Source of the DNA: Anaerolineae bacterium
Lineage (GTDB): Bacteria; Chloroflexota; Anaerolineae; S140-20
Direction of reading: 5' to 3'
DNA length: 64,000 nt
Assembly (NCBI GenBank): GCA_027021705.1
Contig: JALUTT010000022.1
Coordinates: 60-64,059, forward strand
Notes under the pieces: generated by a model
Seen by the model: the letters and a program-made list of their open reading frames with translations, nothing else
The model's database searches: none
Told to the model about the DNA's origin: nothing
Position numbers and translations under genes: made by a program
Shown here: positions 1-64,000 of the stretch, one piece after another
Layout of the letters: each line of letters begins with the position of its first letter
Position numbering within the stretch: the stretch's first letter is position 1

Positions 1-235
1 CCGGCCTGAGCGTTGTCTGGCCTTTGGAGGCAACTCAGAATGATGTCCCAAACTCGTGACGGTCGCCTGCTCCGGCCTTTTCAACCCCCCTGATTTGGAG
101 TATAATCAGGCGGGCTGCCGAGAAACGGGTATACAACGCCACGACCTCATCAGACGGATTTTGACGAACTGCTTCCTCCCCACACATACCCGAGTCACAC
201 CCCTGCCCAGACGAGGGAAATAGGAGTGAAGGCAA

Positions 236-451
236 ATGGCAAAGGTCTTCAACGTTATCATTGAGCGCGATGCGGAAGGTTACTATGTAGCCAGCGTCCC
301 AGAATTGCGCGGCTGTCACACTCAAGCGAGATCGTTGGACACCCTAATGGAGCGAATACGAGAGGCCATTGAGTTGTGCCTGGAGGTGGAAGGTGAAGAA
401 ACCCCATCTCAGGAATTCATTGGGGTTCAGCGCGTCTGGGTCGAAAGATGA
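236..451 (+). CDS. hicB: HicB-family antitoxin (short, no HTH)
   Basis: FNVIIERDAEGYYVASVPELRGCHTQARSLDTLMERIREAIELCLE is the HicB partial RNase H-fold pattern; overlaps the downstream hicA by 4 bp. Confidence 0.9.
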   Translation: MAKVFNVIIERDAEGYYVASVPELRGCHTQARSLDTLMERIREAIELCLEVEGEETPSQEFIGVQRVWVER

Positions 452-672
452 CGAAACTGCCGCGTCTCAAGGGCCGAGAACTGATTGCCGTATTGCGCAA
501 GGCCGGCTTCGAGGTGATACGGGTAAAGGGGAGCCATCACTTTCTACGTCACCCTGATGGCCGATGTACGGTTGTCCCCGTTCATCGCGGAGAGACAATT
601 GGTCCAGGTCTAATGTCCAAGATTCTACGCGATTGTGAGATGACACGTGACGAGTTGCTGAAATTGTTGTAG
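448..672 (+). CDS. hicA: HicA-family mRNA interferase toxin
   Basis: LRKAGFEVIRVKGSHHFLRHPDGRCTVVPVH contains the HicA GSH motif. Confidence 0.9.
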   Translation: MTKLPRLKGRELIAVLRKAGFEVIRVKGSHHFLRHPDGRCTVVPVHRGETIGPGLMSKILRDCEMTRDELLKLL

Positions 673-765
673 AGAGCCTTCTCAGAAGCGGCTTGTGTCT
701 AACGGTGCGGCGAGCGAAGTTGCCGTCGCAACATCTGGATGAACACCCGTCCAGAGGGGGTAGGT

Positions 766-1173
766 ATGAAGAAAAAGATCCGCGTCCTGATCGCCAAGCC
801 GGGGTTGGACGGTCACGACCGGGGGGCCAAGGTGATCGCCCGCGCCCTGCGCGACGCCGGCATGGAGGTGATCTACACCGGCCTGCGCCAGACCCCAGAG
901 ATGATCGCCGAGACGGCCCTCCAGGAGGACGTGGACGTCGTGGGGTTGAGCATCCTCTCCGGGGCCCACAACGCCCTGCTCCCCCGGGTCGTCCAGTTGC
1001 TCCGAGAGCAGGGGCTGGATGACGTGCTGGTGATCGCCGGCGGTATCATTCCCGACGAAGACGTGCCAGCCCTCAAGGAGGCCGGCATCGCCGCCGTCTT
1101 CGGCCCCGGTACCATCACCGACGAGATCGTGAGCTTTATCGAGGAGCACGTGCGCGGTGATGAAGCTGGTTGA
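766..1173 (+). CDS. Cobalamin-binding subunit of an acyl-CoA mutase (methylmalonyl-CoA mutase C-terminal type)
   Basis: [12 protein letters not shown] (DxHxxG) and SILSGAH motifs; ATG 766 follows GAGGGG. Confidence 0.93.
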
Positions 1174-2155
1174 GCAGGCGCTGACGGGGGACCGGCGGGC
1201 GCTGGCCCGCCTGATCACCCTGGTGGAGAACAACGGCGCGGAAGCCCACGAAGCCCTCTCCACCCTCTACCCCCACACCGGTCGCGCCCACATCGTGGGC
1301 GTCACCGGAGCGCCGGGTACGGGAAAGAGCACGCTGGTCAACGAGCTGGCCAAAGCCTATCGGGCTCAGGGGGCCACGGTGGGGATCGTGGCCGTGGACC
1401 CGACCAGCCCCTTCTCCGGCGGAGCCCTGTTGGGCGACCGGGTGCGGATGCGTGACCTCTTCGGTGACCCCGGCGTCTTCATCCGCAGTATGGCCAGCCG
1501 GGGAAGCCTGGGCGGGCTGGCCCGGGCGACGGCGGACGTGGTGCAGGTGCTCGACGCCGTCGGCTACGACGTGATCCTGGTAGAGACGGTGGGGGCGGGC
1601 CAGAGTGAGGTGGAGATCGCCCGCACCGCCCACACGACGCTGGTGGTGGAAGCACCGGGGCTGGGCGACGAGGTGCAGGCCCTCAAGGCGGGCGTGCTGG
1701 AGATCGCCGACATCCTGGTGGTGAACAAGGCGGACCGGGAGGGAGCCATCCACACCGTCCGCGCCCTGCAGATGATGCTGGACCTGGGTCAGCCCCAGGT
1801 CACGATGCACCACGGCCAGGCGATGGAGGTGGCCGGCCTGGTCGGTCTGGCCGACGACGGGTGGAAGCCGCCCATCTGCCAGACGGTCGCCACCAGCGGC
1901 CAGGGGGTGCCGGAACTGATGGACTGCATCGCCGATCACCGGGCCTATTTGCGGGAGAGCGGGGAGTGGGAGCGGCGGGAACGGCTGCGGGCCGCCGCCC
2001 AATTGGAAAACCTGCTCCGAGAACGGCTTATCGCCCACTTGCTGGACCAGATCGGCCAGGAACGCCTCAGCGAGATCATCGCCCGGGTGGTGCGGCGGGA
2101 AGTGGACCCCCACTCGGCGGTCGAAGCGCTGCTCCGGCAGGTTGACAGTCCATAG
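1157..2155 (+). CDS. meaB: MeaB/ArgK mutase-associated GTPase
   Basis: [38 protein letters not shown] and VNKAD motifs. Confidence 0.95.
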
Positions 2156-2202
2156 TCCACGGTCCGTACTCCGTTGTTGGCAACTTGACAAGCTGCCCTA
2201 GT

Positions 2203-2358
2203 GCAGTGATTACCCATAAGTGAGCGAGAGAGTGGTCCGTAGCAAGCCGTCCACGAATTGCTCACAAATGCACGAATGAGACGGTCCTTGATTCGTGTAT
2301 TCGTGCCCATTCGTGGACGGCTAGTCTCCCTATCTCCAAAGATATGGGTAATCACCGC
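2203..2358. mobile_element. MITE-like element A, copy 1 (156 bp)
   Basis: 14-bp TIR GC(A/G)GTGATTACCCA; 8-bp direct repeat GCCCTAGT at 2195-2202 and 2359-2366; near-identical copies at 28510 and 52562. Confidence 0.85.
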
Positions 2359-2369
2359 GCCCTAGTCTG

Positions 2370-2398
2370 TTGACGGCCCGGACGATTGGTGATAAAAT
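2370..2398 (+). promoter_or_regulatory. sigma70-type promoter for the adenosyltransferase-PFOR genes
   Basis: TTGACG-17 bp-TAAAAT. Confidence 0.7.
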
Positions 2399-2505
2399 TA
2401 GACACAAATCTACTTTATCCCCTCACTGCGAAAGGTTGAACAGGAGGGAGAGCGTTGGGGCGGCAACGCCACCACGCTCTCCCTGATCACAAGGGGACCT
2501 CGCCG

Positions 2506-3060
2506 ATGTCAGGAACCTTCTACACCCGCACGGGAGACGACGGCTACACCGGGCTGCTGGGGGCGGAACGGGTGCCCAAGTACCATCCCCGGCCTGAGGC
2601 CTACGGCACGGTGGACGAAGCGTCGGCAGCGCTGGGGATCGCCCGGGCGACAAGCACGATGGAGCGGACGCGCCGGGTGCTGCTGATCGTACAGCGCCAC
2701 CTCTACCACCTGATGGCCGAGCTGGCTGCGACCCCGGAGGCGGCCCCCCGTTTCCGGCGGATCGGGGATGAGCAGGTTGCCTGGTTGGAGGAGACCACCG
2801 ACGCCCTCAGTTCGGCCATCGCTCTCCCCCGGGAGTTCGTCGTCCCCGGCGAGAGCTTGGCCGGCGCCGCGCTGGACCTAGCCCGGACCATCGTGCGCCG
2901 GGCCGAGCGCCGGGTCGCCCGGCTGGTCCACGAAGGACAGGTGGAGAACGACGCGCTGCTGCGCTACCTCAACCGCCTCTCCTCGCTGCTCTTCGTCCTG
3001 GCCCGCTATGAGGATCAGCAGGTGGGCGCGGGAGGCGTGACGTTGGCGAAAGAGACCTGA
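2506..3060 (+). CDS. pduO: PduO-type cob(I)alamin adenosyltransferase
   Basis: YTRTGDDGYTGL, YGTVDEA, RTIVRRAERR and YLNRLSSLLFVLAR motifs. Confidence 0.92.
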   Translation: MSGTFYTRTGDDGYTGLLGAERVPKYHPRPEAYGTVDEASAALGIARATSTMERTRRVLLIVQRHLYHLMAELAATPEAAPRFRRIGDEQVAWLEETTDALSSAIALPREFVVPGESLAGAALDLARTIVRRAERRVARLVHEGQVENDALLRYLNRLSSLLFVLARYEDQQVGAGGVTLAKET

Positions 3061-3101
3061 GGTTCAGGGCGATGTCCAAAGAAGTGAAAGGAGGGAGGTT
3101 T

Positions 3102-5096
3102 ATGAGTGCGCAAGGTGAGAACCGGTTTCCCTATCCGGGGATTCCGACCACGTCGGATGGGGCGACCGGTGTGGTCTGGGTGGAGACCCACATCACAGAG
3201 GGCTCCTGCGCCTACCCCATCACCTCTTCGACCCCGATGGGGGTAGGCTACCAGGCCGAGGTTGCCAATGGCCGGCGCAACCTGTGGGGTACGTTGCTGG
3301 CCTTCATCGAGCCGGAGTCGGAACACAGCTCAGCCTCGGCTGCGGAGGGGTTCGCTGCCGCCGGCGGTCGGGTGACTAACTTTACCTCCGGCCAGGGGCT
3401 CATCCTGATGAAGGAAGTGCTCTACGTCATCGCCGGTAAGCGGCTGCCTGTCGTCTTCCACATCGGTGCCCGGGCGCTGACCAGCCAGAGCCTCAACGTC
3501 CACGCCGGGCACGACGACGTGATGGGGGTCGCCGACACCGGCTGGGGCATCCTCTTCGCCAAGAATGCCCAGGCGGCCACCGACCTGGCCCTCATCGCCC
3601 GACGGGCCGCCGAAGCCAGCCTGACTCCTTTCCTCAACGTCCAGGATGGCTTCCTGACCACCCACACCGTGGAGAACATCCTCTACCCCGAGCCCGAACT
3701 GATGAAGACCTTCGTCGGCGACCCTCGGGAGAAGCTGATCAACCTGATGGATCCCTACCATCCGGTCCAGGTCGGCGTCGTCCAGAACCAGGACAGCTAC
3801 ATGAAGGGCAAGATCGCCCAGCGCTACTACTACGAGAAAGTGGAGCCGGCCCTGGCCGAGGCGATGGAGACCTTCTACCGGCTGACCGGCCGCCGCTACG
3901 CCCTGGTCGAGCCCTACCGGCTGGAGGACGCCGAGTACGCCATCGTCGGGATGGGCAGCATGATGGAAACGACGGAGGCGGTGGTGGACTACCTGCGGGA
4001 GCAGGAGGGCTGGAAGGTGGGGGCGCTGCACGTCACCTGCTTCCGCCCCTTCCCCAGCCGGCAACTGGTGGAGGCCCTGAAGCACCTGAAAGCCTTCGCC
4101 GTCCTGGAGCGGCTGGACGTGCCCTTGGCCCAGTCCAACCCCCTGACGGCGGAGATCAAGGCCGCCTTCGCCGACGCCGTCATCGGAACGGAAGGGTACC
4201 CGGCTGTGGAGCGGGTTCCCACCATCTACTCCGGCTCGGCGGGCCTGGGCAGCCGGGACGTGCGCCCCGGTCACCTCATCGCCACCTTCCGCCACCTGAT
4301 CGAGGAGAAGCCCCGGCGCTACTTCGTCCTGGGCGTGGACCACGAACTGGCCCTGCGGGACGGTCACGACCCCGACCTCCGTCCGGCGGGGGCCTTCTCG
4401 ATGCGGGGCCACTCGGTGGGCGGGTTCGGCTCCGTCACCACCAACAAGATCATCGCCGACGTGATGAACGACCTCTTCGGCCTCTACGTGCAGGCCTATC
4501 CCAAGTACGGAGCCGAGAAACAGGGGCTGCCCACCACCTTCTACCTGACGCTGGCGCGGGAGCGGATCCGGCTACACAGTGAGTTGACCACCATCGAGTT
4601 CGTCTACGTCCACAGCACCGACGCCTTCTACACGGGCAACCCGGTGGCCGGCCTGCGCCCCGGCGGGACGCTCTTCATCCAGACACCCTACACCGACCCG
4701 ATGGAGATCTGGCGGCACGTGCCCGCCTACGCCCGCAAGGCGATCCGGGAACGGAAGATCCGGGTGATGGCGCTGGACTCGGCCAAGATCGCCCGCGAGG
4801 TGGCCACCGACCCGGCGCTGGAGGTGCGGATGCAGGGGATCGTCCTGCTGGGCGTCTTCCTGAAGGCCACCCCCTTCGCCGAGGAGGCGGGCCTCTCCAA
4901 GGAGGCGCTGATGGCGTCGGCCGAGGAGGCGCTGCGCAAGAAGTTCGGCAAGCGCGGGGAGCAGGTCGTCCAGGAGAACCTGATCTGCGTCCGCCGGGGC
5001 TACGAGGAGGTCTTCGAGGTCCCGCCGGAGGTGATTGCCCAGGAGCCGCCTCCCATCGGACGGGAGCGGCTGTTCGCCCGGGTCGGCGTGGCCTAG
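3102..5096 (+). CDS. Pyruvate:ferredoxin/flavodoxin oxidoreductase, N-terminal part (alpha+gamma domains)
   Basis: YPITSSTPM, ESEHSSASAAEG, NFTSGQGL, GHDD and GFGSVTTNK motifs; alternative start 3072. Confidence 0.9.
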   Translation: MSAQGENRFPYPGIPTTSDGATGVVWVETHITEGSCAYPITSSTPMGVGYQAEVANGRRNLWGTLLAFIEPESEHSSASAAEGFAAAGGRVTNFTSGQGLILMKEVLYVIAGKRLPVVFHIGARALTSQSLNVHAGHDDVMGVADTGWGILFAKNAQAATDLALIARRAAEASLTPFLNVQDGFLTTHTVENILYPEPELMKTFVGDPREKLINLMDPYHPVQVGVVQNQDSYMKGKIAQRYYYEKVEPALAEAMETFYRLTGRRYALVEPYRLEDAEYAIVGMGSMMETTEAVVDYLREQEGWKVGALHVTCFRPFPSRQLVEALKHLKAFAVLERLDVPLAQSNPLTAEIKAAFADAVIGTEGYPAVERVPTIYSGSAGLGSRDVRPGHLIATFRHLIEEKPRRYFVLGVDHELALRDGHDPDLRPAGAFSMRGHSVGGFGSVTTNKIIADVMNDLFGLYVQAYPKYGAEKQGLPTTFYLTLARERIRLHSELTTIEFVYVHSTDAFYTGNPVAGLRPGGTLFIQTPYTDPMEIWRHVPAYARKAIRERKIRVMALDSAKIAREVATDPALEVRMQGIVLLGVFLKATPFAEEAGLSKEALMASAEEALRKKFGKRGEQVVQENLICVRRGYEEVFEVPPEVIAQEPPPIGRERLFARVGVA

Positions 5097-5136
5097 TCCG
5101 GCCTTTCGAGAGATCGTTACCGAGGAGAGGTGACCG

Positions 5137-6756
5137 ATGGGTGTGACAACGGATCAGTTTCAGATCGAGAAAGTGAGCACGGGGGGCGACGGCGATGGCT
5201 ACAGCCCCGACGTGATTGACGTGGAAGCCTTCTTCCAGCGGGTGATCACCGGCTACAACGAGGGCTGGGGGCCGGAGGAGTTGCCGGCCGACCTGATGAC
5301 CGCCCGCAGCCTGGTGCCGGCGGGGACCGGGGCCTTCCGCGACTTCAGCTACCTGGCCCCGGAGATCCCCGAGTTCCACAAGGAGCGCTGCACCGCCTGT
5401 ATGTCCTGCGTCAACGCCTGCCCCGACACGGCCATCCTGGGCAAGGTGGTGACGCCGGAGACGCTGGAGGAGCACCTGGCCGGCGTCGAGGACGAGGCGG
5501 AGCGGGCCTACCTGCGCGACCAGTTCGCCGTCACCCGCAAGTTCTACGAGTCGCGGGAGCGGCGGGGGCAGACGCCCGGCTACTTCGGCATCTTCATTGA
5601 CCCGACCAAGTGCAAGGGGTGCGCCGAGTGCGTGGAGGTCTGCCACGACCTGGGCTTTGACGCCCTGAGCATGATCACCAAGCGGGACGAGACCGTTCCC
5701 ATCTACCAGAAGGCCATCAACTTCTTCCGCCGGCTCCCGCCGACGCCGGAGGAGTTCATCTCCGAGCGGCTGCCGGTGGACTACATGCTGAGCGAGGAGG
5801 CCCTCAGCTACGTGGGCGGGGCCGGCTCCTGCGCCGGCTGCGGTGAGGCCACGGCCCTGCGGATGCTGATGGCGGCCACCACCTACCAGTACGGTCGGGA
5901 GAACATGGCCATCGTCGCCGCGACCGGCTGCAACACCGTCTACGGGTCCACCTACCCCTACAACCCCTTCCTGGTGCCCTGGATCAACTCCCTCTTCGAG
6001 AACGCACCGACGACGGCCATGGGCATCCGCGCCCACTGGGATCAACTGGGCTGGCAGGAGAAGCGGCTCTGGGTCCTCGGCGGGGACGGGGCGATGTACG
6101 ACATCGGCTTCCAGGCCCTCAGCCGGATGGTGGCCTCGGGGATGGACATCAAGGTCTTCGTTATGGACACCCAGGTCTACTCTAACACGGGGGGCCAGGC
6201 CAGCACCGCCTCCTTCCCCGGCCAGGGGGCCAAGATGGCGGCCATCGGCAGGACGATCAAGGGGAAGCAGGAGCAGCGGAAGGAGTTGGGCCGCATTATG
6301 ATGATGCACCCCAACGTTTTCGTGGCCCAGACGGTGACGGCCATCCCCAACCACTTCTACCGGGCGGTGATGGAGGCCAACACCTATCCCGGCCCGGCGG
6401 TGGTGATCGTCTACACGCCCTGCCAGCCGGAGCACGGCATCGCCGCCGACCGGAGCCGGTATCAGGCCAAGCTGGCCGTCGAATCCCGCGCCTTCCCCGT
6501 CTTCATCTACGACCCACGCAAGGGGGAGACGATGCGGGAGCGGCTGGACCTGAAGGGGAACCCGGCGGTGAAGGAGGATTGGTACGTGGTGCCCAAGACG
6601 GGGGAGCGGATTGACTTCATCACCTTCGCCCGCAGCGAGGGCCGTTTCGCCCGCAACTTCGACGCCGAGGGGAACCCCAACGAGATCCTGCTGAAGGCCC
6701 AGGAGGATCGGCTGCAGAACTGGCGGCTGCTCCAAGAGCTGGCCGGCCTGCGCTGA
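5137..6756 (+). CDS. Pyruvate:ferredoxin oxidoreductase, ferredoxin + TPP-binding (beta) part
   Basis: CTACMSCVNACP and CKGCAECVEVC 4Fe-4S motifs; GSCAGCGE, ATGC, GGDGAMYDIG and YSNTGGQ motifs. Confidence 0.92.
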   Translation: MGVTTDQFQIEKVSTGGDGDGYSPDVIDVEAFFQRVITGYNEGWGPEELPADLMTARSLVPAGTGAFRDFSYLAPEIPEFHKERCTACMSCVNACPDTAILGKVVTPETLEEHLAGVEDEAERAYLRDQFAVTRKFYESRERRGQTPGYFGIFIDPTKCKGCAECVEVCHDLGFDALSMITKRDETVPIYQKAINFFRRLPPTPEEFISERLPVDYMLSEEALSYVGGAGSCAGCGEATALRMLMAATTYQYGRENMAIVAATGCNTVYGSTYPYNPFLVPWINSLFENAPTTAMGIRAHWDQLGWQEKRLWVLGGDGAMYDIGFQALSRMVASGMDIKVFVMDTQVYSNTGGQASTASFPGQGAKMAAIGRTIKGKQEQRKELGRIMMMHPNVFVAQTVTAIPNHFYRAVMEANTYPGPAVVIVYTPCQPEHGIAADRSRYQAKLAVESRAFPVFIYDPRKGETMRERLDLKGNPAVKEDWYVVPKTGERIDFITFARSEGRFARNFDAEGNPNEILLKAQEDRLQNWRLLQELAGLR

Positions 6757-6796
6757 CCCTCGCGCGAGGCCATCCCCACGAGCTCAAGGGTGAGCG

Positions 6797-6830
6797 AAGC
6801 CCCGTCTCCTGGCTGGGAGACGGGGCTTTT
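6797..6830 (+). terminator. Intrinsic terminator after the PFOR genes
   Basis: AAGCCCCGTCTCC stem paired with GGAGACGGGGCTT, followed by a T run. Confidence 0.8.
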
Positions 6831-6897
6831 CGTCTCACCTGCCATCGTCCAAGACGCCCGGGCGTCTCTGAGCGGCAGTGCGCTATCATCCAATGGA

Positions 6898-6938
6898 TGT
6901 AAAGCACACTTGACAAAATGTAAAGTCTGCTTTACAAT
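6898..6938 (+). promoter_or_regulatory. Promoter overlapped by two tandem palindromic operators (probable XRE autorepression)
   Basis: TTGACA(6910)-17-TACAAT(6933); TGTAAAG-N4-CTTGACA at 6898-6915 and TGTAAAG-N4-CTTTACA at 6919-6936. Confidence 0.8.
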
Positions 6939-7078
6939 ACAGTCGGCTCCAGACTTCCGAAGCAGAAAGAAACCGCTCCCGCCGGGCGGCAAGTCACGGA
7001 CTCGCCGCGAGCAAGAACCCAGGGGAACGCGCGATGCAAGTGTAACGCCGGCCCCTCCAATACGGGAGAACCATCGCT

Positions 7079-7312
7079 ATGGAGGTCCGTAATCGCCTGA
7101 AGGAACTGCGTGCCCGGCACGGCTTGACTCAGGAGGCACTGGCCAAGGCAATCGGCGTATCGCGGCAGACGATCATCGCTATGGAAAAGGGGCGCTACAA
7201 CCCCTCGGTTCAGGTTGCGCTCCTTCTGGCCAGGGTGCTGGGTGAGCCTGTGGAATCCATCTTCTGGCTCGAGACATCACCCTCGAACGCGGAAGGAGAG
7301 AGGTCTTTATGA
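7079..7312 (+). CDS. XRE/Cro-family HTH transcriptional regulator
   Basis: RNRLKELRARHGLTQEALAKAIGVSRQTIIAMEKGRYNPS. Confidence 0.93.
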   Translation: MEVRNRLKELRARHGLTQEALAKAIGVSRQTIIAMEKGRYNPSVQVALLLARVLGEPVESIFWLETSPSNAEGERSL

Positions 7313-7680
7313 AAGACTTGATGGGGTACTACGTTACTCGGACGGCCCTTGCCGTGGTGGTCGCCGGTGCGACCTGGATGGCGATGGGCTCGATCTGGCT
7401 GGCCGTAGCGATCGGGCTGGCGGTGATGGCCGGCTTTATAGCGTATGCTCACAGCGGACACTTCGTCGTGGATCCCAGCCGGCCCTTTGCCCCTCTGCGG
7501 CGGGATGAGCGGGAGCAGGCCATCACCTACCGGGCAGCCACCTATGCCTTCATCGCCGTTATGGGGGGGCTGGCGCTGGTCAGCATGCTCAACCTGTCAG
7601 GACGGTGGGCCTCAGCCATCCTACTGGGTGGGGTTGCCGTCTACTTTCTAGCCCGGGCCTGGCTCCGACACGTGATGTAG
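7309..7680 (+). CDS. Small membrane protein (DUF2178-like)
   Basis: Four hydrophobic segments with an RRDERE...YRAATYAF motif; coupled to the XRE gene. Confidence 0.65.
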   Translation: MKDLMGYYVTRTALAVVVAGATWMAMGSIWLAVAIGLAVMAGFIAYAHSGHFVVDPSRPFAPLRRDEREQAITYRAATYAFIAVMGGLALVSMLNLSGRWASAILLGGVAVYFLARAWLRHVM

Positions 7681-7726
7681 CCACGCCCGGCCCGGAACCC
7701 GACGACGCCCGTCCGAGGAGGTCGGC

Positions 7727-8659
7727 ATGACAGAGACAGCTATCTACACCGACAACCTAACACGCGACTTCAGCACCGTCCGGGCGGTGGATGGCCTCTC
7801 CCTGGAAATCCCCGCCGGCACCATCTTCGGCTTCCTGGGACCCAACGGTGCAGGCAAGACGACCACCATCCGCCTGTTGCTGGGCTTGCTGGAGCCAACC
7901 GAGGGACGCGCCGAGGTGCTGGGCTTCGACACCCGAACGCAGGCGGATGAGATCCGCGCCCGCGTGGGGGCACTGCTGGAACACCACGGCCTCTACGAAC
8001 GGCTGAGCGCGGAGGACAACCTGGAGTTCTATGGCCGGGTATGGCACCTGCCACGGGCGGAGCGACAGGCTCGCATCCGGGATCTGCTCACCCGCCTGGG
8101 CCTGTGGGAGAGGCGGAAAGAGCAGGTCAGGACCTGGAGCCGAGGGATGAAGCAGAAGCTGGCTCTGGCCCGCGCCCTCCTGCACCGACCGTCCCTGATC
8201 TTCTTGGACGAGCCGACGGCAGGGCTGGATCCCGTGGCCGCAGCCGCGGTGCAAGAGGACCTGGCGACACTGGTCGCCCGTGAGGGGGTGACGGTCTTCC
8301 TGACCACCCACAACCTGGCGGAGGCGGAGAAGCTGTGCCACCTGGTGGGCGTGATTCGAGAGGGGAGGTTGCTGGCCGTCGGGTCCCTGAACGAACTGCG
8401 TAGCAGGGCCAGAGCGCCACAGGTCACGGTGACAGGGCGTGGGTTCACCGATGAAGTGCTGGCTCTGCTACGGGCACGACCCGAGGTGACCGAGGCAGCA
8501 CTACAGAACAGCGTCCTCTCCCTGACCCTGCGCAAAAGGACGGAGATCGCCCCCCTGGTGGCCGCCCTGGTGAAGGCTGGCGTCCAGGTGGACGAAGTGC
8601 GCCGGGATGAGGTCAGCCTGGAAGAGGTCTTTCTGACATTGATGGAGGAGGCACAATGA
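7727..8659 (+). CDS. ABC exporter ATP-binding protein
   Basis: GPNGAGKTT, WSRGMKQKL, FLDEPTAGLD and LTTH motifs. Confidence 0.93.
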   Translation: MTETAIYTDNLTRDFSTVRAVDGLSLEIPAGTIFGFLGPNGAGKTTTIRLLLGLLEPTEGRAEVLGFDTRTQADEIRARVGALLEHHGLYERLSAEDNLEFYGRVWHLPRAERQARIRDLLTRLGLWERRKEQVRTWSRGMKQKLALARALLHRPSLIFLDEPTAGLDPVAAAAVQEDLATLVAREGVTVFLTTHNLAEAEKLCHLVGVIREGRLLAVGSLNELRSRARAPQVTVTGRGFTDEVLALLRARPEVTEAALQNSVLSLTLRKRTEIAPLVAALVKAGVQVDEVRRDEVSLEEVFLTLMEEAQ

Positions 8660-9381
8660 TCGGCGACATCTGGGCCGTTATGTGGAAGGAGTGGAAGGAG
8701 CTCTCGCAGGGGGCCGGCCGTGGACGCCTGGGGCTACTGGCCTTTCTCGGTGTTTTCGGCGTGTTCATGCCCCTGCAGATGGGGCGGGAGTGGGTCGCAT
8801 CACCGCTGGTGCCCGTCGCTGCTGTGTGGGTATCCCTCTTCCTGGTGACCACGGTGGTCTCCGACTCCTTTGCCGGCGAGCGAGAGCGGCATACGCTGGA
8901 GACGCTGCTGGCCAGCCGGCTCCCAGACTGGGCAATTCTGTTCGGCAAAGTGGGCGCTGCCGCTGCTTACGGTTGGGGACTGACGACACTGGGACTGCTC
9001 CTCAGCCTGGTGACAATAAACACAGCGTACCGTGCGGGCAGGGCCTTGCTCTTTCCGACCACCATCGGTCTGGGAGCCGTGGTTCTGAGCTTCCTAGGCG
9101 CTGGCCTGGCAACCGGGGCCGGGGTTCTGATCTCCCTGCGGGCGGCCAGCGTGCGCCAGGCTCAGCAGACGATGAGTTTCGCCCTCATGGCGCTGGTCTT
9201 CGGCATCGGGTTCGGCGGTCAGGCCTTGCCGGATGCGTGGAAGGTACGCCTGGCCCAGACATTGGCTGGGATGGATACCTCCCTGGCCCTACTCATCAGC
9301 GCCGGCATGCTGGTCCTGTTGGACTTTGGCCTGCTCGCAGCGGCTATGGGCCGGTTTCAACGGGCACGGCTGATCGCATAG
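8656..9381 (+). CDS. ABC-2 type permease
   Basis: About six TM helices; SFAGERERHTLETLLASRL motif. Confidence 0.88.
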   Translation: MIGDIWAVMWKEWKELSQGAGRGRLGLLAFLGVFGVFMPLQMGREWVASPLVPVAAVWVSLFLVTTVVSDSFAGERERHTLETLLASRLPDWAILFGKVGAAAAYGWGLTTLGLLLSLVTINTAYRAGRALLFPTTIGLGAVVLSFLGAGLATGAGVLISLRAASVRQAQQTMSFALMALVFGIGFGGQALPDAWKVRLAQTLAGMDTSLALLISAGMLVLLDFGLLAAAMGRFQRARLIA

Positions 9382-9444
9382 GCTCCACCCACCCCGTTCC
9401 CCCATATCCCCATCGTTGTGCAGCGCCTTTTATGCGCGGCTGCG

Positions 9445-10758
9445 CTAAGGGCCGTCGGTGACCTTCTGGTAGAAGAGCGGCAGGGGCTCCACCGGCTCAT
9501 CGGACCACCGGTGGGCCGCCAGCAGGCGCTCCCGGGCCAGGGCCAGCTTCTGGGGATCGTTGGCGTGGATGGTGAAGAGGGGGGTGCCGGCTTCCACGTA
9601 GTCACCGACCTTGTAGTGGACGATGATGCCGACGGCGTGGTCCACGGGATCGCCCTTCTTCTCCCGGCCGGCCCCCAACAACACCGCCGTCATCCCCACC
9701 TCCCGCGCATCCACGGCGGCCAGGTAACCGGAGCGGGGGGCGGACACCGCCTCCACGTAGCGGGCCTGGGGCAGCTTCTCCGGGTCGTCCACCTGGCTCA
9801 CGTCCCCGCCCTGGGCCTCGATCAGTTGGCGGAACTTCTGCCAGGCAGCCCCCGAGGCGATCCGCTCGGCGGCCAGGGCGATCCCCTCTTCCTCGCTCTG
9901 GACTTTGCCCCCCAGGAGCAGCATCTCACTGGCCACGACCAGGCAGTGCTCCCGGAAGTCGGGAGGGCCGCCCTCGTGGAGCACGTCAATGGCCTCCCGC
10001 AGTTCCAGCGCGTTCCCCACGGCCCAGCCCAGGGGCTGGTTCATATCCGAGAGCAGGGCGGTGATCCGCCGGCCCGCGTCCTTCCCAATGCTGACCATCA
10101 TCTCGGCCAGGGCCCGCGCCTCTTCCAGGGTGCGCATAAAGGCCCCTCGGCCCACCTTCACGTCCAGGACCAGAGCGTGGGCACCGCTGGCCAGCTTCTT
10201 GCTCATCACCGAACTGGCGATCAGGGGGAGGCTGGAGACGGTCGCCGTCACGTCCCGCAGAGCGTAGAGCTTCCCGTCGGCCGGGGCCAGGTCCAGGCTC
10301 TGGCCGGTGAGGACGATGCCGATGCGCCGGAGCTGGTCCAGGAACTCGGCGGTGGTCAGATCCGAGCGGTAGCCCCGGACGGACTCCAGCTTGTCCAACG
10401 TCCCGCCGGAGAAGCCGAGCCCTCGGCCCGTCATCTTGCCCACGGGCAGGCCGGCCGCGGCCACCACGGGGGCCACGACCAGCGTCGTCTTGTCCCCCAC
10501 CCCGCCGGTCGAGTGCTTGTCCACGACGACGGGGGCGATGTCGGAGAGGTCCAGGATGTCGCCGGAATGGGCCATCTCCAGCGTCAGGTCCACCGTCTCC
10601 CGCCGGCTCATCCCCCGCAGGTAGACGGCCATCAGCCAGGCCGCCGCTTGGTAGTCGGGGATGTCGCCCCGAGTGTAGCCCTGGATGAAGAAGTGGAGTT
10701 CCTCGCGCGTTAACTCCCCTCCATCCCGCTTCTTGGCGATAATGTCCACGGCTCGCAT
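9445..10758 (-). CDS. pdp: Pyrimidine-nucleoside (thymidine) phosphorylase
   Basis: [28 protein letters not shown] and [11 protein letters not shown] motifs. Confidence 0.95.
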
Positions 10759-10789
10759 AAGCTTTCTCCTCCAAAGCGATTCTGCCAGG

Positions 10790-10911
10790 GTATCTATTCA
10801 GCCTACCCTCCCGCAGGTCACCGGTCGAGGGTGCTTTCAGCCCCGATGGGCGATTTGAAGCACGGTTTCGCGTCGGAAACGCGCCTAACCTGCGGGAGGG
10901 TGAACGGTTAC
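10790..10911 (-). mobile_element. MITE-like element B1 (122 bp)
   Basis: 8-bp direct repeat CTGCCAGG at 10782-10789 and 10912-10919; internal IR ACCCTCCCGCAGGT; copies at 41229, 42376 and 43431. Confidence 0.85.
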
Positions 10912-11010
10912 CTGCCAGGAAGGGTGGTTTGCCCGGATTGTACTTCAGGATGGCCGGAGGAGCAAGGGCATCGCAGGCTTGAGCTGCCCCCTCCCGCAGG
11001 TTCCTAGGCG

Positions 11011-11038
11011 TTGACTTTTGCTCTGCTTCGTGTAGAAT
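11011..11038 (+). promoter_or_regulatory. Putative plsX promoter
   Basis: TTGACT-16-TAGAAT, preceded by TG. Confidence 0.55.
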
Positions 11039-11075
11039 TCCCCCGACGGATTCCGCGACTCGGGAGGGGAACACC

Positions 11076-12083
11076 ATGCGAATTGTGCTCGATGCGATGG
11101 GCACCGACAACCACCCGGTGCCCGACGTGGAGGGGGCGGTGCTGGCCGCCCGCGAGTGGGGAGACGAGATCATCCTGGTGGGGGATGAGGCCCGGATCCG
11201 GGCGGAGTTGGGCAAGTACGATGTCCGAGGGCTGCGGCTGGAGATCGTCCACGCCGGCCAGGTGATCGCGATGGATGAGGAGCCGGCCCGGGCTGCCCGC
11301 GTCAAAAAGGACGCCTCGATGCGGGTGGGGATGGACCTGGTGCGGGACGGTCGGGCGGACGCCTTCGTCTCGGCCGGCAACACCGGCGGTGTCCTGGCCG
11401 TAGCGACCCTCTACAGCCTGAAACGGATCCCCGGCGTGCAGCGACCCGCCCTGACCACCATCCTGCCGGTGATGAACGGGCGGGTGGTCCTGCTGGACAT
11501 CGGGGCCAACGCCGACTGCAAGCCCAGCTACCTCTACCAGTTCGGGGTGATGGGCAGCATCTACGCCGAGCGGGTGTTGGGCTGCACCTCTCCCCGGGTG
11601 GCCTTGCTCTCCAACGGGGAGGAGCCGGGCAAGGGGAACACTCTGGTCAAGGAGGCCTTCGCCCTGCTTCGGGACTCCTCTCTGAACTTCATCGGCAACG
11701 TGGAGGGGAAGGAGATGATCGCCGGGGAGGCCGACGTGGTGGTGACCGATGGGTTCACCGGCAACGTGGTGCTCAAGACCATCGAGGCGGTGGCCAAGAT
11801 GCTCAACGAGCTGATCCGGGTCGAGGTGACGGCCAATCCCCTCACGATGGTGGGGGGGCTGCTGGCGAAGCCGGCCTTCAGGCGGGTTGCCCGTCGGATT
11901 GACCCCTTCGAGATCGGCGGCGCGCCACTTTTGGGCGTCAACGGGGTTGTCATTATTGCCCACGGGCGCTCCAACGGGCGGGCGGTGAAGAACGCCATAG
12001 GCCAGGCCCGCCGAGCTGTGGAAGGCCGGATCTTGGACGCCATCCAGGAAGGATTGGCTGCCTTCGCCCATCGGGGGACCTGA
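11076..12083 (+). CDS. plsX: Phosphate acyltransferase PlsX
   Basis: MRIVLDAMGTD, VSAGNTG, LDIGANAD, LLSNGEEPGKGN and VVTDGFTGNV motifs. Confidence 0.96.
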   Translation: MRIVLDAMGTDNHPVPDVEGAVLAAREWGDEIILVGDEARIRAELGKYDVRGLRLEIVHAGQVIAMDEEPARAARVKKDASMRVGMDLVRDGRADAFVSAGNTGGVLAVATLYSLKRIPGVQRPALTTILPVMNGRVVLLDIGANADCKPSYLYQFGVMGSIYAERVLGCTSPRVALLSNGEEPGKGNTLVKEAFALLRDSSLNFIGNVEGKEMIAGEADVVVTDGFTGNVVLKTIEAVAKMLNELIRVEVTANPLTMVGGLLAKPAFRRVARRIDPFEIGGAPLLGVNGVVIIAHGRSNGRAVKNAIGQARRAVEGRILDAIQEGLAAFAHRGT

Positions 12084-12086
12084 CAC

Positions 12087-13133
12087 GTGGACTCCTCCCC
12101 AGACGTAGATTGCTTCGAGCAGTTCCTGCAGATCAGCCGGGTAGACCTAGAGGTCTTTCTGTCCGATCGGTTCGCCCAGGTGCTCTGGGGGTTCTACCTG
12201 AATCCCCGCTACCTGCGGGGCAGCGACTTCCTGATGCGCTTCTCGCAAGGCCGCTGGGCCGAAGAGATCGTGGTGCGGACAATCAACGCGACAGAAGCGT
12301 TTCGCGCAATTCCCTATGGACCGTCCAGCGTCGCTCCTTCCGACCCGTTTGAGATGGAGCGGTACTTCGAGCGTTTGGACAAAGCTAGGACGGTTGGCAA
12401 GAGGCCGGACTTGCTCATCCTGCCGAAAAGCGCCTTTGAAGCGATCCGCCCTCAGCTTGACGACATAGGCGTGCCCAACTTACCCTTTACCTCTGAGGCA
12501 GACCTGGAGTTCCTGCTTTCCAAGGCCATCCTCGCCGTCGAAGTGGAGAACAGCCTCTGGGTGGCCCGCGAGATGCCCGATTACGGGAAAGGTGTCGCCC
12601 TGATAGACCTGGCTGCTCGTCCTCGACGGTTCAGGAAACCGGAAAAGGTTGTGCAGTGGAAGGCGTGGACCGAGAACGTTCGGCGCTTCTGCGCTCAGTC
12701 GCCGGCGCGAGCACGCCTAATGGGGTTCCTGGAGACAGCCAAAGTGCCGACCGTGATTATCAAGGAAGAAGACCTAGCGCCTCTTGTGGATTGGGAAGCG
12801 GCCTATGGCATTCCCCTTCACGTCTTCCACCTGTTCTACGATGAGGCATACTACATCGCCCTTCAAGACGCCTGTGAGTTGATCGAGAACGGGATCATCC
12901 TCCCTACTGAGCAAACCTTCTACGCCCCTGGAGGACCGACAACCCGCAAACGCATTTACAAGATCTGGTACACGCTGGCCCGGCCGTTGGGGACGATGGT
13001 TGAGGCACCGGAGATGTCGGCTCGATTTATCAAGGACAAGAACGGCCACATCCTCCCTTACGTGCACTTCTCCGGCGGTCGGATGAGCCTGTCTGAGGAG
13101 ATCCTCACCGATCTTCGGAGTCGGTTGCTATGA
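12087..13133 (+). CDS. Type II restriction endonuclease, AccI family
   Basis: GSDFLMRFSQGRWAEE...AIPYGPSSVAP...KRPDLLI matches my recollection of AccI-family enzymes; adjacent to an m6A MTase; GTG start. Confidence 0.75.
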   Translation: MDSSPDVDCFEQFLQISRVDLEVFLSDRFAQVLWGFYLNPRYLRGSDFLMRFSQGRWAEEIVVRTINATEAFRAIPYGPSSVAPSDPFEMERYFERLDKARTVGKRPDLLILPKSAFEAIRPQLDDIGVPNLPFTSEADLEFLLSKAILAVEVENSLWVAREMPDYGKGVALIDLAARPRRFRKPEKVVQWKAWTENVRRFCAQSPARARLMGFLETAKVPTVIIKEEDLAPLVDWEAAYGIPLHVFHLFYDEAYYIALQDACELIENGIILPTEQTFYAPGGPTTRKRIYKIWYTLARPLGTMVEAPEMSARFIKDKNGHILPYVHFSGGRMSLSEEILTDLRSRLL

Positions 13134-15286
13134 CCGGTGCCCGCGAATTGCTCGAAGCCCTAACATTGCCCCTGGCAGAAAAGCTGGTGCGGCTGGTGCC
13201 GGCCGCCTCCGGCGAGGAAATGAGGAAGTGGGCACGGCTTCACAGCTGGGATGCTCCCGTAGATGAGCAGGTGCTTGCTCACCAAGCCGCACTCAACCTG
13301 GTGCTACGGGGCCTGATCAGTTATCAACTGGATGCTGATGCGCTGCCCGCCACAGCCCCGGTCCAGTTCCTCACCTCCCACAGCAACGCTCTGCTGAGAG
13401 CCTTGGGAATCGAACCACAACCTTCTTCCATCCTAGACCTCCTGGCCCTGCAGTCCGACTTGGTCCTCCGGGTCCCCCAGATCGCAACCCTGGCGGAGGC
13501 GCTGCAACGGGCTTCCGAAGACGTCATCGGGGATGCTTACGCAGCGTGGATCCCCCAGCGTGCCCGTCGCGCACCGGGGCAGTTCTGGACCCCCTGGCCC
13601 ATCGCCCAACTGATGAGCCAATGGGCTATCCAATCGCCTACCGACCGGGTGCTGGATCCAGCTTTTGGCTCCGGTGTCCTCTTGCTGGCAGCGATAAACC
13701 GGTTGATCCAACGAGGAGCATCCTCGGAAACCGCCCTGCAAAGTGTGGCGGGCGTTGAGATCAGCCCTTTGGTCTTCCTAATGGGCCTGACCAATCTCTT
13801 GCTGCGATACCCTTCAAGCGTTCGGCTTCGCCTGCGGTGGGACGACTTCTTGCTACCCCGAGGAGAGCCGGCCGCGATCCTGCGGGAGCCCACAGCAGCG
13901 TACACGCTTGACGTGCGTCAGATGGCCCTGCCGGGGATGGCAACGACCGCCCCGACCACCTTCTCCGAGAAGTTCGACGCCATTATTTGCAATCCGCCGT
14001 ACACACGGCACCACCGCCTGCCTGAAGCTTACAAGTCTACCTGGGCAACGGTCGCGGAGCAAGAGTTCGGCGTCAAGCTCAGCCGTTTTTCCAGCCTGTT
14101 CGCCCACTTCTTCATCCAGGCCAGCCGGATGCTCGCGCCCGATGGCCGAATGGCTTTCATCACACCGGCAACGGTATTCGAGGCTTTCTACAGCAATCAG
14201 ATCAAAGCTTTCGTTCGACGGGAGCTACGCTTGCGGGCCATCGTCAGCTTTGACGAAACCTTTCCCGTTTTCGAAGGCGTGGACACCGCAGCCTGTATCA
14301 CGCTGATCGAAGGGCCGGGCGCTCCTCCCCGTGACTGGGTCGTACACCTACAGGTGCACCGGTGGCCTGGAGTGGAACCGATACTCGATGCGGTTGAGCA
14401 AGAGGGTGAGGGAGACATCGACTGGGGGCATCGGCGAAGGCTTCGCCTTTCCGCCTTGGAGCCGGATCGCAAATGGACGGTCATCGGGCATAACAACCAC
14501 GACGATGGACGGCTTGTTCCCCTCGCCTCGCTCGCCCGCATTGTACGGGGCATCGCCACCGGTGCCAATGCCTTCTTCGTGCTTTCGGACGATGAGGTGA
14601 AGCACTGGGGGGTTGATCCAACCAACTTGCGCCCTGTACTGACCAAGACCCGTGAAGCGCCGGGGTATGCCTTTACCGAGGACGACTTCGACCGGCTGGG
14701 CCGGGAGGGGAAGAAGCGCTGGCTGCTGTACCTGACAGGACCGGTACAGCCCGATACCCCAGAAGCTCTCTACATCCGATGGGGTGAAGCCCAGCATTTG
14801 CACGAGCGCAGCCTGGTCAGAACCCGGCCTCTCTGGTACACGATGGAACAGCGCGACCCCGCCCCCATCTACTTCACCTACCTGAGCCGCAAGCGATCAC
14901 GTTTCATCTACAACCTGGCCGGTGTGCTGGCCCTTAACGTCTTCCTTTACATCTACCCAATCCCCGCCATCGGTCGGGACGAACAGATGCTGAAGGCTTT
15001 TCTTGCCGTGCTGAACTCGCGGATGACCAAAGCAGCCCTGCGACAGGTAGGCCGTACCTACGGCGGTGACACCATCAAGATCGAGCCCAGGGAGATGGAC
15101 CGCCTGCCTGTCCTGAACCCGCTTAAGCTCACCCTGAGCGAGCAGGAGAGACTGGCAACGCTGTTCGACGAACTCTGTCAAGCCGAGTCTAGAGAAGCCG
15201 AGGAGGCCATACGCCAGGCGATCCAAGAGACCATCACAGTGACCGCTAACATCGAGGAGTCGGACGAAAGAAAGAGGAGAGGATGA
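13130..15286 (+). CDS. N6-adenine DNA methyltransferase (gamma-type motif order)
   Basis: Motif I VLDPAFGSG precedes motif IV IICNPPY; C-terminal target-recognition region. Confidence 0.9.
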   Translation: MTGARELLEALTLPLAEKLVRLVPAASGEEMRKWARLHSWDAPVDEQVLAHQAALNLVLRGLISYQLDADALPATAPVQFLTSHSNALLRALGIEPQPSSILDLLALQSDLVLRVPQIATLAEALQRASEDVIGDAYAAWIPQRARRAPGQFWTPWPIAQLMSQWAIQSPTDRVLDPAFGSGVLLLAAINRLIQRGASSETALQSVAGVEISPLVFLMGLTNLLLRYPSSVRLRLRWDDFLLPRGEPAAILREPTAAYTLDVRQMALPGMATTAPTTFSEKFDAIICNPPYTRHHRLPEAYKSTWATVAEQEFGVKLSRFSSLFAHFFIQASRMLAPDGRMAFITPATVFEAFYSNQIKAFVRRELRLRAIVSFDETFPVFEGVDTAACITLIEGPGAPPRDWVVHLQVHRWPGVEPILDAVEQEGEGDIDWGHRRRLRLSALEPDRKWTVIGHNNHDDGRLVPLASLARIVRGIATGANAFFVLSDDEVKHWGVDPTNLRPVLTKTREAPGYAFTEDDFDRLGREGKKRWLLYLTGPVQPDTPEALYIRWGEAQHLHERSLVRTRPLWYTMEQRDPAPIYFTYLSRKRSRFIYNLAGVLALNVFLYIYPIPAIGRDEQMLKAFLAVLNSRMTKAALRQVGRTYGGDTIKIEPREMDRLPVLNPLKLTLSEQERLATLFDELCQAESREAEEAIRQAIQETITVTANIEESDERKRRG

Positions 15287-16542
15287 ACCACAACCATCGC
15301 AGTGATGAGCAGCGCGTGGTGATCACCGGGTTGGGCCTGATGACCCCCCTGGGACTCACCGTGCAGGAGACATGGGAGGGGCTGATCGCCGGCCGGTCGG
15401 GCATCGGGCCGATCACCCTCTTCGACGCCACCGGCTACCCCAGCCAGATCGCCGGCGAACTGAAGGGCTTCGAGCCCCGAAAGTATGTCGGCTTCAAGGA
15501 GGCCCGCCGGATGGCCCGCAGTTCCCAGGTCGCCGTGGCGACGGCCCAAGAGGCCATCGCCGACGCCGGCTTCAGCAACGGCTGGGCCAACCCGGAGCGG
15601 GTCGGCGTGGTGGTGGGCACGGCGATGGGGGGCTTCGACATGGCCGCCCAGCAGATGCGGGTCCTTTGGCAGAAGGGATGGCAACGGGTCAGCCCCTTCG
15701 CCCTCCCCGCCTCCATCCCCAACATGCCCGCCTTCCACATCAGCCGCTTCTTCGGCGCTCAAGGCCCCACCACGACGGTGACCAGCGCCTGCGCCACCGG
15801 AACCCAGGCCGTGGGCGAGGCTTGCGAACTGATCCGGCGAGGGGCCGCCGACCTGGTGATCGCCGGCGGTGTGGAAGCACTCATCCACGAGGTCGCCTTC
15901 GCCGGCTTCGCCGCGATGCGAGCTCTCTCCACCCGCAACGACGAGCCGGAGCGGGCCAGCCGCCCCTTCGACGCCGACCGGGATGGCTTCGTCTTCAGCG
16001 AAGGGGCCGGCATCCTGATCCTGGAGAGCCTGGCCCACGCCCGTGCCCGAGGGGCCCGCATCTACGCCGAAGTGCTGGGCCACGCCTCCGCCTCCGACGC
16101 CTACCACATCGCCGCCCCCGATCCCACGGGGGCCGGGGCCATCCGGGCCATGCGCTGGGCGCTGGAGGACGCCGGCCTGACCCCCGACGACGTGGACTAC
16201 ATCAACGCCCACGGTACCTCCACGCCCATCAACGACGCCGTGGAGACCCTGGCCATCAAGACCCTCTTTGGCGAGCAGGCCTACAACATCCCCATCAGCT
16301 CCACCAAGTCTATGCTGGGGCACCCGATGGGCGGGGCCGGAGCCATCGAAGCCGCCGTCTGTGCCCTGATCATCCACCACGGCATCATCCACCCTACCAT
16401 CAACTACGAGACGCCCGATCCCGAGTGCGACCTGGACTACGTGCCCAACGAGGCGCGACGGGCCGACGTGCGGGTCGTGCTCTCCAACTCCTTTGGATTG
16501 GGTGGTCAGAACGCCTGTCTCGTCCTAGGAGCCGTCCGATGA
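15283..16542 (+). CDS. fabF: 3-oxoacyl-ACP synthase II
   Basis: VVITGLG, TSACATG (catalytic Cys), YINAHGTST, KSMLGH and SNSFGLGGQN motifs. Confidence 0.95.
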   Translation: MNHNHRSDEQRVVITGLGLMTPLGLTVQETWEGLIAGRSGIGPITLFDATGYPSQIAGELKGFEPRKYVGFKEARRMARSSQVAVATAQEAIADAGFSNGWANPERVGVVVGTAMGGFDMAAQQMRVLWQKGWQRVSPFALPASIPNMPAFHISRFFGAQGPTTTVTSACATGTQAVGEACELIRRGAADLVIAGGVEALIHEVAFAGFAAMRALSTRNDEPERASRPFDADRDGFVFSEGAGILILESLAHARARGARIYAEVLGHASASDAYHIAAPDPTGAGAIRAMRWALEDAGLTPDDVDYINAHGTSTPINDAVETLAIKTLFGEQAYNIPISSTKSMLGHPMGGAGAIEAAVCALIIHHGIIHPTINYETPDPECDLDYVPNEARRADVRVVLSNSFGLGGQNACLVLGAVR

Positions 16543-17234
16543 AACTCGTCGTCAACACCGCCTTTGCCACCCGTCGGGAGAAGCTGGCCCAGTGGACCGG
16601 CCTGTCGGGCATCGCCATCCTGCTGACGGGGACCGCCTTCTCCTTCCTGCGGCCCGAGGTGCCGGTCATCCCCTTCATCACCCTCATCGTCGGTTTCCTG
16701 ACCACGCGCGTCAGCCTCTACCTGGCCAACCGCTATATGCCTCAATACCGGGCGGACACCGTAGTCGCCCAGGCCCTCAAAGGGCTTGACGATCGTTACA
16801 CCTTCTACGCCTACGCCCTGCCTGTCCCGGCGGTGCTGGTGGAGCCGGGCATTGTCACCCTCTTCCTGCTCAAAGGCCAGCGAGGTCAGGTGTGGTATGG
16901 GGAGGATGGGCGGTGGCACCACCGGGCCAGCCTCTACTGGCGTCTGGTGGGCCGGGACGAGCCCCTGGGCGACCCGGAGCGGGAGGCGGAGGCCGCCTTG
17001 CGCAAGATGCAGGCCCTCTTCGAGAAAGCCCTGCCGGGGGAGGAGGTGCCGATGCGGGTCGTCGTCCTCTTCACCAACCCCGAGGTGGAGCTGAAGGCCA
17101 ACGGTGCGCCGCTGCCGGCCCTCCCCCTCCGACGGTTGAAAAAGTGGCTGCGCGGAGCCGGTCGGACCCAGGCCCTCTCCGGTCGGCTGCGCCGCCAGGT
17201 CATCGCCGCTTTGGACGAGGCTGCCAGCCTCTGA
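16539..17234 (+). CDS. Membrane-anchored hypothetical protein with a NERD-like domain
   Basis: ATG 16539 overlaps the fabF stop; two TM helices, then ALKGLDDRYTFY...VLVEP. Confidence 0.6.
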   Translation: MKLVVNTAFATRREKLAQWTGLSGIAILLTGTAFSFLRPEVPVIPFITLIVGFLTTRVSLYLANRYMPQYRADTVVAQALKGLDDRYTFYAYALPVPAVLVEPGIVTLFLLKGQRGQVWYGEDGRWHHRASLYWRLVGRDEPLGDPEREAEAALRKMQALFEKALPGEEVPMRVVVLFTNPEVELKANGAPLPALPLRRLKKWLRGAGRTQALSGRLRRQVIAALDEAASL

Positions 17235-17255
17235 GTCTTGAACCCCGAACCCCCG

Positions 17256-19838
17256 ATGTCCAAACCCACCCCCATTCGCCGTCAGTACCTGGAACTCAAA
17301 CGCCAGCACCCCGACGCCATCCTCTTCTTCCGGCTGGGCGACTTCTACGAGACCTTCGACCGGGACGCGGAGATCGTGGCCCAGGAGCTGGACCTGGTCC
17401 TCACCTCCCGCCCGGTCGCCAAAGGGGAGCGGGTGCCGATGGCCGGCGTTCCCCACCACGCCGTCGAGGGCTACATCGCTCGCCTCATCGAGAAGGGCTA
17501 TCGGGTGGCCATCGCCGAGCAGGTGGGCGACGCCCCGGTCAAGGGGCTGGTCCCCCGAGAGGTGGTGCGGATCGTCACCCCCGGGACCGTCGTCGAGCCG
17601 ACCCTCCTGGAGGAGAAGCGCCCCAACTACCTGGCCGCCCTCGTCGTGACCGAGGGACGGGCCGGCCTGGCCTACGCCGAGATCACCACCGGCGAGTTCG
17701 CCACCACCCAACTGGAGGGCGAGGAGGTGACCACCCTGCTCCAAGAGGAGCTGGCCCGCCTCTCCCCCCGCGAGTGCCTGCTCCCCGAGGCCCTCCAGGG
17801 CCGGGCGGATGGCTGGCTGCCCGAGACGACCCACATCACCCCCCGTCCTGACTGGCAGTTCGAGCAGGAGACGGCCCGCCAGGCCCTGATGGAGCAGTTC
17901 GGCGTCGCCACCCTGGCCGGCTTCGGCTGCGAGGGGAAGCCCCTGGCCATCCGGGCCGCCGGGGCCATCGTCCAGTACCTGCGGGAGACCCAGAAGCGGG
18001 CGCTGGCCCAGTTGACGGGCCTCTCCACCTACAGCACCCGCCGCTTTATGCTCCTGGACCCCGCCACCCGGCGCAACCTGGAACTGACGGAGCCGATCCG
18101 GAGCGGCGGCAAGCGGGGCTCCCTCCTCGGCGTCCTCGACCGGACCCAGACGCCGATGGGAGGCCGGCTGCTGCGCATCTGGATGGGACAGCCCCTCCTG
18201 GACCGAGAGGCCCTGGAGCAGCGGCTGGACCAGGTGGAAGCCTTCTATGAGGACGGCGTGGCCCGGGCTGCCGTCCGCCAGGCACTGAAGCGGCTGCCCG
18301 ACCTGGAGCGGCTGACCAACCGCGTCGTCGGCGGAACGGCGACGCCCCGCGACCTGGTGGGCATTCGCAAGGCGCTGGAGGCGGTGCCCCGACTGCAGGA
18401 GGCGCTGCCCCCCCTGACGGCAGCCCATCCCGTCGTCGAGGGGCTGGCGAGGGCGCTGAACCCCTGCCCGGAGGTGGCCGAACTCATCGCCCAGGCCATC
18501 ACCGACGACCCGCCTGCTTCCCCCGGCCAGGGCGGGGTGATCCGCCCCGGCTTCTCCCCAGAACTGGACGCCCTCCTGACGGCGGCCCGCGATGCCCGAG
18601 GCTGGGTGGCCCGCCTGGAGCAGCGGGAGCGGGAGCGCACGGGGATCAAAACCCTCAAGGTAGGATACAACAAGGTCTTCGGCTACTACATCGAGGTGAC
18701 CAAGGCCAACGCCTCCCGGGTGCCCTCCGACTACATCCGCAAGCAGACGCTGGTCAACGCCGAGCGGTACATCACGCCGGAGCTCAAGGAGTACGAATCG
18801 CTGATCCTCAACGCCGAGGAGCAGCGCAGCGAGGTCGAGACGCGCCTCTTCCGGGAGGTCTGCCGGCAGGTGGCCGTCCACGCGGCGACTCTGTTGGAGA
18901 CGGCCCGGGCCATCGCCCGGCTGGACGTGGTGACCACGCTGGCGGAGGTGGCCCGCCGCAACGACTACGTGCGCCCGGAGCTGACCGACGAGGACCTGCT
19001 GGAGATCGAGGCGGGCCGCCACCCCGTCGTCGAGCAGACGCTGGAGGGGGAGACTTTCACGCCCAACGACCTCCACCTGGACCGGCGGCGGCGCATCCTC
19101 ATCGTCACCGGCCCCAATATGGCGGGCAAGAGCGTCTACCTGCGCCAGGCTGCCCTCATCGTCCTAATGGCCCAGATGGGCAGCTTCGTCCCGGCCCGCC
19201 GGGCCCGCATCGGCCTGGTGGACCGCATCTTCACCCGCATCGGAGCTCAGGACGAGGTGGCGGCCGGCCAGTCCACCTTTATGGTCGAGATGGTGGAGAC
19301 GGCCCACATCCTCCACCACGCCACCCGCCGCAGCCTGCTCATCCTGGACGAGATCGGACGGGGGACGAGCACCTACGACGGCCTCTCCATCGCCTGGGCC
19401 GTCGTCGAGTACATCCACAACCATCCCCGGCTGGGGGCCAGGACCCTCTTCGCCACCCACTACCACGAACTGACGGCGCTGGCCGAGCGGCTTCCGGGCG
19501 TGGAGAACGTGAACATGGCCGTGGCCGAGGAGGGAGACCAGGTCGTCTTCCTGCACCAGGTCGTGCCCGGCGGGGCGGACAAGAGCTACGGCATCCACGT
19601 GGCACAACTGGCCGGATTGCCCCGGGCCGTCATCCACCGGGCCGAGGAGCTCCTGGCAGGGTTGGAGAGCGGTGAGTTACGCCCCGGTCAACGCGAGGAA
19701 GAAGAGACCCCCGTACAACTGACCCTCTTCACCGACCACGATCCCATCCTCGAGGAACTGAAGACGCTGGACATCAACAGCCTGACCCCTCTGGAAGCGC
19801 TGAACAAGCTCTACGAGTGGCAGCAGCGGATGAAGTGA
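17256..19838 (+). CDS. mutS: DNA mismatch repair protein MutS
   Basis: TPIRRQYLELK, FFRLGDFYETF, TGPNMAGKS, GQSTFMVEM and DEIGRGTST motifs. Confidence 0.97.
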   Translation: MSKPTPIRRQYLELKRQHPDAILFFRLGDFYETFDRDAEIVAQELDLVLTSRPVAKGERVPMAGVPHHAVEGYIARLIEKGYRVAIAEQVGDAPVKGLVPREVVRIVTPGTVVEPTLLEEKRPNYLAALVVTEGRAGLAYAEITTGEFATTQLEGEEVTTLLQEELARLSPRECLLPEALQGRADGWLPETTHITPRPDWQFEQETARQALMEQFGVATLAGFGCEGKPLAIRAAGAIVQYLRETQKRALAQLTGLSTYSTRRFMLLDPATRRNLELTEPIRSGGKRGSLLGVLDRTQTPMGGRLLRIWMGQPLLDREALEQRLDQVEAFYEDGVARAAVRQALKRLPDLERLTNRVVGGTATPRDLVGIRKALEAVPRLQEALPPLTAAHPVVEGLARALNPCPEVAELIAQAITDDPPASPGQGGVIRPGFSPELDALLTAARDARGWVARLEQRERERTGIKTLKVGYNKVFGYYIEVTKANASRVPSDYIRKQTLVNAERYITPELKEYESLILNAEEQRSEVETRLFREVCRQVAVHAATLLETARAIARLDVVTTLAEVARRNDYVRPELTDEDLLEIEAGRHPVVEQTLEGETFTPNDLHLDRRRRILIVTGPNMAGKSVYLRQAALIVLMAQMGSFVPARRARIGLVDRIFTRIGAQDEVAAGQSTFMVEMVETAHILHHATRRSLLILDEIGRGTSTYDGLSIAWAVVEYIHNHPRLGARTLFATHYHELTALAERLPGVENVNMAVAEEGDQVVFLHQVVPGGADKSYGIHVAQLAGLPRAVIHRAEELLAGLESGELRPGQREEEETPVQLTLFTDHDPILEELKTLDINSLTPLEALNKLYEWQQRMK

Positions 19839-19842
19839 GGGG

Positions 19843-19996
19843 CAGGGCCTTTCAGCGCTCTACCCTTCGGGGGGAACCCTCCCGCAGGTCCCCCCCACGG
19901 CCTCAAGCGCGTCATAGGCTGCCTCCGACAAGCCATGGTGACGCCGGGCACCACGGGACCTGCGGGAGGGTAACGTTTGAGCGTTGAAAAGCCCTG
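19843..19996 (-). mobile_element. MITE-like element B2 (154 bp)
   Basis: 18-bp imperfect TIR CAGGGC(C/T)TTTCA(G/A)CGCTC; 9-bp direct repeat AGTGAGGGG at 19834-19842 and 19997-20005; internal IR ACCCTCCCGCAGGT. Confidence 0.85.
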
Positions 19997-20087
19997 AGTG
20001 AGGGGCGGTCTTGCCCCGGAGGCCGGGGTATGTTACAATGTTGCCACGGAAGGGGAGAGTTGGGAGTAGGCAGATAGGAGGCTTCCA

Positions 20088-20654
20088 ATGGCTGTTACCA
20101 CAACGCCCATCCGCTGGACGCGGGCCGATCTAGACCTGCTGCCCGAGGACGGCATCCGCTACGAAATCGTTGATGGAGAGCTTCTGATGTCCAAGCAACC
20201 CCACTGGCATCATCAGACTACGTGTAACGCCATTGCAGCGGCTTTAACCAACTGGTGTCACACAAGCGGTTTCGGTCACGTTGCACCAGCACCCGGCCTG
20301 GTCTTCGACGACGAGAACGACGTGGTACCGGATGTCGTCTGGGTGAGCGATGAGCGGTTGCAGGCGATCCTGGGGGAAGATGGACACCTGCACAGCGCGC
20401 CAGAATTGGTTGTGGAAGTGCTCTCCCCCGGCACCTCCAAGGAGCGCCGAGATCGGGTGGTGAAGCTGAAGCTCTACTCGCTGCGGGGGGTGCAGGAGTA
20501 CTGGATCGTGGACTGGAGGGCCCGGACCATCGAGGTCTACCGGCGGCAGGAGGGGGTGCTGCGCCTGGTGGGCACCTGGCGGGAGGAGGATGAGTTGACG
20601 TCGCCACTGCTGCCCGGCTTCCGGGCGCGGGTCTCAGACCTGGTCGCGAGTTAA
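20088..20654 (+). CDS. Uma2-family (DUF820) endonuclease-like protein
   Basis: RYEIVDGEL, VVPDVVWV, PELVVEVLSPGT and GVQEYWIVD motifs. Confidence 0.9.
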   Translation: MAVTTTPIRWTRADLDLLPEDGIRYEIVDGELLMSKQPHWHHQTTCNAIAAALTNWCHTSGFGHVAPAPGLVFDDENDVVPDVVWVSDERLQAILGEDGHLHSAPELVVEVLSPGTSKERRDRVVKLKLYSLRGVQEYWIVDWRARTIEVYRRQEGVLRLVGTWREEDELTSPLLPGFRARVSDLVAS

Positions 20655-20763
20655 GTGCCGAGGGCGAAAGAGCGCAGGTGCCGGGCACGTGGGAGTGCCC
20701 GGCACCTGATCGTTTCACCAGATTTTCCATCGGGCGAGGGCCACCCCCTCGCCCGATGAGTCC

Positions 20764-22008
20764 TCACGACCCCAGAAGAGCCGCCAGGCGCATCTCGATG
20801 TATTTGTCCCAATTGGGGTCTTGCATACGCTGGATCATCACCTGCAGCGTGACCTGGACGCCCGGCGGGGCATCGGTGGCCGCCTCCTGGGCTTTCTTCA
20901 GGTGAGTCTCCACAGCCGCCTTGTCCCCGGCCGCCAGGGCAGCTTGGGCTTTGGTCAGGTGGTCCACCACGGCCTGGCTTAGCTCAACCCCGGCGTCCTG
21001 GAGCGTCATCGCGCTCAGGGCCTGGGCCAGCGCCTCCAGATCGGCGTCGCTGATGGCGGCCTGGTCGTAGGCCATCATCGCCGTCCCCGGCCGGCCCTTG
21101 CGGACGACTTCCTTGATATGCCGTGCCCTGATCCCTACCAGCATAGGCCCGATCGCCCCGCCCTGAGCCTTGTCACCGTGGCAGGAGACGCAGCCGCTCT
21201 GGAGGTAGGCGGCCGGGATCGCCCCCGTCTCGGTGGCGGCAGGTGCCTCTGTCGGGACCGGGGTGGCCTCCTCGCCTCCCGCCGCCGGTGGAGCCCCTGC
21301 CGTCGCCACACCAACAGCAGGCTCATAGGCGAAGGTGCGGAGGTATTCGATGACCGCCCAGCGCTCTTCTGCCGAGAGGCGGCCCTGCCAGGCCGGCATC
21401 GCGCCCCGCCCCTCCGTCACAACTTGGAAGAAGTCGGTGGCCGACCGCTGAGCCACGAAGGCCACATCGGTGAAGTCCGGAGCATTGGGAACGACGCCCA
21501 CGCCGTCGGCCCCGTGGCAGACGGCGCAGTTCTGCTCGAAGATGGCCTGCCCCTGCTGCAGGGTATCAGCCCCAACGGCGAAGGTCCAGACATAAAAGGC
21601 CAGGTCCCAACGCTCTTCGTCGGAGAACTGCTCTTTGTAGCCGGGCATCTCGTTGCGACCTTCGGTGATGATCTGGTAGAATCGGACCGGCGTCTGCCCT
21701 CGCATGTAGTCCACATCGCCGAAGTTGCGGGCTTCGGGCACGACCCCGTTGCCGTCCTCTCCGTGGCAAGTGGCACACTCGCTCAGGTAGAGGGGTTGAG
21801 CGGCGACGGCCGAGGGCGGTGTCTCCGGGTAGCGGATAGTCAGGAACTCCGGGCGAGCCGTCGGCGTCGCCGGCGGCGGCATCGTGGCCGGTTGCAGCGT
21901 GGGGATGGGGGTCGGTTCTGTAGGAAGGGGTTGTGGATTGCTACAGGCGAAGAGCAACAAGCTAAGGAAGAGAAACAGCGCAGCGAGTCGTCGTGTGCGA
22001 GCTTTCAT
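20764..22008 (-). CDS. Lipoprotein triheme cytochrome c
   Basis: Lipobox LFAC; CATCH, CAVCH and CVSCH heme motifs. Confidence 0.85.
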   Translation of the reverse strand: MKARTRRLAALFLFLSLLLFACSNPQPLPTEPTPIPTLQPATMPPPATPTARPEFLTIRYPETPPSAVAAQPLYLSECATCHGEDGNGVVPEARNFGDVDYMRGQTPVRFYQIITEGRNEMPGYKEQFSDEERWDLAFYVWTFAVGADTLQQGQAIFEQNCAVCHGADGVGVVPNAPDFTDVAFVAQRSATDFFQVVTEGRGAMPAWQGRLSAEERWAVIEYLRTFAYEPAVGVATAGAPPAAGGEEATPVPTEAPAATETGAIPAAYLQSGCVSCHGDKAQGGAIGPMLVGIRARHIKEVVRKGRPGTAMMAYDQAAISDADLEALAQALSAMTLQDAGVELSQAVVDHLTKAQAALAAGDKAAVETHLKKAQEAATDAPPGVQVTLQVMIQRMQDPNWDKYIEMRLAALLGS

Positions 22009-22026
22009 GCCAAAATCTCCTTTACC

Positions 22027-22548
22027 TCACTGGCCCTGTGCGGCTTGCAGGCTACGAACGTAGTTGATCACGTCCCAGCGCTCACGCGGGGTCATGTTCT
22101 CAGCCAGCGCCGGCATCGCACCAAAACCGTCGGTCAGGGTCAGGTAGAGGGCCCCATCCGGCTGAGAGACGATGCGCTCATCCCGCAGATCGGCCGGCTT
22201 GTTGGCGTCCTCCTTCCAAAATTCGACGATTGGACCATCGCCGGCACCCTCCTCACCGTGGCAGAGGGCACAGTGCAGGTTGTACAGCACAGCGCCCCGT
22301 TGCAGGGAGACCGCGTCAGCCGGGACCGGGTTGAGAGGAAAGGTATCGGCCATCGCGGGGCGTGCTTCGGCTGAGAAGGCCACCGCCCCCTCAGCAGGGA
22401 GCCGCCGAGGCCCCTCCTGATAATCCACGGAGGGCTGGTTCTCCATAAAGCTGACGAAGTCCACGCGGACGATCTCGTAGGTCGCCAGAAGGGCCACGAC
22501 GAGGGGGCTGGCCAAGATTGCCAAAGTGATGAGAATCCGTCGCGTCAT
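22027..22548 (-). CDS. actE: Monoheme cytochrome c, ActE-like
   Basis: FMENQPS...CALCHG...DG.LY..LT.G...MP...E...ERWDVINYVR; position in the operon. Confidence 0.75.
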   Translation of the reverse strand: MTRRILITLAILASPLVVALLATYEIVRVDFVSFMENQPSVDYQEGPRRLPAEGAVAFSAEARPAMADTFPLNPVPADAVSLQRGAVLYNLHCALCHGEEGAGDGPIVEFWKEDANKPADLRDERIVSQPDGALYLTLTDGFGAMPALAENMTPRERWDVINYVRSLQAAQGQ

Positions 22549-23069
22549 AGTGGCCTCCGCTCCGCTCGTTGGATCTTCTCGGCCCCACACCGGGCCAGGA
22601 CAGCACGGGCCTGTTCTTCTTTCGCCGGTGGACAGCGGAAGAAGATGCCAATACGCCCCATTGCGATCTCTGGGTCGTAGTGTTTCGGACTGTAAGTGGG
22701 AAAGCCGCTCTGCCACAGGACTCCCAGGAAGGTGGCGATGATGAGCCCCATCATTGTGAACTCATAGGTGATCACGGCCGAGGGAGGGATCGGGACAAGC
22801 GGTTGCCCTCCCACGCGGATGCTGTAGAGCAGGGGCGTGCCCACGTTGAAGAAGATGCCGACCCCAAAGCCCACCAGGGCGCCGGCCAGGCTGAAGAAGG
22901 GCAGCCGTTCCCAGGGCTTAGGACGGCCCAGCGCGTGATGGGAATAGGGAACCCCGGAGATGACGGTGATCTCATCGTCGGAGATGCCCAACGCCCGCAG
23001 CTCATCCAGCGCGTCGGCTGCCGGGTCCACCTCGTTGAAAAGTCCCATCAAGACGATCGGTTCTGCCAT
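22545..23069 (-). CDS. actD: ActD-like (DUF3341) membrane protein
   Basis: GLF...A...ISGVPY...GG.P...P...ITYEFT pattern with two TM helices. Confidence 0.8.
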   Translation of the reverse strand: MAEPIVLMGLFNEVDPAADALDELRALGISDDEITVISGVPYSHHALGRPKPWERLPFFSLAGALVGFGVGIFFNVGTPLLYSIRVGGQPLVPIPPSAVITYEFTMMGLIIATFLGVLWQSGFPTYSPKHYDPEIAMGRIGIFFRCPPAKEEQARAVLARCGAEKIQRAERRPL

Positions 23070-23078
23070 CGCACCCTC

Positions 23079-24500
23079 CTATTCCATCTCGGCCACCGAG
23101 GGCACCAGCGTCCGCCCGATCCGCCGCAAGGTATGGGCGATCTGGCCCTCGTGCACTTCCCAGACGGGCACCAGGGGGATGAGCCGGGAAACCAGGGCGT
23201 AGAGCAGGACGAAGAGGGAGAGAGAGCCGATGCTGATCAGCAGCTCCACCGGCGAGGGGTTGTAGGCTCCCCAATCGAAGGGCATGCGGTTCCGGGTCAG
23301 GAAGCCGGCCACGATGATGTACCGCTCGATGTACATCCCCACGTTGACCCCCAGCGTGACCAGCAGCAGCGCGGTCGGGGAGGTGCGGACCTTCTTGTTC
23401 CACAACGTCAGCCAAGGGATCAGGATGTTGGTCGCCAGCATCGTGTACCAGAGGGGAGCTACCGGTCCTCTCGCCTGGAGGGTCAGAATCTGATGGCCCA
23501 CCGCTTCGCCACCGTACCACTCCGTTAGGTAGTCGGCGAAGAAGAAGTAGGTCCAGGCGAAGGAGAAGACCAGGATCAGCTTGCCCAGCGCGTCGAAGTG
23601 CTCTTCCCGCAAGAAGTAGTCTAGGTGCATCGTCTTGCGCACGATGAGGAGGACGGTGGCAACGGCCGACACGCCGGAGAAGATCGCGCCGGTGACGAAG
23701 TAGGGGCCGAAGATGCTGCTGCTCCACCCAGGGACCATCGTCATCCCGAAGTCCCAGGAGACGATAGTGTGGACGCTGAACATCACCGGGATGATGACGA
23801 AGGCGAAGATGGTGATGGCAGTCTGCAGGTGGCTCCACTGCCCCTCGGTGCCCCGCCATCCCAGAGCCAGGATGCGATAGAGCTTTCGCCGCCAGCCTCG
23901 GACGCAGTGGTCCCGGGCCATCGCCAGGTCGGGGATCAGGGGAAGGTAGAGGTAGAGGGTGCTCCCGATCAGGTAAGTGAAGATGGCCATCATGTCCCAC
24001 ATCAACGGCGAGTGGAAGTTGGGCCAGAGCTGGCGCTGGTTGGGGTAGGGGATCATCCAGTAGAAGCGCCAGGTGCGGCCCAGGTGGATCAGCGGGTACA
24101 TCCCCGCCGTGATGAGGGCAAAGGTGGTCATCATCTCCGAGGCGCGGGTGATGGGCCGACGGAACTCGGCCTTGAAGACGCGCAGGATGGCGGAGACGAA
24201 GGTACCGGAGTGGCTGATGCCGATCCAGAAGACGAAGTTGGCGATATAGACACCCCAGAAGACAGGCCGGCGGATGCCCGCCACCCCCATCCCCCAGATC
24301 ATCTGGTAGACCCAGGCCCCCCCCAGGCCGATGAGGACCAGAAGGGCCAGAATGGCCACGGTGATCCAGTAGCCCCGCCCGGTGGTCGTCATCGCCCGAA
24401 GGATGGTGCGGTTCATCTCCTCGACCGGGATGGGGTCCAAAAGGAGCTTGCGGCGGTGTTCTGCTTCCACCAGGGTCAGGCTTTCAGTCTGCACCGACAT
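23079..24500 (-). CDS. actC: NrfD/ActC polysulfide-reductase-type membrane subunit
   Basis: WGVYIANFVFWIGISHSGT, LIHLGRTWRFYW and SPLMWD motifs; about ten TM helices. Confidence 0.9.
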   Translation of the reverse strand: MSVQTESLTLVEAEHRRKLLLDPIPVEEMNRTILRAMTTTGRGYWITVAILALLVLIGLGGAWVYQMIWGMGVAGIRRPVFWGVYIANFVFWIGISHSGTFVSAILRVFKAEFRRPITRASEMMTTFALITAGMYPLIHLGRTWRFYWMIPYPNQRQLWPNFHSPLMWDMMAIFTYLIGSTLYLYLPLIPDLAMARDHCVRGWRRKLYRILALGWRGTEGQWSHLQTAITIFAFVIIPVMFSVHTIVSWDFGMTMVPGWSSSIFGPYFVTGAIFSGVSAVATVLLIVRKTMHLDYFLREEHFDALGKLILVFSFAWTYFFFADYLTEWYGGEAVGHQILTLQARGPVAPLWYTMLATNILIPWLTLWNKKVRTSPTALLLVTLGVNVGMYIERYIIVAGFLTRNRMPFDWGAYNPSPVELLISIGSLSLFVLLYALVSRLIPLVPVWEVHEGQIAHTLRRIGRTLVPSVAEME

Positions 24501-25197
24501 AGGCCTCTCCTCCCTTCAGATAGATGACCGCCGGCTCGGTACCCAGTTCCTCCAAGAGCCGAAAGCGCCGACGGCTCTTCGCCAGCCGGGCCACCCGGCT
24601 GTCGGGGTCGTTGAGATCGCCGAAGACGAGGGCCTCGGTGGGGCAGCTCTGGACGCAGGCCGGCTGCACCTCTCCATCGGCGATGGGGCGGGCCTCGGCC
24701 CGGGCCCTCTCCTCCACTCGCCGGATGCGTTGGATGCAGAAGGTGCACTTCTCCATAATGCCCCGTTCCCGCACCGTGACGTCGGGATTGAGTTGCTCGG
24801 TGAGGGGCTCGGGAAAATAGGGAGTGAACCAGTTGAAGACACGGGCGATGTAGGGGCAGTTGTTGGCGCAGTAACGGGTCCCGATGCAGCGGTTGTAGAC
24901 CTGAACGTTGAGGTGATCCTGGGTATTGTGGTAGGTGGCGAAGACCGGGCAGACCGGCTCGCAGGGCGCACGCTCGCACTGCTGACAGAGGATCGGCAGG
25001 AAGCGGGCCCGGACATCGGGATACTCTCCCTCCCAATAACGGGCGATGCGTATCCAGTGCATTGCGCGGCCCCGGAGCACCTCCTCCTCACCGACGACGG
25101 GCACGTTGTTCTCGGCGTGACAGGCGACGACGCAGGCCTGACAGCCGGTGCATCGATCCAGGTCTATCACCATCGTCCATTTGTGCTCGCGGTTCAT
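24484..25197 (-). CDS. 4Fe-4S dicluster protein (ActB2/QrcC-like)
   Basis: CTGCQACVVAC, CQQCERAPCEPVCP, CIGTRYCANNCP and CTFC...CVQSCP motifs. Confidence 0.9.
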   Translation of the reverse strand: MNREHKWTMVIDLDRCTGCQACVVACHAENNVPVVGEEEVLRGRAMHWIRIARYWEGEYPDVRARFLPILCQQCERAPCEPVCPVFATYHNTQDHLNVQVYNRCIGTRYCANNCPYIARVFNWFTPYFPEPLTEQLNPDVTVRERGIMEKCTFCIQRIRRVEERARAEARPIADGEVQPACVQSCPTEALVFGDLNDPDSRVARLAKSRRRFRLLEELGTEPAVIYLKGGEAYVGAD

Positions 25198-25334
25198 AAG
25201 CATCCCTTCACATTGCAGATGGCAAATTGCCGATGGCAAGTCGCAGATGATCGGTTGGGGGGCATAGCCTCCGGCCCGTCAGGAGGTCCCGCCGGAGGAC
25301 AGGGCCACCCGACCATCTGGCTACCGGACCAACT

Positions 25335-27551
25335 TCATCCAGGCGGCCCGACCTCGCGGGCGTACTCCACGCCGATGTTGCTCTCCAGCCGGGCCAGCCG
25401 CCGGCGCCGTCCGGTGGGGATGATCGTGACCCGGGTGGCGGCCCAGGCTAGACCGCCGCTGCGGACCTCCACCCGTGGGGCCAGCAGGTCCACCGGATTG
25501 CTTCCCCGTCCAGCGGCATAACGCCCGTATTGGAGATGCCCCTGGCCGATGGGAATGGCCACCGTGTCCGGTCGAATGGCCGGGTAGAGATAGACGATGG
25601 CCTCGATCTCCCCATAGGGCGAGATCACCCGGACGATGTCGTCGTCCCCAACGCCCAACTCGGCCGCTGTCTCCGGGTTGATCTCCACCCAAGTGTTCCA
25701 GGCTGCTGTGGTCATCGGGTCGGGCATCTCTTGGAGCCAGGGCTGGTTGGCCCCCCGCCCATCGCTGAGAGCAGTGGAGAGGTAAGGAAGGAGGTAGAGA
25801 GCTTCCTCGGAGCCGCCGGAGAAGTCGGGCAAGACCCCCTCCAGGGGCTGGTTCCAAGCCGCACTCGGCTCCGGGACCTCGCGTGCCTCCCCCTCCGGCC
25901 ACCAGCCACCCCGCTGCCGCCAGGCGGTCCAGAACCCCTCCGCTGAGACACCAAGCCCTCGCAACTCGGCCACCTTCTCCTTGAGGAAGGCGACTTCATT
26001 AGGCCAGGGCAGGGCCTGGGCCACCTCGCCACCTAATTGCTGGGCCAAGGCCAGCAGGACATCGGCTGTGGCCCGGGTGTCGTACAGGGGGCGCACCACC
26101 GGTTGCTGGGCGCTGACCACAGGCCGATCCATTGCCGGCGCGACAACCTGGTAGCCCCATCCCTCCAGGTAGGTGTGGTCAGGCAGGATCAGGTCAGCCA
26201 GCAAGGCGGTCTCATCCACGAAGGAGCTGAAGGAGACGACGAGGGGAACCTGCTCCAGGGCCTCGGCGAAGCGGACCGCAGCGGGGAGCTCCAGCACAGG
26301 GTTACTGCCGTGGATGAAGAGCACTTTGATCTGCCCTGCCGCCATCCGCTCGACCAAGTCCTGCATCTGGGCGAAGCTGGCAACCGGGGAAGGTGCAAAG
26401 TCGGCGAAGGGAGGGGAGGGAGCGAGAAACGCTCCTCCCGCCTGCCCGACCTGCCCCATCACCAGGTTGAGGGCGTGCACGGCGGCGATGGCCTGGGGAG
26501 CGTTGGTGTGACCGGCCATCGTCCCTCCGGGGATCGCCACCTGGTGGTGGGCGTCGGCAAAAGCCCGGGCCAACGTCCGCAGCTTCTCCACCGGCACATC
26601 GCTGACGTGGGCCGCCTCGGCCAGGTCTACCTTCTCGTACAGGTGGGCGTACCGGCGGGCCAGATCAGCGGGTCCCAGGTTCTCCTCGACAATGATCTTG
26701 CCAAGGGCGAGAGCTACCCACCCCTCGCTGCCGGGGCGAATGGGCACCCACTCGTCGGCGTTGGCGGCAGTCATAGACATCCGGGGCTCAAAGTGGACCA
26801 GGACCCCTCGCTTGCCAGCCCGGCCTCGGCGCATCCAGCCGTAGGCCCGGCTGTAGGCCACCGGCGAGAGCCAAGTCTCCAGGAAGTGCGCTCCGAAGGA
26901 GAAGACCACGTCGGCCTCAGCGACGTCGAAGACCGGCAACGCCTCCACACCGAAGAGGTCCACGCTGGTCTGGGCCAACACCGTCCGCCCATCCACCACG
27001 TTGTAGAGATCGAAGAGCAGGGGCGGGAGCCCCCCCAACGCCTGGAGGAAGTGGCGAGCCAGCCAGTAGAGGTGGTCAGGGGTTGTGCCGTATCCTCCCA
27101 CGAAGGCGATGCTCTCCGGCCTCGGGGAGGCCAGGTGCTCGGCCACCTGCTGGAGCGCCTCCTCCCAGTAGAGGGGCTCAAACTGAGCACTTCCCCGTTG
27201 CGCCTGACGGACGGGGCTGCGCAAGCGGTCGGGGTTGTAGAGCACCTGAAGGCCGGCGTGTCCCCGGGCGCACAGACGGCCCCGGTTGAGCGGATGGATG
27301 GGATTTCCCTCGATCTTGCGGGCTCGACCGTCGCTGACGCGCACGAGAATGCCGCAGCCGGCCGGACACTGGCGACAGGTGGTGGCATACCAGGTATCCT
27401 CGCCGGGCAGCGCATCCTCTGGCGAGCGCACGTAGCTCTCCAGGTACTCCGTCTGCTGTAGGTTGACGGTGCAGCCGCTGACCACCGCCACGGCGCCAGC
27501 CGCTGCGCTCAACTTCAGAAAGTTGCGTCGGGTAATCGGTTTCGATTTCAT
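25335..27551 (-). CDS. Tat-exported molybdopterin-oxidoreductase-family subunit (ActB1/QrcB-like)
   Basis: TRRNFLK Tat motif with VSGC; TCRQCPAGC...RGRLC N-terminal Fe-S motif; C-terminal WVEINP dinucleotide-binding domain. Confidence 0.88.
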   Translation of the reverse strand: MKSKPITRRNFLKLSAAAGAVAVVSGCTVNLQQTEYLESYVRSPEDALPGEDTWYATTCRQCPAGCGILVRVSDGRARKIEGNPIHPLNRGRLCARGHAGLQVLYNPDRLRSPVRQAQRGSAQFEPLYWEEALQQVAEHLASPRPESIAFVGGYGTTPDHLYWLARHFLQALGGLPPLLFDLYNVVDGRTVLAQTSVDLFGVEALPVFDVAEADVVFSFGAHFLETWLSPVAYSRAYGWMRRGRAGKRGVLVHFEPRMSMTAANADEWVPIRPGSEGWVALALGKIIVEENLGPADLARRYAHLYEKVDLAEAAHVSDVPVEKLRTLARAFADAHHQVAIPGGTMAGHTNAPQAIAAVHALNLVMGQVGQAGGAFLAPSPPFADFAPSPVASFAQMQDLVERMAAGQIKVLFIHGSNPVLELPAAVRFAEALEQVPLVVSFSSFVDETALLADLILPDHTYLEGWGYQVVAPAMDRPVVSAQQPVVRPLYDTRATADVLLALAQQLGGEVAQALPWPNEVAFLKEKVAELRGLGVSAEGFWTAWRQRGGWWPEGEAREVPEPSAAWNQPLEGVLPDFSGGSEEALYLLPYLSTALSDGRGANQPWLQEMPDPMTTAAWNTWVEINPETAAELGVGDDDIVRVISPYGEIEAIVYLYPAIRPDTVAIPIGQGHLQYGRYAAGRGSNPVDLLAPRVEVRSGGLAWAATRVTIIPTGRRRRLARLESNIGVEYAREVGPPG

Positions 27552-27558
27552 CGGCCTC

Positions 27559-28128
27559 TCACTTATGGCAGATTGAGCAGTCCACCAGGCGGGCTTCCTC
27601 TGCATCGTCCACAGCCATGCTACGGTGGCAGGAAAGACAGAACCCCATGTTGAGGTTGTAGACCGGCTGGGCCAGGTCCATCTGGGCCACGTTCCCGTGG
27701 CAGGTCTCGCAGGCGATGCCCCGGCGGATGTGAGGTTGATGGCTGAAGCGGACGAAATCGGGCTGGTCGTTGACCTTGGGCCATTGGACGGGCCGTTGGT
27801 CCTCCCACGCCTGGACCAGCCGATCAATGTCCGGCTGGTCCTTCTCGTCCTTGGGGGTCACATTCTGGTGGCACCCCATACACTTCTCCAGAGAGGGAAT
27901 GCCGGCGACAGCGCCGTTGAGCACACCGGGATGACAGTAGACACAGGTCGCACCTGCATCCACGTGCTTCTGATGGCTGAAGAAGAGGGTGGTGATGGGA
28001 GAGGGAGGGTCCCCATCGGCGGCCTCGCTGCGGCGGATCACCGCAGAAGCGACGAGGACGGCCACCACCAGCAAGCCCATCATCAACAGCCACCGGACAG
28101 GGAACCGGAGAGATCTTTGTCTCTTCAT
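27559..28128 (-). CDS. actA: Pentaheme cytochrome c (ActA/QrcA-like)
   Basis: N-terminal TM; CVYCH, CMGCH, CETCH, CLSCH and CSICH. Confidence 0.88.
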   Translation of the reverse strand: MKRQRSLRFPVRWLLMMGLLVVAVLVASAVIRRSEAADGDPPSPITTLFFSHQKHVDAGATCVYCHPGVLNGAVAGIPSLEKCMGCHQNVTPKDEKDQPDIDRLVQAWEDQRPVQWPKVNDQPDFVRFSHQPHIRRGIACETCHGNVAQMDLAQPVYNLNMGFCLSCHRSMAVDDAEEARLVDCSICHK

Positions 28129-28469
28129 CCTGTACTTCCTCGTGGTGGAATCGTGATTTGAAGACCTGCTCGCTCGTCGGGGCTACATCGTCAGGCTGGC
28201 AAGGGCCTTGCCGCGCCCCCATCGCCCTTCCCAAGCCCTCCCGCAGGCGGAGGAGGAAAAGCCACACATGGAGCAGCCCTGCTCGACCGGCAGGCTCGCA
28301 AGCCTGCCCCACTTGTCACCTCTACGCCACCATCGCCTCAAAAAGAAACCCGACCGGGTTGATCGCTATCCGTTGCGAAACCGCGACGATGGTCACCGCG
28401 GTCGGGTATGGACTCCTGCGAACCGATGGGGGACACCTTCCTTGGCTTTTTTGGGGGACAGACCGTCAT

Positions 28470-28498
28470 ATTTTAGCATACGAAGCCCCAGGCGTCAA
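28470..28498 (-). promoter_or_regulatory. sigma70-type promoter for the act-like operon
   Basis: Minus strand TTGACG-17-TAAAAT. Confidence 0.7.
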
Positions 28499-28509
28499 CA
28501 TTCACAAAC

Positions 28510-28665
28510 TCGGTGATTACCCACAAGTGAGCGAGAGAGTGGTCCGTAGCAGGCCGTCCACGAATTTCTCACGAATGCACGAATGGGACGGTCCTTAGTT
28601 CGTGTACTCGTGCCCCATTCGTGGACGGCTAGTCTCCCTATCTCCAAGATATGGGTAATCACCAA
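28510..28665. mobile_element. MITE-like element A, copy 2 (156 bp)
   Basis: GGTGATTACCCA...TGGGTAATCACC termini; interior nearly identical to copy 1; no matching TSD. Confidence 0.85.
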
Positions 28666-28669
28666 TGCC

Positions 28670-29530
28670 TCAAGGCTCCGAGGGCTCTGTATCCGTACCG
28701 TATGACCCCGTGAGCGAGTCCAGGAGAGCCTGGGCCTGATGCCGGCCCTCTTGATCCTCGGCCAACTGCAGGTAGAAGGTTAGGTCGGCGACGGCCTTGT
28801 CCATCTCGTCGAGTTGGATGTAAGCCACCGCCCGATTAAAGTAAGGGGCAGCCGTGTTGGGCGCGATCTCGATGCAGGTGCTGAAGTCTTCCACGGCCAG
28901 TTCCGGCTTCTCCTGCTGCATGTAGAGCACACCCCGGTTGAAGTAGGCGGCGATCAGCTCTGGGTCCAACTCGATGGCTTTGTTGAAGTCGGCCAGCGCC
29001 AGGTCCTCCATTCCCAGGCGCATGTACGCCTGACCTCGGTTGACGTAGGTAGGCGCGTGCTTGGGATCCAATTGGAGCGCCTTGCGGAAATCCTCGACAG
29101 CCGTCGCCGGACGTCCCATCGTCAGGTAGGTCGTCCCTCGGGCTGCATAGGCCTCCGGCATATGCTCGTCAATAGTGATGGCCTGGTCGAAGTCGGCGAC
29201 GGCCTCATCGTACTCGCCCAGCTCTGCCCGGATTAGACCCCGGTAGTAGTAGGCATCGGCCGCGCCGTCGGGATCGGCCGCGATGGCGACGTCCAGCGCC
29301 TGCAAGGCACCATCCACATCCCCTTCCCGGGCCCGCATCAGGGCCAGGTTTAGGAAGTCCTCCGAGGGGCTGGCCTGCTGCTCCGTCGCCGGCGGGGCAG
29401 ACGTGCTAGCAAAGAAAGTCTGGTAGCCCAGCCAGGTTCCCCCCACGATGATCAGCACTCCCAGGGCGACCAAAAGCCAGGGCCCCTTCCGAAAGGAACG
29501 ATGGGTAAGCGCCATCTTTTGCATCGTCAC
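28670..29530 (-). CDS. Membrane-anchored TPR-repeat protein
   Basis: One TM, then repeated AYxxRGxxY...A...DFxxAI TPR units; start uncertain. Confidence 0.85.
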   Translation of the reverse strand: MTMQKMALTHRSFRKGPWLLVALGVLIIVGGTWLGYQTFFASTSAPPATEQQASPSEDFLNLALMRAREGDVDGALQALDVAIAADPDGAADAYYYRGLIRAELGEYDEAVADFDQAITIDEHMPEAYAARGTTYLTMGRPATAVEDFRKALQLDPKHAPTYVNRGQAYMRLGMEDLALADFNKAIELDPELIAAYFNRGVLYMQQEKPELAVEDFSTCIEIAPNTAAPYFNRAVAYIQLDEMDKAVADLTFYLQLAEDQEGRHQAQALLDSLTGSYGTDTEPSEP

Positions 29531-29651
29531 TCCCTGTTCTCCACCGACCGAGGAGTTCGGTCGGACAGCCCTACCAGGGGGAAGGCAAAGTCACCGGCGG
29601 ACAGGCCGTCCGCTCCACCTGCCCGCCGGTTTGGGTTCAGGGTCGGTCCCT

Positions 29652-32249
29652 TTACTTCTTGCGTGTCGCGAGGACGACGCCACCGCCGATGAGCAGCCCA
29701 ACGACCAGGGCGATGATCAGGTAGAGGGGGCTGGGCCCGGCAGCCGGTGCGGCCTCAGGGGTCGGGGCCGGCTTGGCCGCCTCTTCTTTGGCCTTGGCCA
29801 GCTCCGACTCCAGGTTCTGGACCTGCTTCTTGGCGGCCTCGGCCTGAGCCTTCGCCTCCTCGATCTGGGACTGCATCGCCTGGATCTTCGACTGGGCTTC
29901 CTCGACCTGGGCGATGGCGGCCTTGCCTTCGACGGCATCGCGCACGAGCTGGTTCATCATCTGGATGTGCTCGTCATTGGAGATGATCCGACCGTAGGTG
30001 GCGATCACCTGATCGGTCCAGAAGGCGGTATCGGCCATGTTCTGATGGCAGCCCATGCAGACGCCGACGCGCTCCATCCGGGTGCGCTGGTCCTCGGTGA
30101 GCGGGCCCGAACCCGGCCAGTGGGAGCCGACGGTCATCAACTGCTCCCCCGTCTCCGGGTCCACGATCCGGCTCCAATCCATCGGCAGGTCGGGGATGGC
30201 CTGCATCTGCACCGAGTACCGGCTGGGGAGCACCTCGCCATCGGGCCCCCGCAGGTCCACCACCTGATCGTCGGTGTAGCCCAGGAGGAAGACGCCGTTC
30301 TGGATGCCGTAGCCCAGCGCCTTGGGATTGCTGTGGCAGGACTCGCAGGTGCGGGCCTTGCGGCCGGCGGTGTGGGGTTGCACCGGAGCCATGTCCAGCC
30401 CCCGCTGGCCCTCCGGCCCGGCCCCCTCGGTGTTGGGCGGCGTGCGGCCGATGACATTGTGGACCAGCGACTCCCCTTCAGGGCCGATGACGGTGTAGAC
30501 CACTTGACAGCCGGGGATCAGTGGTGTAACCCGTCCCTCGCCGTTGATGCCTAGGATGGGCTCCTCCCAGCGCAGGTAGCTACGGCCTTCTTTGACTTTC
30601 CCCGGCGTGGTTAAGGTGGTGTCCACGGTGCCGTCGGGGCGGTTGACATAGCTGTTGCCGATGGCCACCCAGTCGGTGCCCTCCTTCCCCTCGGAGTAGT
30701 CTACGACGACGTGGCAGCCGTAGCACTGAGGTGCCCAGTCAGCGTGGCAGGCGTAACATTCCATCTTCTCCATATGACCTGCCACCTTGTCCATCGCCAC
30801 CTCGGCGTCGGGTGACTTCCAGGCCCCCGCTTCCTTGATGCCCTTGAGGGTGGGGACGATGAACTCCTTGCCGGTGGCCGAGTGGACGATCACCTGGTCA
30901 CCCCGCCGGACGACGTTCCCAAAGGGATTACCCCGGGCGGTCAGCAGGTAGCCGTCCTCGGGATCGTAGACGGTGCCGTCCAACAAGTTGGCCGGCAGTG
31001 TGCTCACCGTGCCCCGTGGCTCCCCAGCCATACCCTCTAGGAAGTTCTCCTCACCATAGCCCAGGGGGAGCTCCCACGGGTACTTGTCTGGGGTGCCATG
31101 GCAGTCGGCGCACTCGATCTCCACCTGGCCCAGGGTGGTGCCGAAGATGTTACCGTCACCATGCATCTCGATGCTGGTGTGGCAATCCTGGCAGAGCATG
31201 CCTCCCTCGGGGTTCTCAGGCCGACTCTCCCGGCTGTGGTGCAGGTCTTCTTTGATGTAAAGGTACTTCTTGGTGTGCAGCCGGGGCTGCGTATTGCCGG
31301 CCTCGTCGAAGGGCGTGCCGTAAGGGAACTCCATGATTCCCTCGTAGCTCACGCCGATCCGCTTGCCCCGGTTATGGCAGGAGTTGCAGGTCTCCACCGG
31401 GATGCCGTTCCTGGCCTCCTCGGTCCCCTGGATCCGGTGAACCAGCAGGTGGCCGGGCTCATCCTTGGGGATGGTGGGATCGTTGCCCTCGTAGTAGCCG
31501 TCGTTGCTGTAGGGGATGTGACAGGCCGAGCAACCCATCCCTCGGTAGTCGCCCCGCTTCATCCGACCGGGCACCCCCACGTGGCAGCGCTGGCACTGGT
31601 TACGCTGATAGGTGAAGGCGGCTAGAGAGGGGTCCTCCACGATCTCCTCCACCGTGGGGTTGGGCAGCATCTCCAGGCGGGAGGGGAACTGGTCGGGGAA
31701 CTGGGCGATCATCGCTTCCATATAGGCTTTGTAGGCCTCGGTGCCGAAGATGGGCGTGGAGCCGTCCTCGTCGTCCACGGTGTAGTTGCCGTACTTGACG
31801 GTCCTGCCCTCCCCGTACTTGCCCTGCACCCCCCAGGCCCACAGGTTACCCTGGATCTTCCCGGCCTCGGTGTTCATCAGGGAGAGGCGTAGGGCATATC
31901 CGTAGTTGATGTGGCACTGACCACAGGTCTTGTCCACCACCCAGGGGCTGCCGGGGTCGGGGTAGAACTCCCCCTCAGGGCCGTGGGCTTCCTCGGCGGT
32001 CGTGGCCTCTGGATTCCCGCCGTGGCAGACCGTGCACTCCCCCAGCGCCCTGATCTGCTTCATCATATTGCTGTCGGGCTCCCGGATGTCCTCAATCCCG
32101 GCGTGGCAGCCCTCGGCGGTACACCCCTCCTGCCCTCCCTGGGCTACCGGTAGGGCAGCGCTCTCGTCAGGGGCAGCGGCCCAGACAGCGCCCACCACCA
32201 CCAGGATGCCGACGAGCGTGGCTGCAAGGACAACCGCATATCGCTTCAT
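29652..32249 (-). CDS. Large secreted, C-terminally anchored multiheme cytochrome c
   Basis: Signal peptide; 11 CxxCH plus one CTAEGCH; coiled coil and C-terminal TM ending RKK. Confidence 0.88.
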   Translation of the reverse strand: MKRYAVVLAATLVGILVVVGAVWAAAPDESAALPVAQGGQEGCTAEGCHAGIEDIREPDSNMMKQIRALGECTVCHGGNPEATTAEEAHGPEGEFYPDPGSPWVVDKTCGQCHINYGYALRLSLMNTEAGKIQGNLWAWGVQGKYGEGRTVKYGNYTVDDEDGSTPIFGTEAYKAYMEAMIAQFPDQFPSRLEMLPNPTVEEIVEDPSLAAFTYQRNQCQRCHVGVPGRMKRGDYRGMGCSACHIPYSNDGYYEGNDPTIPKDEPGHLLVHRIQGTEEARNGIPVETCNSCHNRGKRIGVSYEGIMEFPYGTPFDEAGNTQPRLHTKKYLYIKEDLHHSRESRPENPEGGMLCQDCHTSIEMHGDGNIFGTTLGQVEIECADCHGTPDKYPWELPLGYGEENFLEGMAGEPRGTVSTLPANLLDGTVYDPEDGYLLTARGNPFGNVVRRGDQVIVHSATGKEFIVPTLKGIKEAGAWKSPDAEVAMDKVAGHMEKMECYACHADWAPQCYGCHVVVDYSEGKEGTDWVAIGNSYVNRPDGTVDTTLTTPGKVKEGRSYLRWEEPILGINGEGRVTPLIPGCQVVYTVIGPEGESLVHNVIGRTPPNTEGAGPEGQRGLDMAPVQPHTAGRKARTCESCHSNPKALGYGIQNGVFLLGYTDDQVVDLRGPDGEVLPSRYSVQMQAIPDLPMDWSRIVDPETGEQLMTVGSHWPGSGPLTEDQRTRMERVGVCMGCHQNMADTAFWTDQVIATYGRIISNDEHIQMMNQLVRDAVEGKAAIAQVEEAQSKIQAMQSQIEEAKAQAEAAKKQVQNLESELAKAKEEAAKPAPTPEAAPAAGPSPLYLIIALVVGLLIGGGVVLATRKK

Positions 32250-32549
32250 GCCACTCCTCCTGCTCATCTAGGTAGCTGCGTTGGGAACGTGTCGTTGTCC
32301 AAGGACAGCCGTACCTCAACAAAAGGAACCTAGGGAAACAGCGGTCCTCTTCTCCCGGATACACCCCTCCTTTCTAGCGGACGTAAAGTTCGTGGCGACC
32401 AACCCAACACCCATTATACTAAGAGATTGAGCAGGATGGACCACCCCTGGGGATGATTCCTGGTCATCCCCGAGGATGATTTTCAGCAGCGGGGTAGCAA
32501 CGTAGTGGATGGCGGCCTCACAGCCTAGCGGATGGGGGCATAACGGGGA

Positions 32550-33377
32550 CTACGGACTGGGGAGTGCAATGCGACGGGCGGACCAGAGGAGCCCCCCACC
32601 CCCGATCAGGCCCAATAGCCCCAGAAGCAGGAGCGCTGGGGAGAGCCCACCACCGGTCTCCGGCAGGCCAGGAACGGTCACGACCACCGTCGTCCGCGTC
32701 GTGGTGGGTGGGCCACCGGGATAGCCCACCTGAGCTACATTTTCGATCTCTGTGCCCGGCGGAACGTCGGAACGCACCCGGGCGACGATGGTCACCCGGA
32801 CCATCTGGCCAGGCTCCACGGCGCCCACCTGAACCTCGATGGCACTGCCGTTGATGATCACGGTCCCCTGAGTCGCCACCACCTCCACCAGCTCCAACTC
32901 CGGGGGCAGCACGTCTTGGATGACGACGTCGCGAGCCACCTCACCGCCCACGTTCTGGAGGATCAGGGTGTAGCGAACAAGCCCGCCGGGCATCACCAGA
33001 CGGTCCTCCGTCTCCTTGTCCAGGGTAAGCTGAGGAGGGGAAACAGGGGGAGCCGAGACGGGTGTGGGAGTCGGAGAGGGCGTCGTGATCTCTGTCGGCG
33101 GGCGGGTGGAGGTCGCCGTCGGCGTCGGCGTGGTTGTCCCCGGCGTCGGTGTGACCGTGGCGGTTAGGGTAGCCGTTTCCAACGTCGGTGTGGCCGTGGT
33201 GGTCGGCGTCGCCGTCACCAACGTTGCCGTTGGAGAGGGCGTGGGTGTGAGACCCAGGGCCGCCACGGCCGACAGACCACTGCTTCCCATCGCACCGATC
33301 AGGACAAGTCCTGCGACCACAATCCCCCAGGACGACCTCCCACGCACCTTTCCCTTCCATACCTTGTTGCTTCTCAT
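32550..33377 (-). CDS. DUF11-domain surface protein with a Thr/Pro linker and LPETG sorting signal
   Basis: Signal peptide, TP-rich tract, L.LDK...PGG.V.YTL..N.G DUF11 pattern, then LPETG + TM + RR. Confidence 0.8.
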   Translation of the reverse strand: MRSNKVWKGKVRGRSSWGIVVAGLVLIGAMGSSGLSAVAALGLTPTPSPTATLVTATPTTTATPTLETATLTATVTPTPGTTTPTPTATSTRPPTEITTPSPTPTPVSAPPVSPPQLTLDKETEDRLVMPGGLVRYTLILQNVGGEVARDVVIQDVLPPELELVEVVATQGTVIINGSAIEVQVGAVEPGQMVRVTIVARVRSDVPPGTEIENVAQVGYPGGPPTTTRTTVVVTVPGLPETGGGLSPALLLLGLLGLIGGGGLLWSARRIALPSP

Positions 33378-33403
33378 CAGTTCTCCCTCGGCCCTTAGCA
33401 CCT

Positions 33404-36400
33404 TCACCGGTCCAGCACGATGGGTAGGTAGAGGCGATGGACGGCCTCCTGGCTGGCCACCCAAGCCTCCAGCGGCGGATGGATAGCTCGCCGGCCCCGC
33501 GTGTCCACATCCACCAACCAGTACCAATAACGTCGCCCCGGCACCGGAACCTGATCGGTGAAGGTGTACCGCGCCCCTCCCCCGGCCCCCCGACCGGGCA
33601 GGAAGTCCAGCAAGGTCGCCCGGGCAAAGGCCCCTGACTCGCCCCGGTACAGTTCGAAGCCGTAGTTGTCCACCTCCACCGCCGTCGCCCACTCCAACAA
33701 CACCGCGCCGGGCTGGGGCGTTGCCCGGAAGTAGAGCAATTCGACGGCGGTGCTCACGTTGCGCAGCGGGACTTGATCCTGAGCCTCGTTGGCCAGCGTC
33801 CCATGCTCATCCAGCGCGTTCCGGGTCATCGCCACATTCACCGTCTGGGTGATGTCGGCGACGACGCTGAAGACGGTGGTGACCGTCAGCAGCCCTCCAG
33901 GAGACAGGTCGTAGCCAACACCGTAGGGTGATGCGAGGGTCAGATCGGACCAAGAAAGGGCTCCCTTCCCTCGCTCATCAGGCGAGGGCGTCCCCCGCCA
34001 GTACCGGAGATAGGCTGTGTCGTAGGTGTCGGTCAGCGGGACGACGACCAGCGTGGTGGGGCCGGTGTTGGTGATGACGATGGTGAAGGTCACCACCCCC
34101 CGGCGCTGGTCGTGGCCGGTCAGACGCTTGTCCAGAGCCAAGCTGGGATCGGCGATGAAGACGAGAGCCTCATCGCTGTCGGTGAGGTTGCCGCTTTGGA
34201 CAATAGCACCGTTGACCGTGGAGGCCCCCAGGGTGCTCTGGAGGGCCGTAAAGGTCAGGGTGACCGTTACCCGACCGCCCACAGCAACGGGCCCAACGTT
34301 GTTCCAGACGATCTGTCCCGGTGTCACGCTGTCGGGTGAGGGAACCGCGTCACCGAACCGGAGGTAGGCAGAATCATAGGTATCGGTCAGGGTGACCGTA
34401 GGGCTCAAGGGGGTACGCCCGATGTTGCGCACGACGATTTGGTAACGGACGGTCCCTTGAGGGCCGACGGTCTCGGCGCTCAGCCGCTCCTTAGTCAGCC
34501 GCAGGCCCTGGTCCAGGATCAGGGTCTCCTCGCTATCGTCACCGGGGGGGACATCGGTGTCGTCGTCTACGGTGGCCCGATTGGTGAGCCGATCCCCCGG
34601 CGGTAGCCAGTCCAGCCGACCGGTGACGGTGGCGAGGCCGCCGGTCTGGGTGATGCCGCTCCCCGGCGGCAGCAGGTCTCCCAACTGCCAGACGACGACG
34701 CCCGATCCGGGGCTGGTCTCCCCACAGTTCATCCCCCCAGCGCAGGCCAGGAAGGTGAGTTCCGCCGGCAGAATGTCGGTGATGACGGTGCCGGGGGCCG
34801 GTTCGTTGCCTGTCACCGTGTAGACGATGGTGTAGGTGAGCACCTCACCCAGACCAATGGGGTCCGTGCTGTCCCGCTTGGTCAAGGTCAAGGTATGGCT
34901 GCTCTGGATGGTCACGGGATCGTCCGCCCAGATGGGAGAGGTGAGCGCGTTGCTGGAGCTGACGACGGCGGTGTTGGTCAGGACCAGGCTGTTGGTGAGA
35001 GGTTGGGCCACCCGCACCTGGTAGGTGACGGTGACGATCCCGCCGGCCGGGATGCGCATCCCTTGGGTGATGACCATTTGACGACTCAGCGCGTCGTAGG
35101 CGAGGGGGTCGGTGTTGTGCTGAGCCGTGTAGGTGAGGGCCTGCTGGGTGATCGTCAGGACCTGGGTGCTGCTGCGCAGAGGGGAGCGCTCGTAGAGGAG
35201 CACGCTGTCCACACGGTTCTCTTCACCGGTTTCCAGCCCTCCACCAGCCTCAAATTGGAGGAGCAGGGCAAGGCTGCCGGCGTAGCCGGAAAGGTCCACA
35301 TCCCGCAGGGTGTAGTCCCCCACATAGACCTCGCTCAGCAAGACGTCGGTCCCGTTCACGATAAGGCTGTAGAGATCGTCAGCGTCGCCGTTGCCCGTGC
35401 CAGCCACGTAGTAGCGCAGATGGGGCTCAACGAACTCGGTGAGGTCAGCGCCGCGGCTAGCCCCGGCATCATCGTCGTCATCGTCGCCGAGGCGGAGGTA
35501 GGCGGGGTCGGTCAGGGCACCGCCGCCGGTGTTCACCCGAACCTCTCCACCGGTGGGCTGCCCATCGTCGTTGTACTCCTGCCAGTCGGTGGTCCAGGGG
35601 AAGCTCCCGTCATCACCACCGTACCCAGTAGTTCCCCCGCCCCCCGCGTCGTCGAAGTCGTCGGCGTAGGCGCCCTTGAAAGTATAGGTGTAGGGCACGG
35701 TGTAGGTGTAGGCCAGTTCCTGGGCGACGGGCCAGGTGAGGCCCAGGGTGCCAGGCACATACCGAAGCCAGGGAGGCAATCGGTCGGCGATCTCAACGTT
35801 GATGGCTACGCCGGTGCCGGTGTTGCTCAGGACGAGGGTGTAGGTCAGCAGCCCGCCCGCCTGCACCACCTTGGGATCGGTCCGCTTCACCATGCTGAGG
35901 ATCGCCTGACCAACCGGCGTATCGGTATCGGGGTCCGTTGGGTCCTCGGGGTCCTGAGACTCGGTGGGAGGCGTCTCGTCGGAACTCACCGTGGCGGTGT
36001 TCGTCACCTCCTCCACATCCGGGGGGATCTGGTCGTCCAGGCGGACCCGGAAGGAGACCACAGCGGTCTCACCGGGGCCGATGATGGGCCAGCGAATGCG
36101 GAAGGCCCAGACAGCAGGATCGTCCCCTTGGGCATCGGGCGTAGGCGTGTACCCCCATGTGTCCGTCGGGCCGTTGTAATATTCGACGGCCGAGTAGAGG
36201 GGCGGGGTGATGACGGTGAGGCTGCCCACCACGAAGTCGGTGTAGGTGTAGGGCAGCGAGTCGGTCAGGATCACGTTGTGCATCGCCCCTAGGCCGTTGT
36301 TCTCCAGGGTCAGCGTGTAGGTCAAGACATCGCCGGGCGTGATGTCCCCCGTCATATCGGTGTCCACAGCTAGCTCATCGGTCTTGGTCAGCAGGGGGAT

Positions 36401-38380
36401 AGGCACCGGCAACGTCGTGTAACCCAGGTCCAAGTAGGGGGCAATCGGGGTGGAAGCGCAGGGGTCCTGCCCCCAAGCCACGGCGATCTTCTTGTCCAGC
36501 TCCAGGGTGTAGATGCGGGCTCCGATCAGGTCGTGATCGTCGGGATCGCCCACCCGGAGCACTTGTCCGACGGAGAGGGGAACCCCCATCGCCGAGGTGG
36601 GCTCGTCGAAGCGGGGGTCCCCGTAGACGTCCAGGTCATCGGCATCGCCGTCCCCGTTCATGTCGAAGGGATCGGGAAAGCCATCCTGGTTCAGGTCCAC
36701 GTAGATCACCGTGTCGGTGATGGCGGTGACGAAGGCCAGGTTCCCGTTGTCCGTCGGCGGCCGGTTGTTGTTGCCCGGAGCCCAACCGAGGACGACCTGG
36801 GAGCTGAGCTTATCGGTGGGGATGAGGACGTAGCCCCAGTCGTTGCGGTAACTCCCGTCAACACCGGCCGAGGCCGAGTCCACCGCCGAGACCGCCCAGA
36901 AGGTCTCAGAAGAGAAGAGATGCGCAGCCGAGACCGTGGGCAGGTCCCCCCAGCCTGTAGAGGCCAACACGCTCTGGGTGGTCTGCGGCGGGATGACGAG
37001 ATTGGTCAGGGAGGTATCGGCGGCCACGGTGACGGTGATGGCATACGGATGAGGATTGTGGACGTAGATGTCGGTGTCCCGATCGTCGTTGGTATCGCCG
37101 TCCAGGTCTATGGTACACCAGCCCGCACCCGCGCCATCATCGGAGCCGGGGACGGGAGCCCAGTAGTCGTTGCTCCACTCATCCACCGGACGCAGGGTGT
37201 AAGCCCGGCTGGAGTAGTAGGTGCCACAGGCCCCGCTGAGCACCTGGACCTGCACCGGAGCGGTGGCGGTGATCACGTCGTTACTGTCCACGCCGCCGCC
37301 GCCGGCCCCGTTGTTGGCCCCCGGCACGTAGTAGGTCTCCCCCGGCCCCAAGGTCGCCACCATCGTCCCGTTGTACCAGACCTGGGTTCCCGGCGCAACG
37401 GCCATCACCTCCAGCCCCACGAAATCGTAGTCGTCCAAGGCCGCCGGGTTCAGGTCCTCGCCGACGATGGGGATGTAGGAGGTCCCCCAGTCGGCCACCT
37501 CGGTCACCTCCCAAGAGCCGGCCAGCCAGACGCCGTCGTGGCCTCCCGTGAAATCGGGGTAGACGCTGCGCACCAGGGAGGCCGGTTCACCGAAAAGGGT
37601 GATCCGGTCCCGACCATCGTACTGGAGGGTGATGCCCAACTGGGTGATGTCCACCACCTGGTTAAAGGTTCGGGTTGCCCCAGCATCCAGTACACCCACC
37701 TCAGTGGTGGGACCAGGGATGGTGGGATCGGGGTCGTAGCCGTCTTCCCAGTGGTCGTAGTAGTAGATCGTGCCGTCGGAGCCGGCAGTGAGGGAGATAA
37801 AGGAGTTCAGAGTACTAGCGACAGCCTGCCCCCCGGTCTGGCAGAGAGCCTTTCGGTTGAAGAGGTCCTGGAGGTCGGCGTCGTTGAAGGGAATGAAGTA
37901 CTGATGGATGGTGGGATCCACAACGGTGACGCCGGACAGTTCCAGATCACCTGCATCCTGCAGACCGTTGCCGTTGCGGTCGTGGAAGACGACGCCGGCG
38001 ATGGTTTGATCCTCTTTCCTGTAGGTAGCAGTAAAGCGGACGTCCTTTCCGGTGGGTGGGGAGACCAGGGTTTGACCGGGGTTGATGTAGAGGACTGCCG
38101 ATGCGGTGTCCTCTGGGGTACGTAACGATGGCGGTAGTGTGGTCCGATCAAGCCAGAGGCGGTGAGTGCCCGCCGGAAGACCTCGAAAGTTGTAGACGCC
38201 TCGACCGTCGGTGACAGCCGTCAGCTCATCTCCTTGCCTAACCTGCTGATCCCGACCAAGCGGCGGGGCCAGTGAACCAGATGTGAACCCGTCCCCTCCC
38301 GCACCCGCTGCCCCCGCTAAGAAGAAGAGCGAGCCCAAAACCAAACAGACCACACACCGTGAGGCCCATCGCTTCACCAT
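33404..38380 (-). CDS. 1658-aa secreted surface/adhesin-like protein (SdrD-B-like, IgGFc-binding-like, multiple DUF11 repeats)
   Basis: Signal peptide; IAGVVFHDRNGNG; several K...GD.LTYT....N.G repeats; C-terminal YLPIV tail. Confidence 0.8.
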   Translation of the reverse strand: MVKRWASRCVVCLVLGSLFFLAGAAGAGGDGFTSGSLAPPLGRDQQVRQGDELTAVTDGRGVYNFRGLPAGTHRLWLDRTTLPPSLRTPEDTASAVLYINPGQTLVSPPTGKDVRFTATYRKEDQTIAGVVFHDRNGNGLQDAGDLELSGVTVVDPTIHQYFIPFNDADLQDLFNRKALCQTGGQAVASTLNSFISLTAGSDGTIYYYDHWEDGYDPDPTIPGPTTEVGVLDAGATRTFNQVVDITQLGITLQYDGRDRITLFGEPASLVRSVYPDFTGGHDGVWLAGSWEVTEVADWGTSYIPIVGEDLNPAALDDYDFVGLEVMAVAPGTQVWYNGTMVATLGPGETYYVPGANNGAGGGGVDSNDVITATAPVQVQVLSGACGTYYSSRAYTLRPVDEWSNDYWAPVPGSDDGAGAGWCTIDLDGDTNDDRDTDIYVHNPHPYAITVTVAADTSLTNLVIPPQTTQSVLASTGWGDLPTVSAAHLFSSETFWAVSAVDSASAGVDGSYRNDWGYVLIPTDKLSSQVVLGWAPGNNNRPPTDNGNLAFVTAITDTVIYVDLNQDGFPDPFDMNGDGDADDLDVYGDPRFDEPTSAMGVPLSVGQVLRVGDPDDHDLIGARIYTLELDKKIAVAWGQDPCASTPIAPYLDLGYTTLPVPIPLLTKTDELAVDTDMTGDITPGDVLTYTLTLENNGLGAMHNVILTDSLPYTYTDFVVGSLTVITPPLYSAVEYYNGPTDTWGYTPTPDAQGDDPAVWAFRIRWPIIGPGETAVVSFRVRLDDQIPPDVEEVTNTATVSSDETPPTESQDPEDPTDPDTDTPVGQAILSMVKRTDPKVVQAGGLLTYTLVLSNTGTGVAINVEIADRLPPWLRYVPGTLGLTWPVAQELAYTYTVPYTYTFKGAYADDFDDAGGGGTTGYGGDDGSFPWTTDWQEYNDDGQPTGGEVRVNTGGGALTDPAYLRLGDDDDDDAGASRGADLTEFVEPHLRYYVAGTGNGDADDLYSLIVNGTDVLLSEVYVGDYTLRDVDLSGYAGSLALLLQFEAGGGLETGEENRVDSVLLYERSPLRSSTQVLTITQQALTYTAQHNTDPLAYDALSRQMVITQGMRIPAGGIVTVTYQVRVAQPLTNSLVLTNTAVVSSSNALTSPIWADDPVTIQSSHTLTLTKRDSTDPIGLGEVLTYTIVYTVTGNEPAPGTVITDILPAELTFLACAGGMNCGETSPGSGVVVWQLGDLLPPGSGITQTGGLATVTGRLDWLPPGDRLTNRATVDDDTDVPPGDDSEETLILDQGLRLTKERLSAETVGPQGTVRYQIVVRNIGRTPLSPTVTLTDTYDSAYLRFGDAVPSPDSVTPGQIVWNNVGPVAVGGRVTVTLTFTALQSTLGASTVNGAIVQSGNLTDSDEALVFIADPSLALDKRLTGHDQRRGVVTFTIVITNTGPTTLVVVPLTDTYDTAYLRYWRGTPSPDERGKGALSWSDLTLASPYGVGYDLSPGGLLTVTTVFSVVADITQTVNVAMTRNALDEHGTLANEAQDQVPLRNVSTAVELLYFRATPQPGAVLLEWATAVEVDNYGFELYRGESGAFARATLLDFLPGRGAGGGARYTFTDQVPVPGRRYWYWLVDVDTRGRRAIHPPLEAWVASQEAVHRLYLPIVLDR

Positions 38381-38665
38381 TTTTTAAACTTCCCCCTTCC
38401 GACTACTCTCCTACCCGGCCTCAGAGATCGCCCGCGCCTGTCAAACTCACCGCGCCAACTTCTCCATAATAACACAGATAGCCCTATCCGTCAAATCGGA
38501 TGGAGAAGCCCAGATTTCTCCAGCCTTCCCCCGCCCGCTTCGGGACAACGGCACGCGCAATCCGGCAGGAGCGAGCGGACGATGATCCTAGCCCACTTGC
38601 CCTTTTGTCCCAATGGTGTTAAGATGGAAAGGCCGTATTTGCCGTCTGATCTGGGGAGGTATGTT

Positions 38666-39223
38666 ATGAAACGCCGACCGTCCGTCCGAAACCTGTGGGA
38701 AGCCTTCAAGACCTTCGCCATCCTCTTTTCCTTCACCGTCAACTTCGTCCTGGTTCTCCTCCTCCTCATCGGAGGAGGATGGCTCCTCTTCCCGGCCAAG
38801 ACCCAGATCGTGGAGCCGTTGCTCCTGGAGCTCCAGGGGGCTGTGAACGACCTGGGGAACGCGACCATCGTCACCCAGATTCCCATTGACAAGCAGGTGC
38901 CCATCCAGTTGCAGATCCCGCTGGAACAGGACACGGTGGTGACCCTCCAGCAGGACGTCCCCCTGGCAACCTGGGCCGTCTTCCAGCTTCCCGGTGGCGG
39001 GGGGACGATCAATGGGACGGTGAGCATCAAGATCCCGGCGGGTACTCAGCTTCCCGTCCGCCTGAAGATGACCGTGCCCGTCAGCGACACGATCCGCGTG
39101 CAGTTCCCCGTGGATGTGCGCATCCCGCTGCGGGAGACGGAACTGAACCTGGTGGTGGTGCGGTTGAACCGGCTCCTCACCCCCTATGTGGACCTGGTGC
39201 AGAGCCTGCCCGATGGATTTTGA
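38666..39223 (+). CDS. Membrane-anchored hypothetical protein
   Basis: ATG after GGGGAGG; N-terminal TM, beta-rich body; typical codon usage. Confidence 0.7.
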   Translation: MKRRPSVRNLWEAFKTFAILFSFTVNFVLVLLLLIGGGWLLFPAKTQIVEPLLLELQGAVNDLGNATIVTQIPIDKQVPIQLQIPLEQDTVVTLQQDVPLATWAVFQLPGGGGTINGTVSIKIPAGTQLPVRLKMTVPVSDTIRVQFPVDVRIPLRETELNLVVVRLNRLLTPYVDLVQSLPDGF

Positions 39224-39249
39224 CCGCTGAGACAGGAGACGTAGGGGGG

Positions 39250-40134
39250 ATGATGGGCCAGTGGGCGATCTGTGACTACGAAGGGTCGGACTATCCGACG
39301 GCCTTCTGGGGGGAAGAGCGGACCTACGAGGACCGGGTGGAGCGGGCGGCGCTGCGGGCCCTGCTCCCCCGAGGGGGACGGCGGCTGTTGGAGATCGGGG
39401 CCGGCTTCGGTCGCCTGGCCGATCTCTACGCCGGCTACCAGCAAGTGGTCCTGCTGGACTACTCACGCTCGATGCTGCGCCAGGCCCAGGAGCGCTGGGG
39501 GCACGATCCCCGCTTTCGCTTCGTCGTGGGCGATCTCTACCACCTGCCCTTCGTCCCCGGCCTCTTCGACGTGGTGACGATGGTGCGGGTAATCCACCAC
39601 GTGCAGGCGGTGCCGGCCGCTCTGGAGCAGGTGCAGGCGGTGCTGACGCCGGGGGGGAAGTTCATCCTGGAGTTCGCCAACAAGCGGCACCTGAAGGCCA
39701 TCGGGCGTTGGCTGCTTCGCCGGCAGTCCTGGAACCCCTTCCTCCCGGAGCCCTACGAGTTCGTGCCGCTGAACTACGACTTCCATCCCCGCTGGATGGC
39801 GGATCGGTTGCGGGAGGCGGGGCTCACCATCGAGGCCCGGCGCACCGTCTCCCACTTCCGGCTCCCCTTCCTCAAGCGTCGGGTGCCGCTCCCCCTGCTG
39901 GTGGCGATGGACCGGCTGGTCCAGCCGACGGGACGGTGGTGGCAACTTTCGCCCAGCGTCTTCCTCCGTTGCCGGGCCTCTTGGGAGAAGCCCCTGGCCC
40001 CGACGGGTGCCTTCTTCCGCTGTCCGGCCTGCGGGGAGACGGCCCTGCGGGAGGAGCCGGATGCCCTCTTCTGTCCGGGCTGTGGGCACCGCTGGCCCCG
40101 TAGGGACGGCATCTACGACTTCAAACAAGCGTAA
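39250..40134 (+). CDS. Class I SAM-dependent methyltransferase with a C-terminal Zn-ribbon/Trm112-like tail
   Basis: LLEIGAGFG, VLLDYS and GDLYHLPF motifs; CPAC...CPGC...GIYDF tail. Confidence 0.88.
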   Translation: MMGQWAICDYEGSDYPTAFWGEERTYEDRVERAALRALLPRGGRRLLEIGAGFGRLADLYAGYQQVVLLDYSRSMLRQAQERWGHDPRFRFVVGDLYHLPFVPGLFDVVTMVRVIHHVQAVPAALEQVQAVLTPGGKFILEFANKRHLKAIGRWLLRRQSWNPFLPEPYEFVPLNYDFHPRWMADRLREAGLTIEARRTVSHFRLPFLKRRVPLPLLVAMDRLVQPTGRWWQLSPSVFLRCRASWEKPLAPTGAFFRCPACGETALREEPDALFCPGCGHRWPRRDGIYDFKQA

Positions 40135-40140
40135 CGAAAA

Positions 40141-40162
40141 ACCCGGCCTGAAAAGGCCGGGT
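40141..40162. terminator. Hairpin between the converging methyltransferase and tRNA-Arg
   Basis: ACCCGGCC-loop-GGCCGGGT preceded by AAAA (a T run on the minus strand). Confidence 0.65.
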
Positions 40163-40194
40163 CCATTGGCAGGCGACCAGAGCCGCCCCTGGAG

Positions 40195-40267
40195 TACCCC
40201 CGCCAGGACTCGAACCTGGGCCTCTGGCTCCGGAGGCCAGTGCTCTATCCACCTGAGCTACGGGGGC
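40195..40267 (-). tRNA. tRNA-Arg(CCG)
   Basis: Minus strand GCCCCCGTAGCTCAGGTGGATAGAGCA-CTGGC-CTCCGGA-GCCAG...GTTCGAGTC; CCA not encoded. Confidence 0.95.
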
Positions 40268-40316
40268 TCGCTTTAATTCTGCCACAGAAGCGCCGATTTG
40301 TCAACCTTGCGTTATT

Positions 40317-40682
40317 CCCCTCCCGCAGGTCCCGCGGTGCCCGGCGGTCGCCATAGCATATCGAAGGCGGCCTCCGAGGCGCTCCAGGCCGTGGGGAGGA
40401 CCTGCGGGAGGGTTCCGAGCGCTGAGAATGCTCAAACGCCACCCTCCCGCAGGTCCCGCGGTGCCCGGCGGTCGCCATAGCACATCGAAGGCAGCCTCCG
40501 AGGCGCTTCAGGCTGTGGGGAGGACCTGCGGGAGGGTTCCGAGCGCTGAGAATGCCCAAAGGCCACCCTCCCGCAGGTCCCGCGGTGCCCGGCGGTCGCC
40601 ATAGCATATCGAAGGCGGCCTCCGAGGCGCTCCAGGCCGTGGGGAGGACCTGCGGGAGGGTTCCGAGCGCTGAGAAGCCCTG
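40317..40682 (+). repeat. Three tandem 124-bp units of element B2
   Basis: Cores start at about 40317, 40441 and 40565; right TIR GAGCGCTGAGAAGCCCTG at 40665-40682. Confidence 0.9.
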
Positions 40683-40698
40683 GCGTCAGGAGCCCACC

Positions 40699-40727
40699 TT
40701 GACAAATCAGACCCCGTGCGGTATACT
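40699..40727 (+). promoter_or_regulatory. sigma70 promoter for the tRNA-Ala/T-box/ilvE unit
   Basis: TTGACA-17-TATACT. Confidence 0.85.
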
Positions 40728-40745
40728 TACAGGCGCTCACGAAAC

Positions 40746-40821
<76 letters not shown>

Positions 40822-40877
40822 GAGGGGGCCTGCGGCCCCAGAGGGCAACCGACCTTTCCAAGGTACCCCATCTCAAA

Positions 40878-41217
<340 letters not shown>

Positions 41218-41228
41218 GTATACGCCCG

Positions 41229-41349
41229 GTAACTGTTCACCCTCCCGCAGGTTAGGTGCGTTCCCGATGCGAAACCGTAGGTCAAATAGCCCATCGGGGC
41301 TGAAAGGGCCCTCGACCGGTGACCTGCGGGGGGTAGGTTGAGAAGCCCG
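41229..41349 (+). mobile_element. Element B1, decayed copy
   Basis: Left end GTAACTGTTCACCCTCCCGCAGGT intact; right end degenerate; no clean TSD. Confidence 0.75.
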
Positions 41350-41432
41350 TCCGAGGTGCAGGATTGGGCCGGCGAGGGCGAGAGGCGAGGGGGGAAAGCT
41401 CAACAGAGGACATAGCTGCAGCGGAGGAGCCT

Positions 41433-42368
41433 ATGACCATCGCCAAGACCCCCTGGATCTGGTTCAACGGTGAGCTGGTACCCTGGGAGGAGGCGAAAGT
41501 CCACGTCTTCACCCACGCCCTGCACTACGGCTCCAGCGTCTTCGAGGGGATGCGGGCCTACGACACCCCCCGGGGGCCGGCCATCCTGGGGCTGGAGCCC
41601 CACGTGCGTCGCCTGCTCAACTCCTGCAAGCTCTACCGGATGCCCGTCCCCTACACGCTGGACCAGCTCTGCGAGGCCATCCTGACCACCGTGCGGGCCA
41701 ACGGCCACCGGGCCTGCTACATCCGCCCCCTCGTCTTCCGGGGCTTCGACACCTTCGCCCTGGACCCCCGCTCCTGCCCCGTGGAGGTGGTGATCGGCAC
41801 CATCGAGTGGGGACGCTACCTGGGGGCCGAGGCCATCGAGCAGGGTGTGGACGTGGGGATCAGCAGCTGGCGGCGGATGGCTCCCAACACCTTCCCGGCG
41901 ATGGCCAAGATCGGGGGGCAGTACATCAACTCCCAGATCATCACGATGGAGGCCCACGACCACGGCTACGTGGAGGGGATTGCCCTGGACGCCAACGGCT
42001 ACGTGAGCGAGGGGAGCGGTGAGAACGTCTTCGTCGTCTACGAAGGGGTCCTCTACACCCCGCCCCTGGCCGCTTCCATCCTGGCCGGCGTGACCCGCCG
42101 CTTCGTGATCACCCTGGCCCGCGATCTGGGATACGAGGTGCGCGAACAGTTCATCCCGCGCGAGATGCTCTACATCGCCGACGAGGTCTTCCTCACCGGC
42201 ACCGCCGCCGAGATCACGCCGGTGCGTTCCATTGACAGGATACCCATCGGCAACGGGGGGCGCGGCCCCATTACCCGGCAGCTTCAGGACGCCTTCTTCG
42301 CCATCGTCGGCGGCGAGGCCGAGGACCGGTTCGGCTGGCTGACCTACGTCAACGAGACGGTGGCGTGA
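41433..42368 (+). CDS. ilvE: Branched-chain amino acid aminotransferase
   Basis: HALHYGSSVFEG, AKIGGQYINS, EGSGENVF, ILAGVTR and EVFLTGTAAE motifs. Confidence 0.96.
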   Translation: MTIAKTPWIWFNGELVPWEEAKVHVFTHALHYGSSVFEGMRAYDTPRGPAILGLEPHVRRLLNSCKLYRMPVPYTLDQLCEAILTTVRANGHRACYIRPLVFRGFDTFALDPRSCPVEVVIGTIEWGRYLGAEAIEQGVDVGISSWRRMAPNTFPAMAKIGGQYINSQIITMEAHDHGYVEGIALDANGYVSEGSGENVFVVYEGVLYTPPLAASILAGVTRRFVITLARDLGYEVREQFIPREMLYIADEVFLTGTAAEITPVRSIDRIPIGNGGRGPITRQLQDAFFAIVGGEAEDRFGWLTYVNETVA

Positions 42369-42375
42369 CAAAACC

Positions 42376-42497
42376 GTAACTGTTCACCCTCCCGCAGGTT
42401 AGGCGCGTTTCTGACGCGAAACCGTGCTTCAAATAGCCCATCGGGGCTGAAAGTGCCCTCGACCGGTGACCTGCGGGAGGGTAGGCTGAATGGATAC
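42376..42497 (+). mobile_element. Element B1 (122 bp)
   Basis: 8-bp TSD ACAAAACC at 42368-42375 and 42498-42505. Confidence 0.88.
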
Positions 42498-42529
42498 ACA
42501 AAACCAACGAGAAAGGGGGAACCGGAGTC

Positions 42530-43045
42530 TTGACCTTCACCGCCCACATCGGCGCCGGCGTCATCGGCGCCTACCTCATAGACGCACTCATCTTCCACCG
42601 GCCGATGACGCCCGAGACGATGGGCGTTGCCATTGGCCTCAGCCTGCTGCCGGACCTAGACAGTGTCTACGTCCTGACGGCGACGAGGAACTGGCAACTC
42701 AAGGACCGCAACCGGCACCACCGCTTCTTCAGCCACACACCGCTCTTCTTCCTGAGCCTGGCGCTGCTGCTGACGCCTTTTCTGAACCTACGGGCCTTGA
42801 CCCTCTTCATCGGGTTGACGCTGTTGCACCTGGTGCTGGACAGTTGGGCGACCGACGACGGAATTATGTGGCTCTGGCCCTTCCGCGAACGCCAGTACGC
42901 CCTGGTGCCCATCCAGGAGCGAGGGCCGGAGCTCTTCGGGATGACCTACTACCGGCAACGGTACTTCCGCCAGTGGTACGTGGCCCTGGCCGAGCTGCTC
43001 CTGCTCCTGGGCGGCCTGCTCGTGGGCGTGCAAGTTGTCGGGTAG
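42530..43045 (+). CDS. Membrane-bound metal-dependent hydrolase (YdjM/DUF457-like)
   Basis: H...LPDLD...HRFFSHT...LHLVLD motifs; TTG start. Confidence 0.8.
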   Translation: MTFTAHIGAGVIGAYLIDALIFHRPMTPETMGVAIGLSLLPDLDSVYVLTATRNWQLKDRNRHHRFFSHTPLFFLSLALLLTPFLNLRALTLFIGLTLLHLVLDSWATDDGIMWLWPFRERQYALVPIQERGPELFGMTYYRQRYFRQWYVALAELLLLLGGLLVGVQVVG

Positions 43046-43070
43046 ACCGGAGACTTGGAGCATACGGGGG

Positions 43071-43457
43071 ATGGGCGACATCTACCTGGAGTTGATCGTC
43101 GCCAACGTACACGACTGGACCCGCCAGCGGGAGGTCTCGTTCCTCGTGGACACCGGCTCAACCCGCGCCTGGATACCCCAGGAAATCGCCGAAGAGCTGG
43201 GGATCGAGCCTGTCGGGACGGTACCCCTGGAGCTGGCGGATGGTTCCATCAAAGCGCTGCCCTATGGATTCTGCCTCTTCGACTTCGGAGGGGAGCGGAT
43301 CGTGGGCAACGTGGTCATCGGGCCGCCGGGGAGCGAGCCCATCGTGGGCACCCACGTCCTCCAGGACTTCCGCGTGGTGGTGGATTTGGAACGACACACG
43401 GTATCACGCCGTCGAGCGATGAGAGCCAAGGTAGCAGTCCACCCTCCCGCAGGTTAG
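43071..43457 (+). CDS. Clan AA aspartyl protease (retropepsin-like)
   Basis: FLVDTGSTRAWIP and EPIVG...LQ motifs; C-terminus runs into element B1. Confidence 0.85.
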   Translation: MGDIYLELIVANVHDWTRQREVSFLVDTGSTRAWIPQEIAEELGIEPVGTVPLELADGSIKALPYGFCLFDFGGERIVGNVVIGPPGSEPIVGTHVLQDFRVVVDLERHTVSRRRAMRAKVAVHPPAG

Positions 43458-43552
43458 GCGCGTTTCCGAGGCAAAACCGTGCTCCAAATAGCCCATCGGG
43501 GCTGAAAGCGCCCTCAACCGGTGCCCTGCGGGAGGGTAGGCTGAATAGATAC
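43431..43552 (+). mobile_element. Element B1 (122 bp)
   Basis: 8-bp TSD GAGCCAAG at 43423-43430 and 43553-43560. Confidence 0.88.
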
Positions 43553-43580
43553 GAGCCAAGTACGCGATGGGGGGAGAGCT

Positions 43581-46361
43581 ATGACGGATCCATACGTGCC
43601 CCAGGAGATCGAACCCAAGTGGCAGCAACGGTGGGAGGCCGACGGGATCTACCGCGCCGTGGTGGACCCCGACCGCCCCAAGTTCTACTACCTGACGATG
43701 CTGCCTTACCCGTCGGGTGACCTGCACATCGGCCACTGGTATGCGATGACGCCCAGCGACGCCCAGGCCCGCTACTACCGGATGCGGGGCTACAACGTCC
43801 TCTTCCCGATGGGGTTCGATGCCTTCGGGCTGCCGGCCGAGAACGCCGCCATCAAGCACGGCATCCATCCCCGAGAGTGGACCTATGCCAACATCGAACG
43901 GATGCGCCGCCAGCTCCGTTCGATGGGCGCGATGTTCGACTGGGAGCGGGAGGCCGTCACCTGCGACCCCGAGTACTACCGCTGGAACCAGTGGTTCTTC
44001 CTGAAGTTCTACGAGCGCGGGCTGGCCTACCGGGCCAGGGCCGCCGTGGACTTCTGCCCCTCCTGCAACACCACCCTGGCCCGCGAGCAGGTCTGGGGGG
44101 AGGAGCGGGTCTGCGAGCGCTGCGGCACGCCGGTGGTCAAGAAGGACCTGGAACAGTGGTTCTTCAAGATCACCGCCTACGCCGAGGAACTGCTGGACTT
44201 CTCCCAGATCGAGTGGCCGGAGCGGGTGGTCACGATGCAGCGCAACTGGATCGGGCGCAGCGAGGGGGCCGACGTCATCTTCCGCTCCGAAGAAGGGGAC
44301 GAGATTGAAGTCTTCACCACCCGGCCCGATACGCTGTGGGGGGCGACCTTTATGGTCCTGGCCCCCGAGCACCCGCTGGTGGAGAAGCTGACGACGCCGG
44401 AGTACCGGGAGGCCGTCGAGGCCTACCAGTACCAGGCCGCCCGCCAGAGCGAGATCCAGCGGCTGGCCCTGGACAAGGAGAAGACGGGCCAGTTCATCGG
44501 CGCTTACGCCATCAACCCGGTCAACGAGGCCCGCATCCCCATCTGGATCGCCGACTACGTGCTGATGACCTACGGGACGGGGGCGATTATGGCGGTGCCG
44601 GCCCACGATGAGCGGGACTTCGAGTTCGCCCTGAAGTTCGGCCTGCCCGTCATCCCCGTCATCGCGCCGCCCTCGGGTCAGGCCAAGAGCGTCCTGCGGG
44701 CCGGCAGCTACCGGGAGGGCCTGACCGAAGCGCTGCGGGAGGCCGGCTTCGCCTTCGAGGAGGCCGACGGCGACCTCCAGGTCACCCTGGACGAGGCGGA
44801 CCGAGAGCGCTACATTGCCCTGGTCCGGTCCTACCTGAAGCCGGGCACCTGGACGGAGGTGGTCGGGGCCGGATGGGCCTTCGTCTTCGCCGACGGGCCG
44901 GTGATGAACGTCGGCTCCATCGAGGAGGAGCGCCGGATCCTGGAACGGTGCCAGGAACTGGACCCCGCTGTCCAAGCGAAGCGGACGGTGGCCGAACTGC
45001 TGTGGGACCAAGCCTTCTACCGGGACCTGCTCTTCCACGACGCCTACGAGCGGATGATCAACTCCGGTCCACTGACGGGCACGCCCGGCGAGGAAGCGGT
45101 CCGGCGCACCACCGCCTGGCTGGAGGAGCGGGGGGTGGGCAAGGCCGCCGTCAACTACCGGCTGCGCGACTGGCTGATCAGCCGACAGCGCTACTGGGGC
45201 ACCCCCATCCCCATCATCTACTGCCCCGAGTGCGGGACGGTGCCCGTGCCCGAGGAGGAGCTGCCCGTTCTCCTGCCCGAGGATGTGGACTGGAGGCCGA
45301 CGGGGGAGAATCCCCTGCGCTACCACGAGGCGTTCCTGCACACCACCTGCCCCCGCTGTGGCGGGCCGGCCCACCGCGAGACGGACACGATGGACACCTT
45401 CGTGGACTCCTCGTGGTATCAGTACCGCTACCTGAGCCCCGACTACGACGAAGGGCCGTGGGACCCCGAGGAAGGGGCCTACTGGCTGCCGGTGGACCAG
45501 TACACGGGCGGCATCGAGCACGCCACAATGCACCTGCTCTACACCCGCTTCTTCACCAAGGTCCTGCGGGACCTGGGGCTGGTGGACTTCGACGAGCCGA
45601 TGCTGCGCCTCTACAACCAGGGAACCGTCCTGGGCGAGGACGGGGAGAAGATGTCCAAGAGCCGGGGCAACGTCGTCGCGCCGGACGATCTGGTGGAGCA
45701 GTACGGAGCGGACACGGTGCGGGCCTACCTGATGTTCTTCGCCCGCTGGGACCAGGGCGGGCCGTGGGACAGCCAGGGGATCAAGGGCCCCCGTCGCTTC
45801 CTGGAGGACGTCTGGCGGCTGGTGCTGGAGCCGATGGACCCGGCCCAGGCGGAGGCAACGCCCACCGAGGAGCAGGTGCGGGTGCTGCGCCGCAAGACCC
45901 ACCAGACCATCAAGCGCTGCACCGAGGATATGGAAGCCTTCGCCTTCAACACCTACGTGGCCGCCCTGATGGAGTTCCGCAACGTGCTGCAGGAGGCGAA
46001 ACGGACGCCCGTCGCCGGCAGCGAGGCCTGGGAGGAGGCCATCGAAACGCTCCTGCTGCTGATGGCTCCCATCACCCCCCACATCGCCGAGGAGCTGTGG
46101 GTGCGCACGGGCCGGCCCTACAGCATCCACCAACAGCGCTGGCCCACCTGGGACGAGGCCATCGCCGCCGAGGAGACCTTCACCCTGGTCATCCAGGTCA
46201 ACGGCAAGGTGCGCGACCGGGTTGAGGTGCCGGTGGGCATCAGCGAGGAAAAGGCGCGGGAGATCGCCCTCGCCTCCGAGGCGGTCCGACGCCGTCTGAA
46301 CGGTCGGGAGCCCAAGCGGGTCATCTACGTCCCAGGCCGCCTGGTGAACGTGGTGGTGTAG
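43581..46361 (+). CDS. leuS: Leucine--tRNA ligase
   Basis: MLPYPSGDLHIGH, KMSKS, DWLISRQRYWG and YTGGIEHA motifs. Confidence 0.97.
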   Translation: MTDPYVPQEIEPKWQQRWEADGIYRAVVDPDRPKFYYLTMLPYPSGDLHIGHWYAMTPSDAQARYYRMRGYNVLFPMGFDAFGLPAENAAIKHGIHPREWTYANIERMRRQLRSMGAMFDWEREAVTCDPEYYRWNQWFFLKFYERGLAYRARAAVDFCPSCNTTLAREQVWGEERVCERCGTPVVKKDLEQWFFKITAYAEELLDFSQIEWPERVVTMQRNWIGRSEGADVIFRSEEGDEIEVFTTRPDTLWGATFMVLAPEHPLVEKLTTPEYREAVEAYQYQAARQSEIQRLALDKEKTGQFIGAYAINPVNEARIPIWIADYVLMTYGTGAIMAVPAHDERDFEFALKFGLPVIPVIAPPSGQAKSVLRAGSYREGLTEALREAGFAFEEADGDLQVTLDEADRERYIALVRSYLKPGTWTEVVGAGWAFVFADGPVMNVGSIEEERRILERCQELDPAVQAKRTVAELLWDQAFYRDLLFHDAYERMINSGPLTGTPGEEAVRRTTAWLEERGVGKAAVNYRLRDWLISRQRYWGTPIPIIYCPECGTVPVPEEELPVLLPEDVDWRPTGENPLRYHEAFLHTTCPRCGGPAHRETDTMDTFVDSSWYQYRYLSPDYDEGPWDPEEGAYWLPVDQYTGGIEHATMHLLYTRFFTKVLRDLGLVDFDEPMLRLYNQGTVLGEDGEKMSKSRGNVVAPDDLVEQYGADTVRAYLMFFARWDQGGPWDSQGIKGPRRFLEDVWRLVLEPMDPAQAEATPTEEQVRVLRRKTHQTIKRCTEDMEAFAFNTYVAALMEFRNVLQEAKRTPVAGSEAWEEAIETLLLLMAPITPHIAEELWVRTGRPYSIHQQRWPTWDEAIAAEETFTLVIQVNGKVRDRVEVPVGISEEKAREIALASEAVRRRLNGREPKRVIYVPGRLVNVVV

Positions 46362-46422
46362 GCCGTCATCGGGAGCCAACGCCGGAATCCTCATCTTGGT
46401 GCCCCACACCGTCCAGACCGCT

Positions 46423-46461
46423 ACAGCCCCGGAACCCCCATTCCGGGGCTGTTCCTCTTTT
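46423..46461 (+). terminator. Probable terminator after leuS
   Basis: ACAGCCCCGGAA/TTCCGGGGCTGT 12-bp stem followed by TCCTCTTTT. Confidence 0.6.
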
Positions 46462-46551
46462 CCGCCACCGCTTGCCTCCCCCCGCCGGATGTGCTACAAT
46501 GGGTGCAGGAGACCCGGATCGGCTGCCGAAGGCTGAAGAGGAGAGAGAGCG

Positions 46552-47181
46552 ATGGCCCTGCCGATGATCGCCCCACCCCCTGTCCGTCGGGAGGAGCCGG
46601 ACCTGCCCGCCGAGGGGGGGCCTTGGCCGGCCCAAGGGGAGTGGACCTACGAGGATTACCTGCGCCTCCCCGATGACGGACGCCGCTACGAGATCATCCA
46701 AGGAGTGCTCTACGTGACCGCCGCCCCCCGCTTCAACCACCAGTACGTCGTCGGTGAGCTTTTTGCCGCGCTCCGGGCCTACGTCCGCGAGCGCGGCTTG
46801 GGCGTTGTGATCCCGGCTCCCTTCGAGGTGCACCTGGGGGAGCGCATCCGCCCGGTCCAGCCCGACCTGATCTTCCTGCGGGCGGAGCGGCAGCCCTCGC
46901 CCGAGGCCGGCCACTTTGAAGGAGCCCCCGACCTGGTCGTCGAAGTCCTCTCCCCCTCCACGGCCCGCACCGACCGCGTGGTCAAGTTCTGGGTCTACGA
47001 GCAGAGCGGGGTGCCCGAGTACTGGATCGTGGACCCCCACGCCCGGTCCGTGGAGATCTACCTGCTCCGGGAGGGCATCTACACCCTCCACGGCCAGTAC
47101 GTCGGCAGCGAAACGCTCACCTCCCCCACCTTCCCGGAACTCGCCCTGCCCGTCCAGAGCCTCTTCCCCGAGCTGACCTGA
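46552..47181 (+). CDS. Uma2-family (DUF820) endonuclease-like protein
   Basis: WTYEDYLRLPDDGRRYEII.G, VQPDLIF, PDLVVEVLSPST and GVPEYWIVDP motifs. Confidence 0.92.
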   Translation: MALPMIAPPPVRREEPDLPAEGGPWPAQGEWTYEDYLRLPDDGRRYEIIQGVLYVTAAPRFNHQYVVGELFAALRAYVRERGLGVVIPAPFEVHLGERIRPVQPDLIFLRAERQPSPEAGHFEGAPDLVVEVLSPSTARTDRVVKFWVYEQSGVPEYWIVDPHARSVEIYLLREGIYTLHGQYVGSETLTSPTFPELALPVQSLFPELT

Positions 47182-47212
47182 CCACCACTTGGAGCAACCC
47201 TCATAGCCGAGT

Positions 47213-47256
47213 CGTGACATCTGTCACTTGCCCTCGTGAAAAAGTTGTGCTAACCT
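47213..47256 (+). promoter_or_regulatory. Putative fhs promoter with an abutting CRP/FNR-like palindrome
   Basis: CGTGA-N6-TCACT at 47213-47228; TTGCCC-17-TAACCT. Confidence 0.5.
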
Positions 47257-47292
47257 CACAAAAGCCGGAGTCTCGCCCACCGAGAAGTTGCT

Positions 47293-47385
47293 TTCACCGC
47301 AAGGGCTCGGAGGACGCTGAGACACTGATGGACTCTCCGCTGAACTCACCACAATCTCTGTGCCCCTCTGTGCCTCTGGGGTGAA
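47293..47385. repeat. Short imperfect palindromic element in the fhs leader
   Basis: TTCACCGCAAG...CTCTGTGCCCCTCTGTGCCTCTGGGGTGAA: inverted ends with iterated CTCTGTGC units. Confidence 0.5.
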
Positions 47386-47425
47386 TCTCGGACCTCAACC
47401 ACACAAGCATAAATGGGGGTGAACT

Positions 47426-49174
47426 ATGACCAGTAAGACGGTACCCAGCGACCTGGAAATCGCCCAGGCAGCAGAGCTCAAGCCGATCCTCGAGATCGCC
47501 GAGTCCATCGGCCTCACCGAAGAGGACCTGGACCTCTACGGCAAGTACAAGGCCAAGGTCCATCTGGACGTCCTAGAGAAATTTGCCGACCGTCCCCAAG
47601 GGAAGTACATTGACGTCACCGCCATCACCCCCACGCCCCTGGGGGAGGGCAAGACGACGACGACCATCGGCCTGACCCAGGCCCTGGGCCGCCTGGGCAA
47701 GAAGGTGATGACCTGCATCCGGCAGCCCTCGATGGGGCCTACCTTCGGCATCAAGGGGGGAGCCGCGGGTGGTGGCTACTCCCAGGTCGTCCCGATGGAG
47801 GACTTCAACCTCCACCTCACGGGCGACATCCACGCCGTCGGGGTGGCCCACAACTTGCTGGCGGCGGCCATTGACGCCCGCATTATGCACGAGGACCGCC
47901 TTTCCGACGAGCAACTGGCCGCCATCGGCCTGCGTCGGCTGAACATTGACCCCTACAGCATCACCTGGAACCGGGTGGTGGACGTCAACGATCGGGCGCT
48001 GCGCAACGTCATCGTCGGCCTGGGCACCAAGTGGGATGGTCGCCCCCGCCAGAGCGGCTTCGACATCACCGTCGCCTCCGAAGTGATGGCCATCCTGGCC
48101 CTGGCCACCAGCCTCAAGGACCTGCGGGAGCGGCTGGGCCGCATCGTCATCGGCACCAGCAAGGCGCGGGAGCCCATCACCGCCGAGGATTTGGGCGTGG
48201 CCGGCGCGATGACCGTTCTGATGAAGGACGCGCTGATGCCCAACTTGATGCAGACGCTGGAGGGGCAGCCCGCCTTCGTCCACGCCGGCCCCTTCGCCAA
48301 CATCGCCCACGGCAACTCCTCCGTCATCGCCGACCAGATCGCCGTCCGGCTGGCCGACTACGTGGTCACCGAGAGCGGCTTCGGGGCCGACTGTGGGATG
48401 GAGAAGTTCTTCGACATCAAGTGTCGCGTCAGCGGCCTCATCCCCAACGTCGTCGTCATGGTCGCCACCGTCCGCGCTCTCAAGATGCACGGCGGCGGCC
48501 CGCGCGTCGTGCCCGGCAAGCCCTTGGACCCGGCCTACACCGAGGAGAGCCTGGAGCTGCTGGAGAAAGGGCTGGCGAACCTGGGCGCCAACATCCAGAT
48601 CGCCAAGAAGTTCGGCATTCCCGTCGTCGTCGCCGTCAACGCCTTTGCCACCGACACCGAGGCGGAGCTGGAGATGGTGAAGCGCTACGCCGTGGAGGCA
48701 GGAGCTGAAAGCGCCCACGTCTGCACCCACTGGCGAGACGGCGGTGCTGGGGCCGTCGAACTGGCCGAGGGCGTGATCGCGGCCGCCGAGAAGCCCTCCG
48801 ACTTTCGCTTCCTCTATCCGCTGGACTGGCCCATCAAGAAGAAGATCGAGACCATCGCCAAGGAGATCTACGGAGCCGACGGCGTGGTCTACGAGGCGGC
48901 GGCCGAGCGCAAGATCAAGCTCTACACCGACCTGGGCTACGACAACATGCCCATCTGCATGGCCAAGACCCATCTCTCCCTCTCCCACGACCCCAACTGG
49001 AAGGGCGTGCCCAAGGGGTTCACCCTGCCCGTCCGGGACATCCGGGCCTCGGTGGGCGCCGGATTCCTCTACCCCCTCTGTGGCGAGATGCGCACGATGC
49101 CCGGCCTCCCCTCCCGTCCCGCCTTCTTGAATGTGGACCTGGATGAGGATGGGAAGGTTGTGGGCCTCTTCTAA
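47426..49174 (+). CDS. fhs: Formate--tetrahydrofolate ligase
   Basis: [31 protein letters not shown] and [11 protein letters not shown] motifs. Confidence 0.97.
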
Positions 49175-49384
49175 TCGCCGTGGGAAACCCCTGGGGGCCG
49201 GTCTAGGACCGGCCCCACCTCTCCTGGATGGGCGTGCTGCCGATCCATCCCACCGGGGTGGGAAAGGAGGTGAAGCTGGAGAGACAGGCAACGGGGACCG
49301 GACTGAGGGCCTCCCTGTTGCCTGCTCTTTTCGCGTAGGATGGTGTGTGCTCTCACGAGCACCTGGCAATGAGGAGGCAGTGCA

Positions 49385-50743
49385 ATGGCTGTCGAGGAAG
49401 TCACTCCCGCAGTGGAGGAGCTGCTGGCCAAGGCGAAGAAGCCCTCCGAAGACGCGATGCGGCTCCACCCCTTCTACCGGGGGAAGATCGAGGTCTTCCC
49501 CAAGTGTCGGATCCGAGATTTCGATGACTTCGCCATCTGGTACACGCCCGGCGTAGCCGCCCCATGCCGGGCCATCGCCCAGGATCCCGAGCTGGTCTAC
49601 GAGTACACCAACAAGTGGAACACCGTCGCCGTCGTCTCCGACGGTACTCGGGTGCTGGGGCTGGGGGACATCGGCCCCAAGGCCGGTTTGCCTGTGATGG
49701 AGGGCAAGGCGCTGCTCTTCAAGTACCTGGGCGGCGTGGATGCGGTGCCCATCATGCTGGACACCAAGGACCCCAACGTCATCATCGAGACGGTGATGCT
49801 GCTCCAGCCGGCCTTCGGCGGCGTCAACCTGGAGGACATCGCCCAGCCCAAGTGCTTCCGCATCTTGGACACCCTCCGCGCCCGGGCGGAGATCCCCGTT
49901 TGGCACGACGATCAGCAGGGGACCGCCACCGTCACCCTGGCCGGGTTGATCAACGCGCTGAAGATCGTGGGCAAGGAACTGGACAAGGTGCGGATCGCCT
50001 TCATCGGCACCGGCGCATCCAACGTCGCCTGCTCCCGCCTTATCTTCTCGGCCGGAGCCAAGCCTGAGCTAGCCGTCTTCGTGGACAGCAAGGGGATCTT
50101 GCACAAGGATCGGGAGGACATCTACCTGCGGCGCAGCGAGTTCGTGGACAAGTGGAAGTACTGCCAGATAACCAACGCCGAGGATCGGCGGGGCGGCATT
50201 CCCGAGGCGATGGAAGGCGCCGACGTGGTGATCGCCCTCTCCCGTCCGGGGCCGGGCACCATCAAGAAGGACTGGGTGGCCGCGATGGCCAAAGACCCCA
50301 TCGTCTTCGCCTGCGCCAACCCCATCCCCGAGATCTGGCCCTGGGAGGCGAAGGAGGCCGGTGCAGCCGTTATCGCCACCGGGCGCTCCGACTTCCCCAA
50401 CCAGGTCAACAACTCCCTGGGCTTTCCCGGTATCTTCCGGGGTGCGTTGGATGTACGGGCTCGGACCATCACCGACGAGATGTGCCACGCCGCCGCCCAC
50501 GCGCTGGCCGGTATGGCCGAGGAGCAGGGGCTGACTCCCGACCACATCCTGCCCACGATGGATGAGTGGGAGGTCTTCCCCCGCGAGGCGGTGGCCGTCG
50601 CCTTGAAGGCCCAGGAGCAGGGGGTGGCCCGGCTCCAGCGGAGCGAGCAGGAACTCTACGAACACGCCGAGGCGATAATCCGCCGCTCCCGCCAGGTGAC
50701 CCAATGGATGATGCGCGAGGGCTTCATCGCGCCCTCCGACTAG
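49385..50743 (+). CDS. NAD(P)-dependent malic enzyme
   Basis: YTPGVA.PC, VSDGTRVLGLGDIG, NLEDI, HDDQQGTA and ATGRSDFPNQVNN motifs. Confidence 0.95.
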   Translation: MAVEEVTPAVEELLAKAKKPSEDAMRLHPFYRGKIEVFPKCRIRDFDDFAIWYTPGVAAPCRAIAQDPELVYEYTNKWNTVAVVSDGTRVLGLGDIGPKAGLPVMEGKALLFKYLGGVDAVPIMLDTKDPNVIIETVMLLQPAFGGVNLEDIAQPKCFRILDTLRARAEIPVWHDDQQGTATVTLAGLINALKIVGKELDKVRIAFIGTGASNVACSRLIFSAGAKPELAVFVDSKGILHKDREDIYLRRSEFVDKWKYCQITNAEDRRGGIPEAMEGADVVIALSRPGPGTIKKDWVAAMAKDPIVFACANPIPEIWPWEAKEAGAAVIATGRSDFPNQVNNSLGFPGIFRGALDVRARTITDEMCHAAAHALAGMAEEQGLTPDHILPTMDEWEVFPREAVAVALKAQEQGVARLQRSEQELYEHAEAIIRRSRQVTQWMMREGFIAPSD

Positions 50744-50767
50744 GTGAGGAAAGGGGAGGAAAGCACG

Positions 50768-51673
50768 ATGTACGACCTGATCGTGATCGGCGGTGGCCCG
50801 GCCGGCCTCACAGCGGCCATCTACGCCATCCGCAAGCGGCTGGACATGCTCCTCATCGCTCGCGATCTGGGCGGCAAGACCAACTACCGGCTGGCCCTGG
50901 AGGGTGTCGAGACCTACCAGGTCATTGACGGGCGGGAGGTGGTCAACAAGTTCCGCAGCGAGATCGAGTACCTAGACTTCGCCCACCACCTGGACAGCGT
51001 GGTGGCCGTCCGGGAGATCGAGGGCGGATTCCACGTGGAAACAGAGACGGGGAAGCACTTTGAGGCCCGGACCCTCATCGTGGCGACGGGCGCCGCGCCC
51101 CAGAAGCTGAAGGTGCCCGGCGAGAGCCGCTTTATGATGCGCGGCCTCTGCTACTCGGCCATCAGCTTTGCCCCCCTCTTCCTGGAACGGCCCACGGCGG
51201 TCATCGGATCGGGCAAGCTGGCCCACCGGGCGACGGCCGAGCTGGCCCGCGTCTCCAACCAGGTCTACCTCATCGCCCCCGAGGAGGGGCAATTGGACAC
51301 CCCCCTAGGTCGCCGCATCCAGGGGCTCTCCAACGTGGCCATCCTGGAGGGCTATCGGGTCACCGAGATCAAGGGGGACACCTACGCCCGCAGCGTCGTC
51401 GTCCGCAAAGGGGACGAGGAGCGGGAGATCGCCGTGGACGGCACCTTCATCGAGTTGGACCTGCTGCCTCGCTCCCAGATCGTGGCCAGCCTGGTCGAAC
51501 TGGACGAGCAAGGCCGCATCAAGGTGGATGCCCGCAACCGGACCAGCAAGCCCGGCATCTTCGCCGCCGGCGACGTGACCAACGTGTGGGCAGAGCAGGT
51601 GCTCATCGCCATCGGAGAGGGAGCCAAGGCATCCCTGACCGCTTACGAATACCTGTTGGAGGTGGGGTCATGA
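50768..51673 (+). CDS. Thioredoxin-reductase-like FAD oxidoreductase lacking CxxC
   Basis: GGGPAG, IVATG and GIFAAGD motifs; CYSAIS where CxxC is expected. Confidence 0.85.
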
Positions 51674-52551
51674 CAGCTCAGATCATTGACGGCAAGGCGA
51701 TCGCAGCGGCCATCCAGGCGGAGCTGACCGAGGAGGTGCAACGCCTTAAGGAAACCCACGGGGTCGTTCCCGGCCTGGCCACGGTGCTGGTGGGGGAGAA
51801 CCCGGCCTCCATCACCTACGTCAAGATGAAGCGCAAGCGCTCCGCTGAGGTGGGCATCCGCTCCTTCGGCTACGAACTGCCGGCCGATGCCTCCCAGGAA
51901 GAGGTAGAGGGCCTGGTCCGGGAACTCAACGCCAACCCGGAGGTCCACGGCATCCTGGTCCAGCTCCCCCTGCCCCGCCACCTGAACGAGGAGGCGGTCC
52001 TGGCCGCCATCAGCATTGAGAAGGACGTGGATGGCTTCCATCCCATCAACATCGGACGGCTGGCGATGAAGGGGCGGGAGCCCCTCTTCGTGCCCTGCAC
52101 GCCTGCTGGCGTCATTGAGCTGCTAGACCGAACGGGGGTGGAAATCGAGGGGAAAGAGGCCGTGGTCCTGGGCAGGAGCAACATCGTCGGCCTGCCCGTC
52201 TCCATGCTCCTGCTCCACCGCAACGCCACGGTGACCATCTGCCACTCCCGCACCCGGGACCTGCCGGCCGTCACCCGGCGGGCCGACATCCTGGTGGCGG
52301 CTGTGGGCCGCCCCCAGATGGTCAAAGGGGACTGGGTGAAGCCGGGGGCCGTTGTCATTGATGTAGGCGTGAACCGGGTTGAGGACCCGACGGCCAAGAG
52401 AGGCTACCGGCTGGTAGGGGACGTGGACTTCGAGGAGGTCAGAGAAGTGGCCAGTGCCATCACCCCTGTGCCCGGCGGCGTCGGCCCGATGACCATCGCC
52501 ATGCTCCTCACCAACACCGTGCGTTCGGCCAAACGGGCGGCCGGCCTCTGA
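51670..52551 (+). CDS. folD: Methylene-THF dehydrogenase/cyclohydrolase
   Basis: [29 protein letters not shown] and [11 protein letters not shown] motifs. Confidence 0.97.
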
Positions 52552-52561
52552 CCCAGACGGG

Positions 52562-52681
52562 GCCGTCCACGAATGGGACACGAATACACGAATTAAGGAC
52601 CGCCTCATTCGTGCATTCGTGAGAAATTCGTGGACGGCCCGCTACGGACCACTCTCTCGCTCACCTGTGGGTAATCACCGC
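52562..52681. mobile_element. MITE-like element A, copy 3 (inverted, one end missing)
   Basis: Reverse complement of copy 1 from the inner hairpin to the terminus GGGTAATCACCGC. Confidence 0.8.
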
Positions 52682-52692
52682 CCCCGTTAGAC

Positions 52693-52721
52693 TTGACAAC
52701 GCTGCCCTCGGACGGTAAACT
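52693..52721 (+). promoter_or_regulatory. sigma70-type promoter for aor
   Basis: TTGACA-17-TAAACT. Confidence 0.75.
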
Positions 52722-52834
52722 TCCAAAGCCAACACCCGCTGCGCCTTCCGCGTGCCCCTAGGGAGAGATAGCACCAGCCCGAAAACCCTCTATCGCGCAA
52801 CCCGTGGACTGCAAGACTGTAAGGAGGAAGCAGA

Positions 52835-55027
52835 ATGGCCGTTGCAACCCTGGAGAAGAGCCTGGAGGAGAAAAAAGCTGCCCACCGGCTCCTGGCCGAG
52901 TACCGCTACGAACTGCGTCCGGTCCAAGGGGGCTACGCCAACCGCACCCTCTACATCAATCTCTCAGACCAGACCATCCTCGAGAAGCCCGTCACCCAGG
53001 AGATGAAGGACATCTTCACCGGCGGTCGGGGGTTCGCCCTCTGGCTGCTGTGGAACGCCGTGGACGGGGATACCCGCTGGGACGATCCGAAGAACGAACT
53101 GGTCATCGCCAACGGTCCCATCAGCGGCATCACCGCCTACCCCGGCTCCGGCAAGTCCACCGTGGTCACCATCTCCCCCCTCACCGGCTCGGTGATGGAC
53201 AGCAACGGTGGTGGCTACTTCGGCCCCTACCTCAAGTTCGCCGGCTGGGACGCCCTGGAGATCCAGGGCAAGGCCGAGCGGGACGTGATCATCGTCATTG
53301 ACGGCGACGAAGGGCGGGTGACCATCGAGGAAGCGCCCCTGGAGGACGTGGACACCCACCTGCTGGTCCGCGAACTGACGCGGATGTACGCCAAGAACGA
53401 GCGCGACCAGATCAGCATCTCCGTCGTCTCGGCCGGCCAGGGGGCCGACCACGTCCTCTACGCCGGGTTGAACCTGAGCTGGTACGACGTGCGGCGGAAG
53501 GAGGTCCGGGTGAAACAGGCGGCCCGGGGTGGCTCCGGTCGCGTCTTCCGGGACAAGAAGCTGAAGGCCATCGTGGTGCGCTACAGCGGCCTGCGCGGGG
53601 ACAGCAACGGTCCGGTCAATATGGCCCTGATCCGCAAGGCGGGACGGCGGATCAACCGGGAGATCGCCACCTTGGACGATGAGCAGAACCAGATGCGCCG
53701 GGTGGGCACCCCCTACCTGGTCGAGATTATGAACTACTTCGACCTGCTCCCCGTCCACAACTTCCGCTACGGTTCCCACCCCGATGCCCGCAAGATCGAG
53801 TCCAGCGTCTGGAAGAACCTCTTCACCCAGGGTGTGCCCGACGGCTGCTGGGCCGGATGCACCCTCTCCTGCTCCCACGGTGTGGACCACTTTCACCTCA
53901 AGACGGGGCCTTACGTCGGCCAGGTGGTGCTGGTGGATGGTCCCGAGTACGAGACGGTGGCCGGCGTGGGGGCCAACCTGGGCATCTTCGACCCCTGGGC
54001 GATCCTGGAGATCAACTTCTACTGCGACACCTACGGCATTGACACCATCAGCTTCGCCAACTCGGTGGCCTTCGTGATGGAGTGCTACCAGGAGGGGATC
54101 CTGAACCGGGAGCGCACCGGGGGCCTGGACCTGACCTGGGGCAACGCCGAGGCGGTGTTGGAGCTGCTGCACCAGATGGCCCGGGGCGAGGGGTTCGGGC
54201 GCATCGTCGGCCAAGGCGTGCGTCGGTTGAAGCAGTACTTCGCCGAGACCTACGGGACCGATCCCCAGTTCCTGCACGACATCGGCATGGAGGTCAAGGG
54301 GCTGGAGTTCTCCGAGTACGTCACCAAGGAGTCGCTGGCCCAGCAGGGCGGCTACGCGATGGCCCTCAAGGGGGCCCAGCACGACGAGGCCTGGCTGATC
54401 TTCATGGACCAGGTCCGCAACCAGCTTCCCACCTTTGAGGACAAGGCCGAGGCCCTTCACTACTTCCCCCTCTGGCGCACCTGGTTCAGCCTGCACGGGC
54501 TCTGCAAGCTGCCCTGGAACGACATCCTGCCTGCCAACAACGCCGAGACCGACGAGCCGGAGAAGGTGCCGGAGCACGTGGAGAACTACACCTGGCTCTA
54601 CGAGGGGGTGACCGGCAAGCCGGTGACGCCGGAGGACCTGATCCTGCAATCGGAGCGGGTCTACAACTTCCAGCGGGTCTTCAACCTGAAGATGGGGTTC
54701 GGCACCCGGGAACACGACTACCCGCCCTACCGAGCAATGGGGCCGGTGACGGTGGCGGAGTACGAATCCCGGGCCGAGCGCTACGACCGGCAGTTGCGGG
54801 AGGAGGTGGGGGTTGACCCCGGAGGGATGACGACCGAGGAGAAGATGGCGCGGCTGCGAGAGTACCGGGAGGCCCGCTACGAGCAGCTTCTGGACGCCGT
54901 CTACGCCCGGCGGGGGTGGGACAAGCACGGCATCCCCACGCTGGAGACCCTGCGTCGGCTGGGGATTGACTTCCCCGACGTGGTGGAACTGGTCGAGAGC
55001 CGTCGCAGGGAACTGGAAGGAAGTTGA
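52835..55027 (+). CDS. aor: Aldehyde:ferredoxin oxidoreductase family (W/Mo-pterin)
   Basis: SP.TG...DSNGGG.FGP.LKFAG.D, AARGG.G.V...K.LKAI, GCTLSC, PEYET, CD.YGIDTIS and VKGLE motifs. Confidence 0.9.
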   Translation: MAVATLEKSLEEKKAAHRLLAEYRYELRPVQGGYANRTLYINLSDQTILEKPVTQEMKDIFTGGRGFALWLLWNAVDGDTRWDDPKNELVIANGPISGITAYPGSGKSTVVTISPLTGSVMDSNGGGYFGPYLKFAGWDALEIQGKAERDVIIVIDGDEGRVTIEEAPLEDVDTHLLVRELTRMYAKNERDQISISVVSAGQGADHVLYAGLNLSWYDVRRKEVRVKQAARGGSGRVFRDKKLKAIVVRYSGLRGDSNGPVNMALIRKAGRRINREIATLDDEQNQMRRVGTPYLVEIMNYFDLLPVHNFRYGSHPDARKIESSVWKNLFTQGVPDGCWAGCTLSCSHGVDHFHLKTGPYVGQVVLVDGPEYETVAGVGANLGIFDPWAILEINFYCDTYGIDTISFANSVAFVMECYQEGILNRERTGGLDLTWGNAEAVLELLHQMARGEGFGRIVGQGVRRLKQYFAETYGTDPQFLHDIGMEVKGLEFSEYVTKESLAQQGGYAMALKGAQHDEAWLIFMDQVRNQLPTFEDKAEALHYFPLWRTWFSLHGLCKLPWNDILPANNAETDEPEKVPEHVENYTWLYEGVTGKPVTPEDLILQSERVYNFQRVFNLKMGFGTREHDYPPYRAMGPVTVAEYESRAERYDRQLREEVGVDPGGMTTEEKMARLREYREARYEQLLDAVYARRGWDKHGIPTLETLRRLGIDFPDVVELVESRRRELEGS

Positions 55028-55312
55028 TCACCCACCTGCCCGCAGCACCTTCCGCCGGAAGCGCTCGATCAGGCGGTCAAGGGCCTCGGGCTCGCCCTGA
55101 ATGGACACGTGGGTACGACCGAGCTGGAGCGCGCCGATGCGGGCCGGCGGCAGCTTCACCACCCGCGCGCTCCAGCCCGGCCCCACCACCGTCTCGGCGT
55201 CAACCTGTTGGCCTCCCAGCTCGACCAGATAGCTACACACCAGCGCTGGTCCGATGCCCCGCAGCTCCATCTCCCAAGCTATGGTTCCCTCCTCCTGTTC
55301 CCAGGATCGCAC
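55028..55312 (-). CDS. Small protein, DUF1952/MoaD-associated-like
   Basis: ELRGI...L...YLVELGG...G.GW...LIERFRRKVLRAGG pattern, recalled from memory; start uncertain. Confidence 0.5.
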   Translation of the reverse strand: MRSWEQEEGTIAWEMELRGIGPALVCSYLVELGGQQVDAETVVGPGWSARVVKLPPARIGALQLGRTHVSIQGEPEALDRLIERFRRKVLRAGG

Positions 55313-55384
55313 ATCGGTTGAAGGGCCCGGCCATTCCGGCTAACGCTCTGCCAGGGGATCGCTCCTGACTATCGGGCATGGACG

Positions 55385-57529
55385 ATGAATCCCATCTCGG
55401 CCTTCTTCCTCAGGAACATCATCCCCGTCTTCTTCCTCTACGGGCTCGCCTTCTTCACGACGGGCCTGGCGCTGGCCCTCGCCAGCCGGCGGCGGTCCCG
55501 GTTTCGGTTCGCCCAGGCGATCCGCCCGCTGGCCGCCTTCGGCATCCTGCACGGTGCCCACGAATGGATCGAGATGTTCCAGAAGATCGGCCTCCAGCTC
55601 GGCACCTACACCCCTACGGTTCCCCAGGAGATGGGCCGACTGGCTGTTCTGAGCCTCTCCTTCCTGATGCTGCTGGCCTTCGGCGGGCTGGGATTGAATT
55701 TGGAGCGAGGAGGACGATGGCGAGCCTACCTCCCCGGTGCGGTGATGACCACCCTGTGGGCAGCAGCCCTGCTGATGGTCAAGGTGGTGCTCAAGCCCTC
55801 ACCCACCGAGATGATCGGACTGGCCGATGTCCTGCTCCGCTACCTCCTGGGAATTCCCGGCGCTCTCCTGGGGACGTGGGCCTTGCGGGCCCAGCAGCGG
55901 ACCTTCCGCGAGCACAAGATGCCTCAGTTCGGACGCGATCTAGGCTGGTGCGCCGTCGCCCTCTTCCTCTACGGCGCGGTCGGCCAGTTCTTCGTCCAGC
56001 CCACCTCCCTCTGGCCCTCAACGGTGGTCAACAGCACCCTCTTCCTGCACTGGTTCGGCCTCCCGGTCCAGCTCTTCCGGGCCATCATGGCCTCCGTCCT
56101 CGCCTTCCACATGATCCGCGCCCTCGATGCTTTCGAGTTGGAGAGCCAGCGCCGGCTGGAGGAGGCCCATCGGGCGAAGCTGCGCGCCCAGGCGGCCGCC
56201 CTCGAGGCGGAGCGCCGCACCAGCCGCGAGATGGAACGGTTGAACGAGGAACTGCGGCTCACGACCCGCGAGCTATCGCTGCTGCTGGACCTCTCCAACC
56301 TTCTGGCCACCCCGATGAGCCTGCGGGAGAGGCTGCACAACGTGCTGGAGCGGATCGTCCGCAGCCTCGACTTCCCGGACGCCGGCATGATCCTGCTCAT
56401 CGGACGCGAGGGCGGGATGCTCCACGTCCAGGCCGCCATCGGCTTCTCATCGGCAGACGGACGAGATGAGCAGACGCCTGAGTACCGCTGGGCGATGCGG
56501 CTGGGCGAGCAGTGCGTGGCCCAGGGCGTGACCATCTGCCGACATCTGGATGGTGTCACCCACGCCCTCTCCCTGGAAAGGGTGGTGCGGGAGGTGGAAA
56601 GCCCCTGCTACAGCAGCCCGCTAGCGATGGTCAGTCTTCCCTTGGCCTTCCAGCAGCAGGTCATCGGCAGCATCGTCCTGGCCCGCATCAAAAGCGAGGA
56701 GGAGAGTAGGGGCGAAACATTTTTCGCCCCTCCCTCGACCGATGAGTTCAAGCTGATGCTAGGGGTGGCCCAGCAACTGGGCCTCTCCATCGAGAACGCC
56801 CGCCTCCATCAGGAGGCCCGGGAGCGAGAGAAGCGGCTGGGGGAGCTGTTGCACCAGGTGGTCAATGCCCAGGAGGCGGAGCGCCAGCGCATCGCCCGGG
56901 AGCTGCACGACGCCACCGCTCAGTCGCTCACCGCCATCGCCCTGGGCCTGCGGGGCGTGGAGGCCCTGCTGGACGAGGACCCGGTGGTGGCGACCCGGGA
57001 GATTCGGGAACTCAAATCCTTCAGCACCGATGCGCTAGGCGAGCTGCGGCGGATCATCTCCGACCTACGCCCTCCTCAGCTCGACGACCTGGGGTTGGTC
57101 GCCGCGCTGCAATGGTACATCCACGAATTTGAGAAGCGCTACGAGATCCCCACCGATTTCGCCGTCGAGGGTAGCGAGTTCCGCTTGCCCTCCGAGTACG
57201 AGACGGTCCTCTTCCGCATCACCCAGGAGGCGCTCACCAACATCGCCAAACATGCCAACGCCTCCCGCGCCTTCGTCCGGCTCGAAATCCGCCCCACCCA
57301 CATCTGCGTGACCGTTCAGGACGACGGCTGTGGCTTCGACCCGGAGGAGGTGCTGGAGGGAACCAGACCACGGACCGGGTGGGGGCTGTTGGGCATCCAG
57401 GAGAGGGCTTTGCTGTTGGGCGGCCACTATGAGATCCACTCAGCACCTGGGCAGGGAACGCGAATCCATGTGCGCGTACCTTTGACAACGGAGCCAGAAG
57501 ATGTCGAAAATACGACTGCTGTTGGTTGA
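55385..57529 (+). CDS. Membrane GAF-domain sensor histidine kinase (HisKA_3/NarX type)
   Basis: About six TM helices, GAF domain, ERQRIARELHD, FRITQEALTNIAKHA, DDGCGF and G.GLLGIQER motifs. Confidence 0.93.
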   Translation: MNPISAFFLRNIIPVFFLYGLAFFTTGLALALASRRRSRFRFAQAIRPLAAFGILHGAHEWIEMFQKIGLQLGTYTPTVPQEMGRLAVLSLSFLMLLAFGGLGLNLERGGRWRAYLPGAVMTTLWAAALLMVKVVLKPSPTEMIGLADVLLRYLLGIPGALLGTWALRAQQRTFREHKMPQFGRDLGWCAVALFLYGAVGQFFVQPTSLWPSTVVNSTLFLHWFGLPVQLFRAIMASVLAFHMIRALDAFELESQRRLEEAHRAKLRAQAAALEAERRTSREMERLNEELRLTTRELSLLLDLSNLLATPMSLRERLHNVLERIVRSLDFPDAGMILLIGREGGMLHVQAAIGFSSADGRDEQTPEYRWAMRLGEQCVAQGVTICRHLDGVTHALSLERVVREVESPCYSSPLAMVSLPLAFQQQVIGSIVLARIKSEEESRGETFFAPPSTDEFKLMLGVAQQLGLSIENARLHQEAREREKRLGELLHQVVNAQEAERQRIARELHDATAQSLTAIALGLRGVEALLDEDPVVATREIRELKSFSTDALGELRRIISDLRPPQLDDLGLVAALQWYIHEFEKRYEIPTDFAVEGSEFRLPSEYETVLFRITQEALTNIAKHANASRAFVRLEIRPTHICVTVQDDGCGFDPEEVLEGTRPRTGWGLLGIQERALLLGGHYEIHSAPGQGTRIHVRVPLTTEPEDVENTTAVG

Positions 57530-58154
57530 CGACCACCAGATCGTGCGGGCCGGGTTGCGCATGCTCTTCCTGGCCGAGAAGGACATGGAGATCGTCGGCG
57601 AGGCGGGCAGCGGCGAGGAAGCCATTCAGGCCGTCCGCGAGCTCAAGCCCGACGTGGTGATCATGGACGTGGCAATGCCCGGTATGAGCGGCATCGAGGC
57701 GACGCGCCGCATTAAGGAGGCCGATCCCGACGTGGCCGTGCTGGCCCTGACCATGTACGAGGACGAGCAGTACTTCTTCGAGATGCTGAGCGCGGGTGCC
57801 TTGGGGTACATCCCCAAACGGGCCGCCCCCGACGACCTGATCTCGGCAGTCCGGGTGGTCAGCCAGGGCAACGTCTTCCTCTACCCCACGATGGCCAAGC
57901 TGCTGGTGGACGACTTCCTGCAGCGGACAGGCCCTGGCTCGGCCCGCACCCTGGAGAGGCTCACCCCCCGCGAGCGCCAGGTGCTGACCTACATCGCCGA
58001 AGGGTACACCAACCAGGAGATCGCCGAGGCGCTGGAGATCAGCGTCAAGACGGTGGACCGCCACCGCGAGAACATCATGCGCAAGCTGAACCTGCACAAC
58101 CGGGTAGAGCTGGTCAAGTACGCCATCAAGAGGGGGCTGATTACCGTCTCCTAG
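57501..58154 (+). CDS. NarL/LuxR-family response regulator
   Basis: LVDDH, VIMDVAMP and LTPRERQVL..IAEG motifs. Confidence 0.95.
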   Translation: MSKIRLLLVDDHQIVRAGLRMLFLAEKDMEIVGEAGSGEEAIQAVRELKPDVVIMDVAMPGMSGIEATRRIKEADPDVAVLALTMYEDEQYFFEMLSAGALGYIPKRAAPDDLISAVRVVSQGNVFLYPTMAKLLVDDFLQRTGPGSARTLERLTPRERQVLTYIAEGYTNQEIAEALEISVKTVDRHRENIMRKLNLHNRVELVKYAIKRGLITVS

Positions 58155-58158
58155 CAGA

Positions 58159-58704
58159 GGTCGGGCTTGGAAAGCCCTCCTACGGGGCCGGTGAAGGTGT
58201 AGGAGGCCCTTCCAGGCCGAGTCCCCGAGGCCGGTGAAGGGCGTAGGAGGCCCTTCCAGGGCCGAGCCTCCAAGGCCGGTGAGGGTGTAGGAGGCCCTTC
58301 CAGGGCCGAGCTCCCGGGGCCGGTGAGGGTGTAGGAGGCCCTTCCTGGGCCGAGCCCCCGGGGCTGGTGAAGGCGTAGGAGGCCCTTCCAGGGCCGAGCC
58401 CCCGGGGCCGGTGAAGGCGTAGGAGGCCCTTCCAGGGCCGAGCCTCCAAGGCCGGTGAGGGTGTAGGAGGCCCTTCCAGGGCCGAGCTCCCGGGGCCGGT
58501 GAGGGTGTAGGAGGCCCTTCCTGGGCCGAGCCCCCGGGGCTGGTGAAGGCGTAGGAGGCCCTTCCAGGGCCGAGCCCCCGGGGCCGGTGAAGGCGTAGGA
58601 GGCCCTTCCAGGGCCGATCTCCCAGGGCCGGGAGGGTCGGGCTTGGAAAGGTCGGGCTTGGAAAGGTCGGGCTTGGAAAGGTCGGGCTTGGAAAGCCCTC
58701 CTAC
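58159..58704. repeat. GTAG-type REP-like tandem array: ten ~44-bp units, four 15-bp units and inverted flanking copies
   Basis: Unit GTAGGAGGCCCT-TCC-AGGGCCGAGC+linker; GGTCGGGCTTGGAAAGCCCTCCTAC at both ends. Confidence 0.9.
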
Positions 58705-58727
58705 AGAGAACGGCCCTGGTCACCCCC

Positions 58728-59063
58728 CTAGGCGGGGTTCGGAATCACGCAGATGAAGCGAAGGGCCTCCGTTCCCGTGTTGACGAACTGGTGCTCCTCG
58801 TTGGGGGGCACGTAGACGACGGTGCCGGCCTCGATGGGCCGATCCCCCTCCTGCCCCCGCACCGCCCCCCGCCCGGCCAGGACGAAGACCTCGTGCTCGT
58901 AATCGTGGGTGTGGTAGGGGGTGTTGGCCCCCGGCTCCACCTCGATGACCCGCATCGCGAAGTTGGGCGCTCCATCCTTCCGGGTGATCACCCAGCGGAT
59001 GGTCACGCCGGGCGTTCCCTCCACGGGCTCCGCCGGGGTCTGGGTGTACGCTTCAACCTTCAT
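58728..59063 (-). CDS. Cupin-domain protein
   Basis: PYHTHDYEHEVFVLAG and YVPPNEEHQF motifs. Confidence 0.9.
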   Translation of the reverse strand: MKVEAYTQTPAEPVEGTPGVTIRWVITRKDGAPNFAMRVIEVEPGANTPYHTHDYEHEVFVLAGRGAVRGQEGDRPIEAGTVVYVPPNEEHQFVNTGTEALRFICVIPNPA

Positions 59064-59092
59064 TCCCTTCCTCCTTCAGATCGAGCAATCCG

Positions 59093-59704
59093 CTATCCTC
59101 GGGCGAACCGCTGTTCCTTCCAAGGGTCGGCCTCGTTGTGGTAACCGGCCTGCTCCCAGAAGCCCAGCCGGTCCTCGGCCAGAAACTCGAATCCCCGCAC
59201 CCATTTGGCGCTCTTCCAGAAGTACTTCTTGGGCACGACGGTGCGCAGCGGCCAGCCGTGCTCCGGCTCCAACGGCTTCCCGCCGAAGCGGTAGGCCAGC
59301 AGCACATCGTCGTCCAGCATCACCTCCAGCGGCAGGTTCGTCGTGTAGCCGTACTCGCAATGGGTGACGACGAAGCGGGCCTCCGGCTTGACCCGCACGT
59401 GCTCCAGGAAGTCCCGGAAGCGAACCCCTTCCCAGACCGTGTCCACCATGCTCCAGCGGGTGACGCAGTGGATGTCGGCCACAATGCGGGTGCGGGGCAT
59501 GGCCAGGATCTCGTCGTAGGTGAAGACCCGCTCCTCCTCGACCAGGCCGAAGACCCGGAGCGTCCATCGGGAGAGGTCGTCGTAGCGGGGCACAGGGCCG
59601 TAGTGCAGTACCGGGAACTTGAGGGTCAGCGACTGACCGGGGGGGAGGCGTCCCTCCCGACGGAGGCGCTCTTCCTCCTCCCGGCGGGTAACGGCTCGGT
59701 TCAT
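59093..59704 (-). CDS. Sulfite-oxidase-like molybdopterin oxidoreductase (YuiH type)
   Basis: RLPPGQ...[21 protein letters not shown]...YFWKSAKW and GFWEQAGYH motifs. Confidence 0.9.
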
Positions 59705-59954
59705 CACCACCTCCTGGTCTAGCGACAAGAGTTGTGATCAGACCAGCTATCCGTTATCTGTGCAAAATGTGTTCCCGCTTCGCTCGGCAGGTCTGGCTTC
59801 TATGTCCACGCCCCCTCCCATCCGCCCAGTCACCTACGGTCAGGCTCAATGCGCGGGTCTCCTTGCCGATGCGCGTATTGGAGATGCGAGCATTTCAGCC
59901 ACCGGGCCGGGATGACTCGCCTCTGCCAGACCTCAAGTGCCGAAGCGCCTGCCC

Positions 59955-60182
59955 TTGCTCTTCCCCTCGACCCACCAACCACCGTTCGCCCGCCGGCCAC
60001 CCCCCGCTCACCCCCGACCCACCGACCCCCATCCGCCCGCAGACCATCCCCCGGCCTTCGCCCCGGCACCCCTTTCCGCCCCGCCAACCCGCCCTCTCCT
60101 GCTCGCTCCAGCACCACTCTTCGCCCCAGGCCGGACCACCCCGCCTTGGCTCCCTTTTCCTGCCCACCCTACACGGCCCCAT
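59955..60182 (-). repeat. ORF-less G-rich cassette-like sequence, copy 1
   Basis: Aligns by eye with 61190-61410 (shared CCCCATCCGCCCGCAGACCATCCCCCGG and others). Confidence 0.75.
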
Positions 60183-60310
60183 CCCTAACGACCAGGAGCC
60201 CAGCTACCACCCAACACAGGCAAGGTGCCCTCGCCGGCGAGCACGGTGCCAAGCAAGACCAACCCTGATGAGCCCACGATAGGGCGGTTGGCTGCGGCGA
60301 CCGGTTAGGC
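60183..60310 (-). other. Integron attC site (degenerate, most distal)
   Basis: Minus strand GCCTAAC...GCAGCCAAC...GCTGGGCT...GTTAGGG; L/R spacing atypical. Confidence 0.55.
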
Positions 60311-60369
60311 GATTTAGAATATCTGGTGTATAATAGACACGTGCTCCAACCGTGCATCAGGAGGATAGA

Positions 60370-60597
60370 ATGTACACTCCTTTGATCGAAAAGGTGGTAA
60401 AACATCTCCAAACTCTACCCTACGAATCCCAGCGCCGGGTGCTCGAGTTTACCCAAGCCCTGGCCACCTCCACCCCTCGCGGCATCCCAGGACATATCCT
60501 CCTCCGCTTCGCGGGCTCCATCCCGCCCGACGACGTAAGACGAATGCACCAGGCCATCGAAGAGGGCTGCGAGCAAATCAATGCCAATGAATGGTAA
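60370..60597 (+). CDS. Putative antitoxin (DUF2281-like), inverted cassette
   Basis: Small ORF overlapping a PIN toxin; TATAAT at 60329 upstream. Confidence 0.7.
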   Translation: MYTPLIEKVVKHLQTLPYESQRRVLEFTQALATSTPRGIPGHILLRFAGSIPPDDVRRMHQAIEEGCEQINANEW

Positions 60598-60976
60598 ATA
60601 CCTCCTGGACACCAACATCCTCATCGCCCTCTTCGCCAACGACCGTTCGGTCAAAGATCACCTCGCCCAAGCCGAGGAAATCTTCATCCCTAACATCACT
60701 GTTGGCGAGCTCTTCTACGGCGCCTGGAAATCCGCGCGCGCCCAGGAAAACTTGCAGCGGATTGAAGACCTGGTTGTCGAGACCCCCGTGTTGGGCTGTG
60801 GCATCGAGACCGCGCGCCTATATGGCCGCATCAAGAACGCACTGCGACTCAAAGGACAGCCCATTCCAGAAAACGACATCTGGATCGCCGCCATTGCAGT
60901 GGAACACGACCTCACTCTCGTCACACGCGATGCCCACTTCGCAGAGGTCCCTGACCTGCAAGTAGCTGTTTGGTAA
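60587..60976 (+). CDS. vapC: PIN-domain VapC toxin
   Basis: YLLDTNILI, ITVGELFYGA and NDIWIAAIA...LVTRDAHF motifs. Confidence 0.93.
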   Translation: MNGKYLLDTNILIALFANDRSVKDHLAQAEEIFIPNITVGELFYGAWKSARAQENLQRIEDLVVETPVLGCGIETARLYGRIKNALRLKGQPIPENDIWIAAIAVEHDLTLVTRDAHFAEVPDLQVAVW

Positions 60977-60984
60977 ACCTCGAG

Positions 60985-61113
60985 ACCCAACGACCTGCGG
61001 TTGTGCCGCCGTTCCACCTCCCGGACCCAGGCCCCCCAACGCCCCGAAAAAACCGATTTGCGGAACGCCAAGCCGCGCCGATTTGAAAGGTCGGCACCAA
61101 CCGCCGGTTAGGA
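60985..61113 (-). other. Integron attC site (long type, 129 bp)
   Basis: Minus strand TCCTAAC-CGGCG-GTTGGTGCCG...CGGCACAACC-GCAGGTC-GTTGGGT, with one extra base in L''. Confidence 0.88.
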
Positions 61114-61434
61114 AAGACCCTCTTGGCCCTATGACCTCCATCCGCCCCAGGCGGCCCTTTTTCTCCGCCTCCGAACCATCAGCCCCCATTCGCTTGGGAT
61201 TCCCCTTGCTCTCACCTCCGACCCACCAACCCCCATTCGCCCCCGATGACCGCCCCCTCCCCCTCGAACCACCGACCCCCATCCGCCCGCAGACCATCCC
61301 CCGGCGTTTCGCCCCGGCACCTCCCTTCGCCCCCGCTAACCCGCCCTCCTCCTCCCGCTCCAGGGTCACCTTTCGCCCCAAGCCGGACCATCCCGCCCTC
61401 GCTTGCTCTCTCCGCCTATCCCCCACGCCTCCGT
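61114..61434 (-). other. ORF-less (non-coding) gene cassette
   Basis: 321 bp bounded by two attC sites; no credible ORF; G-rich top strand. Confidence 0.75.
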
Positions 61435-61515
61435 TCCTAACGTGCAGCCCAGCGGCTCGCAAGCGAGGGAGCGAAGCGACCGAGTGCAGCGAGTCCGCTG
61501 CAGCCGATGCTAGGC
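61435..61515 (-). other. Integron attC site (81 bp)
   Basis: Minus strand GCCTAGC-ATCGG-CTGCAGCGG...CCGCTGGGCT-GCAC-GTTAGGA; the upstream gene's TAG stop lies in R''. Confidence 0.8.
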
Positions 61516-61998
61516 GATTTCGCCAGCCAACCGTAAGATACGACGACGAATGTCTCCCGATACCCACATACCTGCCTGAACCAGCTTATCTACATAAGGC
61601 GCCACCTCTGAAATCACGCCCTGTTCTTTGAGTTCAAGGAGCACACGAAGCGTTCCCCACACTTGCAATCCGGCAGCCTGGGCTATCCGACGGGCCAGAA
61701 GATCATCCAACAAAATGACCTGTTCCCGGTGTTCAAGGGCCAAAGCCAATGCGGCCAATTCTCCAAGGCCCAAGTCTAGGGCCAGCCACTCTTCAGGCAC
61801 ATAACGCGGGTTCACGCGCTTGATCCACAGGTATCGCTCAATCACTGGCACGTCGTATCCCCGCTGCTGCCCGGCCTCAAGCTCTGCTATCACGGCATCA
61901 GGAACCCATACCTCGGTAAAAAGCCGTGCTAACCACGCCAACCCGCCGATCCGGTACAAATAAAGTAACGGCGAAGTGTTGCTAATCGCGATGTCCAC
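61510..61998 (-). CDS. DUF3368-type PIN-domain protein (toxin-like)
   Basis: AISNTSPLLYL, LDLGLGELAALALA, ILLDD..ARR.A...GL.VWGTL motifs. Confidence 0.88.
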   Translation of the reverse strand: MDIAISNTSPLLYLYRIGGLAWLARLFTEVWVPDAVIAELEAGQQRGYDVPVIERYLWIKRVNPRYVPEEWLALDLGLGELAALALALEHREQVILLDDLLARRIAQAAGLQVWGTLRVLLELKEQGVISEVAPYVDKLVQAGMWVSGDIRRRILRLAGEIA

Positions 61999-62242
61999 GG
62001 GCTGCCTCCAGCTCCTCTAATTCGGCTGCAAGGGGAAACACCCGATAGCGGTGCAGGTTTAAGAGAAACTCCACCCGTGGCACGCCCGCTAGTTCAGCCG
62101 CGCGGCCCGAGGAGAGGCGTCCCATTTCATAGAGCTTTACGGCAGCCAACATGCGCAATTCCCGCGCAAAAGTCTCCGGGTCACTCTTTTCGGCCAAAAG
62201 CACCTTCTCTGGGATGCTCAAGACCACCTTCAATTCACTCAT
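61982..62242 (-). CDS. UPF0175-family antitoxin-like protein
   Basis: LAAVKLYEMGRLSSGRAAELAGV motif; overlaps the DUF3368 gene. Confidence 0.88.
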   Translation of the reverse strand: MSELKVVLSIPEKVLLAEKSDPETFARELRMLAAVKLYEMGRLSSGRAAELAGVPRVEFLLNLHRYRVFPLAAELEELEAARGHRD

Positions 62243-62299
62243 AGCTTGCCGTCCTTGTATGTAACGCTCGAAGGCTTACCTATCAGTATAGCACATACC

Positions 62300-62369
62300 G
62301 CCTAACGGCTCAGCTCAGCCGCCCGCCAGAACGCCAGCGGAGGCGGGTCGGCTGGAGCGGATGTTAGGC
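62300..62369 (-). other. Integron attC site (70 bp)
   Basis: Minus strand GCCTAAC-ATCCG-CTCCAGCCGAC...CGGCTGAGCT-GAGCC-GTTAGGC. Confidence 0.93.
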
Positions 62370-62469
62370 CGCGCCCCCTGTCCCACCACACCAAAATGAC
62401 CGCCTACAGCACAGGATCACAGGATTCGATAGGCACGTGAAATCTCGTAAAGTGAAGCAGCCTGGTATT

Positions 62470-62901
62470 TCACATCCGCTCCGCGCTCTTGTCAACATCG
62501 CTCCCTTCCTTGATGTCTGCCAGAACCTCGTCAAGAGTTCGAACTCGTTTCACCGCAGGGTGATAGAAGAAAACCGATTGATGAGTCTCCTGTCCAAGTA
62601 CGTATACCCGGGGCTTGCCTTTCTCAAGATAAGACATGATAGCTGCTCCTAACTCGACATACTTCGCCCGTCCGTCGGCTGGTTCGGAAAGGAGAACGAA
62701 GACATCACAATCCCTAACCCCATTCATATCTCGAATTGCGATCTCCCGCACACGCTCTGGGTACTTTTCCCTGTCCTTTCCAAAGACACCTGGATGCGCA
62801 GTCCAGTCAACGGTGATTTCATGGCCAAGCTCTCTCAACCGATGGTGAATCCTTCTTACTCTCTCTTTCTCGCCGATAAACGCTGCCACGTAGAATTTCA
62901 C
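62470..62901 (-). CDS. Nucleoside 2-deoxyribosyltransferase-like cassette protein
   Basis: KFYVAA...DMNGVRDCDVFVLL...KYVELGAA pattern; lower GC; GTG start assumed. Confidence 0.7.
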   Translation of the reverse strand: MKFYVAAFIGEKERVRRIHHRLRELGHEITVDWTAHPGVFGKDREKYPERVREIAIRDMNGVRDCDVFVLLSEPADGRAKYVELGAAIMSYLEKGKPRVYVLGQETHQSVFFYHPAVKRVRTLDEVLADIKEGSDVDKSAERM

Positions 62902-63021
62902 TTCGTCCCCCTGACTACAACAGTCGTGTCGCGTGACAGATACAAGCCCTCCCAGCATAGATGTTTGGTGTGAGAACATCAGTCCGTTGTTTCAGAACCA
63001 GTTCTCAATACAAGACGCGCG

Positions 63022-63091
63022 GCCTAACGGCCCAGCTCAGCCGCCCGCCGGAGCGCCAGCGGAAGCGGGTCGGCTGCAGCGGGTGTTGGGC
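63022..63091 (-). other. Integron attC site (70 bp)
   Basis: Minus strand GCCCAAC-ACCCG-CTGCAGCCGAC...CGGCTGAGCT-GGGCC-GTTAGGC. Confidence 0.93.
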
Positions 63092-63103
63092 GGCACTTGG
63101 CTG

Positions 63104-63709
63104 CTACCACCTTTCAAAGAACGCCTCGGTTACGGCCAACTTGCTCAATAGTGTTTGATACTGCTTTGTCAGGTTGGGATGCACAGGGACCCGATGCCCC
63201 TGAAAGTACTCAATCACCCATCTACAATGGAGCAGAGTGGCTTCGTCTATTTGCCTCGCATACACCATGCTCCTGAGCTTCATCACCCCCTTCCATTCTT
63301 GACTGGGAGCCAGTATATCAGCAAACCGAAGACATAGCGATAGTGGGGCATTGAAGTTATGACCGTTACCTGCATACGAATGGGCTGCAATCGCGTCCAG
63401 AATCAAGCGATCGGTGATACCAAGTTCTTTAGAAACGAGATATGCTCCTACCAGCGCGTGTAGATAAACGGGATGCTGTTCACAGGGATCGCACAATTCG
63501 ATTCCAGCTTCTGCCGCTAGCGCCAATTGTTCCTCGTGACTCAGGTCTCTGGCCGCATCGTGGAGTAGGCCAGCAGTCATCGCCTGTACGCGGTCAAGCG
63601 AGTAAATCGGTGACAATTCTGCCATTACCCGCATAACCCCCAGGGAGTGCTGAAGCCTTGGTGGCGTAAGCAGAATTTTCAGGAATGGCAAGTAACGGTC
63701 AATATGCAT
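63104..63709 (-). CDS. HD-domain phosphohydrolase (YqeK-like) cassette protein
   Basis: RLQHSLGV, AGLLHDAAR, LHALVGA, AIAAHS and RFAD motifs; alternative start 63760. Confidence 0.8.
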   Translation of the reverse strand: MHIDRYLPFLKILLTPPRLQHSLGVMRVMAELSPIYSLDRVQAMTAGLLHDAARDLSHEEQLALAAEAGIELCDPCEQHPVYLHALVGAYLVSKELGITDRLILDAIAAHSYAGNGHNFNAPLSLCLRFADILAPSQEWKGVMKLRSMVYARQIDEATLLHCRWVIEYFQGHRVPVHPNLTKQYQTLLSKLAVTEAFFERW

Positions 63710-63765
63710 TTTGTTGCTCAAATGGCCATCTTCTGTATGCCGACCCAAAGCAATGGTCATATGAC

Positions 63766-63892
63766 GCCCAACGACCTGCGGTTGTGCCGCCGTTCCAACC
63801 CTCGGACCCAAGCCCCCCAACGCCCCGAAAACCGATTTGCGGAACGCCAAGCCGTGCCGATTCGAAAGGTCGGCACCAACCGCTTGTTAGTG
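63766..63892 (-). other. Integron attC site (long type, 127 bp)
   Basis: Near-copy of 60985-61113; minus strand CACTAAC...GTTGGGC. Confidence 0.88.
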
Positions 63893-64000
63893 CTGCCCTC
63901 CTTGGCCCCAACACCTCCATTCGCCCCCGGCTCCCCTCGCTCTCACCCTCGAACCACTACCCCCCGCTCGCTTTCGGTTCCTCGTTGCTCTCACTCTTGA
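63893..64000 (-). repeat. ORF-less G-rich cassette-like sequence, copy 3 (cut by the window edge)
   Basis: CTTGGCCCCAACACCTCCATTCGCCCCCGG resembles the 61120-61260 region. Confidence 0.6.

Follow-up and report, generated by a model that had tools for sequence, protein, structure and literature searches.

A miniature inverted-repeat element of uncultured Anaerolineae found at a fixed distance upstream of predicted sigma-A promoters

Promoter-seeking transposition is already known for the autonomous elements TnGBS, ISLre2 and ISKra4, for which it was described in 2009-2014. The TnGBS/ISLre2 elements and the ISKra4 group employ prokaryotic Mutator-like DDE transposases and integrate upstream of sigma-A promoters, 13-17 bp from the -35 box, with the formation of 8-9 bp repeats (PMC3942029). 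In the promoter-targeting Mutator-like families, the inverted repeats measure 18-39 bp and carry a conserved C at the terminus, and members whose two repeats are nearly identical have promoters beside either end (PMC3942029). ISKra4 is contained in the p-MULT 4 family, which occurs in several phyla including Chloroflexi (PMC3942029), and ISKra4-family ends start with GGGTGC and are accompanied by direct repeats of 9 bp (Table S1, PMC3942029). TnGBS and ISLre2, as they are summarized there, insert 15-17 bp upstream, always in the same orientation and with the right end at the promoter (Brochet et al. 2009 via PMC3942029). The published threshold for calling promoter targeting is >20% of sites (PMC3942029). 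To account for the positioning, Guerillot et al. (2014, PMC3942029) suggested that the transposase is guided to its site by docking onto the initiation complex of RNA polymerase, and compared this with Ty3.

Here we analyze element A, a non-coding mobile element that is present three times in a 64,000-nucleotide stretch of Anaerolineae DNA (the window). In its small size, inverted repeats, target-site duplication, hairpin interior and many intergenic non-coding copies, element A resembles ordinary bacterial MITEs such as the Correia elements of Neisseria and IS-derived elements. The usual targets of known bacterial MITEs are short sequences (TA, for example) or other repeats, and some of these elements bring promoter parts of their own. 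The literature searched contained no bacterial MITE with a constant spacing to host promoters, and a literature search for the terminal repeat of element A returned unrelated primers only.

An alignment of the copies gives element A a consensus length of 157 bp with the ends GCGGTGATTACCCA...TGGGTAATCACCGG. The copies are 156-159 bp long, exhibit pairwise identities of 83-99% and are too short to code for a transposase. In the consensus, 13 of the 14 outer bases are complementary between the ends, and the clear inverted repeat spans 14-16 bp. The 14-bp terminal inverted repeat given in a preliminary description of this DNA is present, but its two outer bases vary, and the invariant core is the 12-bp sequence GGTGATTACCCA, which is found at both ends of nearly all full copies. 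The two bases outside the core are GC, TC, CT or CC on one side and GG, GC, AC or AA on the other, with C outermost at most left ends and G at most right ends. The interior of the element is a long imperfect palindrome built of CACGAAT heptamers, and copy 1 folds as a long hairpin (-38 kcal/mol, z = -7.45 relative to shuffled sequence). An Rfam search of the window returned three tRNAs only, with no match at element A. Direct repeats of 8-9 bp, some with one mismatch and two of only 7 bp, flank 15 of the 17 copies that retain both ends; no target-site duplication was recognizable at the ends of window copy 2, and none is present at the copy of related locus L007. Element A is a MITE: it is short and non-coding, and it has terminal inverted repeats, target-site duplication and dispersed copies.

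The three window copies and the 8-bp duplication of copy 1 were confirmed directly in the sequence (Table 1). Each copy occupies the gap between two genes of the same orientation, after the stop codon of the first and before the promoter of the second. The distance of 11 bp from terminus to promoter that had been claimed for all three copies is exact, with the boxes and 17-bp spacers as described; counted from the 12-bp core instead of the 14-bp end, it amounts to 13 bp. As had also been noted, the end that faces the promoter is not always the same: it is the right one in copy 1 but the left one in copies 2 and 3. The left end of copy 2 faces a promoter on the minus strand, and its right end is 5 bp from the stop codon of a TPR gene. 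Copy 3 begins 11 bp past the FolD stop codon (52549-52551). Transcription from the copy 1 promoter is predicted to start near 2405, and this promoter is the sole promoter-like site in 2000-2700. An independent consensus scan likewise identified each of the three window promoters as the sole promoter-like site within its 700 bp, and the same criteria yielded 18 promoter-like sites on both strands of the whole window. The chance that three of five element ends would meet a promoter-like site at one fixed offset is ~3e-11. A distance of 335 nt separates the copy 2 promoter from the downstream ActA-like cytochrome gene, whose alternative-complex-III-like operon continues with NrfD, ActD and cytochrome c genes.

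Table 1. Coordinates of element A copies, neighboring features and other short elements (window positions unless a related locus is named)
Feature	Position	Strand	Remarks
MeaB GTPase gene, upstream of copy 1	1157-2155	+	ends 48 bp before copy 1
Copy 1, left target-site duplication GCCCTAGT	2195-2202		exact 8 bp, read directly from the sequence
Element A, copy 1	2203-2358	+	full length, 156 bp, left to right; right end faces promoter
Copy 1, terminal cores	2205-2216 (AGTGATTACCCA, one mismatch) and 2345-2356
Copy 1, right target-site duplication GCCCTAGT	2359-2366		followed by 3 bp (ctg), then the -35 box
Predicted host promoter, copy 1	2370-2398	+	TTGACG-17-TAAAAT, extended -10 TG; 10/12 consensus matches
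Operon after copy 1	2506-6756	+	PduO-type cobalamin adenosyltransferase 2506-3060, then 2-oxoacid:ferredoxin oxidoreductase subunits 3072-5096 and 5137-6756
Alternative-complex-III-like operon start, after copy 2	25335-28128	-	ActA-like multihaem cytochrome 28128-27559 and TAT-signal molybdopterin subunit
Predicted host promoter, copy 2	28470-28498	-	TTGACG-17-TAAAAT, extended -10 TG; start near 28463
Element A, copy 2	28510-28665	+	full length, 156 bp; cores 28512-28523 and 28652-28663
TPR gene beside copy 2	28670-29530	-
Element A, copy 3	52562-52681	-	120 bp, reverse orientation, without the right-terminal 36 bp; core 52668-52679
Predicted host promoter, copy 3	52693-52721	+	TTGACA-17-TAAACT; start near 52728
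Aldehyde:ferredoxin oxidoreductase gene, served at copy 3	52835-55027	+	preceded by FolD, then copy 3
Copies of the ~122-bp MITE family	43431-43552; 10782-10902 (-); 42377-42497; 41230-41341		also in L001, L002, L005, L006, L013 and L015
Elements with the same terminal repeat and other interiors	L006 4979-5143; L017 6770-6850; L014 2584-2640; L010 ~920-950; L001 ~376-396

The fixed offset extends beyond the window. Outside copies were fetched with patterns from the element interior only, so their flanks were not selected for. They derive from one MAG contig, where the element lies upstream of nusA, and from 18 metagenome loci, all of sample Ga0256830; they occupy distinct sites, and these related loci share no homologous region with the window. 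The three window copies and the 20 outside copies make up a set of 23 copies with 38 readable ends. A strict promoter pattern (TTGNNN, N16-18, TANNNT), with offsets counted from the 12-bp core up to 60, starts 11-13 bp from the core in 21/23 copies. Over the 38 ends, it is found at offset 13 in 15 ends, at offset 12 in five and at offset 11 in one, and any other offset up to 60 accounts for only two matches. The background frequency of the pattern in the same DNA is 1.7e-4 per position, which corresponds to ~0.02 expected matches. The L005 copy is accompanied by a weaker site (TGGTCA-17-TATAAT) at offset 12, and the L003 copy is the only one of the 23 without any adjacent promoter-like site. 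The non-random distances of the further copies, with 15 ends at exactly 13 bp from the core, agree with the earlier suggestion that the transposase targets promoters at a fixed offset. The promoter is invariably directed away from the element, which presents its left end in 14 copies and its right end in eight, with no significant bias, and all copies are intergenic. The specificity is near total, with 21-22 of the 23 copies beside a promoter and within 2 bp, although copies that landed elsewhere could be lost to selection, so that the surviving set would overstate it.

What is the conserved feature of these sites? Alignment of 22 promoters shows T1 and G3 in 22/22 -35 boxes and T2 in 20/22; the -10 box reads TA...T in 22/22 and is preceded by the extended -10 G in 20/22. 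The 11 bp that separate the element from the -35 box exhibit no consensus except for G or C at the last position. Thus, the promoter, rather than the cut site, is the conserved feature. The distance from the duplication-defined end to the -35 box is 11-12 bp, and the target-site duplication occupies this interval and ends 3 bp before the box. Both hexamers and the spacer vary between sites. Judging from their sequences, the promoters beside element A belong to the host, as originally supposed, because the duplications separate the element from the -35 box, the boxes vary, the promoter alone is conserved and the genes served are unrelated. These genes, outside the window, include nusA, greA, acpP, ssb and genes for a LacI-type regulator, a class I aminoacyl-tRNA synthetase, an FMN-dependent dehydrogenase, a Ser/Thr protein kinase, trehalose synthase and glycosyltransferases.

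Two further proposals of the preliminary description concerned the genes and the target. Redox genes do follow the window copies, but the first gene after copy 1 encodes a PduO-type adenosyltransferase, and because the genes served elsewhere are functionally unrelated, the redox theme of the three window operons is a coincidence. A redox regulon is ruled out by the gene content downstream of the other copies, and retention of the element as a shared regulatory module is unlikely, given the unrelated genes. The empty-site arrangement GACAA-N3-TSD-N3-TTGAC holds for copy 1, but no other copy has a TTG at offset 13 on the non-promoter side. A palindromic GACAA...TTGAC target, for which the mirror-position TTG occurs in copy 1 only, is therefore ruled out; the palindromic target is not general, and recognition is one-sided.

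Four loci (L006, L014, L010 and L001) contain stacked insertions, in which an older element with this terminal repeat is separated from the promoter by a newer element A copy. The stacked elements abut through the duplicated target, and the same 8-9 bp were reused. In L006, a 165-bp element of a second family, family B, is located between two divergent promoters (4979-5143) and has CTGCTGACC on both sides. The left CTGCTGACC was later entered by a family A copy, so that the 9-mer is now present three times, and the newest element is nearest to the promoter, at the canonical offset. L014, L010 and L001 repeat the L006 layout with remnants of older elements. Two integrations in the same 8-9 bp at the same -35 box are predicted by anchoring to the promoter and not by random survival. 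In L017, an 85-bp element with the same ends adjoins a family A copy. The presence of several short families with one repeat implies a single shared transposase that acts in trans. Two end types recur in the related short families, GGTGATTACCCATATCT... and GGTGATTACCCA(C/T)AAGT..., and may represent the two ends of the parent element.

We consider it likely that element A is non-autonomous and is moved in trans by a transposase that chooses sites just upstream of sigma-A promoters, which would make it a miniature relative of TnGBS, ISLre2 and ISKra4. A DDE transposase encoded elsewhere would mobilize the element in trans. Its choice of site would not be made by the sequence that is cut; instead, a sigma-A (sigma-70-type) promoter would fix the distance at which the staggered cut is made upstream of it. 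Assuming that transcription starts 7 nt after the -10 box, the duplicated 8-9 bp would fall at about -46 to -39 from the start, and the element end at ~-47. Either orientation would be possible because the two ends are nearly identical. The core promoter would remain intact, and the upstream DNA alone would be displaced by ~165 bp, allowing insertions to be tolerated before essential genes as in a 'safe haven'. We infer that the recognized target is RNA polymerase or sigma-A rather than bare DNA and that a Mutator-like (ISKra4-type) transposase is probably responsible. This membership is argued from behavior; no candidate for the defining protein, a Mutator-like DDE transposase with the N1-N2 signature motif, was found in the window, 19 related loci or viral contigs.

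The ISKra4 group (p-MULT 4) is the closest of the described systems. Similar to element A, it inserts at a fixed short distance upstream of the sigma-A -35 box, with either end facing the promoter where the inverted repeats are nearly perfect, its direct repeats measure 9 bp compared with 8-9 bp here, and its GGGTGC... ends loosely resemble GCGGTGAT of element A. The wider p-MULT 4 family is known in Chloroflexi, and the host of element A, to judge by the names of its closest AOR homologues, belongs to Anaerolineae of Chloroflexota. However, ISKra4-group members are autonomous elements of 1.4-2 kb with their own transposase, whereas element A is 157 bp long and non-coding, and no transposase was found for it. 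Element A also differs from the promoter-targeting Mutator-like families in its shorter inverted repeat (14-16 bp versus 18-39 bp), in an outermost base that is not always C and in its offset of 11-12 bp from the duplication-defined end versus the published 13-17 bp; the 13 bp counted from the core reach the low edge of that range. Its specificity of 21-22/23 copies compares with the published threshold of >20%. TnGBS and ISLre2 (p-MULT 3), as far as they are summarized in the work cited above, share with element A, as interpreted here, a DDE transposition upstream of sigma-A promoters with 8-9 bp duplications and an intact core promoter, but are large and autonomous, have ends of the GT(T/A)AGTG... 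type and reside in Firmicutes. Yeast Ty3 parallels the proposed mechanism in that a transcription initiation complex directs its integration to a constant distance from the start site. Unlike element A, Ty3 is a eukaryotic retroelement that relies on TFIIIB/TFIIIC of the Pol III machinery, and neither its sequence nor its mechanism is related.

The reading that competes best with this one accepts the targeting as real and assigns it to a parent transposase that is not Mutator-like, for example of the IS1 family, which might read the -35 hexamer directly as DNA. The first six bases of the element A core match what we take to be the start of IS1 ends (GGTGAT), and if IS1 ends are, as we assume, of the GGnnnTG type, GGTGATT of element A matches at 6/7 positions. 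IS1 generates duplications of 8-9 bp, a length that fits those of element A; no IS1-type transposase was found. A direct readout of the -35 box would also agree with its invariant T and G (22/22), which are stronger than in typical promoter collections. However, the IS1 family is not known to target promoters, and a reader of the hexamer would need no -10 box, yet the full -10 is present in 22/22 sites and the extended -10 G in 20/22, features that selection could add. The 11-bp offset, which is outside the published 13-17 bp (PMC3942029), favors a parent of another kind; the one-sided, orientation-independent recognition is that of the ISKra4 group. On balance, we regard a non-Mutator parent as unlikely. 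Slightly less probable still is a broader version, in which the shared transposase lies outside the known promoter-targeting Mutator-like families, and/or the repeat at ~-48 to -61 co-regulates dozens of housekeeping promoters. If true, promoter targeting would have evolved independently, or a transposase or host protein that binds the repeat would co-regulate the nusA, greA, acpP and ssb promoters, turning the MITE into a genome-wide wiring device.

An essentially random insertion, after which only copies in a harmless position or in a useful position as a regulatory module survive, is far less credible. Losses of in-gene copies would leave all copies intergenic, as observed, and related strains share all three window insertions as fixed copies. 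Nonetheless, insertions should be tolerable at other neutral places between genes, for example between convergent genes or further upstream, yet only one copy of 23 (L003) lacks a promoter-like site and L005 has a weaker one. Single-base precision, with 15 of 21 at exactly 13 bp, is unexpected from tolerance alone, as is the reuse of the same 8-9 bp target in the four two-element stacks. A shared effect on the promoter is conceivable for a terminal repeat that is always at about -48 to -61, but the genes served share no function, and either end faces the promoter. That the element instead carries an outward-facing promoter as part of the mobile unit would explain why a promoter abuts its end in nearly every copy, but this is hardly credible at all, since the target-site duplication separates the element from a -35 box, spacer and -10 box that differ from copy to copy, the promoter is at either end and never at both, the family B element with its two divergent promoters being the exception, and element A contains no promoter-like site.

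If the transposase is positioned by sigma-A promoters as we propose, the novelty of element A lies in the MITE form of promoter targeting, in its occurrence in uncultured Anaerolineae, in its near-total precision and in its natural stacking; no report of such a MITE was found in the literature searched. Its junctions mark predicted sigma-A promoters in a lineage without transcription data, and the 22 junctions provide a promoter model of TTGaca, a 17-bp spacer and TGnTAnaaT, in which the extended -10 is nearly invariant. The stacks offer natural evidence for the promoter, rather than the cut sequence, as the target and bear on the polymerase-docking proposal. Element A explains short-read assembly breaks just upstream of genes and constitutes a clean system for testing how such transposases find promoters.

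Could an autonomous partner be identified? The search for an insertion sequence with the same terminal repeat, which the preliminary description had recommended, was negative in the window, in 19 related loci and in viral contigs. No transposase gene with element A ends was found in the window, where no large ORF tested matched a transposase family in Pfam or NCBIfam. The 19 related loci yielded no transposase with these ends, and L001-L020 contain no extra paired cores. In viral contigs, no terminal-core pairs 0.06-4 kb apart were found among the matches, and all 31 matches to GGTGATTACCCAYAWST were single chance hits in low-GC phage contigs. No empty site was recovered, and the strain relatives (L021, L022, L025-L033) carry the same three insertions. 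In strain contigs that are 98-99% identical to the window, the junctions of all three insertions are identical; those of copy 2 are the same in the related assemblies L027, L029 and L033, and the copy 3 insertion is identical in the 98.8%-identical contigs L021 and L022. The distant AOR homologues (L023, L065 and L066) are not syntenic with the window. Three contigs (L025, L026 and L033) end inside element A. The strain orthologue of copy 2 in L029 contains a nested insertion of ~80 bp (53-142) that has the inverted ends TGGTTTGTCAACC...GGTTGACGACCCA and a CTAG duplication. This insertion is absent from window copy 2 and looks like a third small mobile element.

The flanks of some copies share a further motif. 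The near-palindrome GGCAAyTTGACAArCTGCC is found on the non-promoter flank of two unrelated insertions, at window 2180-2198 and L008 5486-5504, and the related sequence TTGACAACGCTGCC forms the -35 region of the copy 3 promoter. Three of the 16 TTGACAA sites are followed by CTGCC, and all three adjoin element A (~0.06 expected). The motif may be an operator that was parted from its promoter by the insertion.

The long leader of the ActA gene (28129-28463, minus strand) includes, at 28365-28347, a terminator-like hairpin with a T-run. The leader has no Rfam family match and may, for the alternative-complex-III-like operon, function as an attenuator or as a leader element of an undescribed type. 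Several short-read contigs of relatives break ~167 bp upstream of the ActA gene.

The window contains a second, unrelated MITE family of ~122 bp with the ends GTAACYGTTCACCC...GGCTGAATAGATAC, an internal inverted repeat CCACCCTCCCGCAGG and an 8-bp duplication. No fixed promoter offset was seen for this family. Its copy at 43431-43552 (duplication GAGCCAAG) is absent from the 98.8%-identical contig L021 and is therefore a recent insertion. The large ORFs at 9986-11383 (minus strand), 15372-17234 and 21118-22374 have no Pfam or NCBIfam match. Genes for an AccI-like restriction endonuclease and an N6-adenine methyltransferase, which likely form a restriction-modification pair, are followed by those for MutS and a Uma2-family endonuclease (12087-15286, 17238-19838 and 20088-20654). 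Finally, approximately eight tandem 60-bp repeats (ggccggtgaaggcgtaggaggcccttccagggccgagcccccgg) are located at 58184-58678 between a response-regulator gene and a cupin gene. The array is flanked by short gtcgggcttggaaag repeats, and the whole array is absent from L021.

What the first reader, a model, noticed from the sequence alone, without database searches (positions are those of the whole stretch)
60183..64000. Integron cassette array (6 attC) running off the window edge
Seen: six RYYYAAC...GTTRRRY-type imperfect palindromes. L-box asymmetry and gene polarity put the top strand on minus, so attI/intI would lie beyond 64000. There are three attC types (70, 81 and 127-129 bp), with pairs of near-identical sites. 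Established: this is integron architecture, and such arrays often carry TA and defence genes. Inference: a sedentary chromosomal integron or CALIN in a lineage where integrons are little studied.
Basis: partly seen in the sequence, partly recalled or inferred. Interest (0 to 1): 0.75.

Follow-up and report, generated by a model that had tools for sequence, protein, structure and literature searches.

The report
Chloroflexota chromosomal integron cassette array
The window ends in a genuine integron gene-cassette array in the chromosome of an uncultured hydrothermal Chloroflexota bacterium; it carries toxin-antitoxin and probable phage-defence genes and is a clear but unsurprising example of a known element, with its integrase still unseen.

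Summary
Six attC-type imperfect palindromes lie at 60183-60310, 60985-61113, 61435-61515, 62300-62369, 63022-63091 and 63766-63892. They are 128, 129, 81, 70, 70 and 127 nt long.

- **Structure.** All six show the canonical layout on the minus strand only: R'' ending AAC, spacer, 3 bp, bulge, 6 bp, bulge A, stem, spacer, GTT-R'.
- **Covariance model.** A model built only from 13 class 1 integron attC sites scores the two 70-nt sites (28 and 18.5-20 bits). It does not score the 81- and 127-nt types.
- **Cassette mobility.** Near-identical metagenome contigs carry the same cassettes behind attC sites of different types. Identity always breaks at G|TT, so all types act as recombination partners.
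- **Host.** The host is an Anaerolineae-like Chloroflexota chromosome.
- **Cargo.** VapBC, UPF0175/DUF3368 (PADLOC candidate PDC-S70), a YqeK-like HD hydrolase, a 143-aa protein and a G-rich non-coding cassette family. PycTM and a NucS-like nuclease lie beyond the edge.
- **Extent.** The array ends in a truncated cassette at about 59950 and continues at least 2.8 kb past 64000.
- **Integrase.** No intI was found, so complete integron versus CALIN stays open.

Integrons are already reported in Chloroflexota, so this is a new member of a known kind.

The parts
59950..60188 (-). Terminal, truncated non-coding cassette. It holds only the 5' part of the G-rich repeat family and has no attC. This is the distal end of the array.
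   Evidence: It aligns with complete copies in L105, L110 and L200 up to about 59950 and then diverges into the chromosomal intergenic region. The repeat motif hits are confined to the array.
60183..60310 (-). attC1 (128 nt), the site of the VapBC cassette. R'' is GCCTAAC and R' is GTTAGGG.
   Evidence: Descriptor hit on the minus strand. Surrogate model R2 gives 11.5 bits, E 1.4, which is not significant.
60370..60597 (+). 75-aa antitoxin-like gene (VapB position). It is inverted relative to the array and is preceded by TATAAT (60329-60334) and AGGAGGA.
   Evidence: ORF. It has no Pfam, PADLOC or NCBIfam hit. It overlaps the PIN gene. The same 75-aa product is called on other contigs.
60581..60976 (+). 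VapC-type PIN-domain toxin (131 aa).
   Evidence: Pfam PIN E 2e-19. NCBIfam VapC models match below their cutoffs.
60985..61113 (-). attC2 (129 nt), a member of the homogeneous 127-nt attC family.
   Evidence: Descriptor. It is 90% identical to attC6. The family has 27 distinct copies with invariant L arms. A cassette junction lies at its G|TT.
61114..61440 (-). Body of a complete non-coding cassette (the whole cassette, including attC2, is 60991-61440). The top strand is G-rich with 47-nt tandem units.
61435..61515 (-). attC3 (81 nt). R'' is GCCTAGC and R' is GTTAGGA. It overlaps the stop codon of the DUF3368 gene.
   Evidence: Descriptor. Non-coding cassettes follow 81-nt sites in several contigs.
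61510..61998 (-). DUF3368 (PIN-like) protein, 162 aa, the putative toxin of the pair.
   Evidence: Pfam DUF3368 E 5e-14. PADLOC PDC-S70 E 2e-45.
61982..62242 (-). UPF0175 protein, 86 aa, the putative antitoxin partner.
   Evidence: Pfam UPF0175 E 8e-24. PADLOC PDC-S70 E 4e-6.
62300..62369 (-). attC4 (70 nt), a fully canonical attC.
   Evidence: R1 28.4 bits, E 8e-5; R2 28.0 bits. It scores on the minus strand only. It has zero mismatches in the descriptor.
62470..62901 (-). 143-aa cassette protein with a weak likeness to nucleoside 2-deoxyribosyltransferase.
   Evidence: Pfam Nuc_deoxyrib_tr E 0.002, below the cutoff. It has no PDB, PADLOC or NCBIfam match. A 143-aa gene is called at this position in L002.
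63022..63091 (-). attC5 (70 nt).
   Evidence: R1 18.5 bits, E 0.028; R2 19.9 bits, E 0.01. Contexts diverge at its G|TT.
63104..63760 (-). HD-domain hydrolase of the YqeK (Ap4A hydrolase) family, 218 aa.
   Evidence: Pfam HD. TIGR00488 89.5 bits against a cutoff of 70.15. PDB 3ccg, 2o08 and 8jja.
63766..63892 (-). attC6 (127 nt), of the 127-nt family.
   Evidence: Descriptor at the relaxed R-box setting; alignment A5.
63893..64000 (-). 3' part of a G-rich repeat element. It belongs to the cassette whose PycTM gene lies beyond the window edge.
   Evidence: L001 and L002 overlap the window end at 99.5-99.7% identity and continue upstream.

Best explanation
This is the promoter-distal end of an integron gene-cassette array in the chromosome of an uncultured Anaerolineae-like Chloroflexota bacterium from hydrothermal or hot environments.

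The top (coding) strand is the window's minus strand. Read on that strand, the order is:
- [PycTM gene + repeat + attC6, starting beyond 64000]
- [HD/YqeK-like gene + attC5]
- [143-aa gene + attC4]
- [UPF0175/DUF3368 pair + attC3]
- [non-coding G-rich cassette + attC2]
- [inverted VapBC pair + attC1]
- [truncated non-coding cassette, ending at about 59950]

The mechanism is inferred from the integron paradigm. The window's plus strand is the bottom strand of each attC. It folds into a hairpin whose extrahelical bases (T, plus C or G) mark it for an IntI tyrosine recombinase. Cleavage at AA|C on that strand, which is G|TT on the top strand, and exchange between two attC sites excises a cassette as a circle. 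attI x attC exchange re-inserts it at the head of the array.

The sequences show directly that the same cassettes sit behind different attC types in closely related genomes, with breaks exactly at G|TT. The following are inferred: that an integrase does this, that the TA pairs stabilise the array, that the inverted VapBC cassette uses its own promoter, and that several cassettes serve phage defence.
For: - **attC layout.** All six sites have the canonical layout on one strand. The hit count is far above shuffles and above control Chloroflexota DNA.
- **Covariance models.** Models trained only on 13 plasmid class 1 attC sites (alignments A2 and A4) score attC4 and attC5 significantly, on the minus strand only. 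They also score a 64-nt site just beyond the edge at 31.6 bits. They give no hit at E<=1 in 1.13 Mb of control DNA.
- **Likeness to known sites.** The 64-nt site is 78% identical to the aadB attC.
- **Junctions.**
  - L001, L002, L003, L004 and L200 are 96-100% identical to the window within cassettes and diverge at G|TT.
  - The same cassette starts occur behind different attC types: PycTM after 64- and 127-nt sites; VapBC after 70- and 129-nt sites; the 143-aa gene after 70- and 127-nt sites; non-coding cassettes after 72- to 129-nt sites.
  - Across 27 copies of the 127-nt attC the arms and GTT are invariant, while the four bases after GTT vary.
- **Composition.** The array has 54-62% G+C against about 60-70% in the rest of the window, with a strong strand skew.
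- **Chromosomal setting.** MutS, LeuRS, FTHFS and tRNA genes lie in the window. An independent 68-kb assembly is 99.9% identical up to the VapC gene.
- **Cargo.** It is typical of chromosomal integrons: two TA-like pairs and defence-type genes (bioRxiv 10.1101/2024.07.02.601686).
Against: - No intI or attI was found in the window, in the 2.8 kb beyond it, in 18 metagenome loci holding the 127-nt attC pattern (four of them without a recognisable attC, at least one a chance match in a gene), or near the orthologous flank in 80 related species.
- The surrogate covariance models do not score four of the six sites. The real IntegronFinder model could not be run.
- Five of the six sites have C rather than the usual G as the first extrahelical base on the bottom strand.
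- The 3' spacer of the 127-nt type is 8 nt, against 5-6 nt in the class 1 training sites.
- Recombination activity is inferred from population polymorphism and was not observed.
Confidence: 0.9

Rival explanations
1. The array is a CALIN, a cluster of attC sites with no integron integrase nearby. Either it was left behind by loss or rearrangement of intI, or its cassettes are moved in trans by an integrase encoded elsewhere.
For: No IntI-like ORF appears in 64 kb on one side, in 2.8 kb on the other, or in any related contig. The distal cassette is truncated and IS elements sit inside related arrays, so rearrangements do happen. CALINs are common: 279 in the IntegronFinder survey (PMC4889954).
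Against: The side where intI is expected is exactly the side that runs off the data. Cassette order differs between 96-100% identical strains at G|TT, which points to recent integrase activity in this population. At least ten attC sites are seen with the end not reached, and only 6.6% of CALINs exceeded ten sites in that survey.
Confidence: 0.3
2. The palindromes are not attC sites. They are another kind of intergenic repeat, such as REP/MITE-like elements or terminator hairpins, that happen to end in AAC...GTT.
For: Four of the six sites are not scored by the surrogate attC models. Fold energies are not unusual against shuffles: z is -0.3 to -2.3. The genome carries other tandem repeats.
Against: The bulge pattern is strand-specific and identical to class 1 attC sites. 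Two sites, plus one beyond the edge, get significant scores from a model trained on unrelated hosts. Whole gene-sized modules are exchanged precisely at G|TT behind all site types. No terminator-like T runs exceed chance.
Confidence: 0.03
3. The array belongs to a mobile element or another organism and was joined to this chromosome by mis-assembly or mis-binning.
For: G+C drops and strand skew changes at the array. Contigs from other assemblies break inside the array.
Against: Two independent assemblies contain the same junction between the housekeeping genes and the truncated cassette/VapBC cassette at 99.7-99.9% identity (L086/L199). A short Logan contig (L087) covers only the flanking genes. 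Lower G+C is expected for acquired cassettes.
Confidence: 0.03

Closest known systems
attC sites of class 1 mobile integrons (aadB, aadA2, aac(6')-IIc and others)
   Same: The layout is the same: R''-5 nt-3 bp-bulge-6 bp-bulge A-stem...6 nt-R'. The motif AGCCGAC...GGCT is shared. attC4 and attC5 are 61-70% identical to the aadB and aadA2 sites. The 64-nt site beyond the edge is 72-78% identical to them. All three are scored by a model trained on the class 1 sites.
   Different: The host is Chloroflexota, the location is chromosomal and there are no resistance genes. The 5' spacer is 4 nt in the 70-nt sites. The first extrahelical base is mostly C rather than G on the bottom strand.
Sedentary chromosomal integrons of Vibrio (V. 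cholerae superintegron with VCR repeats)
   Same: Both have a long (about 125-129 nt), highly homogeneous attC family. Both carry TA cassettes, some inverted with their own promoter (my own knowledge). Both have paralogous non-coding cassette families conserved at over 80% identity (PMC1382264) and defence cargo (bioRxiv 10.1101/2024.07.02.601686).
   Different: Here at least four attC sequence families are mixed in 4 kb. The non-coding family is G-rich with 47-nt tandem units. The integrase and the array size are unknown, and the phylum is different.
CALIN elements (Cury et al. 2016, PMC4889954)
   Same: Two or more attC sites on one strand with no intI in the sequence available.
   Different: The definition needs the absence of intI within 4 kb of the whole cluster. 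Here the cluster runs off the data on the side where intI is expected.
Integrons reported in Chloroflexi/Chloroflexota and in Archaea by IntegronFinder surveys (PMC4889954, PMC8618304, PMC9668308)
   Same: The same phylum is already listed as carrying integrons. Cassette genes are shared across domains: the NucS/DUF91-like cassette protein has 59-63% identical homologues annotated as Bathyarchaeia, Aigarchaeota and Methanosuratincola.
   Different: I could not retrieve those published Chloroflexota integrons for a direct comparison of attC or IntI.

Membership tests
Integron cassette array (attC sites) | R''/R' inverted core sites approximating RYYYAAC / GTTRRRY. | tested here: met
   All six have ...A[A/G]C and GTT... 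with at most 3 mismatches in 7 between the boxes. Only attC4 and attC5 meet the strict consensus. attC3 has AGC in R''.
Integron cassette array (attC sites) | Imperfect L''/L' repeats with extrahelical bases on one strand only, which defines the recombinogenic bottom strand. | tested here: met
   The pattern 3 bp-bulge-6 bp-bulge A-stem is present in all six on the minus (top) strand and never on the plus strand. The same pattern is seen in 8 of 13 class 1 sites and never on their reverse strand.
Integron cassette array (attC sites) | A significant score with an attC covariance model. | tested here: inconclusive
   Two surrogate models were built from 13 class 1 sites. attC4 scores 28 bits (E 8e-5) and attC5 scores 18.5-19.9 bits (E 0.01-0.03). 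attC1 scores 11.5 bits (E 1.4). attC2, 3 and 6 are not scored. The IntegronFinder model was not available.
Integron cassette array (attC sites) | Sites in one orientation, each closing a gene-sized module of about 0.4-1.2 kb. | tested here: met
   The cassettes are 744, 722, 865, 450 and 802 bp. Three have ORFs on the top strand, one is an inverted TA pair and one is non-coding.
Integron cassette array (attC sites) | Cassettes are independent mobile units exchanged at G|TT of R'. | tested here: met
   Alternative neighbours occur in 96-100% identical contigs, with breaks at G|TT behind the 64-, 70-, 81- and 127-nt site types. This is comparative evidence, not experimental.
Complete integron | An intI gene (tyrosine recombinase with the IntI-specific additional domain) adjacent to the array. 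| not testable with these tools
   There is no IntI1-like ORF in the window or in any fetched locus. The head of the array lies outside all the sequence I could reach.
Complete integron | An attI site and a Pc promoter at the head of the array. | not testable with these tools
   The only lead is L001 160-287. Four 18-bp palindromic motifs lie before a G|TTAGGA junction with no canonical attC. It remains uninterpreted.
Sedentary chromosomal integron (Cury et al. criteria) | More than 19 attC sites, or presence in most genomes of the species. | tested here: inconclusive
   Ten attC sites are seen in the window plus L001, and the end is not reached. The array is present at the same chromosomal junction in two assemblies. 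It is absent next to the orthologous gene in 80 other Chloroflexota species.
CALIN | [quoted passage not shown] | tested here: inconclusive
   The first half is met. The second half is met only on the distal side.
Type II toxin-antitoxin VapBC | A PIN-domain toxin preceded by a small overlapping antitoxin gene. | tested here: met
   PIN E 2e-19. The 75-aa upstream ORF overlaps it by 17 nt. The antitoxin has no family match.
PADLOC candidate system PDC-S70 | Both component families present and adjacent. | tested here: met
   DUF3368 protein E 2e-45 and UPF0175 protein E 4e-6 against the PDC-S70 models. PDC-S70 is a candidate defence system; whether defence has been tested for it was not checked here.
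Pycsar | A pyrimidine cyclase together with an effector. | tested here: not met
   Only a PycTM-type effector (L001 2157-2732) is present. The neighbouring cassette gene is a NucS/DUF91-like protein, not a cyclase.

The most novel reading that the evidence does not exclude
The G-rich non-coding cassette family may be a functional part of the integron rather than a merely selfish cassette. The family is 456-650 nt long, carries the motif GGGCGAA about every 23 nt, has variable numbers of 47-nt tandem units, and always ends in a 127-nt attC whose arms are invariant. It could be a protein-binding or G-quadruplex-forming element that influences attC folding, cassette excision or transcription across the array. 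It is multi-copy in this lineage. Exact-pattern scans did not find it in the 185,579 species-representative genomes or in IMG/VR.
Probability: 0.15. Interest if true: 0.6.

Novelty: new member of a known kind. Interest (0 to 1): 0.4.

Why it matters
- It documents a working-looking integron cassette pool in a thermophilic or hydrothermal Chloroflexota lineage, a phylum where integrons are listed but barely described.
- Some of its attC sites are so close to those of clinical class 1 integrons that a model trained on plasmid resistance cassettes finds them. This supports the view that one recombination grammar links very distant cassette reservoirs.
- The metagenome contigs give a natural snapshot of cassette shuffling between near-identical strains.
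- The cargo adds candidates for compact defence genes from an extreme environment: TA pairs, an orphan PycTM effector, a NucS-like nuclease and a YqeK-like HD hydrolase.
- None of this changes current understanding of integrons.

Tried and rejected
**Finding the source contig or intI**
- Exact 40-mer and 22-mer scans of genome contigs and metagenome contigs found nothing.
- Walking was only possible to 2.8 kb beyond the edge (L001 and L002).
- Look-ups with wrong start codons failed.
- tblastn and phmmer with IntI1 found nothing in the window, the related contigs, the 18 JGI loci or the 80 synteny loci.
- Homologues of the NucS-like cassette protein in longer contigs were not in integrons.

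**Site detection**
- The strict RYYYAAC/GTTRRRY pair search finds only attC4 and attC5, plus one chance pair at 697-810.
- A fixed-register PWM from class 1 sites was too rigid to be useful.
- A full-length MAFFT alignment of class 1 sites (A1) was too poorly aligned to model.
- Rfam has no matching family.

**Other ideas dropped**
- The 47-nt repeat unit as a copy of the attC L'' arm: the similarity is not above shuffles, with 91 of 500 shuffles reaching it.
- The non-coding cassettes as coding sequence: there is no 3-base periodicity and there are 1-nt indels.
- L102: at least this one of the 18 metagenome hits is a chance match inside a uracil-DNA glycosylase gene.
- L001 196-292 as a canonical attC: not supported.
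- The consensus promoter scan gave nothing above chance.

Full report
**Observation**

Reading 59000-64000 shows six imperfect palindromes that begin with ...YTAAC and end with GTTRG.... I wrote a structural descriptor from textbook attC architecture and from 13 class 1 attC sites. It requires R'' ending A[A/G]C, a 2-6 nt spacer, 3 bp, a 1-nt bulge, 6 bp, an optional bulge, 3 bp, a 4-8 nt spacer, and GTT-R'.

The descriptor recovers 8 of the 13 known sites and none on their reverse strand. In the window it finds attC1 60183-60310 (128 nt), attC2 60985-61113 (129), attC3 61435-61515 (81), attC4 62300-62369 (70), attC5 63022-63091 (70) and, with a relaxed R-box, attC6 63766-63892 (127). All are on the minus strand, and all have A as the second bulged base.

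Dinucleotide shuffles of the whole window give 0.63 (strict) or 2.1 (relaxed) hits on average. In 1.13 Mb of other Chloroflexota DNA, six loci had two or more hits and none had three or more separate sites on one strand.

By sequence there are four families: attC4/5 are 90% identical, attC2/6 are 90% identical, attC1 is only about 62% identical to attC2/6, and attC3 stands alone.

**Independent attC model**

IntegronFinder's model is not available here, so I built surrogates.

- I fetched class 1 integrons from ten plasmids and extracted 13 distinct attC sites.
- I aligned them with the long ones trimmed (A2). A second alignment included the long ones in full (A4).
- I supplied the canonical R/L pairing as the structure (models R1 and R2).

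Over the whole window with filters off, R1 gives attC4 28.4 bits (E 8e-5) and attC5 18.5 bits (E 0.028). Both are on the minus strand, and everything else is at E>1. R2 gives 28.0 and 19.9 bits, and 11.5 bits (E 1.4) for attC1. attC2, 3 and 6 are not scored. A 64-nt site just beyond the window edge (L001 2056-2119) scores 31.6 bits and is 78% identical to the aadB attC. In 1.13 Mb of control Chloroflexota DNA, R1 gives no hit at E<=1.

**Comparative evidence**

Exact-protein look-ups found contigs from other assemblies.

- **L002** (NCBI GCA_011330695.1, DRPX01000548.1) is colinear with window 64000->60946 at 99.5% identity. It adds 1 kb upstream.
- **L001** (ENA ERZ27262676) matches 64000->63017 at 99.7%. 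It then carries a different gene after attC5.
- **L003** (same sample) matches 63031->60789 at 99.96%. It has a 127-nt attC where the window has the HD cassette and attC5.
- **L004** (hydrothermal vent SRR4453772) matches 62455->60986 at 99.0%. It continues after attC2 with the PycTM cassette instead of VapBC.
- **L200** (same vent sample) joins the VapBC cassette directly behind attC4. It also has a complete non-coding cassette where the window's last one is truncated.

At nucleotide level every break lies at G|TT of R'. Across all fetched loci, the same cassette starts (TTRRRY plus 10 nt) occur behind attC sites of different classes:

- PycTM after 64- and 127-nt sites.
- VapBC after 70- and 129-nt sites.
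- The 143-aa gene after 70- and 127-nt sites.
- Non-coding cassettes after 72-, 77-, 81-, 88-, 119- and 126-129-nt sites.

In 27 distinct copies of the 127-nt family, the L arms and GTT are invariant while the four bases after GTT vary. This is the signature of integron cassette exchange. It covers the site types that the covariance models missed.

**Orientation and extent**

The bulges lie on the 5' arm of the minus strand, as on the top strand of class 1 sites. The models hit only the minus strand. Three of four coding cassettes have their ORFs on the minus strand, followed by their attC.

On the low-coordinate side the last cassette is a 5' fragment of the non-coding family. It loses similarity to complete copies at about 59950, about 220 bp before the molybdopterin-oxidoreductase gene. 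On the high side the array continues for at least 2.8 kb, with four more attC sites, a NucS/DUF91-like gene and a PycTM gene.

**Host and setting**

The window carries PFOR, MutS, LeuRS, FTHFS, malic enzyme and three tRNA genes. LeuRS is at most 76% identical to Anaerolineae/Chloroflexota MAGs, including hydrothermal 'HyVt' bins.

An independent 68-kb contig is 99.9% identical from 50194 to 60929 and ends inside vapC, so the chromosome-array junction is not an assembly artefact. G+C falls from about 65% to 54-62% in the array. The orthologous flank in 80 other Chloroflexota species has no array and no IntI-like gene, so the array is lineage-specific at this locus.

**Cargo**

- **VapBC.** A VapC PIN toxin with a 75-aa overlapping upstream ORF, inverted relative to the array. 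It is preceded by a perfect TATAAT (60329-60334) and AGGAGGA.
- **UPF0175 + DUF3368.** Both match the PADLOC candidate system PDC-S70.
- **143-aa protein.** It has only a sub-threshold likeness to nucleoside 2-deoxyribosyltransferase and no solved relative.
- **HD hydrolase.** It exceeds the YqeK (Ap4A hydrolase) equivalog cutoff and matches PDB 3ccg and 8jja.
- **Beyond the edge.** A PycTM effector with no cyclase, and a NucS/DUF91-like protein. The latter has 55-95% identical homologues; those that carry a source name include Planctomycetota, Methylomirabilales, Fervidobacterium and Bathyarchaeia. Elsewhere they sit beside PARIS-like and DarT genes.

This fits the published picture of chromosomal integrons as stores of TA and defence cassettes (bioRxiv 10.1101/2024.07.02.601686).

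**Non-coding cassettes**

One complete copy (60991-61440), one truncated copy (59950-60188) and the tail of one fused behind PycTM (63893-64000) belong to a single family. At least ten further complete copies occur in the fetched contigs.

- They start with TTAGGAACGGRGGCG and are 456-650 nt long.
- G+C is 0.68 and the top-strand GC skew is +0.5.
- The motif GGGCGAA recurs about every 23 nt, and 47-nt tandem units vary in number.
- They end in the 127-nt attC.
- Variation shows no codon periodicity and includes 1-nt indels, so they are non-coding.
- There is no Rfam match.
- The repeat unit is not significantly similar to the attC arm.
- Exact-pattern scans of the species-representative genomes found neither the 127-nt attC nor the cassette start. 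A scan of IMG/VR for the attC pattern also found nothing.

Paralogous, conserved non-coding cassettes are known from Vibrio arrays, where a selfish or a regulatory role was proposed (PMC1382264). I regard the selfish-cassette reading as the default and a functional role as the most novel possibility not excluded.

**Integrase**

tblastn and phmmer with IntI1 find nothing in the window, in L001-L005, in the 18 JGI loci that hold the 127-nt attC pattern (four of them without a recognisable attC, at least one a chance match in a gene), or in the 80 synteny loci.

L001 160-264 holds four 18-bp palindromic motifs just before a G|TTAGGA junction, with no canonical attC. This could be an atypical attC, an operator array or an attI. 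The contig ends too soon to tell. Complete integron versus CALIN therefore stays open. The recent cassette shuffling between near-identical strains makes an active integrase somewhere in this population likely.

**Comparison and verdict**

The element works like, and by the testable criteria is, an integron cassette array. Its short attC sites are close relatives of class 1 attC sites. Its long homogeneous attC family, TA cassettes and paralogous non-coding cassettes parallel Vibrio chromosomal integrons.

Integrons are already reported in Chloroflexi/Chloroflexota (PMC4889954, PMC8618304, PMC9668308). This is a new member of a known kind and of moderate interest. Its main value is as a documented example of natural cassette shuffling and as a source of compact defence candidates and an unexplained non-coding cassette family.

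Noticed in passing
window 58183-58695: A 44-bp tandem repeat (10.2 copies) is followed by a 15-bp repeat (4.1 copies). They lie between a LuxR-type response-regulator gene and a cupin gene. The otherwise 99.9% identical contig L199 has four fewer 44-bp units, so the copy number varies between strains.
   Followed up: partly
window 40318-40680: A 124-bp tandem repeat (2.9 copies, 95% matches) lies between two tRNA genes (40195-40267 minus strand, 40746-40818 plus strand).
   Followed up: no
window ~28511-28629 and ~52562-52680: A dispersed inverted repeat of about 119 bp with 94% identity. It was seen only as a secondary BLAST match of L199 to the window.
   Followed up: no
L001 160-264: Four copies of an 18-bp palindromic motif (like GCATATAGGAGTAGATGC) lie directly before a G|TTAGGA cassette junction. 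No canonical attC is found there. It could be an operator array, an atypical attC or an attI.
   Followed up: partly
L001 960-2051: This NucS/DUF91-like cassette protein has 55-95% identical homologues. Those that carry a source name are spread across bacterial and archaeal phyla (Planctomycetota, Methylomirabilales, Fervidobacterium, Bathyarchaeia, Aigarchaeota). In one contig (L118) a homologue sits in a defence-island-like neighbourhood with PARIS-like and DarT genes; in the two others examined (L116, L117) the neighbours are ordinary housekeeping genes.
   Followed up: partly
L100 1086-4227 and 5545-6707: Putative transposase genes lie inside a related cassette array from metagenome Ga0256830: two long ORFs whose family I guessed by eye as IS701-like, and an orfA/orfB pair that looks IS3-like. 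No family search was run on them. If they are IS elements, these arrays are being rearranged.
   Followed up: no
L102 13669-13688: The invariant 20-mer of the 127-nt attC arm also occurs inside a family-4 uracil-DNA glycosylase gene of an unrelated 762-kb contig. This is a chance match and a warning against pattern-only searches.
   Followed up: yes
window 13130-15286; 29652-32267; 33404-38380: An N6 DNA methylase of Eco57I type, an MtrC-like multihaem cytochrome and a 1658-aa DUF11-repeat surface protein lie in the housekeeping part of the window.
   Followed up: no
L001 2157-3076 / window 63766-64000: The PycTM gene is followed by about 210 bp of the G-rich repeat and a 127-nt attC, with no attC in between. 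It looks like a fusion of a coding cassette with a non-coding cassette.
   Followed up: partly

What the first reader, a model, noticed from the sequence alone, without database searches (positions are those of the whole stretch)
61114..61434. Recurrent ORF-less, strand-skewed cassette family tied to the long attC type
Seen: a 321-bp attC-bounded segment has no credible ORF, is strongly G-rich on the top strand and has several GGGGCGAA units. Homologous sequence occurs at 59955-60182 and 63893-64000. The copies at 61114 and 63893 are each followed by the 127-129-bp attC. Copies share blocks but have indels, arguing against a protein. Inference: a self-propagating non-coding cassette (RNA, spacer, G-quadruplex-forming or regulatory DNA) of unknown function.
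Basis: partly seen in the sequence, partly recalled or inferred. Interest (0 to 1): 0.68.

Follow-up and report, generated by a model that had tools for sequence, protein, structure and literature searches.

The report
Gene-less repeat cassette family in integron
This is a multi-copy integron cassette that encodes no protein: a G-rich stretch of degenerate 47-base repeats always attached to its own 127-base recombination site, most likely a selfish or neutral passenger of the integron rather than a gene or a structured RNA.

Summary
Window 61113-61440 is an attC-bounded, ORF-less segment. It is 53% G and 15% C on the minus strand, which is the sense (top) strand of a cassette array. It has homologues at 59952-60189 and at 63892-64000. 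Copies B and C are each followed on the minus strand by a 125-127-nt attC.

Scans recovered at least 25 non-identical copies from hydrothermal-vent metagenomes, often three in tandem. Every complete copy is followed by the same long attC.

The body is a degenerate minisatellite with a 47-nt period and a variable number of units.

- **Not coding:** 11 of 18 indel blocks are 1 nt long, there is no 3-nt periodicity, substitutions fall equally on all three codon phases, and the only recurrent ATG ORF is 25, 33 or 59 codons long.
- **No other signal found:** there is no Rfam match, folding is no more stable than in shuffles, there is no sigma-70 promoter and no conserved terminator. G4 motifs are no more frequent than composition predicts.
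- **Relative conservation:** the attC is conserved at 93% (arms 96-98%), the body at only 80-87%, with neutral-like substitutions.

Best reading: a selfish or neutral non-coding cassette spread by its attC. It is a new variant of the paralogous non-coding cassettes known from Vibrio. Interest is moderate.

The parts
61113..61440 (-). Copy B: the body of a complete gene-less cassette (328 nt). It is a G-rich degenerate 47-nt minisatellite and the shortest variant of the family, lacking about 4 units found in other copies.
   Evidence: el5 model 61264-61441, E 1e-43; el3 model 61114-61205, E 9e-21
60986..61112 (-). Long attC of cassette B (127 nt). It has R'' CCTAAC at 61112-61107, R' GTTGGG at 60991-60986, and a long imperfect hairpin with one bulged base.
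   Evidence: (E 1e-38)
59952..60189 (-). Copy A: a truncated copy at the distal end of the array. It has the 5' conserved region plus one unit, but no 3' part and no attC. It abuts the leader of a molybdopterin oxidoreductase gene.
   Evidence: (el5 60015-60189, E 1e-28); the full-length counterpart with a long attC is in L012
63892..64000 (-). Copy C: the 3' units of an element, cut by the end of the window. In the near-identical contig L001 it is about 215 nt long and follows the stop codon of a PycTM-domain gene with no attC in between.
   Evidence: (el3 63897-63981, E 6e-15)
63767..63891 (-). Long attC of cassette C (125 nt; R'' here is ACTAAC).
   Evidence: 94% identical to 60986-61050; E 4e-38
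61436..61516 (-). attC of the preceding UPF0175/DUF3368 toxin-antitoxin cassette. Its GTT marks the 5' boundary of cassette B.
60184..60311 (-). An unrelated 127-nt attC belonging to the inverted vapBC-like cassette. Its GTT marks the 5' boundary of copy A.
   Evidence: the same attC type precedes family copies in L012 and L016

Best explanation
**What it is.** It is a non-coding integron cassette family. Each member has a body of 330-520 nt followed by a cognate 125-128-nt attC hairpin site. The body is built from degenerate 47-nt units and is about 54% G and 15% C on the sense strand.

**How it works.** The unit that is maintained is the attC. The body is filler that gains and loses whole 47-nt units by slippage or unequal exchange, and otherwise drifts almost neutrally. 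The cassette multiplies and moves the way any cassette does (this step is inferred). The integron integrase recombines the folded bottom strand of the attC, excises a small circle and re-inserts it. This gives many paralogous copies, runs of tandem copies and varied neighbours. It most likely makes no product and gives the host little or nothing, so it is a selfish or neutral passenger.

**Why the skew points this way.**
- Computed: the strand that carries the recombining attC hairpin is the C-rich strand, which has little to pair with, so the hairpin stays foldable. The opposite orientation would sequester it.
- Inferred: the untranslated sense RNA is G-rich and C-poor, so it is a poor Rho substrate and should not silence downstream cassettes. 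Antisense RNA is C-rich and rut-like.
For: **Anatomy**
- The core sites, the hairpin and the divergence of sequence exactly after GTT fit an attC-bounded cassette.
- The same cassette is followed by a different cassette in L003.
- At least 7 different upstream and at least 8 different downstream neighbours were seen.
- Three cassettes lie in tandem in L007, L012 and L016.
- In two vent metagenomes the depth over the long attC is about 20-25 times that of the flanking single-copy cassettes, and contig joints lie at attC borders.

**Non-coding**
- Of 18 indel blocks, 11 are 1 nt long and the large ones are 47, 48, 95, 98 and 144 nt.
- The autocorrelation peak is at lag 47 (0.50 against a median of 0.36).
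- There is no 3-nt periodicity (0.361 against 0.362), whereas four real genes of the window show it.
- Substitutions are even over the three phases (p 0.48-0.76), and the ATG ORF is 25, 33 or 59 codons long with its start lost once.

**Filler that drifts**
- Mean pairwise identity is 80-87% in the body, 93% in the attC, 96-98% in the attC arms and 90% in the attC centre.
- Per-site transition rates are alike (G>A 0.33, A>G 0.44, C>T 0.35, T>C 0.42), with a net loss of G (86 lost, 33 gained).
- Truncated copies, copies interrupted by an insertion sequence and a copy fused to a gene all exist.

**Skew and folding**
- The median probability of the bottom-strand attC stem is 0.066 alone and 0.037 with its own C-rich body.
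- It is 0.006 with GC-balanced random bodies and about 1e-16 with the body inverted.
- For copy B, 0.93 of the stem probability is retained. Two neighbouring coding cassettes retain 0.70-0.81 with their own attCs. The long attC retains 0.09-0.95 when joined to foreign bodies.

**Precedent:** highly paralogous non-coding cassettes in Vibrio arrays have been proposed to be either selfish or useful to the integron (PMC1382264).
Against: - No integron integrase was found in the 64-kb window or in any fetched locus, so recombination by IntI is inferred, not shown.
- All copies are 78-96% alike and come from one habitat. The 'neutral-like' pattern therefore rests on shallow divergence and cannot exclude a function that needs only composition or repeat number.
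- The folding advantage is modest. The own body is near the top of the random controls but not beyond them, and one coding body does equally well.
- Promoter prediction in gene-less cassettes is known to be unreliable (PMC11014356).
- No RNA data exist for these sequences.
- A G content of 54% over 300-500 nt is extreme, and inheritance from a G-rich seed unit explains it only descriptively.
Confidence: 0.55

Rival explanations
1. The element is a directional transcription filter. The body would let sense transcription through, because G-rich, C-poor untranslated RNA gives Rho no place to load. It would stop antisense transcription, because C-rich, G-poor, unstructured RNA is an ideal Rho loading site. 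It would thus insulate cassettes from the promoters of inverted toxin-antitoxin cassettes.
For: - The antisense RNA would be 54% C and 15% G over more than 300 nt and is predicted to be almost unstructured within the body.
- Copy B lies exactly between two convergent toxin-antitoxin operons, vapBC-like on the plus strand and UPF0175/DUF3368 on the minus strand.
- The properties of rut sites are taken from established knowledge.
Against: - The convergent arrangement is one locus seen in several near-identical contigs, so it counts as a single case.
- Most copies sit in tandem runs with no inverted gene nearby.
- In Vibrio gene-less cassettes, inhibiting Rho did not change expression (PMC11014356).
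- Whether the host has Rho is unknown.
Confidence: 0.12
2. The element forms G-quadruplexes or R-loops. The G-rich top strand would fold into quadruplexes, or the G-rich sense RNA would stay hybridised to the C-rich template. Either would change how much single-stranded DNA is available around the attC, and so alter recombination, replication or expression.
For: - Every copy has 1-3 canonical G4 motifs.
- The mean G4Hunter score is 1.14-1.34, with 25-nt windows reaching 1.8-2.6.
- The copies are among the largest G4-prone clusters of the 64-kb window.
- A G density above 50% with G clusters meets the usual R-loop sequence criteria (established knowledge, not tested here).
Against: - The number of motifs is equal to or below that in shuffles of the same composition (2.0-3.7).
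- G runs are not protected. GGGGG to GGAGG changes are among the commonest differences.
- An R-loop would tie up the bottom strand, which is the strand that must fold.
Confidence: 0.1
3. The element is an array of protein-binding sites. The repeated 47-nt units would bind a host or integron protein (the integrase, a nucleoid protein or a regulator), and the number of units would set the strength.
For: - The repeat is regular, with the most constant core GGCGAATGG...GTTGGTGG...GTGAGAGC.
- The number of units varies while the period is kept.
Against: - Unit positions are only 45-98% conserved, and no palindrome or dyad is apparent.
- The likeness to the attC arm is no better than in shuffles (725 of 1000 shuffles score at least as well).
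- The Chi-like octamer GTTGGTGG is rare in the rest of the window.
- No partner protein is linked to the cassette.
Confidence: 0.08
4. The element is a promoter-carrying gene-less cassette like those of Vibrio and oral integrons, driving the cassettes downstream.
For: Most tested gene-less cassettes of Vibrio superintegrons have sense-strand promoter activity, and it cannot be predicted reliably in silico (PMC11014356; PMC6557892).
Against: - There is no sigma-70-like match on either strand of any window copy.
- The body is 68-70% G+C with no AT-rich stretch, unlike the AT-rich Vibrio cassettes.
- Tandem runs of three promoters make little sense.
Confidence: 0.07
5. The element makes a product: a small protein, a Gly-rich or Pro-rich low-complexity protein, or a structured small RNA.
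For: - Gene callers do call ORFs here: a 59-aa ORF in L002 and L003, and P0001-P0005.
- An ATG with an upstream GAGG is present in 10 of the 12 copies examined.
Against: - The indels shift the frame, and the ORF length varies (25, 33 or 59 codons).
- The start codon is ACG in one copy and GTG in another.
- There is no codon-phase bias and no 3-nt periodicity.
- The 47-nt period is not a multiple of 3.
- There is no Rfam hit, and folds are no better than shuffles.
Confidence: 0.04

Closest known systems
Paralogous non-coding cassette families of Vibrio chromosomal integrons (Boucher et al. 2006, PMC1382264; e.g. 45 copies in V. vulnificus CMCP6)
   Same: - They are attC-bounded cassettes without a conserved ORF.
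- There are many paralogues in one array.
- Homologues are more than 80% alike over their whole length.
- They are confined to one lineage.
- The same open question applies: selfish, or useful to the integron?
   Different: - The body here is a 47-nt minisatellite with a variable number of units and an extreme strand skew (G 54%, C 15%).
- The host is GC-rich and lives at hydrothermal vents.
- Copies often lie in tandem.
Gene-less promoter cassettes (Blanco et al. 2024, PMC11014356; Tansirichaiya et al. 2019, PMC6557892)
   Same: Both are ORF-less cassettes inside arrays that could influence the expression of their neighbours.
   Different: Those cassettes are AT-rich and owe their activity to -10-like sequences. 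This family is 68-70% G+C and has no sigma-70-like match. Promoter activity has not been tested.
Long attC sites of sedentary chromosomal integrons (V. cholerae repeats; a 128-bp VCR is described in PMC11014356)
   Same: - The length is 125-128 nt.
- The site forms a near-perfect long hairpin with RYYYAAC/GTTRRRY ends.
- The sequence is highly uniform within one array type.
   Different: - The sequence is unrelated.
- The single bulged base is G on the top strand (C on the bottom strand), not the usual bottom-strand G.
- This attC type is almost always attached to one particular body.
Rho utilisation (rut) regions and G-rich R-loop-prone or G4-prone repeats such as immunoglobulin switch regions (an analogy of mechanism only)
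   Same: All are long, strongly strand-skewed, tandemly repeated, untranslated sequence. The C-rich RNA on one strand has rut-like composition, and the G-rich non-template strand lies on the other.
   Different: No functional evidence was obtained here. G4 motifs are not enriched over composition. There is no homology to any of these.

Membership tests
Integron gene cassette | Inverted core sites R'' (RYYYAAC) and R' (GTTRRRY) at the ends of the recombination site | tested here: met
   26 long attCs carry CCTAAC...GTTAGG or GTTGGG, and the R boxes pair in the consensus fold.
Integron gene cassette | attC folds as an imperfect hairpin with inner (L) repeats and extrahelical bases on the recombining strand | tested here: inconclusive
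   The consensus has 46 pairs, an unpaired spacer and one bulged base. The bulge lies on the arm expected if the window plus strand is the bottom strand, but its base is C rather than the usual G. The neighbouring 71-nt attC has T and G bulges on the 3' arm of the plus strand, as expected.
Integron gene cassette | Crossover at G|TT: sequence beyond GTT belongs to the next cassette and differs between contexts | tested here: met
   After CGTT the 26 copies continue as AGGAAC (before another family copy), AGGCCG, GGGTCT, AGCCAG, AGATCT and others. L003 differs from the window exactly at this point.
Integron gene cassette | Cassette genes co-oriented with the attC top strand | tested here: met
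   About 18 cassette ORFs in the metagenome loci, 5 in L001 and 4 of the 6 cassette genes in the window lie on the G-rich strand. Only the vapBC-like pair and insertion-sequence transposases are inverted.
Integron gene cassette | Array adjoins an integron integrase gene with attI and Pc | tested here: inconclusive
However, the array runs off the window at 64000, which is the side where intI would lie. It may also be a cluster of attC sites without an integrase.
Integron gene cassette | Excision and insertion by IntI shown experimentally | not testable with these tools
   Only indirect evidence is available: variable order of cassettes and contig joints at attC borders.
Paralogous non-coding cassettes (Vibrio type) | No conserved ORF and no codon-like substitution pattern | tested here: met
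Paralogous non-coding cassettes (Vibrio type) | Several paralogues per array that are alike over their whole length | tested here: met
   At least 25 copies were found at 78-96% identity. Tandem triplets occur. Depth over the attC is about 20-25 times the single-copy level.
Paralogous non-coding cassettes (Vibrio type) | Confined to one lineage or habitat | tested here: met
   Copies were found only in hydrothermal-vent metagenomes and MAGs. None was found in plasmids or viral contigs. Only 5 spurious ORFs turned up among 5.8 billion proteins.
Promoter-carrying gene-less cassettes | [quoted passage not shown] | tested here: inconclusive
   The element has no sigma-70 consensus match. The authors of PMC11014356 report that such promoters cannot be predicted in silico, so a reporter assay is needed.
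G-quadruplex-forming element | Four or more G3+ runs with short loops | tested here: met
   There are 1-3 motifs per copy, with G4Hunter peaks of 1.8-2.6.
G-quadruplex-forming element | Motifs enriched over composition, or G-runs conserved | tested here: not met
   Shuffles of the same composition give 2.0-3.7 motifs. G-runs are often broken by G>A changes.
Rho loading (rut-like) region, antisense RNA | Long C-rich, G-poor, unstructured, untranslated RNA | tested here: met
   The RNA would be C 0.54 and G 0.15. The plus-strand RNA fold is almost empty within the body. Dependence on Rho cannot be tested here.
Structured non-coding RNA | Match to a described family, or a fold more stable than shuffles | tested here: not met
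   There is no Rfam match at E<=1 in the region. Fold z-scores are +0.85 and +1.23.
Protein-coding gene (Gly-rich or Pro-rich) | A reading frame kept across homologues | tested here: not met
   The long ORFs cross attC borders.
Minisatellite | Head-to-tail units of constant period with copy-number variation | tested here: met
   The period is 47 nt (29 of 44 units; the rest are 46 or 48). Differences between copies of 47, 48, 95, 98 and 144 nt correspond to whole units.

The most novel reading that the evidence does not exclude
The strand-skewed minisatellite is not mere filler but a cis-acting helper that makes this cassette unusually mobile. It would keep the recombining (bottom) strand free of competing structure. 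It might also hold the duplex open through quadruplexes on the G-rich strand, so that the adjacent long attC folds and recombines more often. That would make it a cassette adapted for its own spread. A second unexcluded reading of similar novelty is a Rho-based one-way transcription insulator between cassettes.
Probability: 0.15. Interest if true: 0.7.

Novelty: new variant of a known kind. Interest (0 to 1): 0.42.

Why it matters
A large share of integron cassettes have no recognisable gene, and their role is still debated: promoters, small RNAs or selfish DNA. This family is a clean natural case in a GC-rich, non-Vibrio setting. The recombination site is clearly conserved while the body drifts, gains and loses repeat units, is interrupted by insertion sequences, and still multiplies to about 20 copies. 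That supports the view that an attC alone can sustain a cassette.

The orientation of the skew suggests two simple constraints on what a harmless passenger must look like: it must not disturb attC folding, and it must not cause Rho polarity. Both can be tested with standard recombination and reporter assays.

There are practical consequences too. These sequences produce spurious Gly/Arg-rich and Pro-rich ORFs of 59-249 aa in annotations. They also break metagenome assemblies: contigs are short and one ends in a poly-C run.

Tried and rejected
- **Small conserved ORF.** Rejected on indel lengths, ORF length, start loss and the absence of any phase signal.
- **Structured RNA.** Rejected for now. 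There is no Rfam hit, and neither strand folds better than shuffles.
- **Selected G-quadruplex motifs.** Not supported. Motif counts are at or below the composition expectation.
- **The 47-nt unit as a copy of the attC arm** (shared GGTTGGTG). Rejected, because 725 of 1000 shuffled units align at least as well.
- **Units as Chi-like sites** (GTTGGTGG fits GNTGGTGG). Not supported. GTTGGTGG occurs only 3 times in the 59.7-kb chromosomal part and shows no strand bias there.
- **Sigma-70 promoter or intrinsic terminator.** None is conserved. One terminator-like hairpin on the plus strand at 61142-61154 occurs only in a subset of copies.
- **Transcription evidence.** No RNA runs hold the sequence. 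Only DNA metagenomes do.
- **Integrase.** None was found in the window or the loci.
- **Wider distribution.**
  - The genome scan gave one short MAG contig, labelled Chromatiales, whose binning is unreliable.
  - Plasmids and viral contigs gave nothing.
  - Two protein searches using translations of the element gave only 5 spurious ORFs.
- **L015.** This hit from the metagenome scan is a chance 21-mer match with no attC.
- **Technical note.** The first version of the folding script timed out and printed nothing. It was rerun.

Full report
**1. The observation.**
- The region from 59.7 kb to the end of the window is a cassette array with CCTAAC...GTTAGG sites.
- The flagged segment is C-rich on the window plus strand, so it is G-rich on the minus strand: G 0.53, C 0.15-0.16. 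GC skew per kb falls to -0.25 and -0.30 there, against about +/-0.1 elsewhere.
- GGGGCGAA occurs 4 times in the segment, 2 times in copy A and once in copy C. A 24-nt unit motif hits 4 times against 0.00 expected.
- Copies at 59952-60189 and 63892-64000 are homologous (nhmmer E 1e-28 and 6e-15).
- Two long attCs, 60986-61112 and 63767-63891, adjoin copies B and C.
- Mechanical ORFs of 249 and 182 aa cross the segment, but they also cross the attC borders.

**2. Which strand is the top strand.**
- The cassette genes for HD, a 169-aa protein, UPF0175 and DUF3368 lie on the minus strand. Only the vapBC-like pair is inverted.
- In related contigs about 18 further cassette ORFs, and all five genes of L001, lie on the G-rich strand.
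- The 71-nt attC at 62300-62370 folds with T and G bulges on the 3' arm of the plus strand, as expected for a bottom strand.
Each element is followed by the long attC.
- The window order on the minus strand is as follows:
  1. Copy C (see section 7) with its long attC.
  2. The HD cassette.
  3. The 169-aa cassette.
  4. The UPF0175/DUF3368 cassette.
  5. Copy B with its long attC.
  6. The inverted vapBC cassette.
  7. The truncated copy A.
  8. A chromosomal molybdopterin oxidoreductase gene.

**3. The family.**
- Look-up of a neighbouring protein gave four near-identical contigs, L001-L004. In L003 a different cassette follows the long attC, and the sequence diverges exactly after GTT.
- A genome scan with a unit pattern gave one 2.6-kb MAG contig, L005.
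- A metagenome scan with a 21-mer of the long attC gave 17 loci. One is a chance match and one duplicates L005.
- Profile mapping found at least 25 non-identical element copies. Every complete copy has the order 5' region, units, 3' region, long attC. L007, L012 and L016 each hold three cassettes in tandem.
- The reverse does not always hold. Two long attCs have another body or almost none.
- In two vent metagenomes, the summed contig depth over the long attC is 2140 against about 72-110 for flanks, and 305 against about 15. Joints lie at attC borders.
- The family was found only in hydrothermal-vent data. It is absent from plasmids and viral contigs. It is nearly absent from a 5.8-billion protein set searched with its translations.

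**4. Architecture.**
- An alignment of 13 full cassettes shows four parts:
  1. A 5' region of about 185 nt.
  2. A variable number of 47-nt units.
  3. A 3' region of about 95 nt.
  4. The attC.
- Autocorrelation peaks at lags 47, 94-95 and 142.
- Of 44 units cut out, 29 are 47 nt long and the rest 46 or 48.
- Large differences between copies are 47, 48, 95, 98 and 144 nt, that is, whole units.
- Window copy B is the shortest variant.

**5. Not a gene, not a known RNA.**
- Eleven of 18 indel blocks are single bases.
- There is no 3-nt periodicity, while four real genes of the window show it.
- Substitutions fall evenly on the three phases (p 0.48-0.76).
- The one recurrent ATG ORF is 25, 33 or 59 codons long. 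Its start is ACG in one copy and GTG in another, and the window copy is shifted relative to the others after about 28 codons.
- Rfam gives nothing in the region.
- The whole cassette folds no better than shuffles on either strand (z +0.85 and +1.23).
- No sigma-70-like promoter lies in any copy, and no terminator-like site is conserved.
- G4 motifs are present (1-3 per copy) but are not above what composition alone gives.

**6. What is conserved.**
- Mean pairwise identity is 93% for the attC (arms 96-98%, centre 90%) and 80-87% for the body.
- The attC consensus fold has 46 pairs that are almost never broken.
- In the body, transitions dominate. Per-site rates are similar in all four directions, and G is being lost on balance.
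- Truncated copies exist, one copy is interrupted by an insertion sequence and one is fused to a gene.
- The attC therefore looks selected and the body looks weakly constrained, or unconstrained beyond its composition.

**7. Copy C is a special case.** In L001, which continues past base 64000, about 215 nt of units lie between the stop codon of an AT-rich PycTM-domain gene and the long attC, with no attC between them. The same gene cassette follows copy B in L003. Cassettes have therefore been reshuffled, and the repeat body can also sit in a gene-bearing cassette.

**8. Mechanism.**
- The best-supported reading is a selfish or neutral non-coding cassette carried by an efficient attC. Movement by an integron integrase is inferred, because no integrase gene is in the DNA available.
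- I asked why the skew has this orientation, using DNA-parameter partition functions. The median probabilities of the bottom-strand attC stem are as follows:
  - Alone: 0.066.
  - With its own C-rich body: 0.037.
  - With GC-balanced random bodies: 0.006.
  - With the body inverted: about 1e-16.
- For copy B, 0.93 of the stem probability is retained. Two coding neighbours retain 0.70-0.81. The long attC joined to four foreign bodies retains 0.09-0.95.
- This is consistent with a body that does not interfere with attC folding, but the margin is modest.
- By composition, the sense RNA should be a poor Rho substrate and the antisense RNA a very good one. This is an inference from established knowledge of rut sites and was not tested.
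- The rivals are a Rho-based one-way insulator, G4 or R-loop DNA, a protein-binding array, a promoter cassette and a product-encoding element. Each is listed separately with its own test.

**9. Comparison with what is known.**
- Highly paralogous, lineage-restricted non-coding cassettes were described in Vibrio arrays, with the same selfish-or-useful question (PMC1382264).
- Gene-less cassettes of Vibrio and oral integrons often act as promoters (PMC11014356, PMC6557892).
- This family fits the first kind. It differs in having a minisatellite body, an extreme strand skew and a GC-rich vent host.
- Full-text searches for integron/attC together with G-quadruplex or tandem repeats found nothing relevant.
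- I therefore rate it a new variant of a known kind, of moderate interest.

**10. Limits.**
- All copies are closely related and come mostly from one metagenome.
- The host taxon is not established.
- There are no RNA data.
- The folding numbers are model estimates with small control sets.

Noticed in passing
window 58183-58695: A 44-nt tandem repeat occurs 10.2 times (90% matches) and is followed by a 15-nt repeat present 4 times. Both lie between a cupin gene (58728-59063, minus strand) and the ORF at 57234-58097. Each 44-nt unit holds the palindrome GGCCCTTCCAGGGCC. The repeat is unrelated to the cassette family. A 190-aa ORF called across it is probably spurious.
   Followed up: no
L001:350-1267 (continues window copy C beyond base 64000): An AT-rich PycTM-domain gene (Pfam PF18967) is followed directly by about 215 nt of G-rich units and the long attC, forming one hybrid cassette. 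The same gene cassette sits after copy B in L003, so cassette order differs between near-identical strains.
   Followed up: partly
L008:5240-6972; L008:1086-4227; L021:4058-4705: An ORF resembling an IS3-family transposase (5545-6417, minus strand; identified by eye, no family search run) lies inside an interrupted element copy. Further ORFs resembling transposases (IS701/IS4-like and IS110-like, likewise identified by eye) lie in the same arrays.
   Followed up: no
L002:160-478 and L013:1987-2232: In L002 a long attC is preceded by only about 22 nt after another attC, making a nearly empty cassette. In L013 a long attC is preceded by DNA that is not G-rich. The long attC type is therefore not exclusive to the family.
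   Followed up: partly
window 60352-62242: Copy B with its attC lies between two convergent toxin-antitoxin cassettes. One is a vapBC-like pair (PIN toxin at 60581-60976) on the plus strand, and the other is UPF0175/DUF3368 on the minus strand.
   Followed up: partly
window 63022-63092 and 62300-62370: The 71-nt attC type is also highly repeated in the vent metagenomes. Depth is 624 against about 15 in X3 and 386 in X5, and many contigs end there with unrelated continuations.
   Followed up: no
L005:150-420 and L005:2540-2639: Three direct repeats of about 115 nt lie upstream of the cassette genes. The contig ends in a poly-C run of about 100 nt, right where the C-rich element should continue, which is probably an assembly artefact.
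   Followed up: no
L010:1594-1773: A truncated piece of the long attC lies 74 nt before a full copy of it.
   Followed up: no
window 61020-61045 and 63799-63826 (minus strand): The long attC itself carries a canonical G4 motif on its top strand.
   Followed up: no
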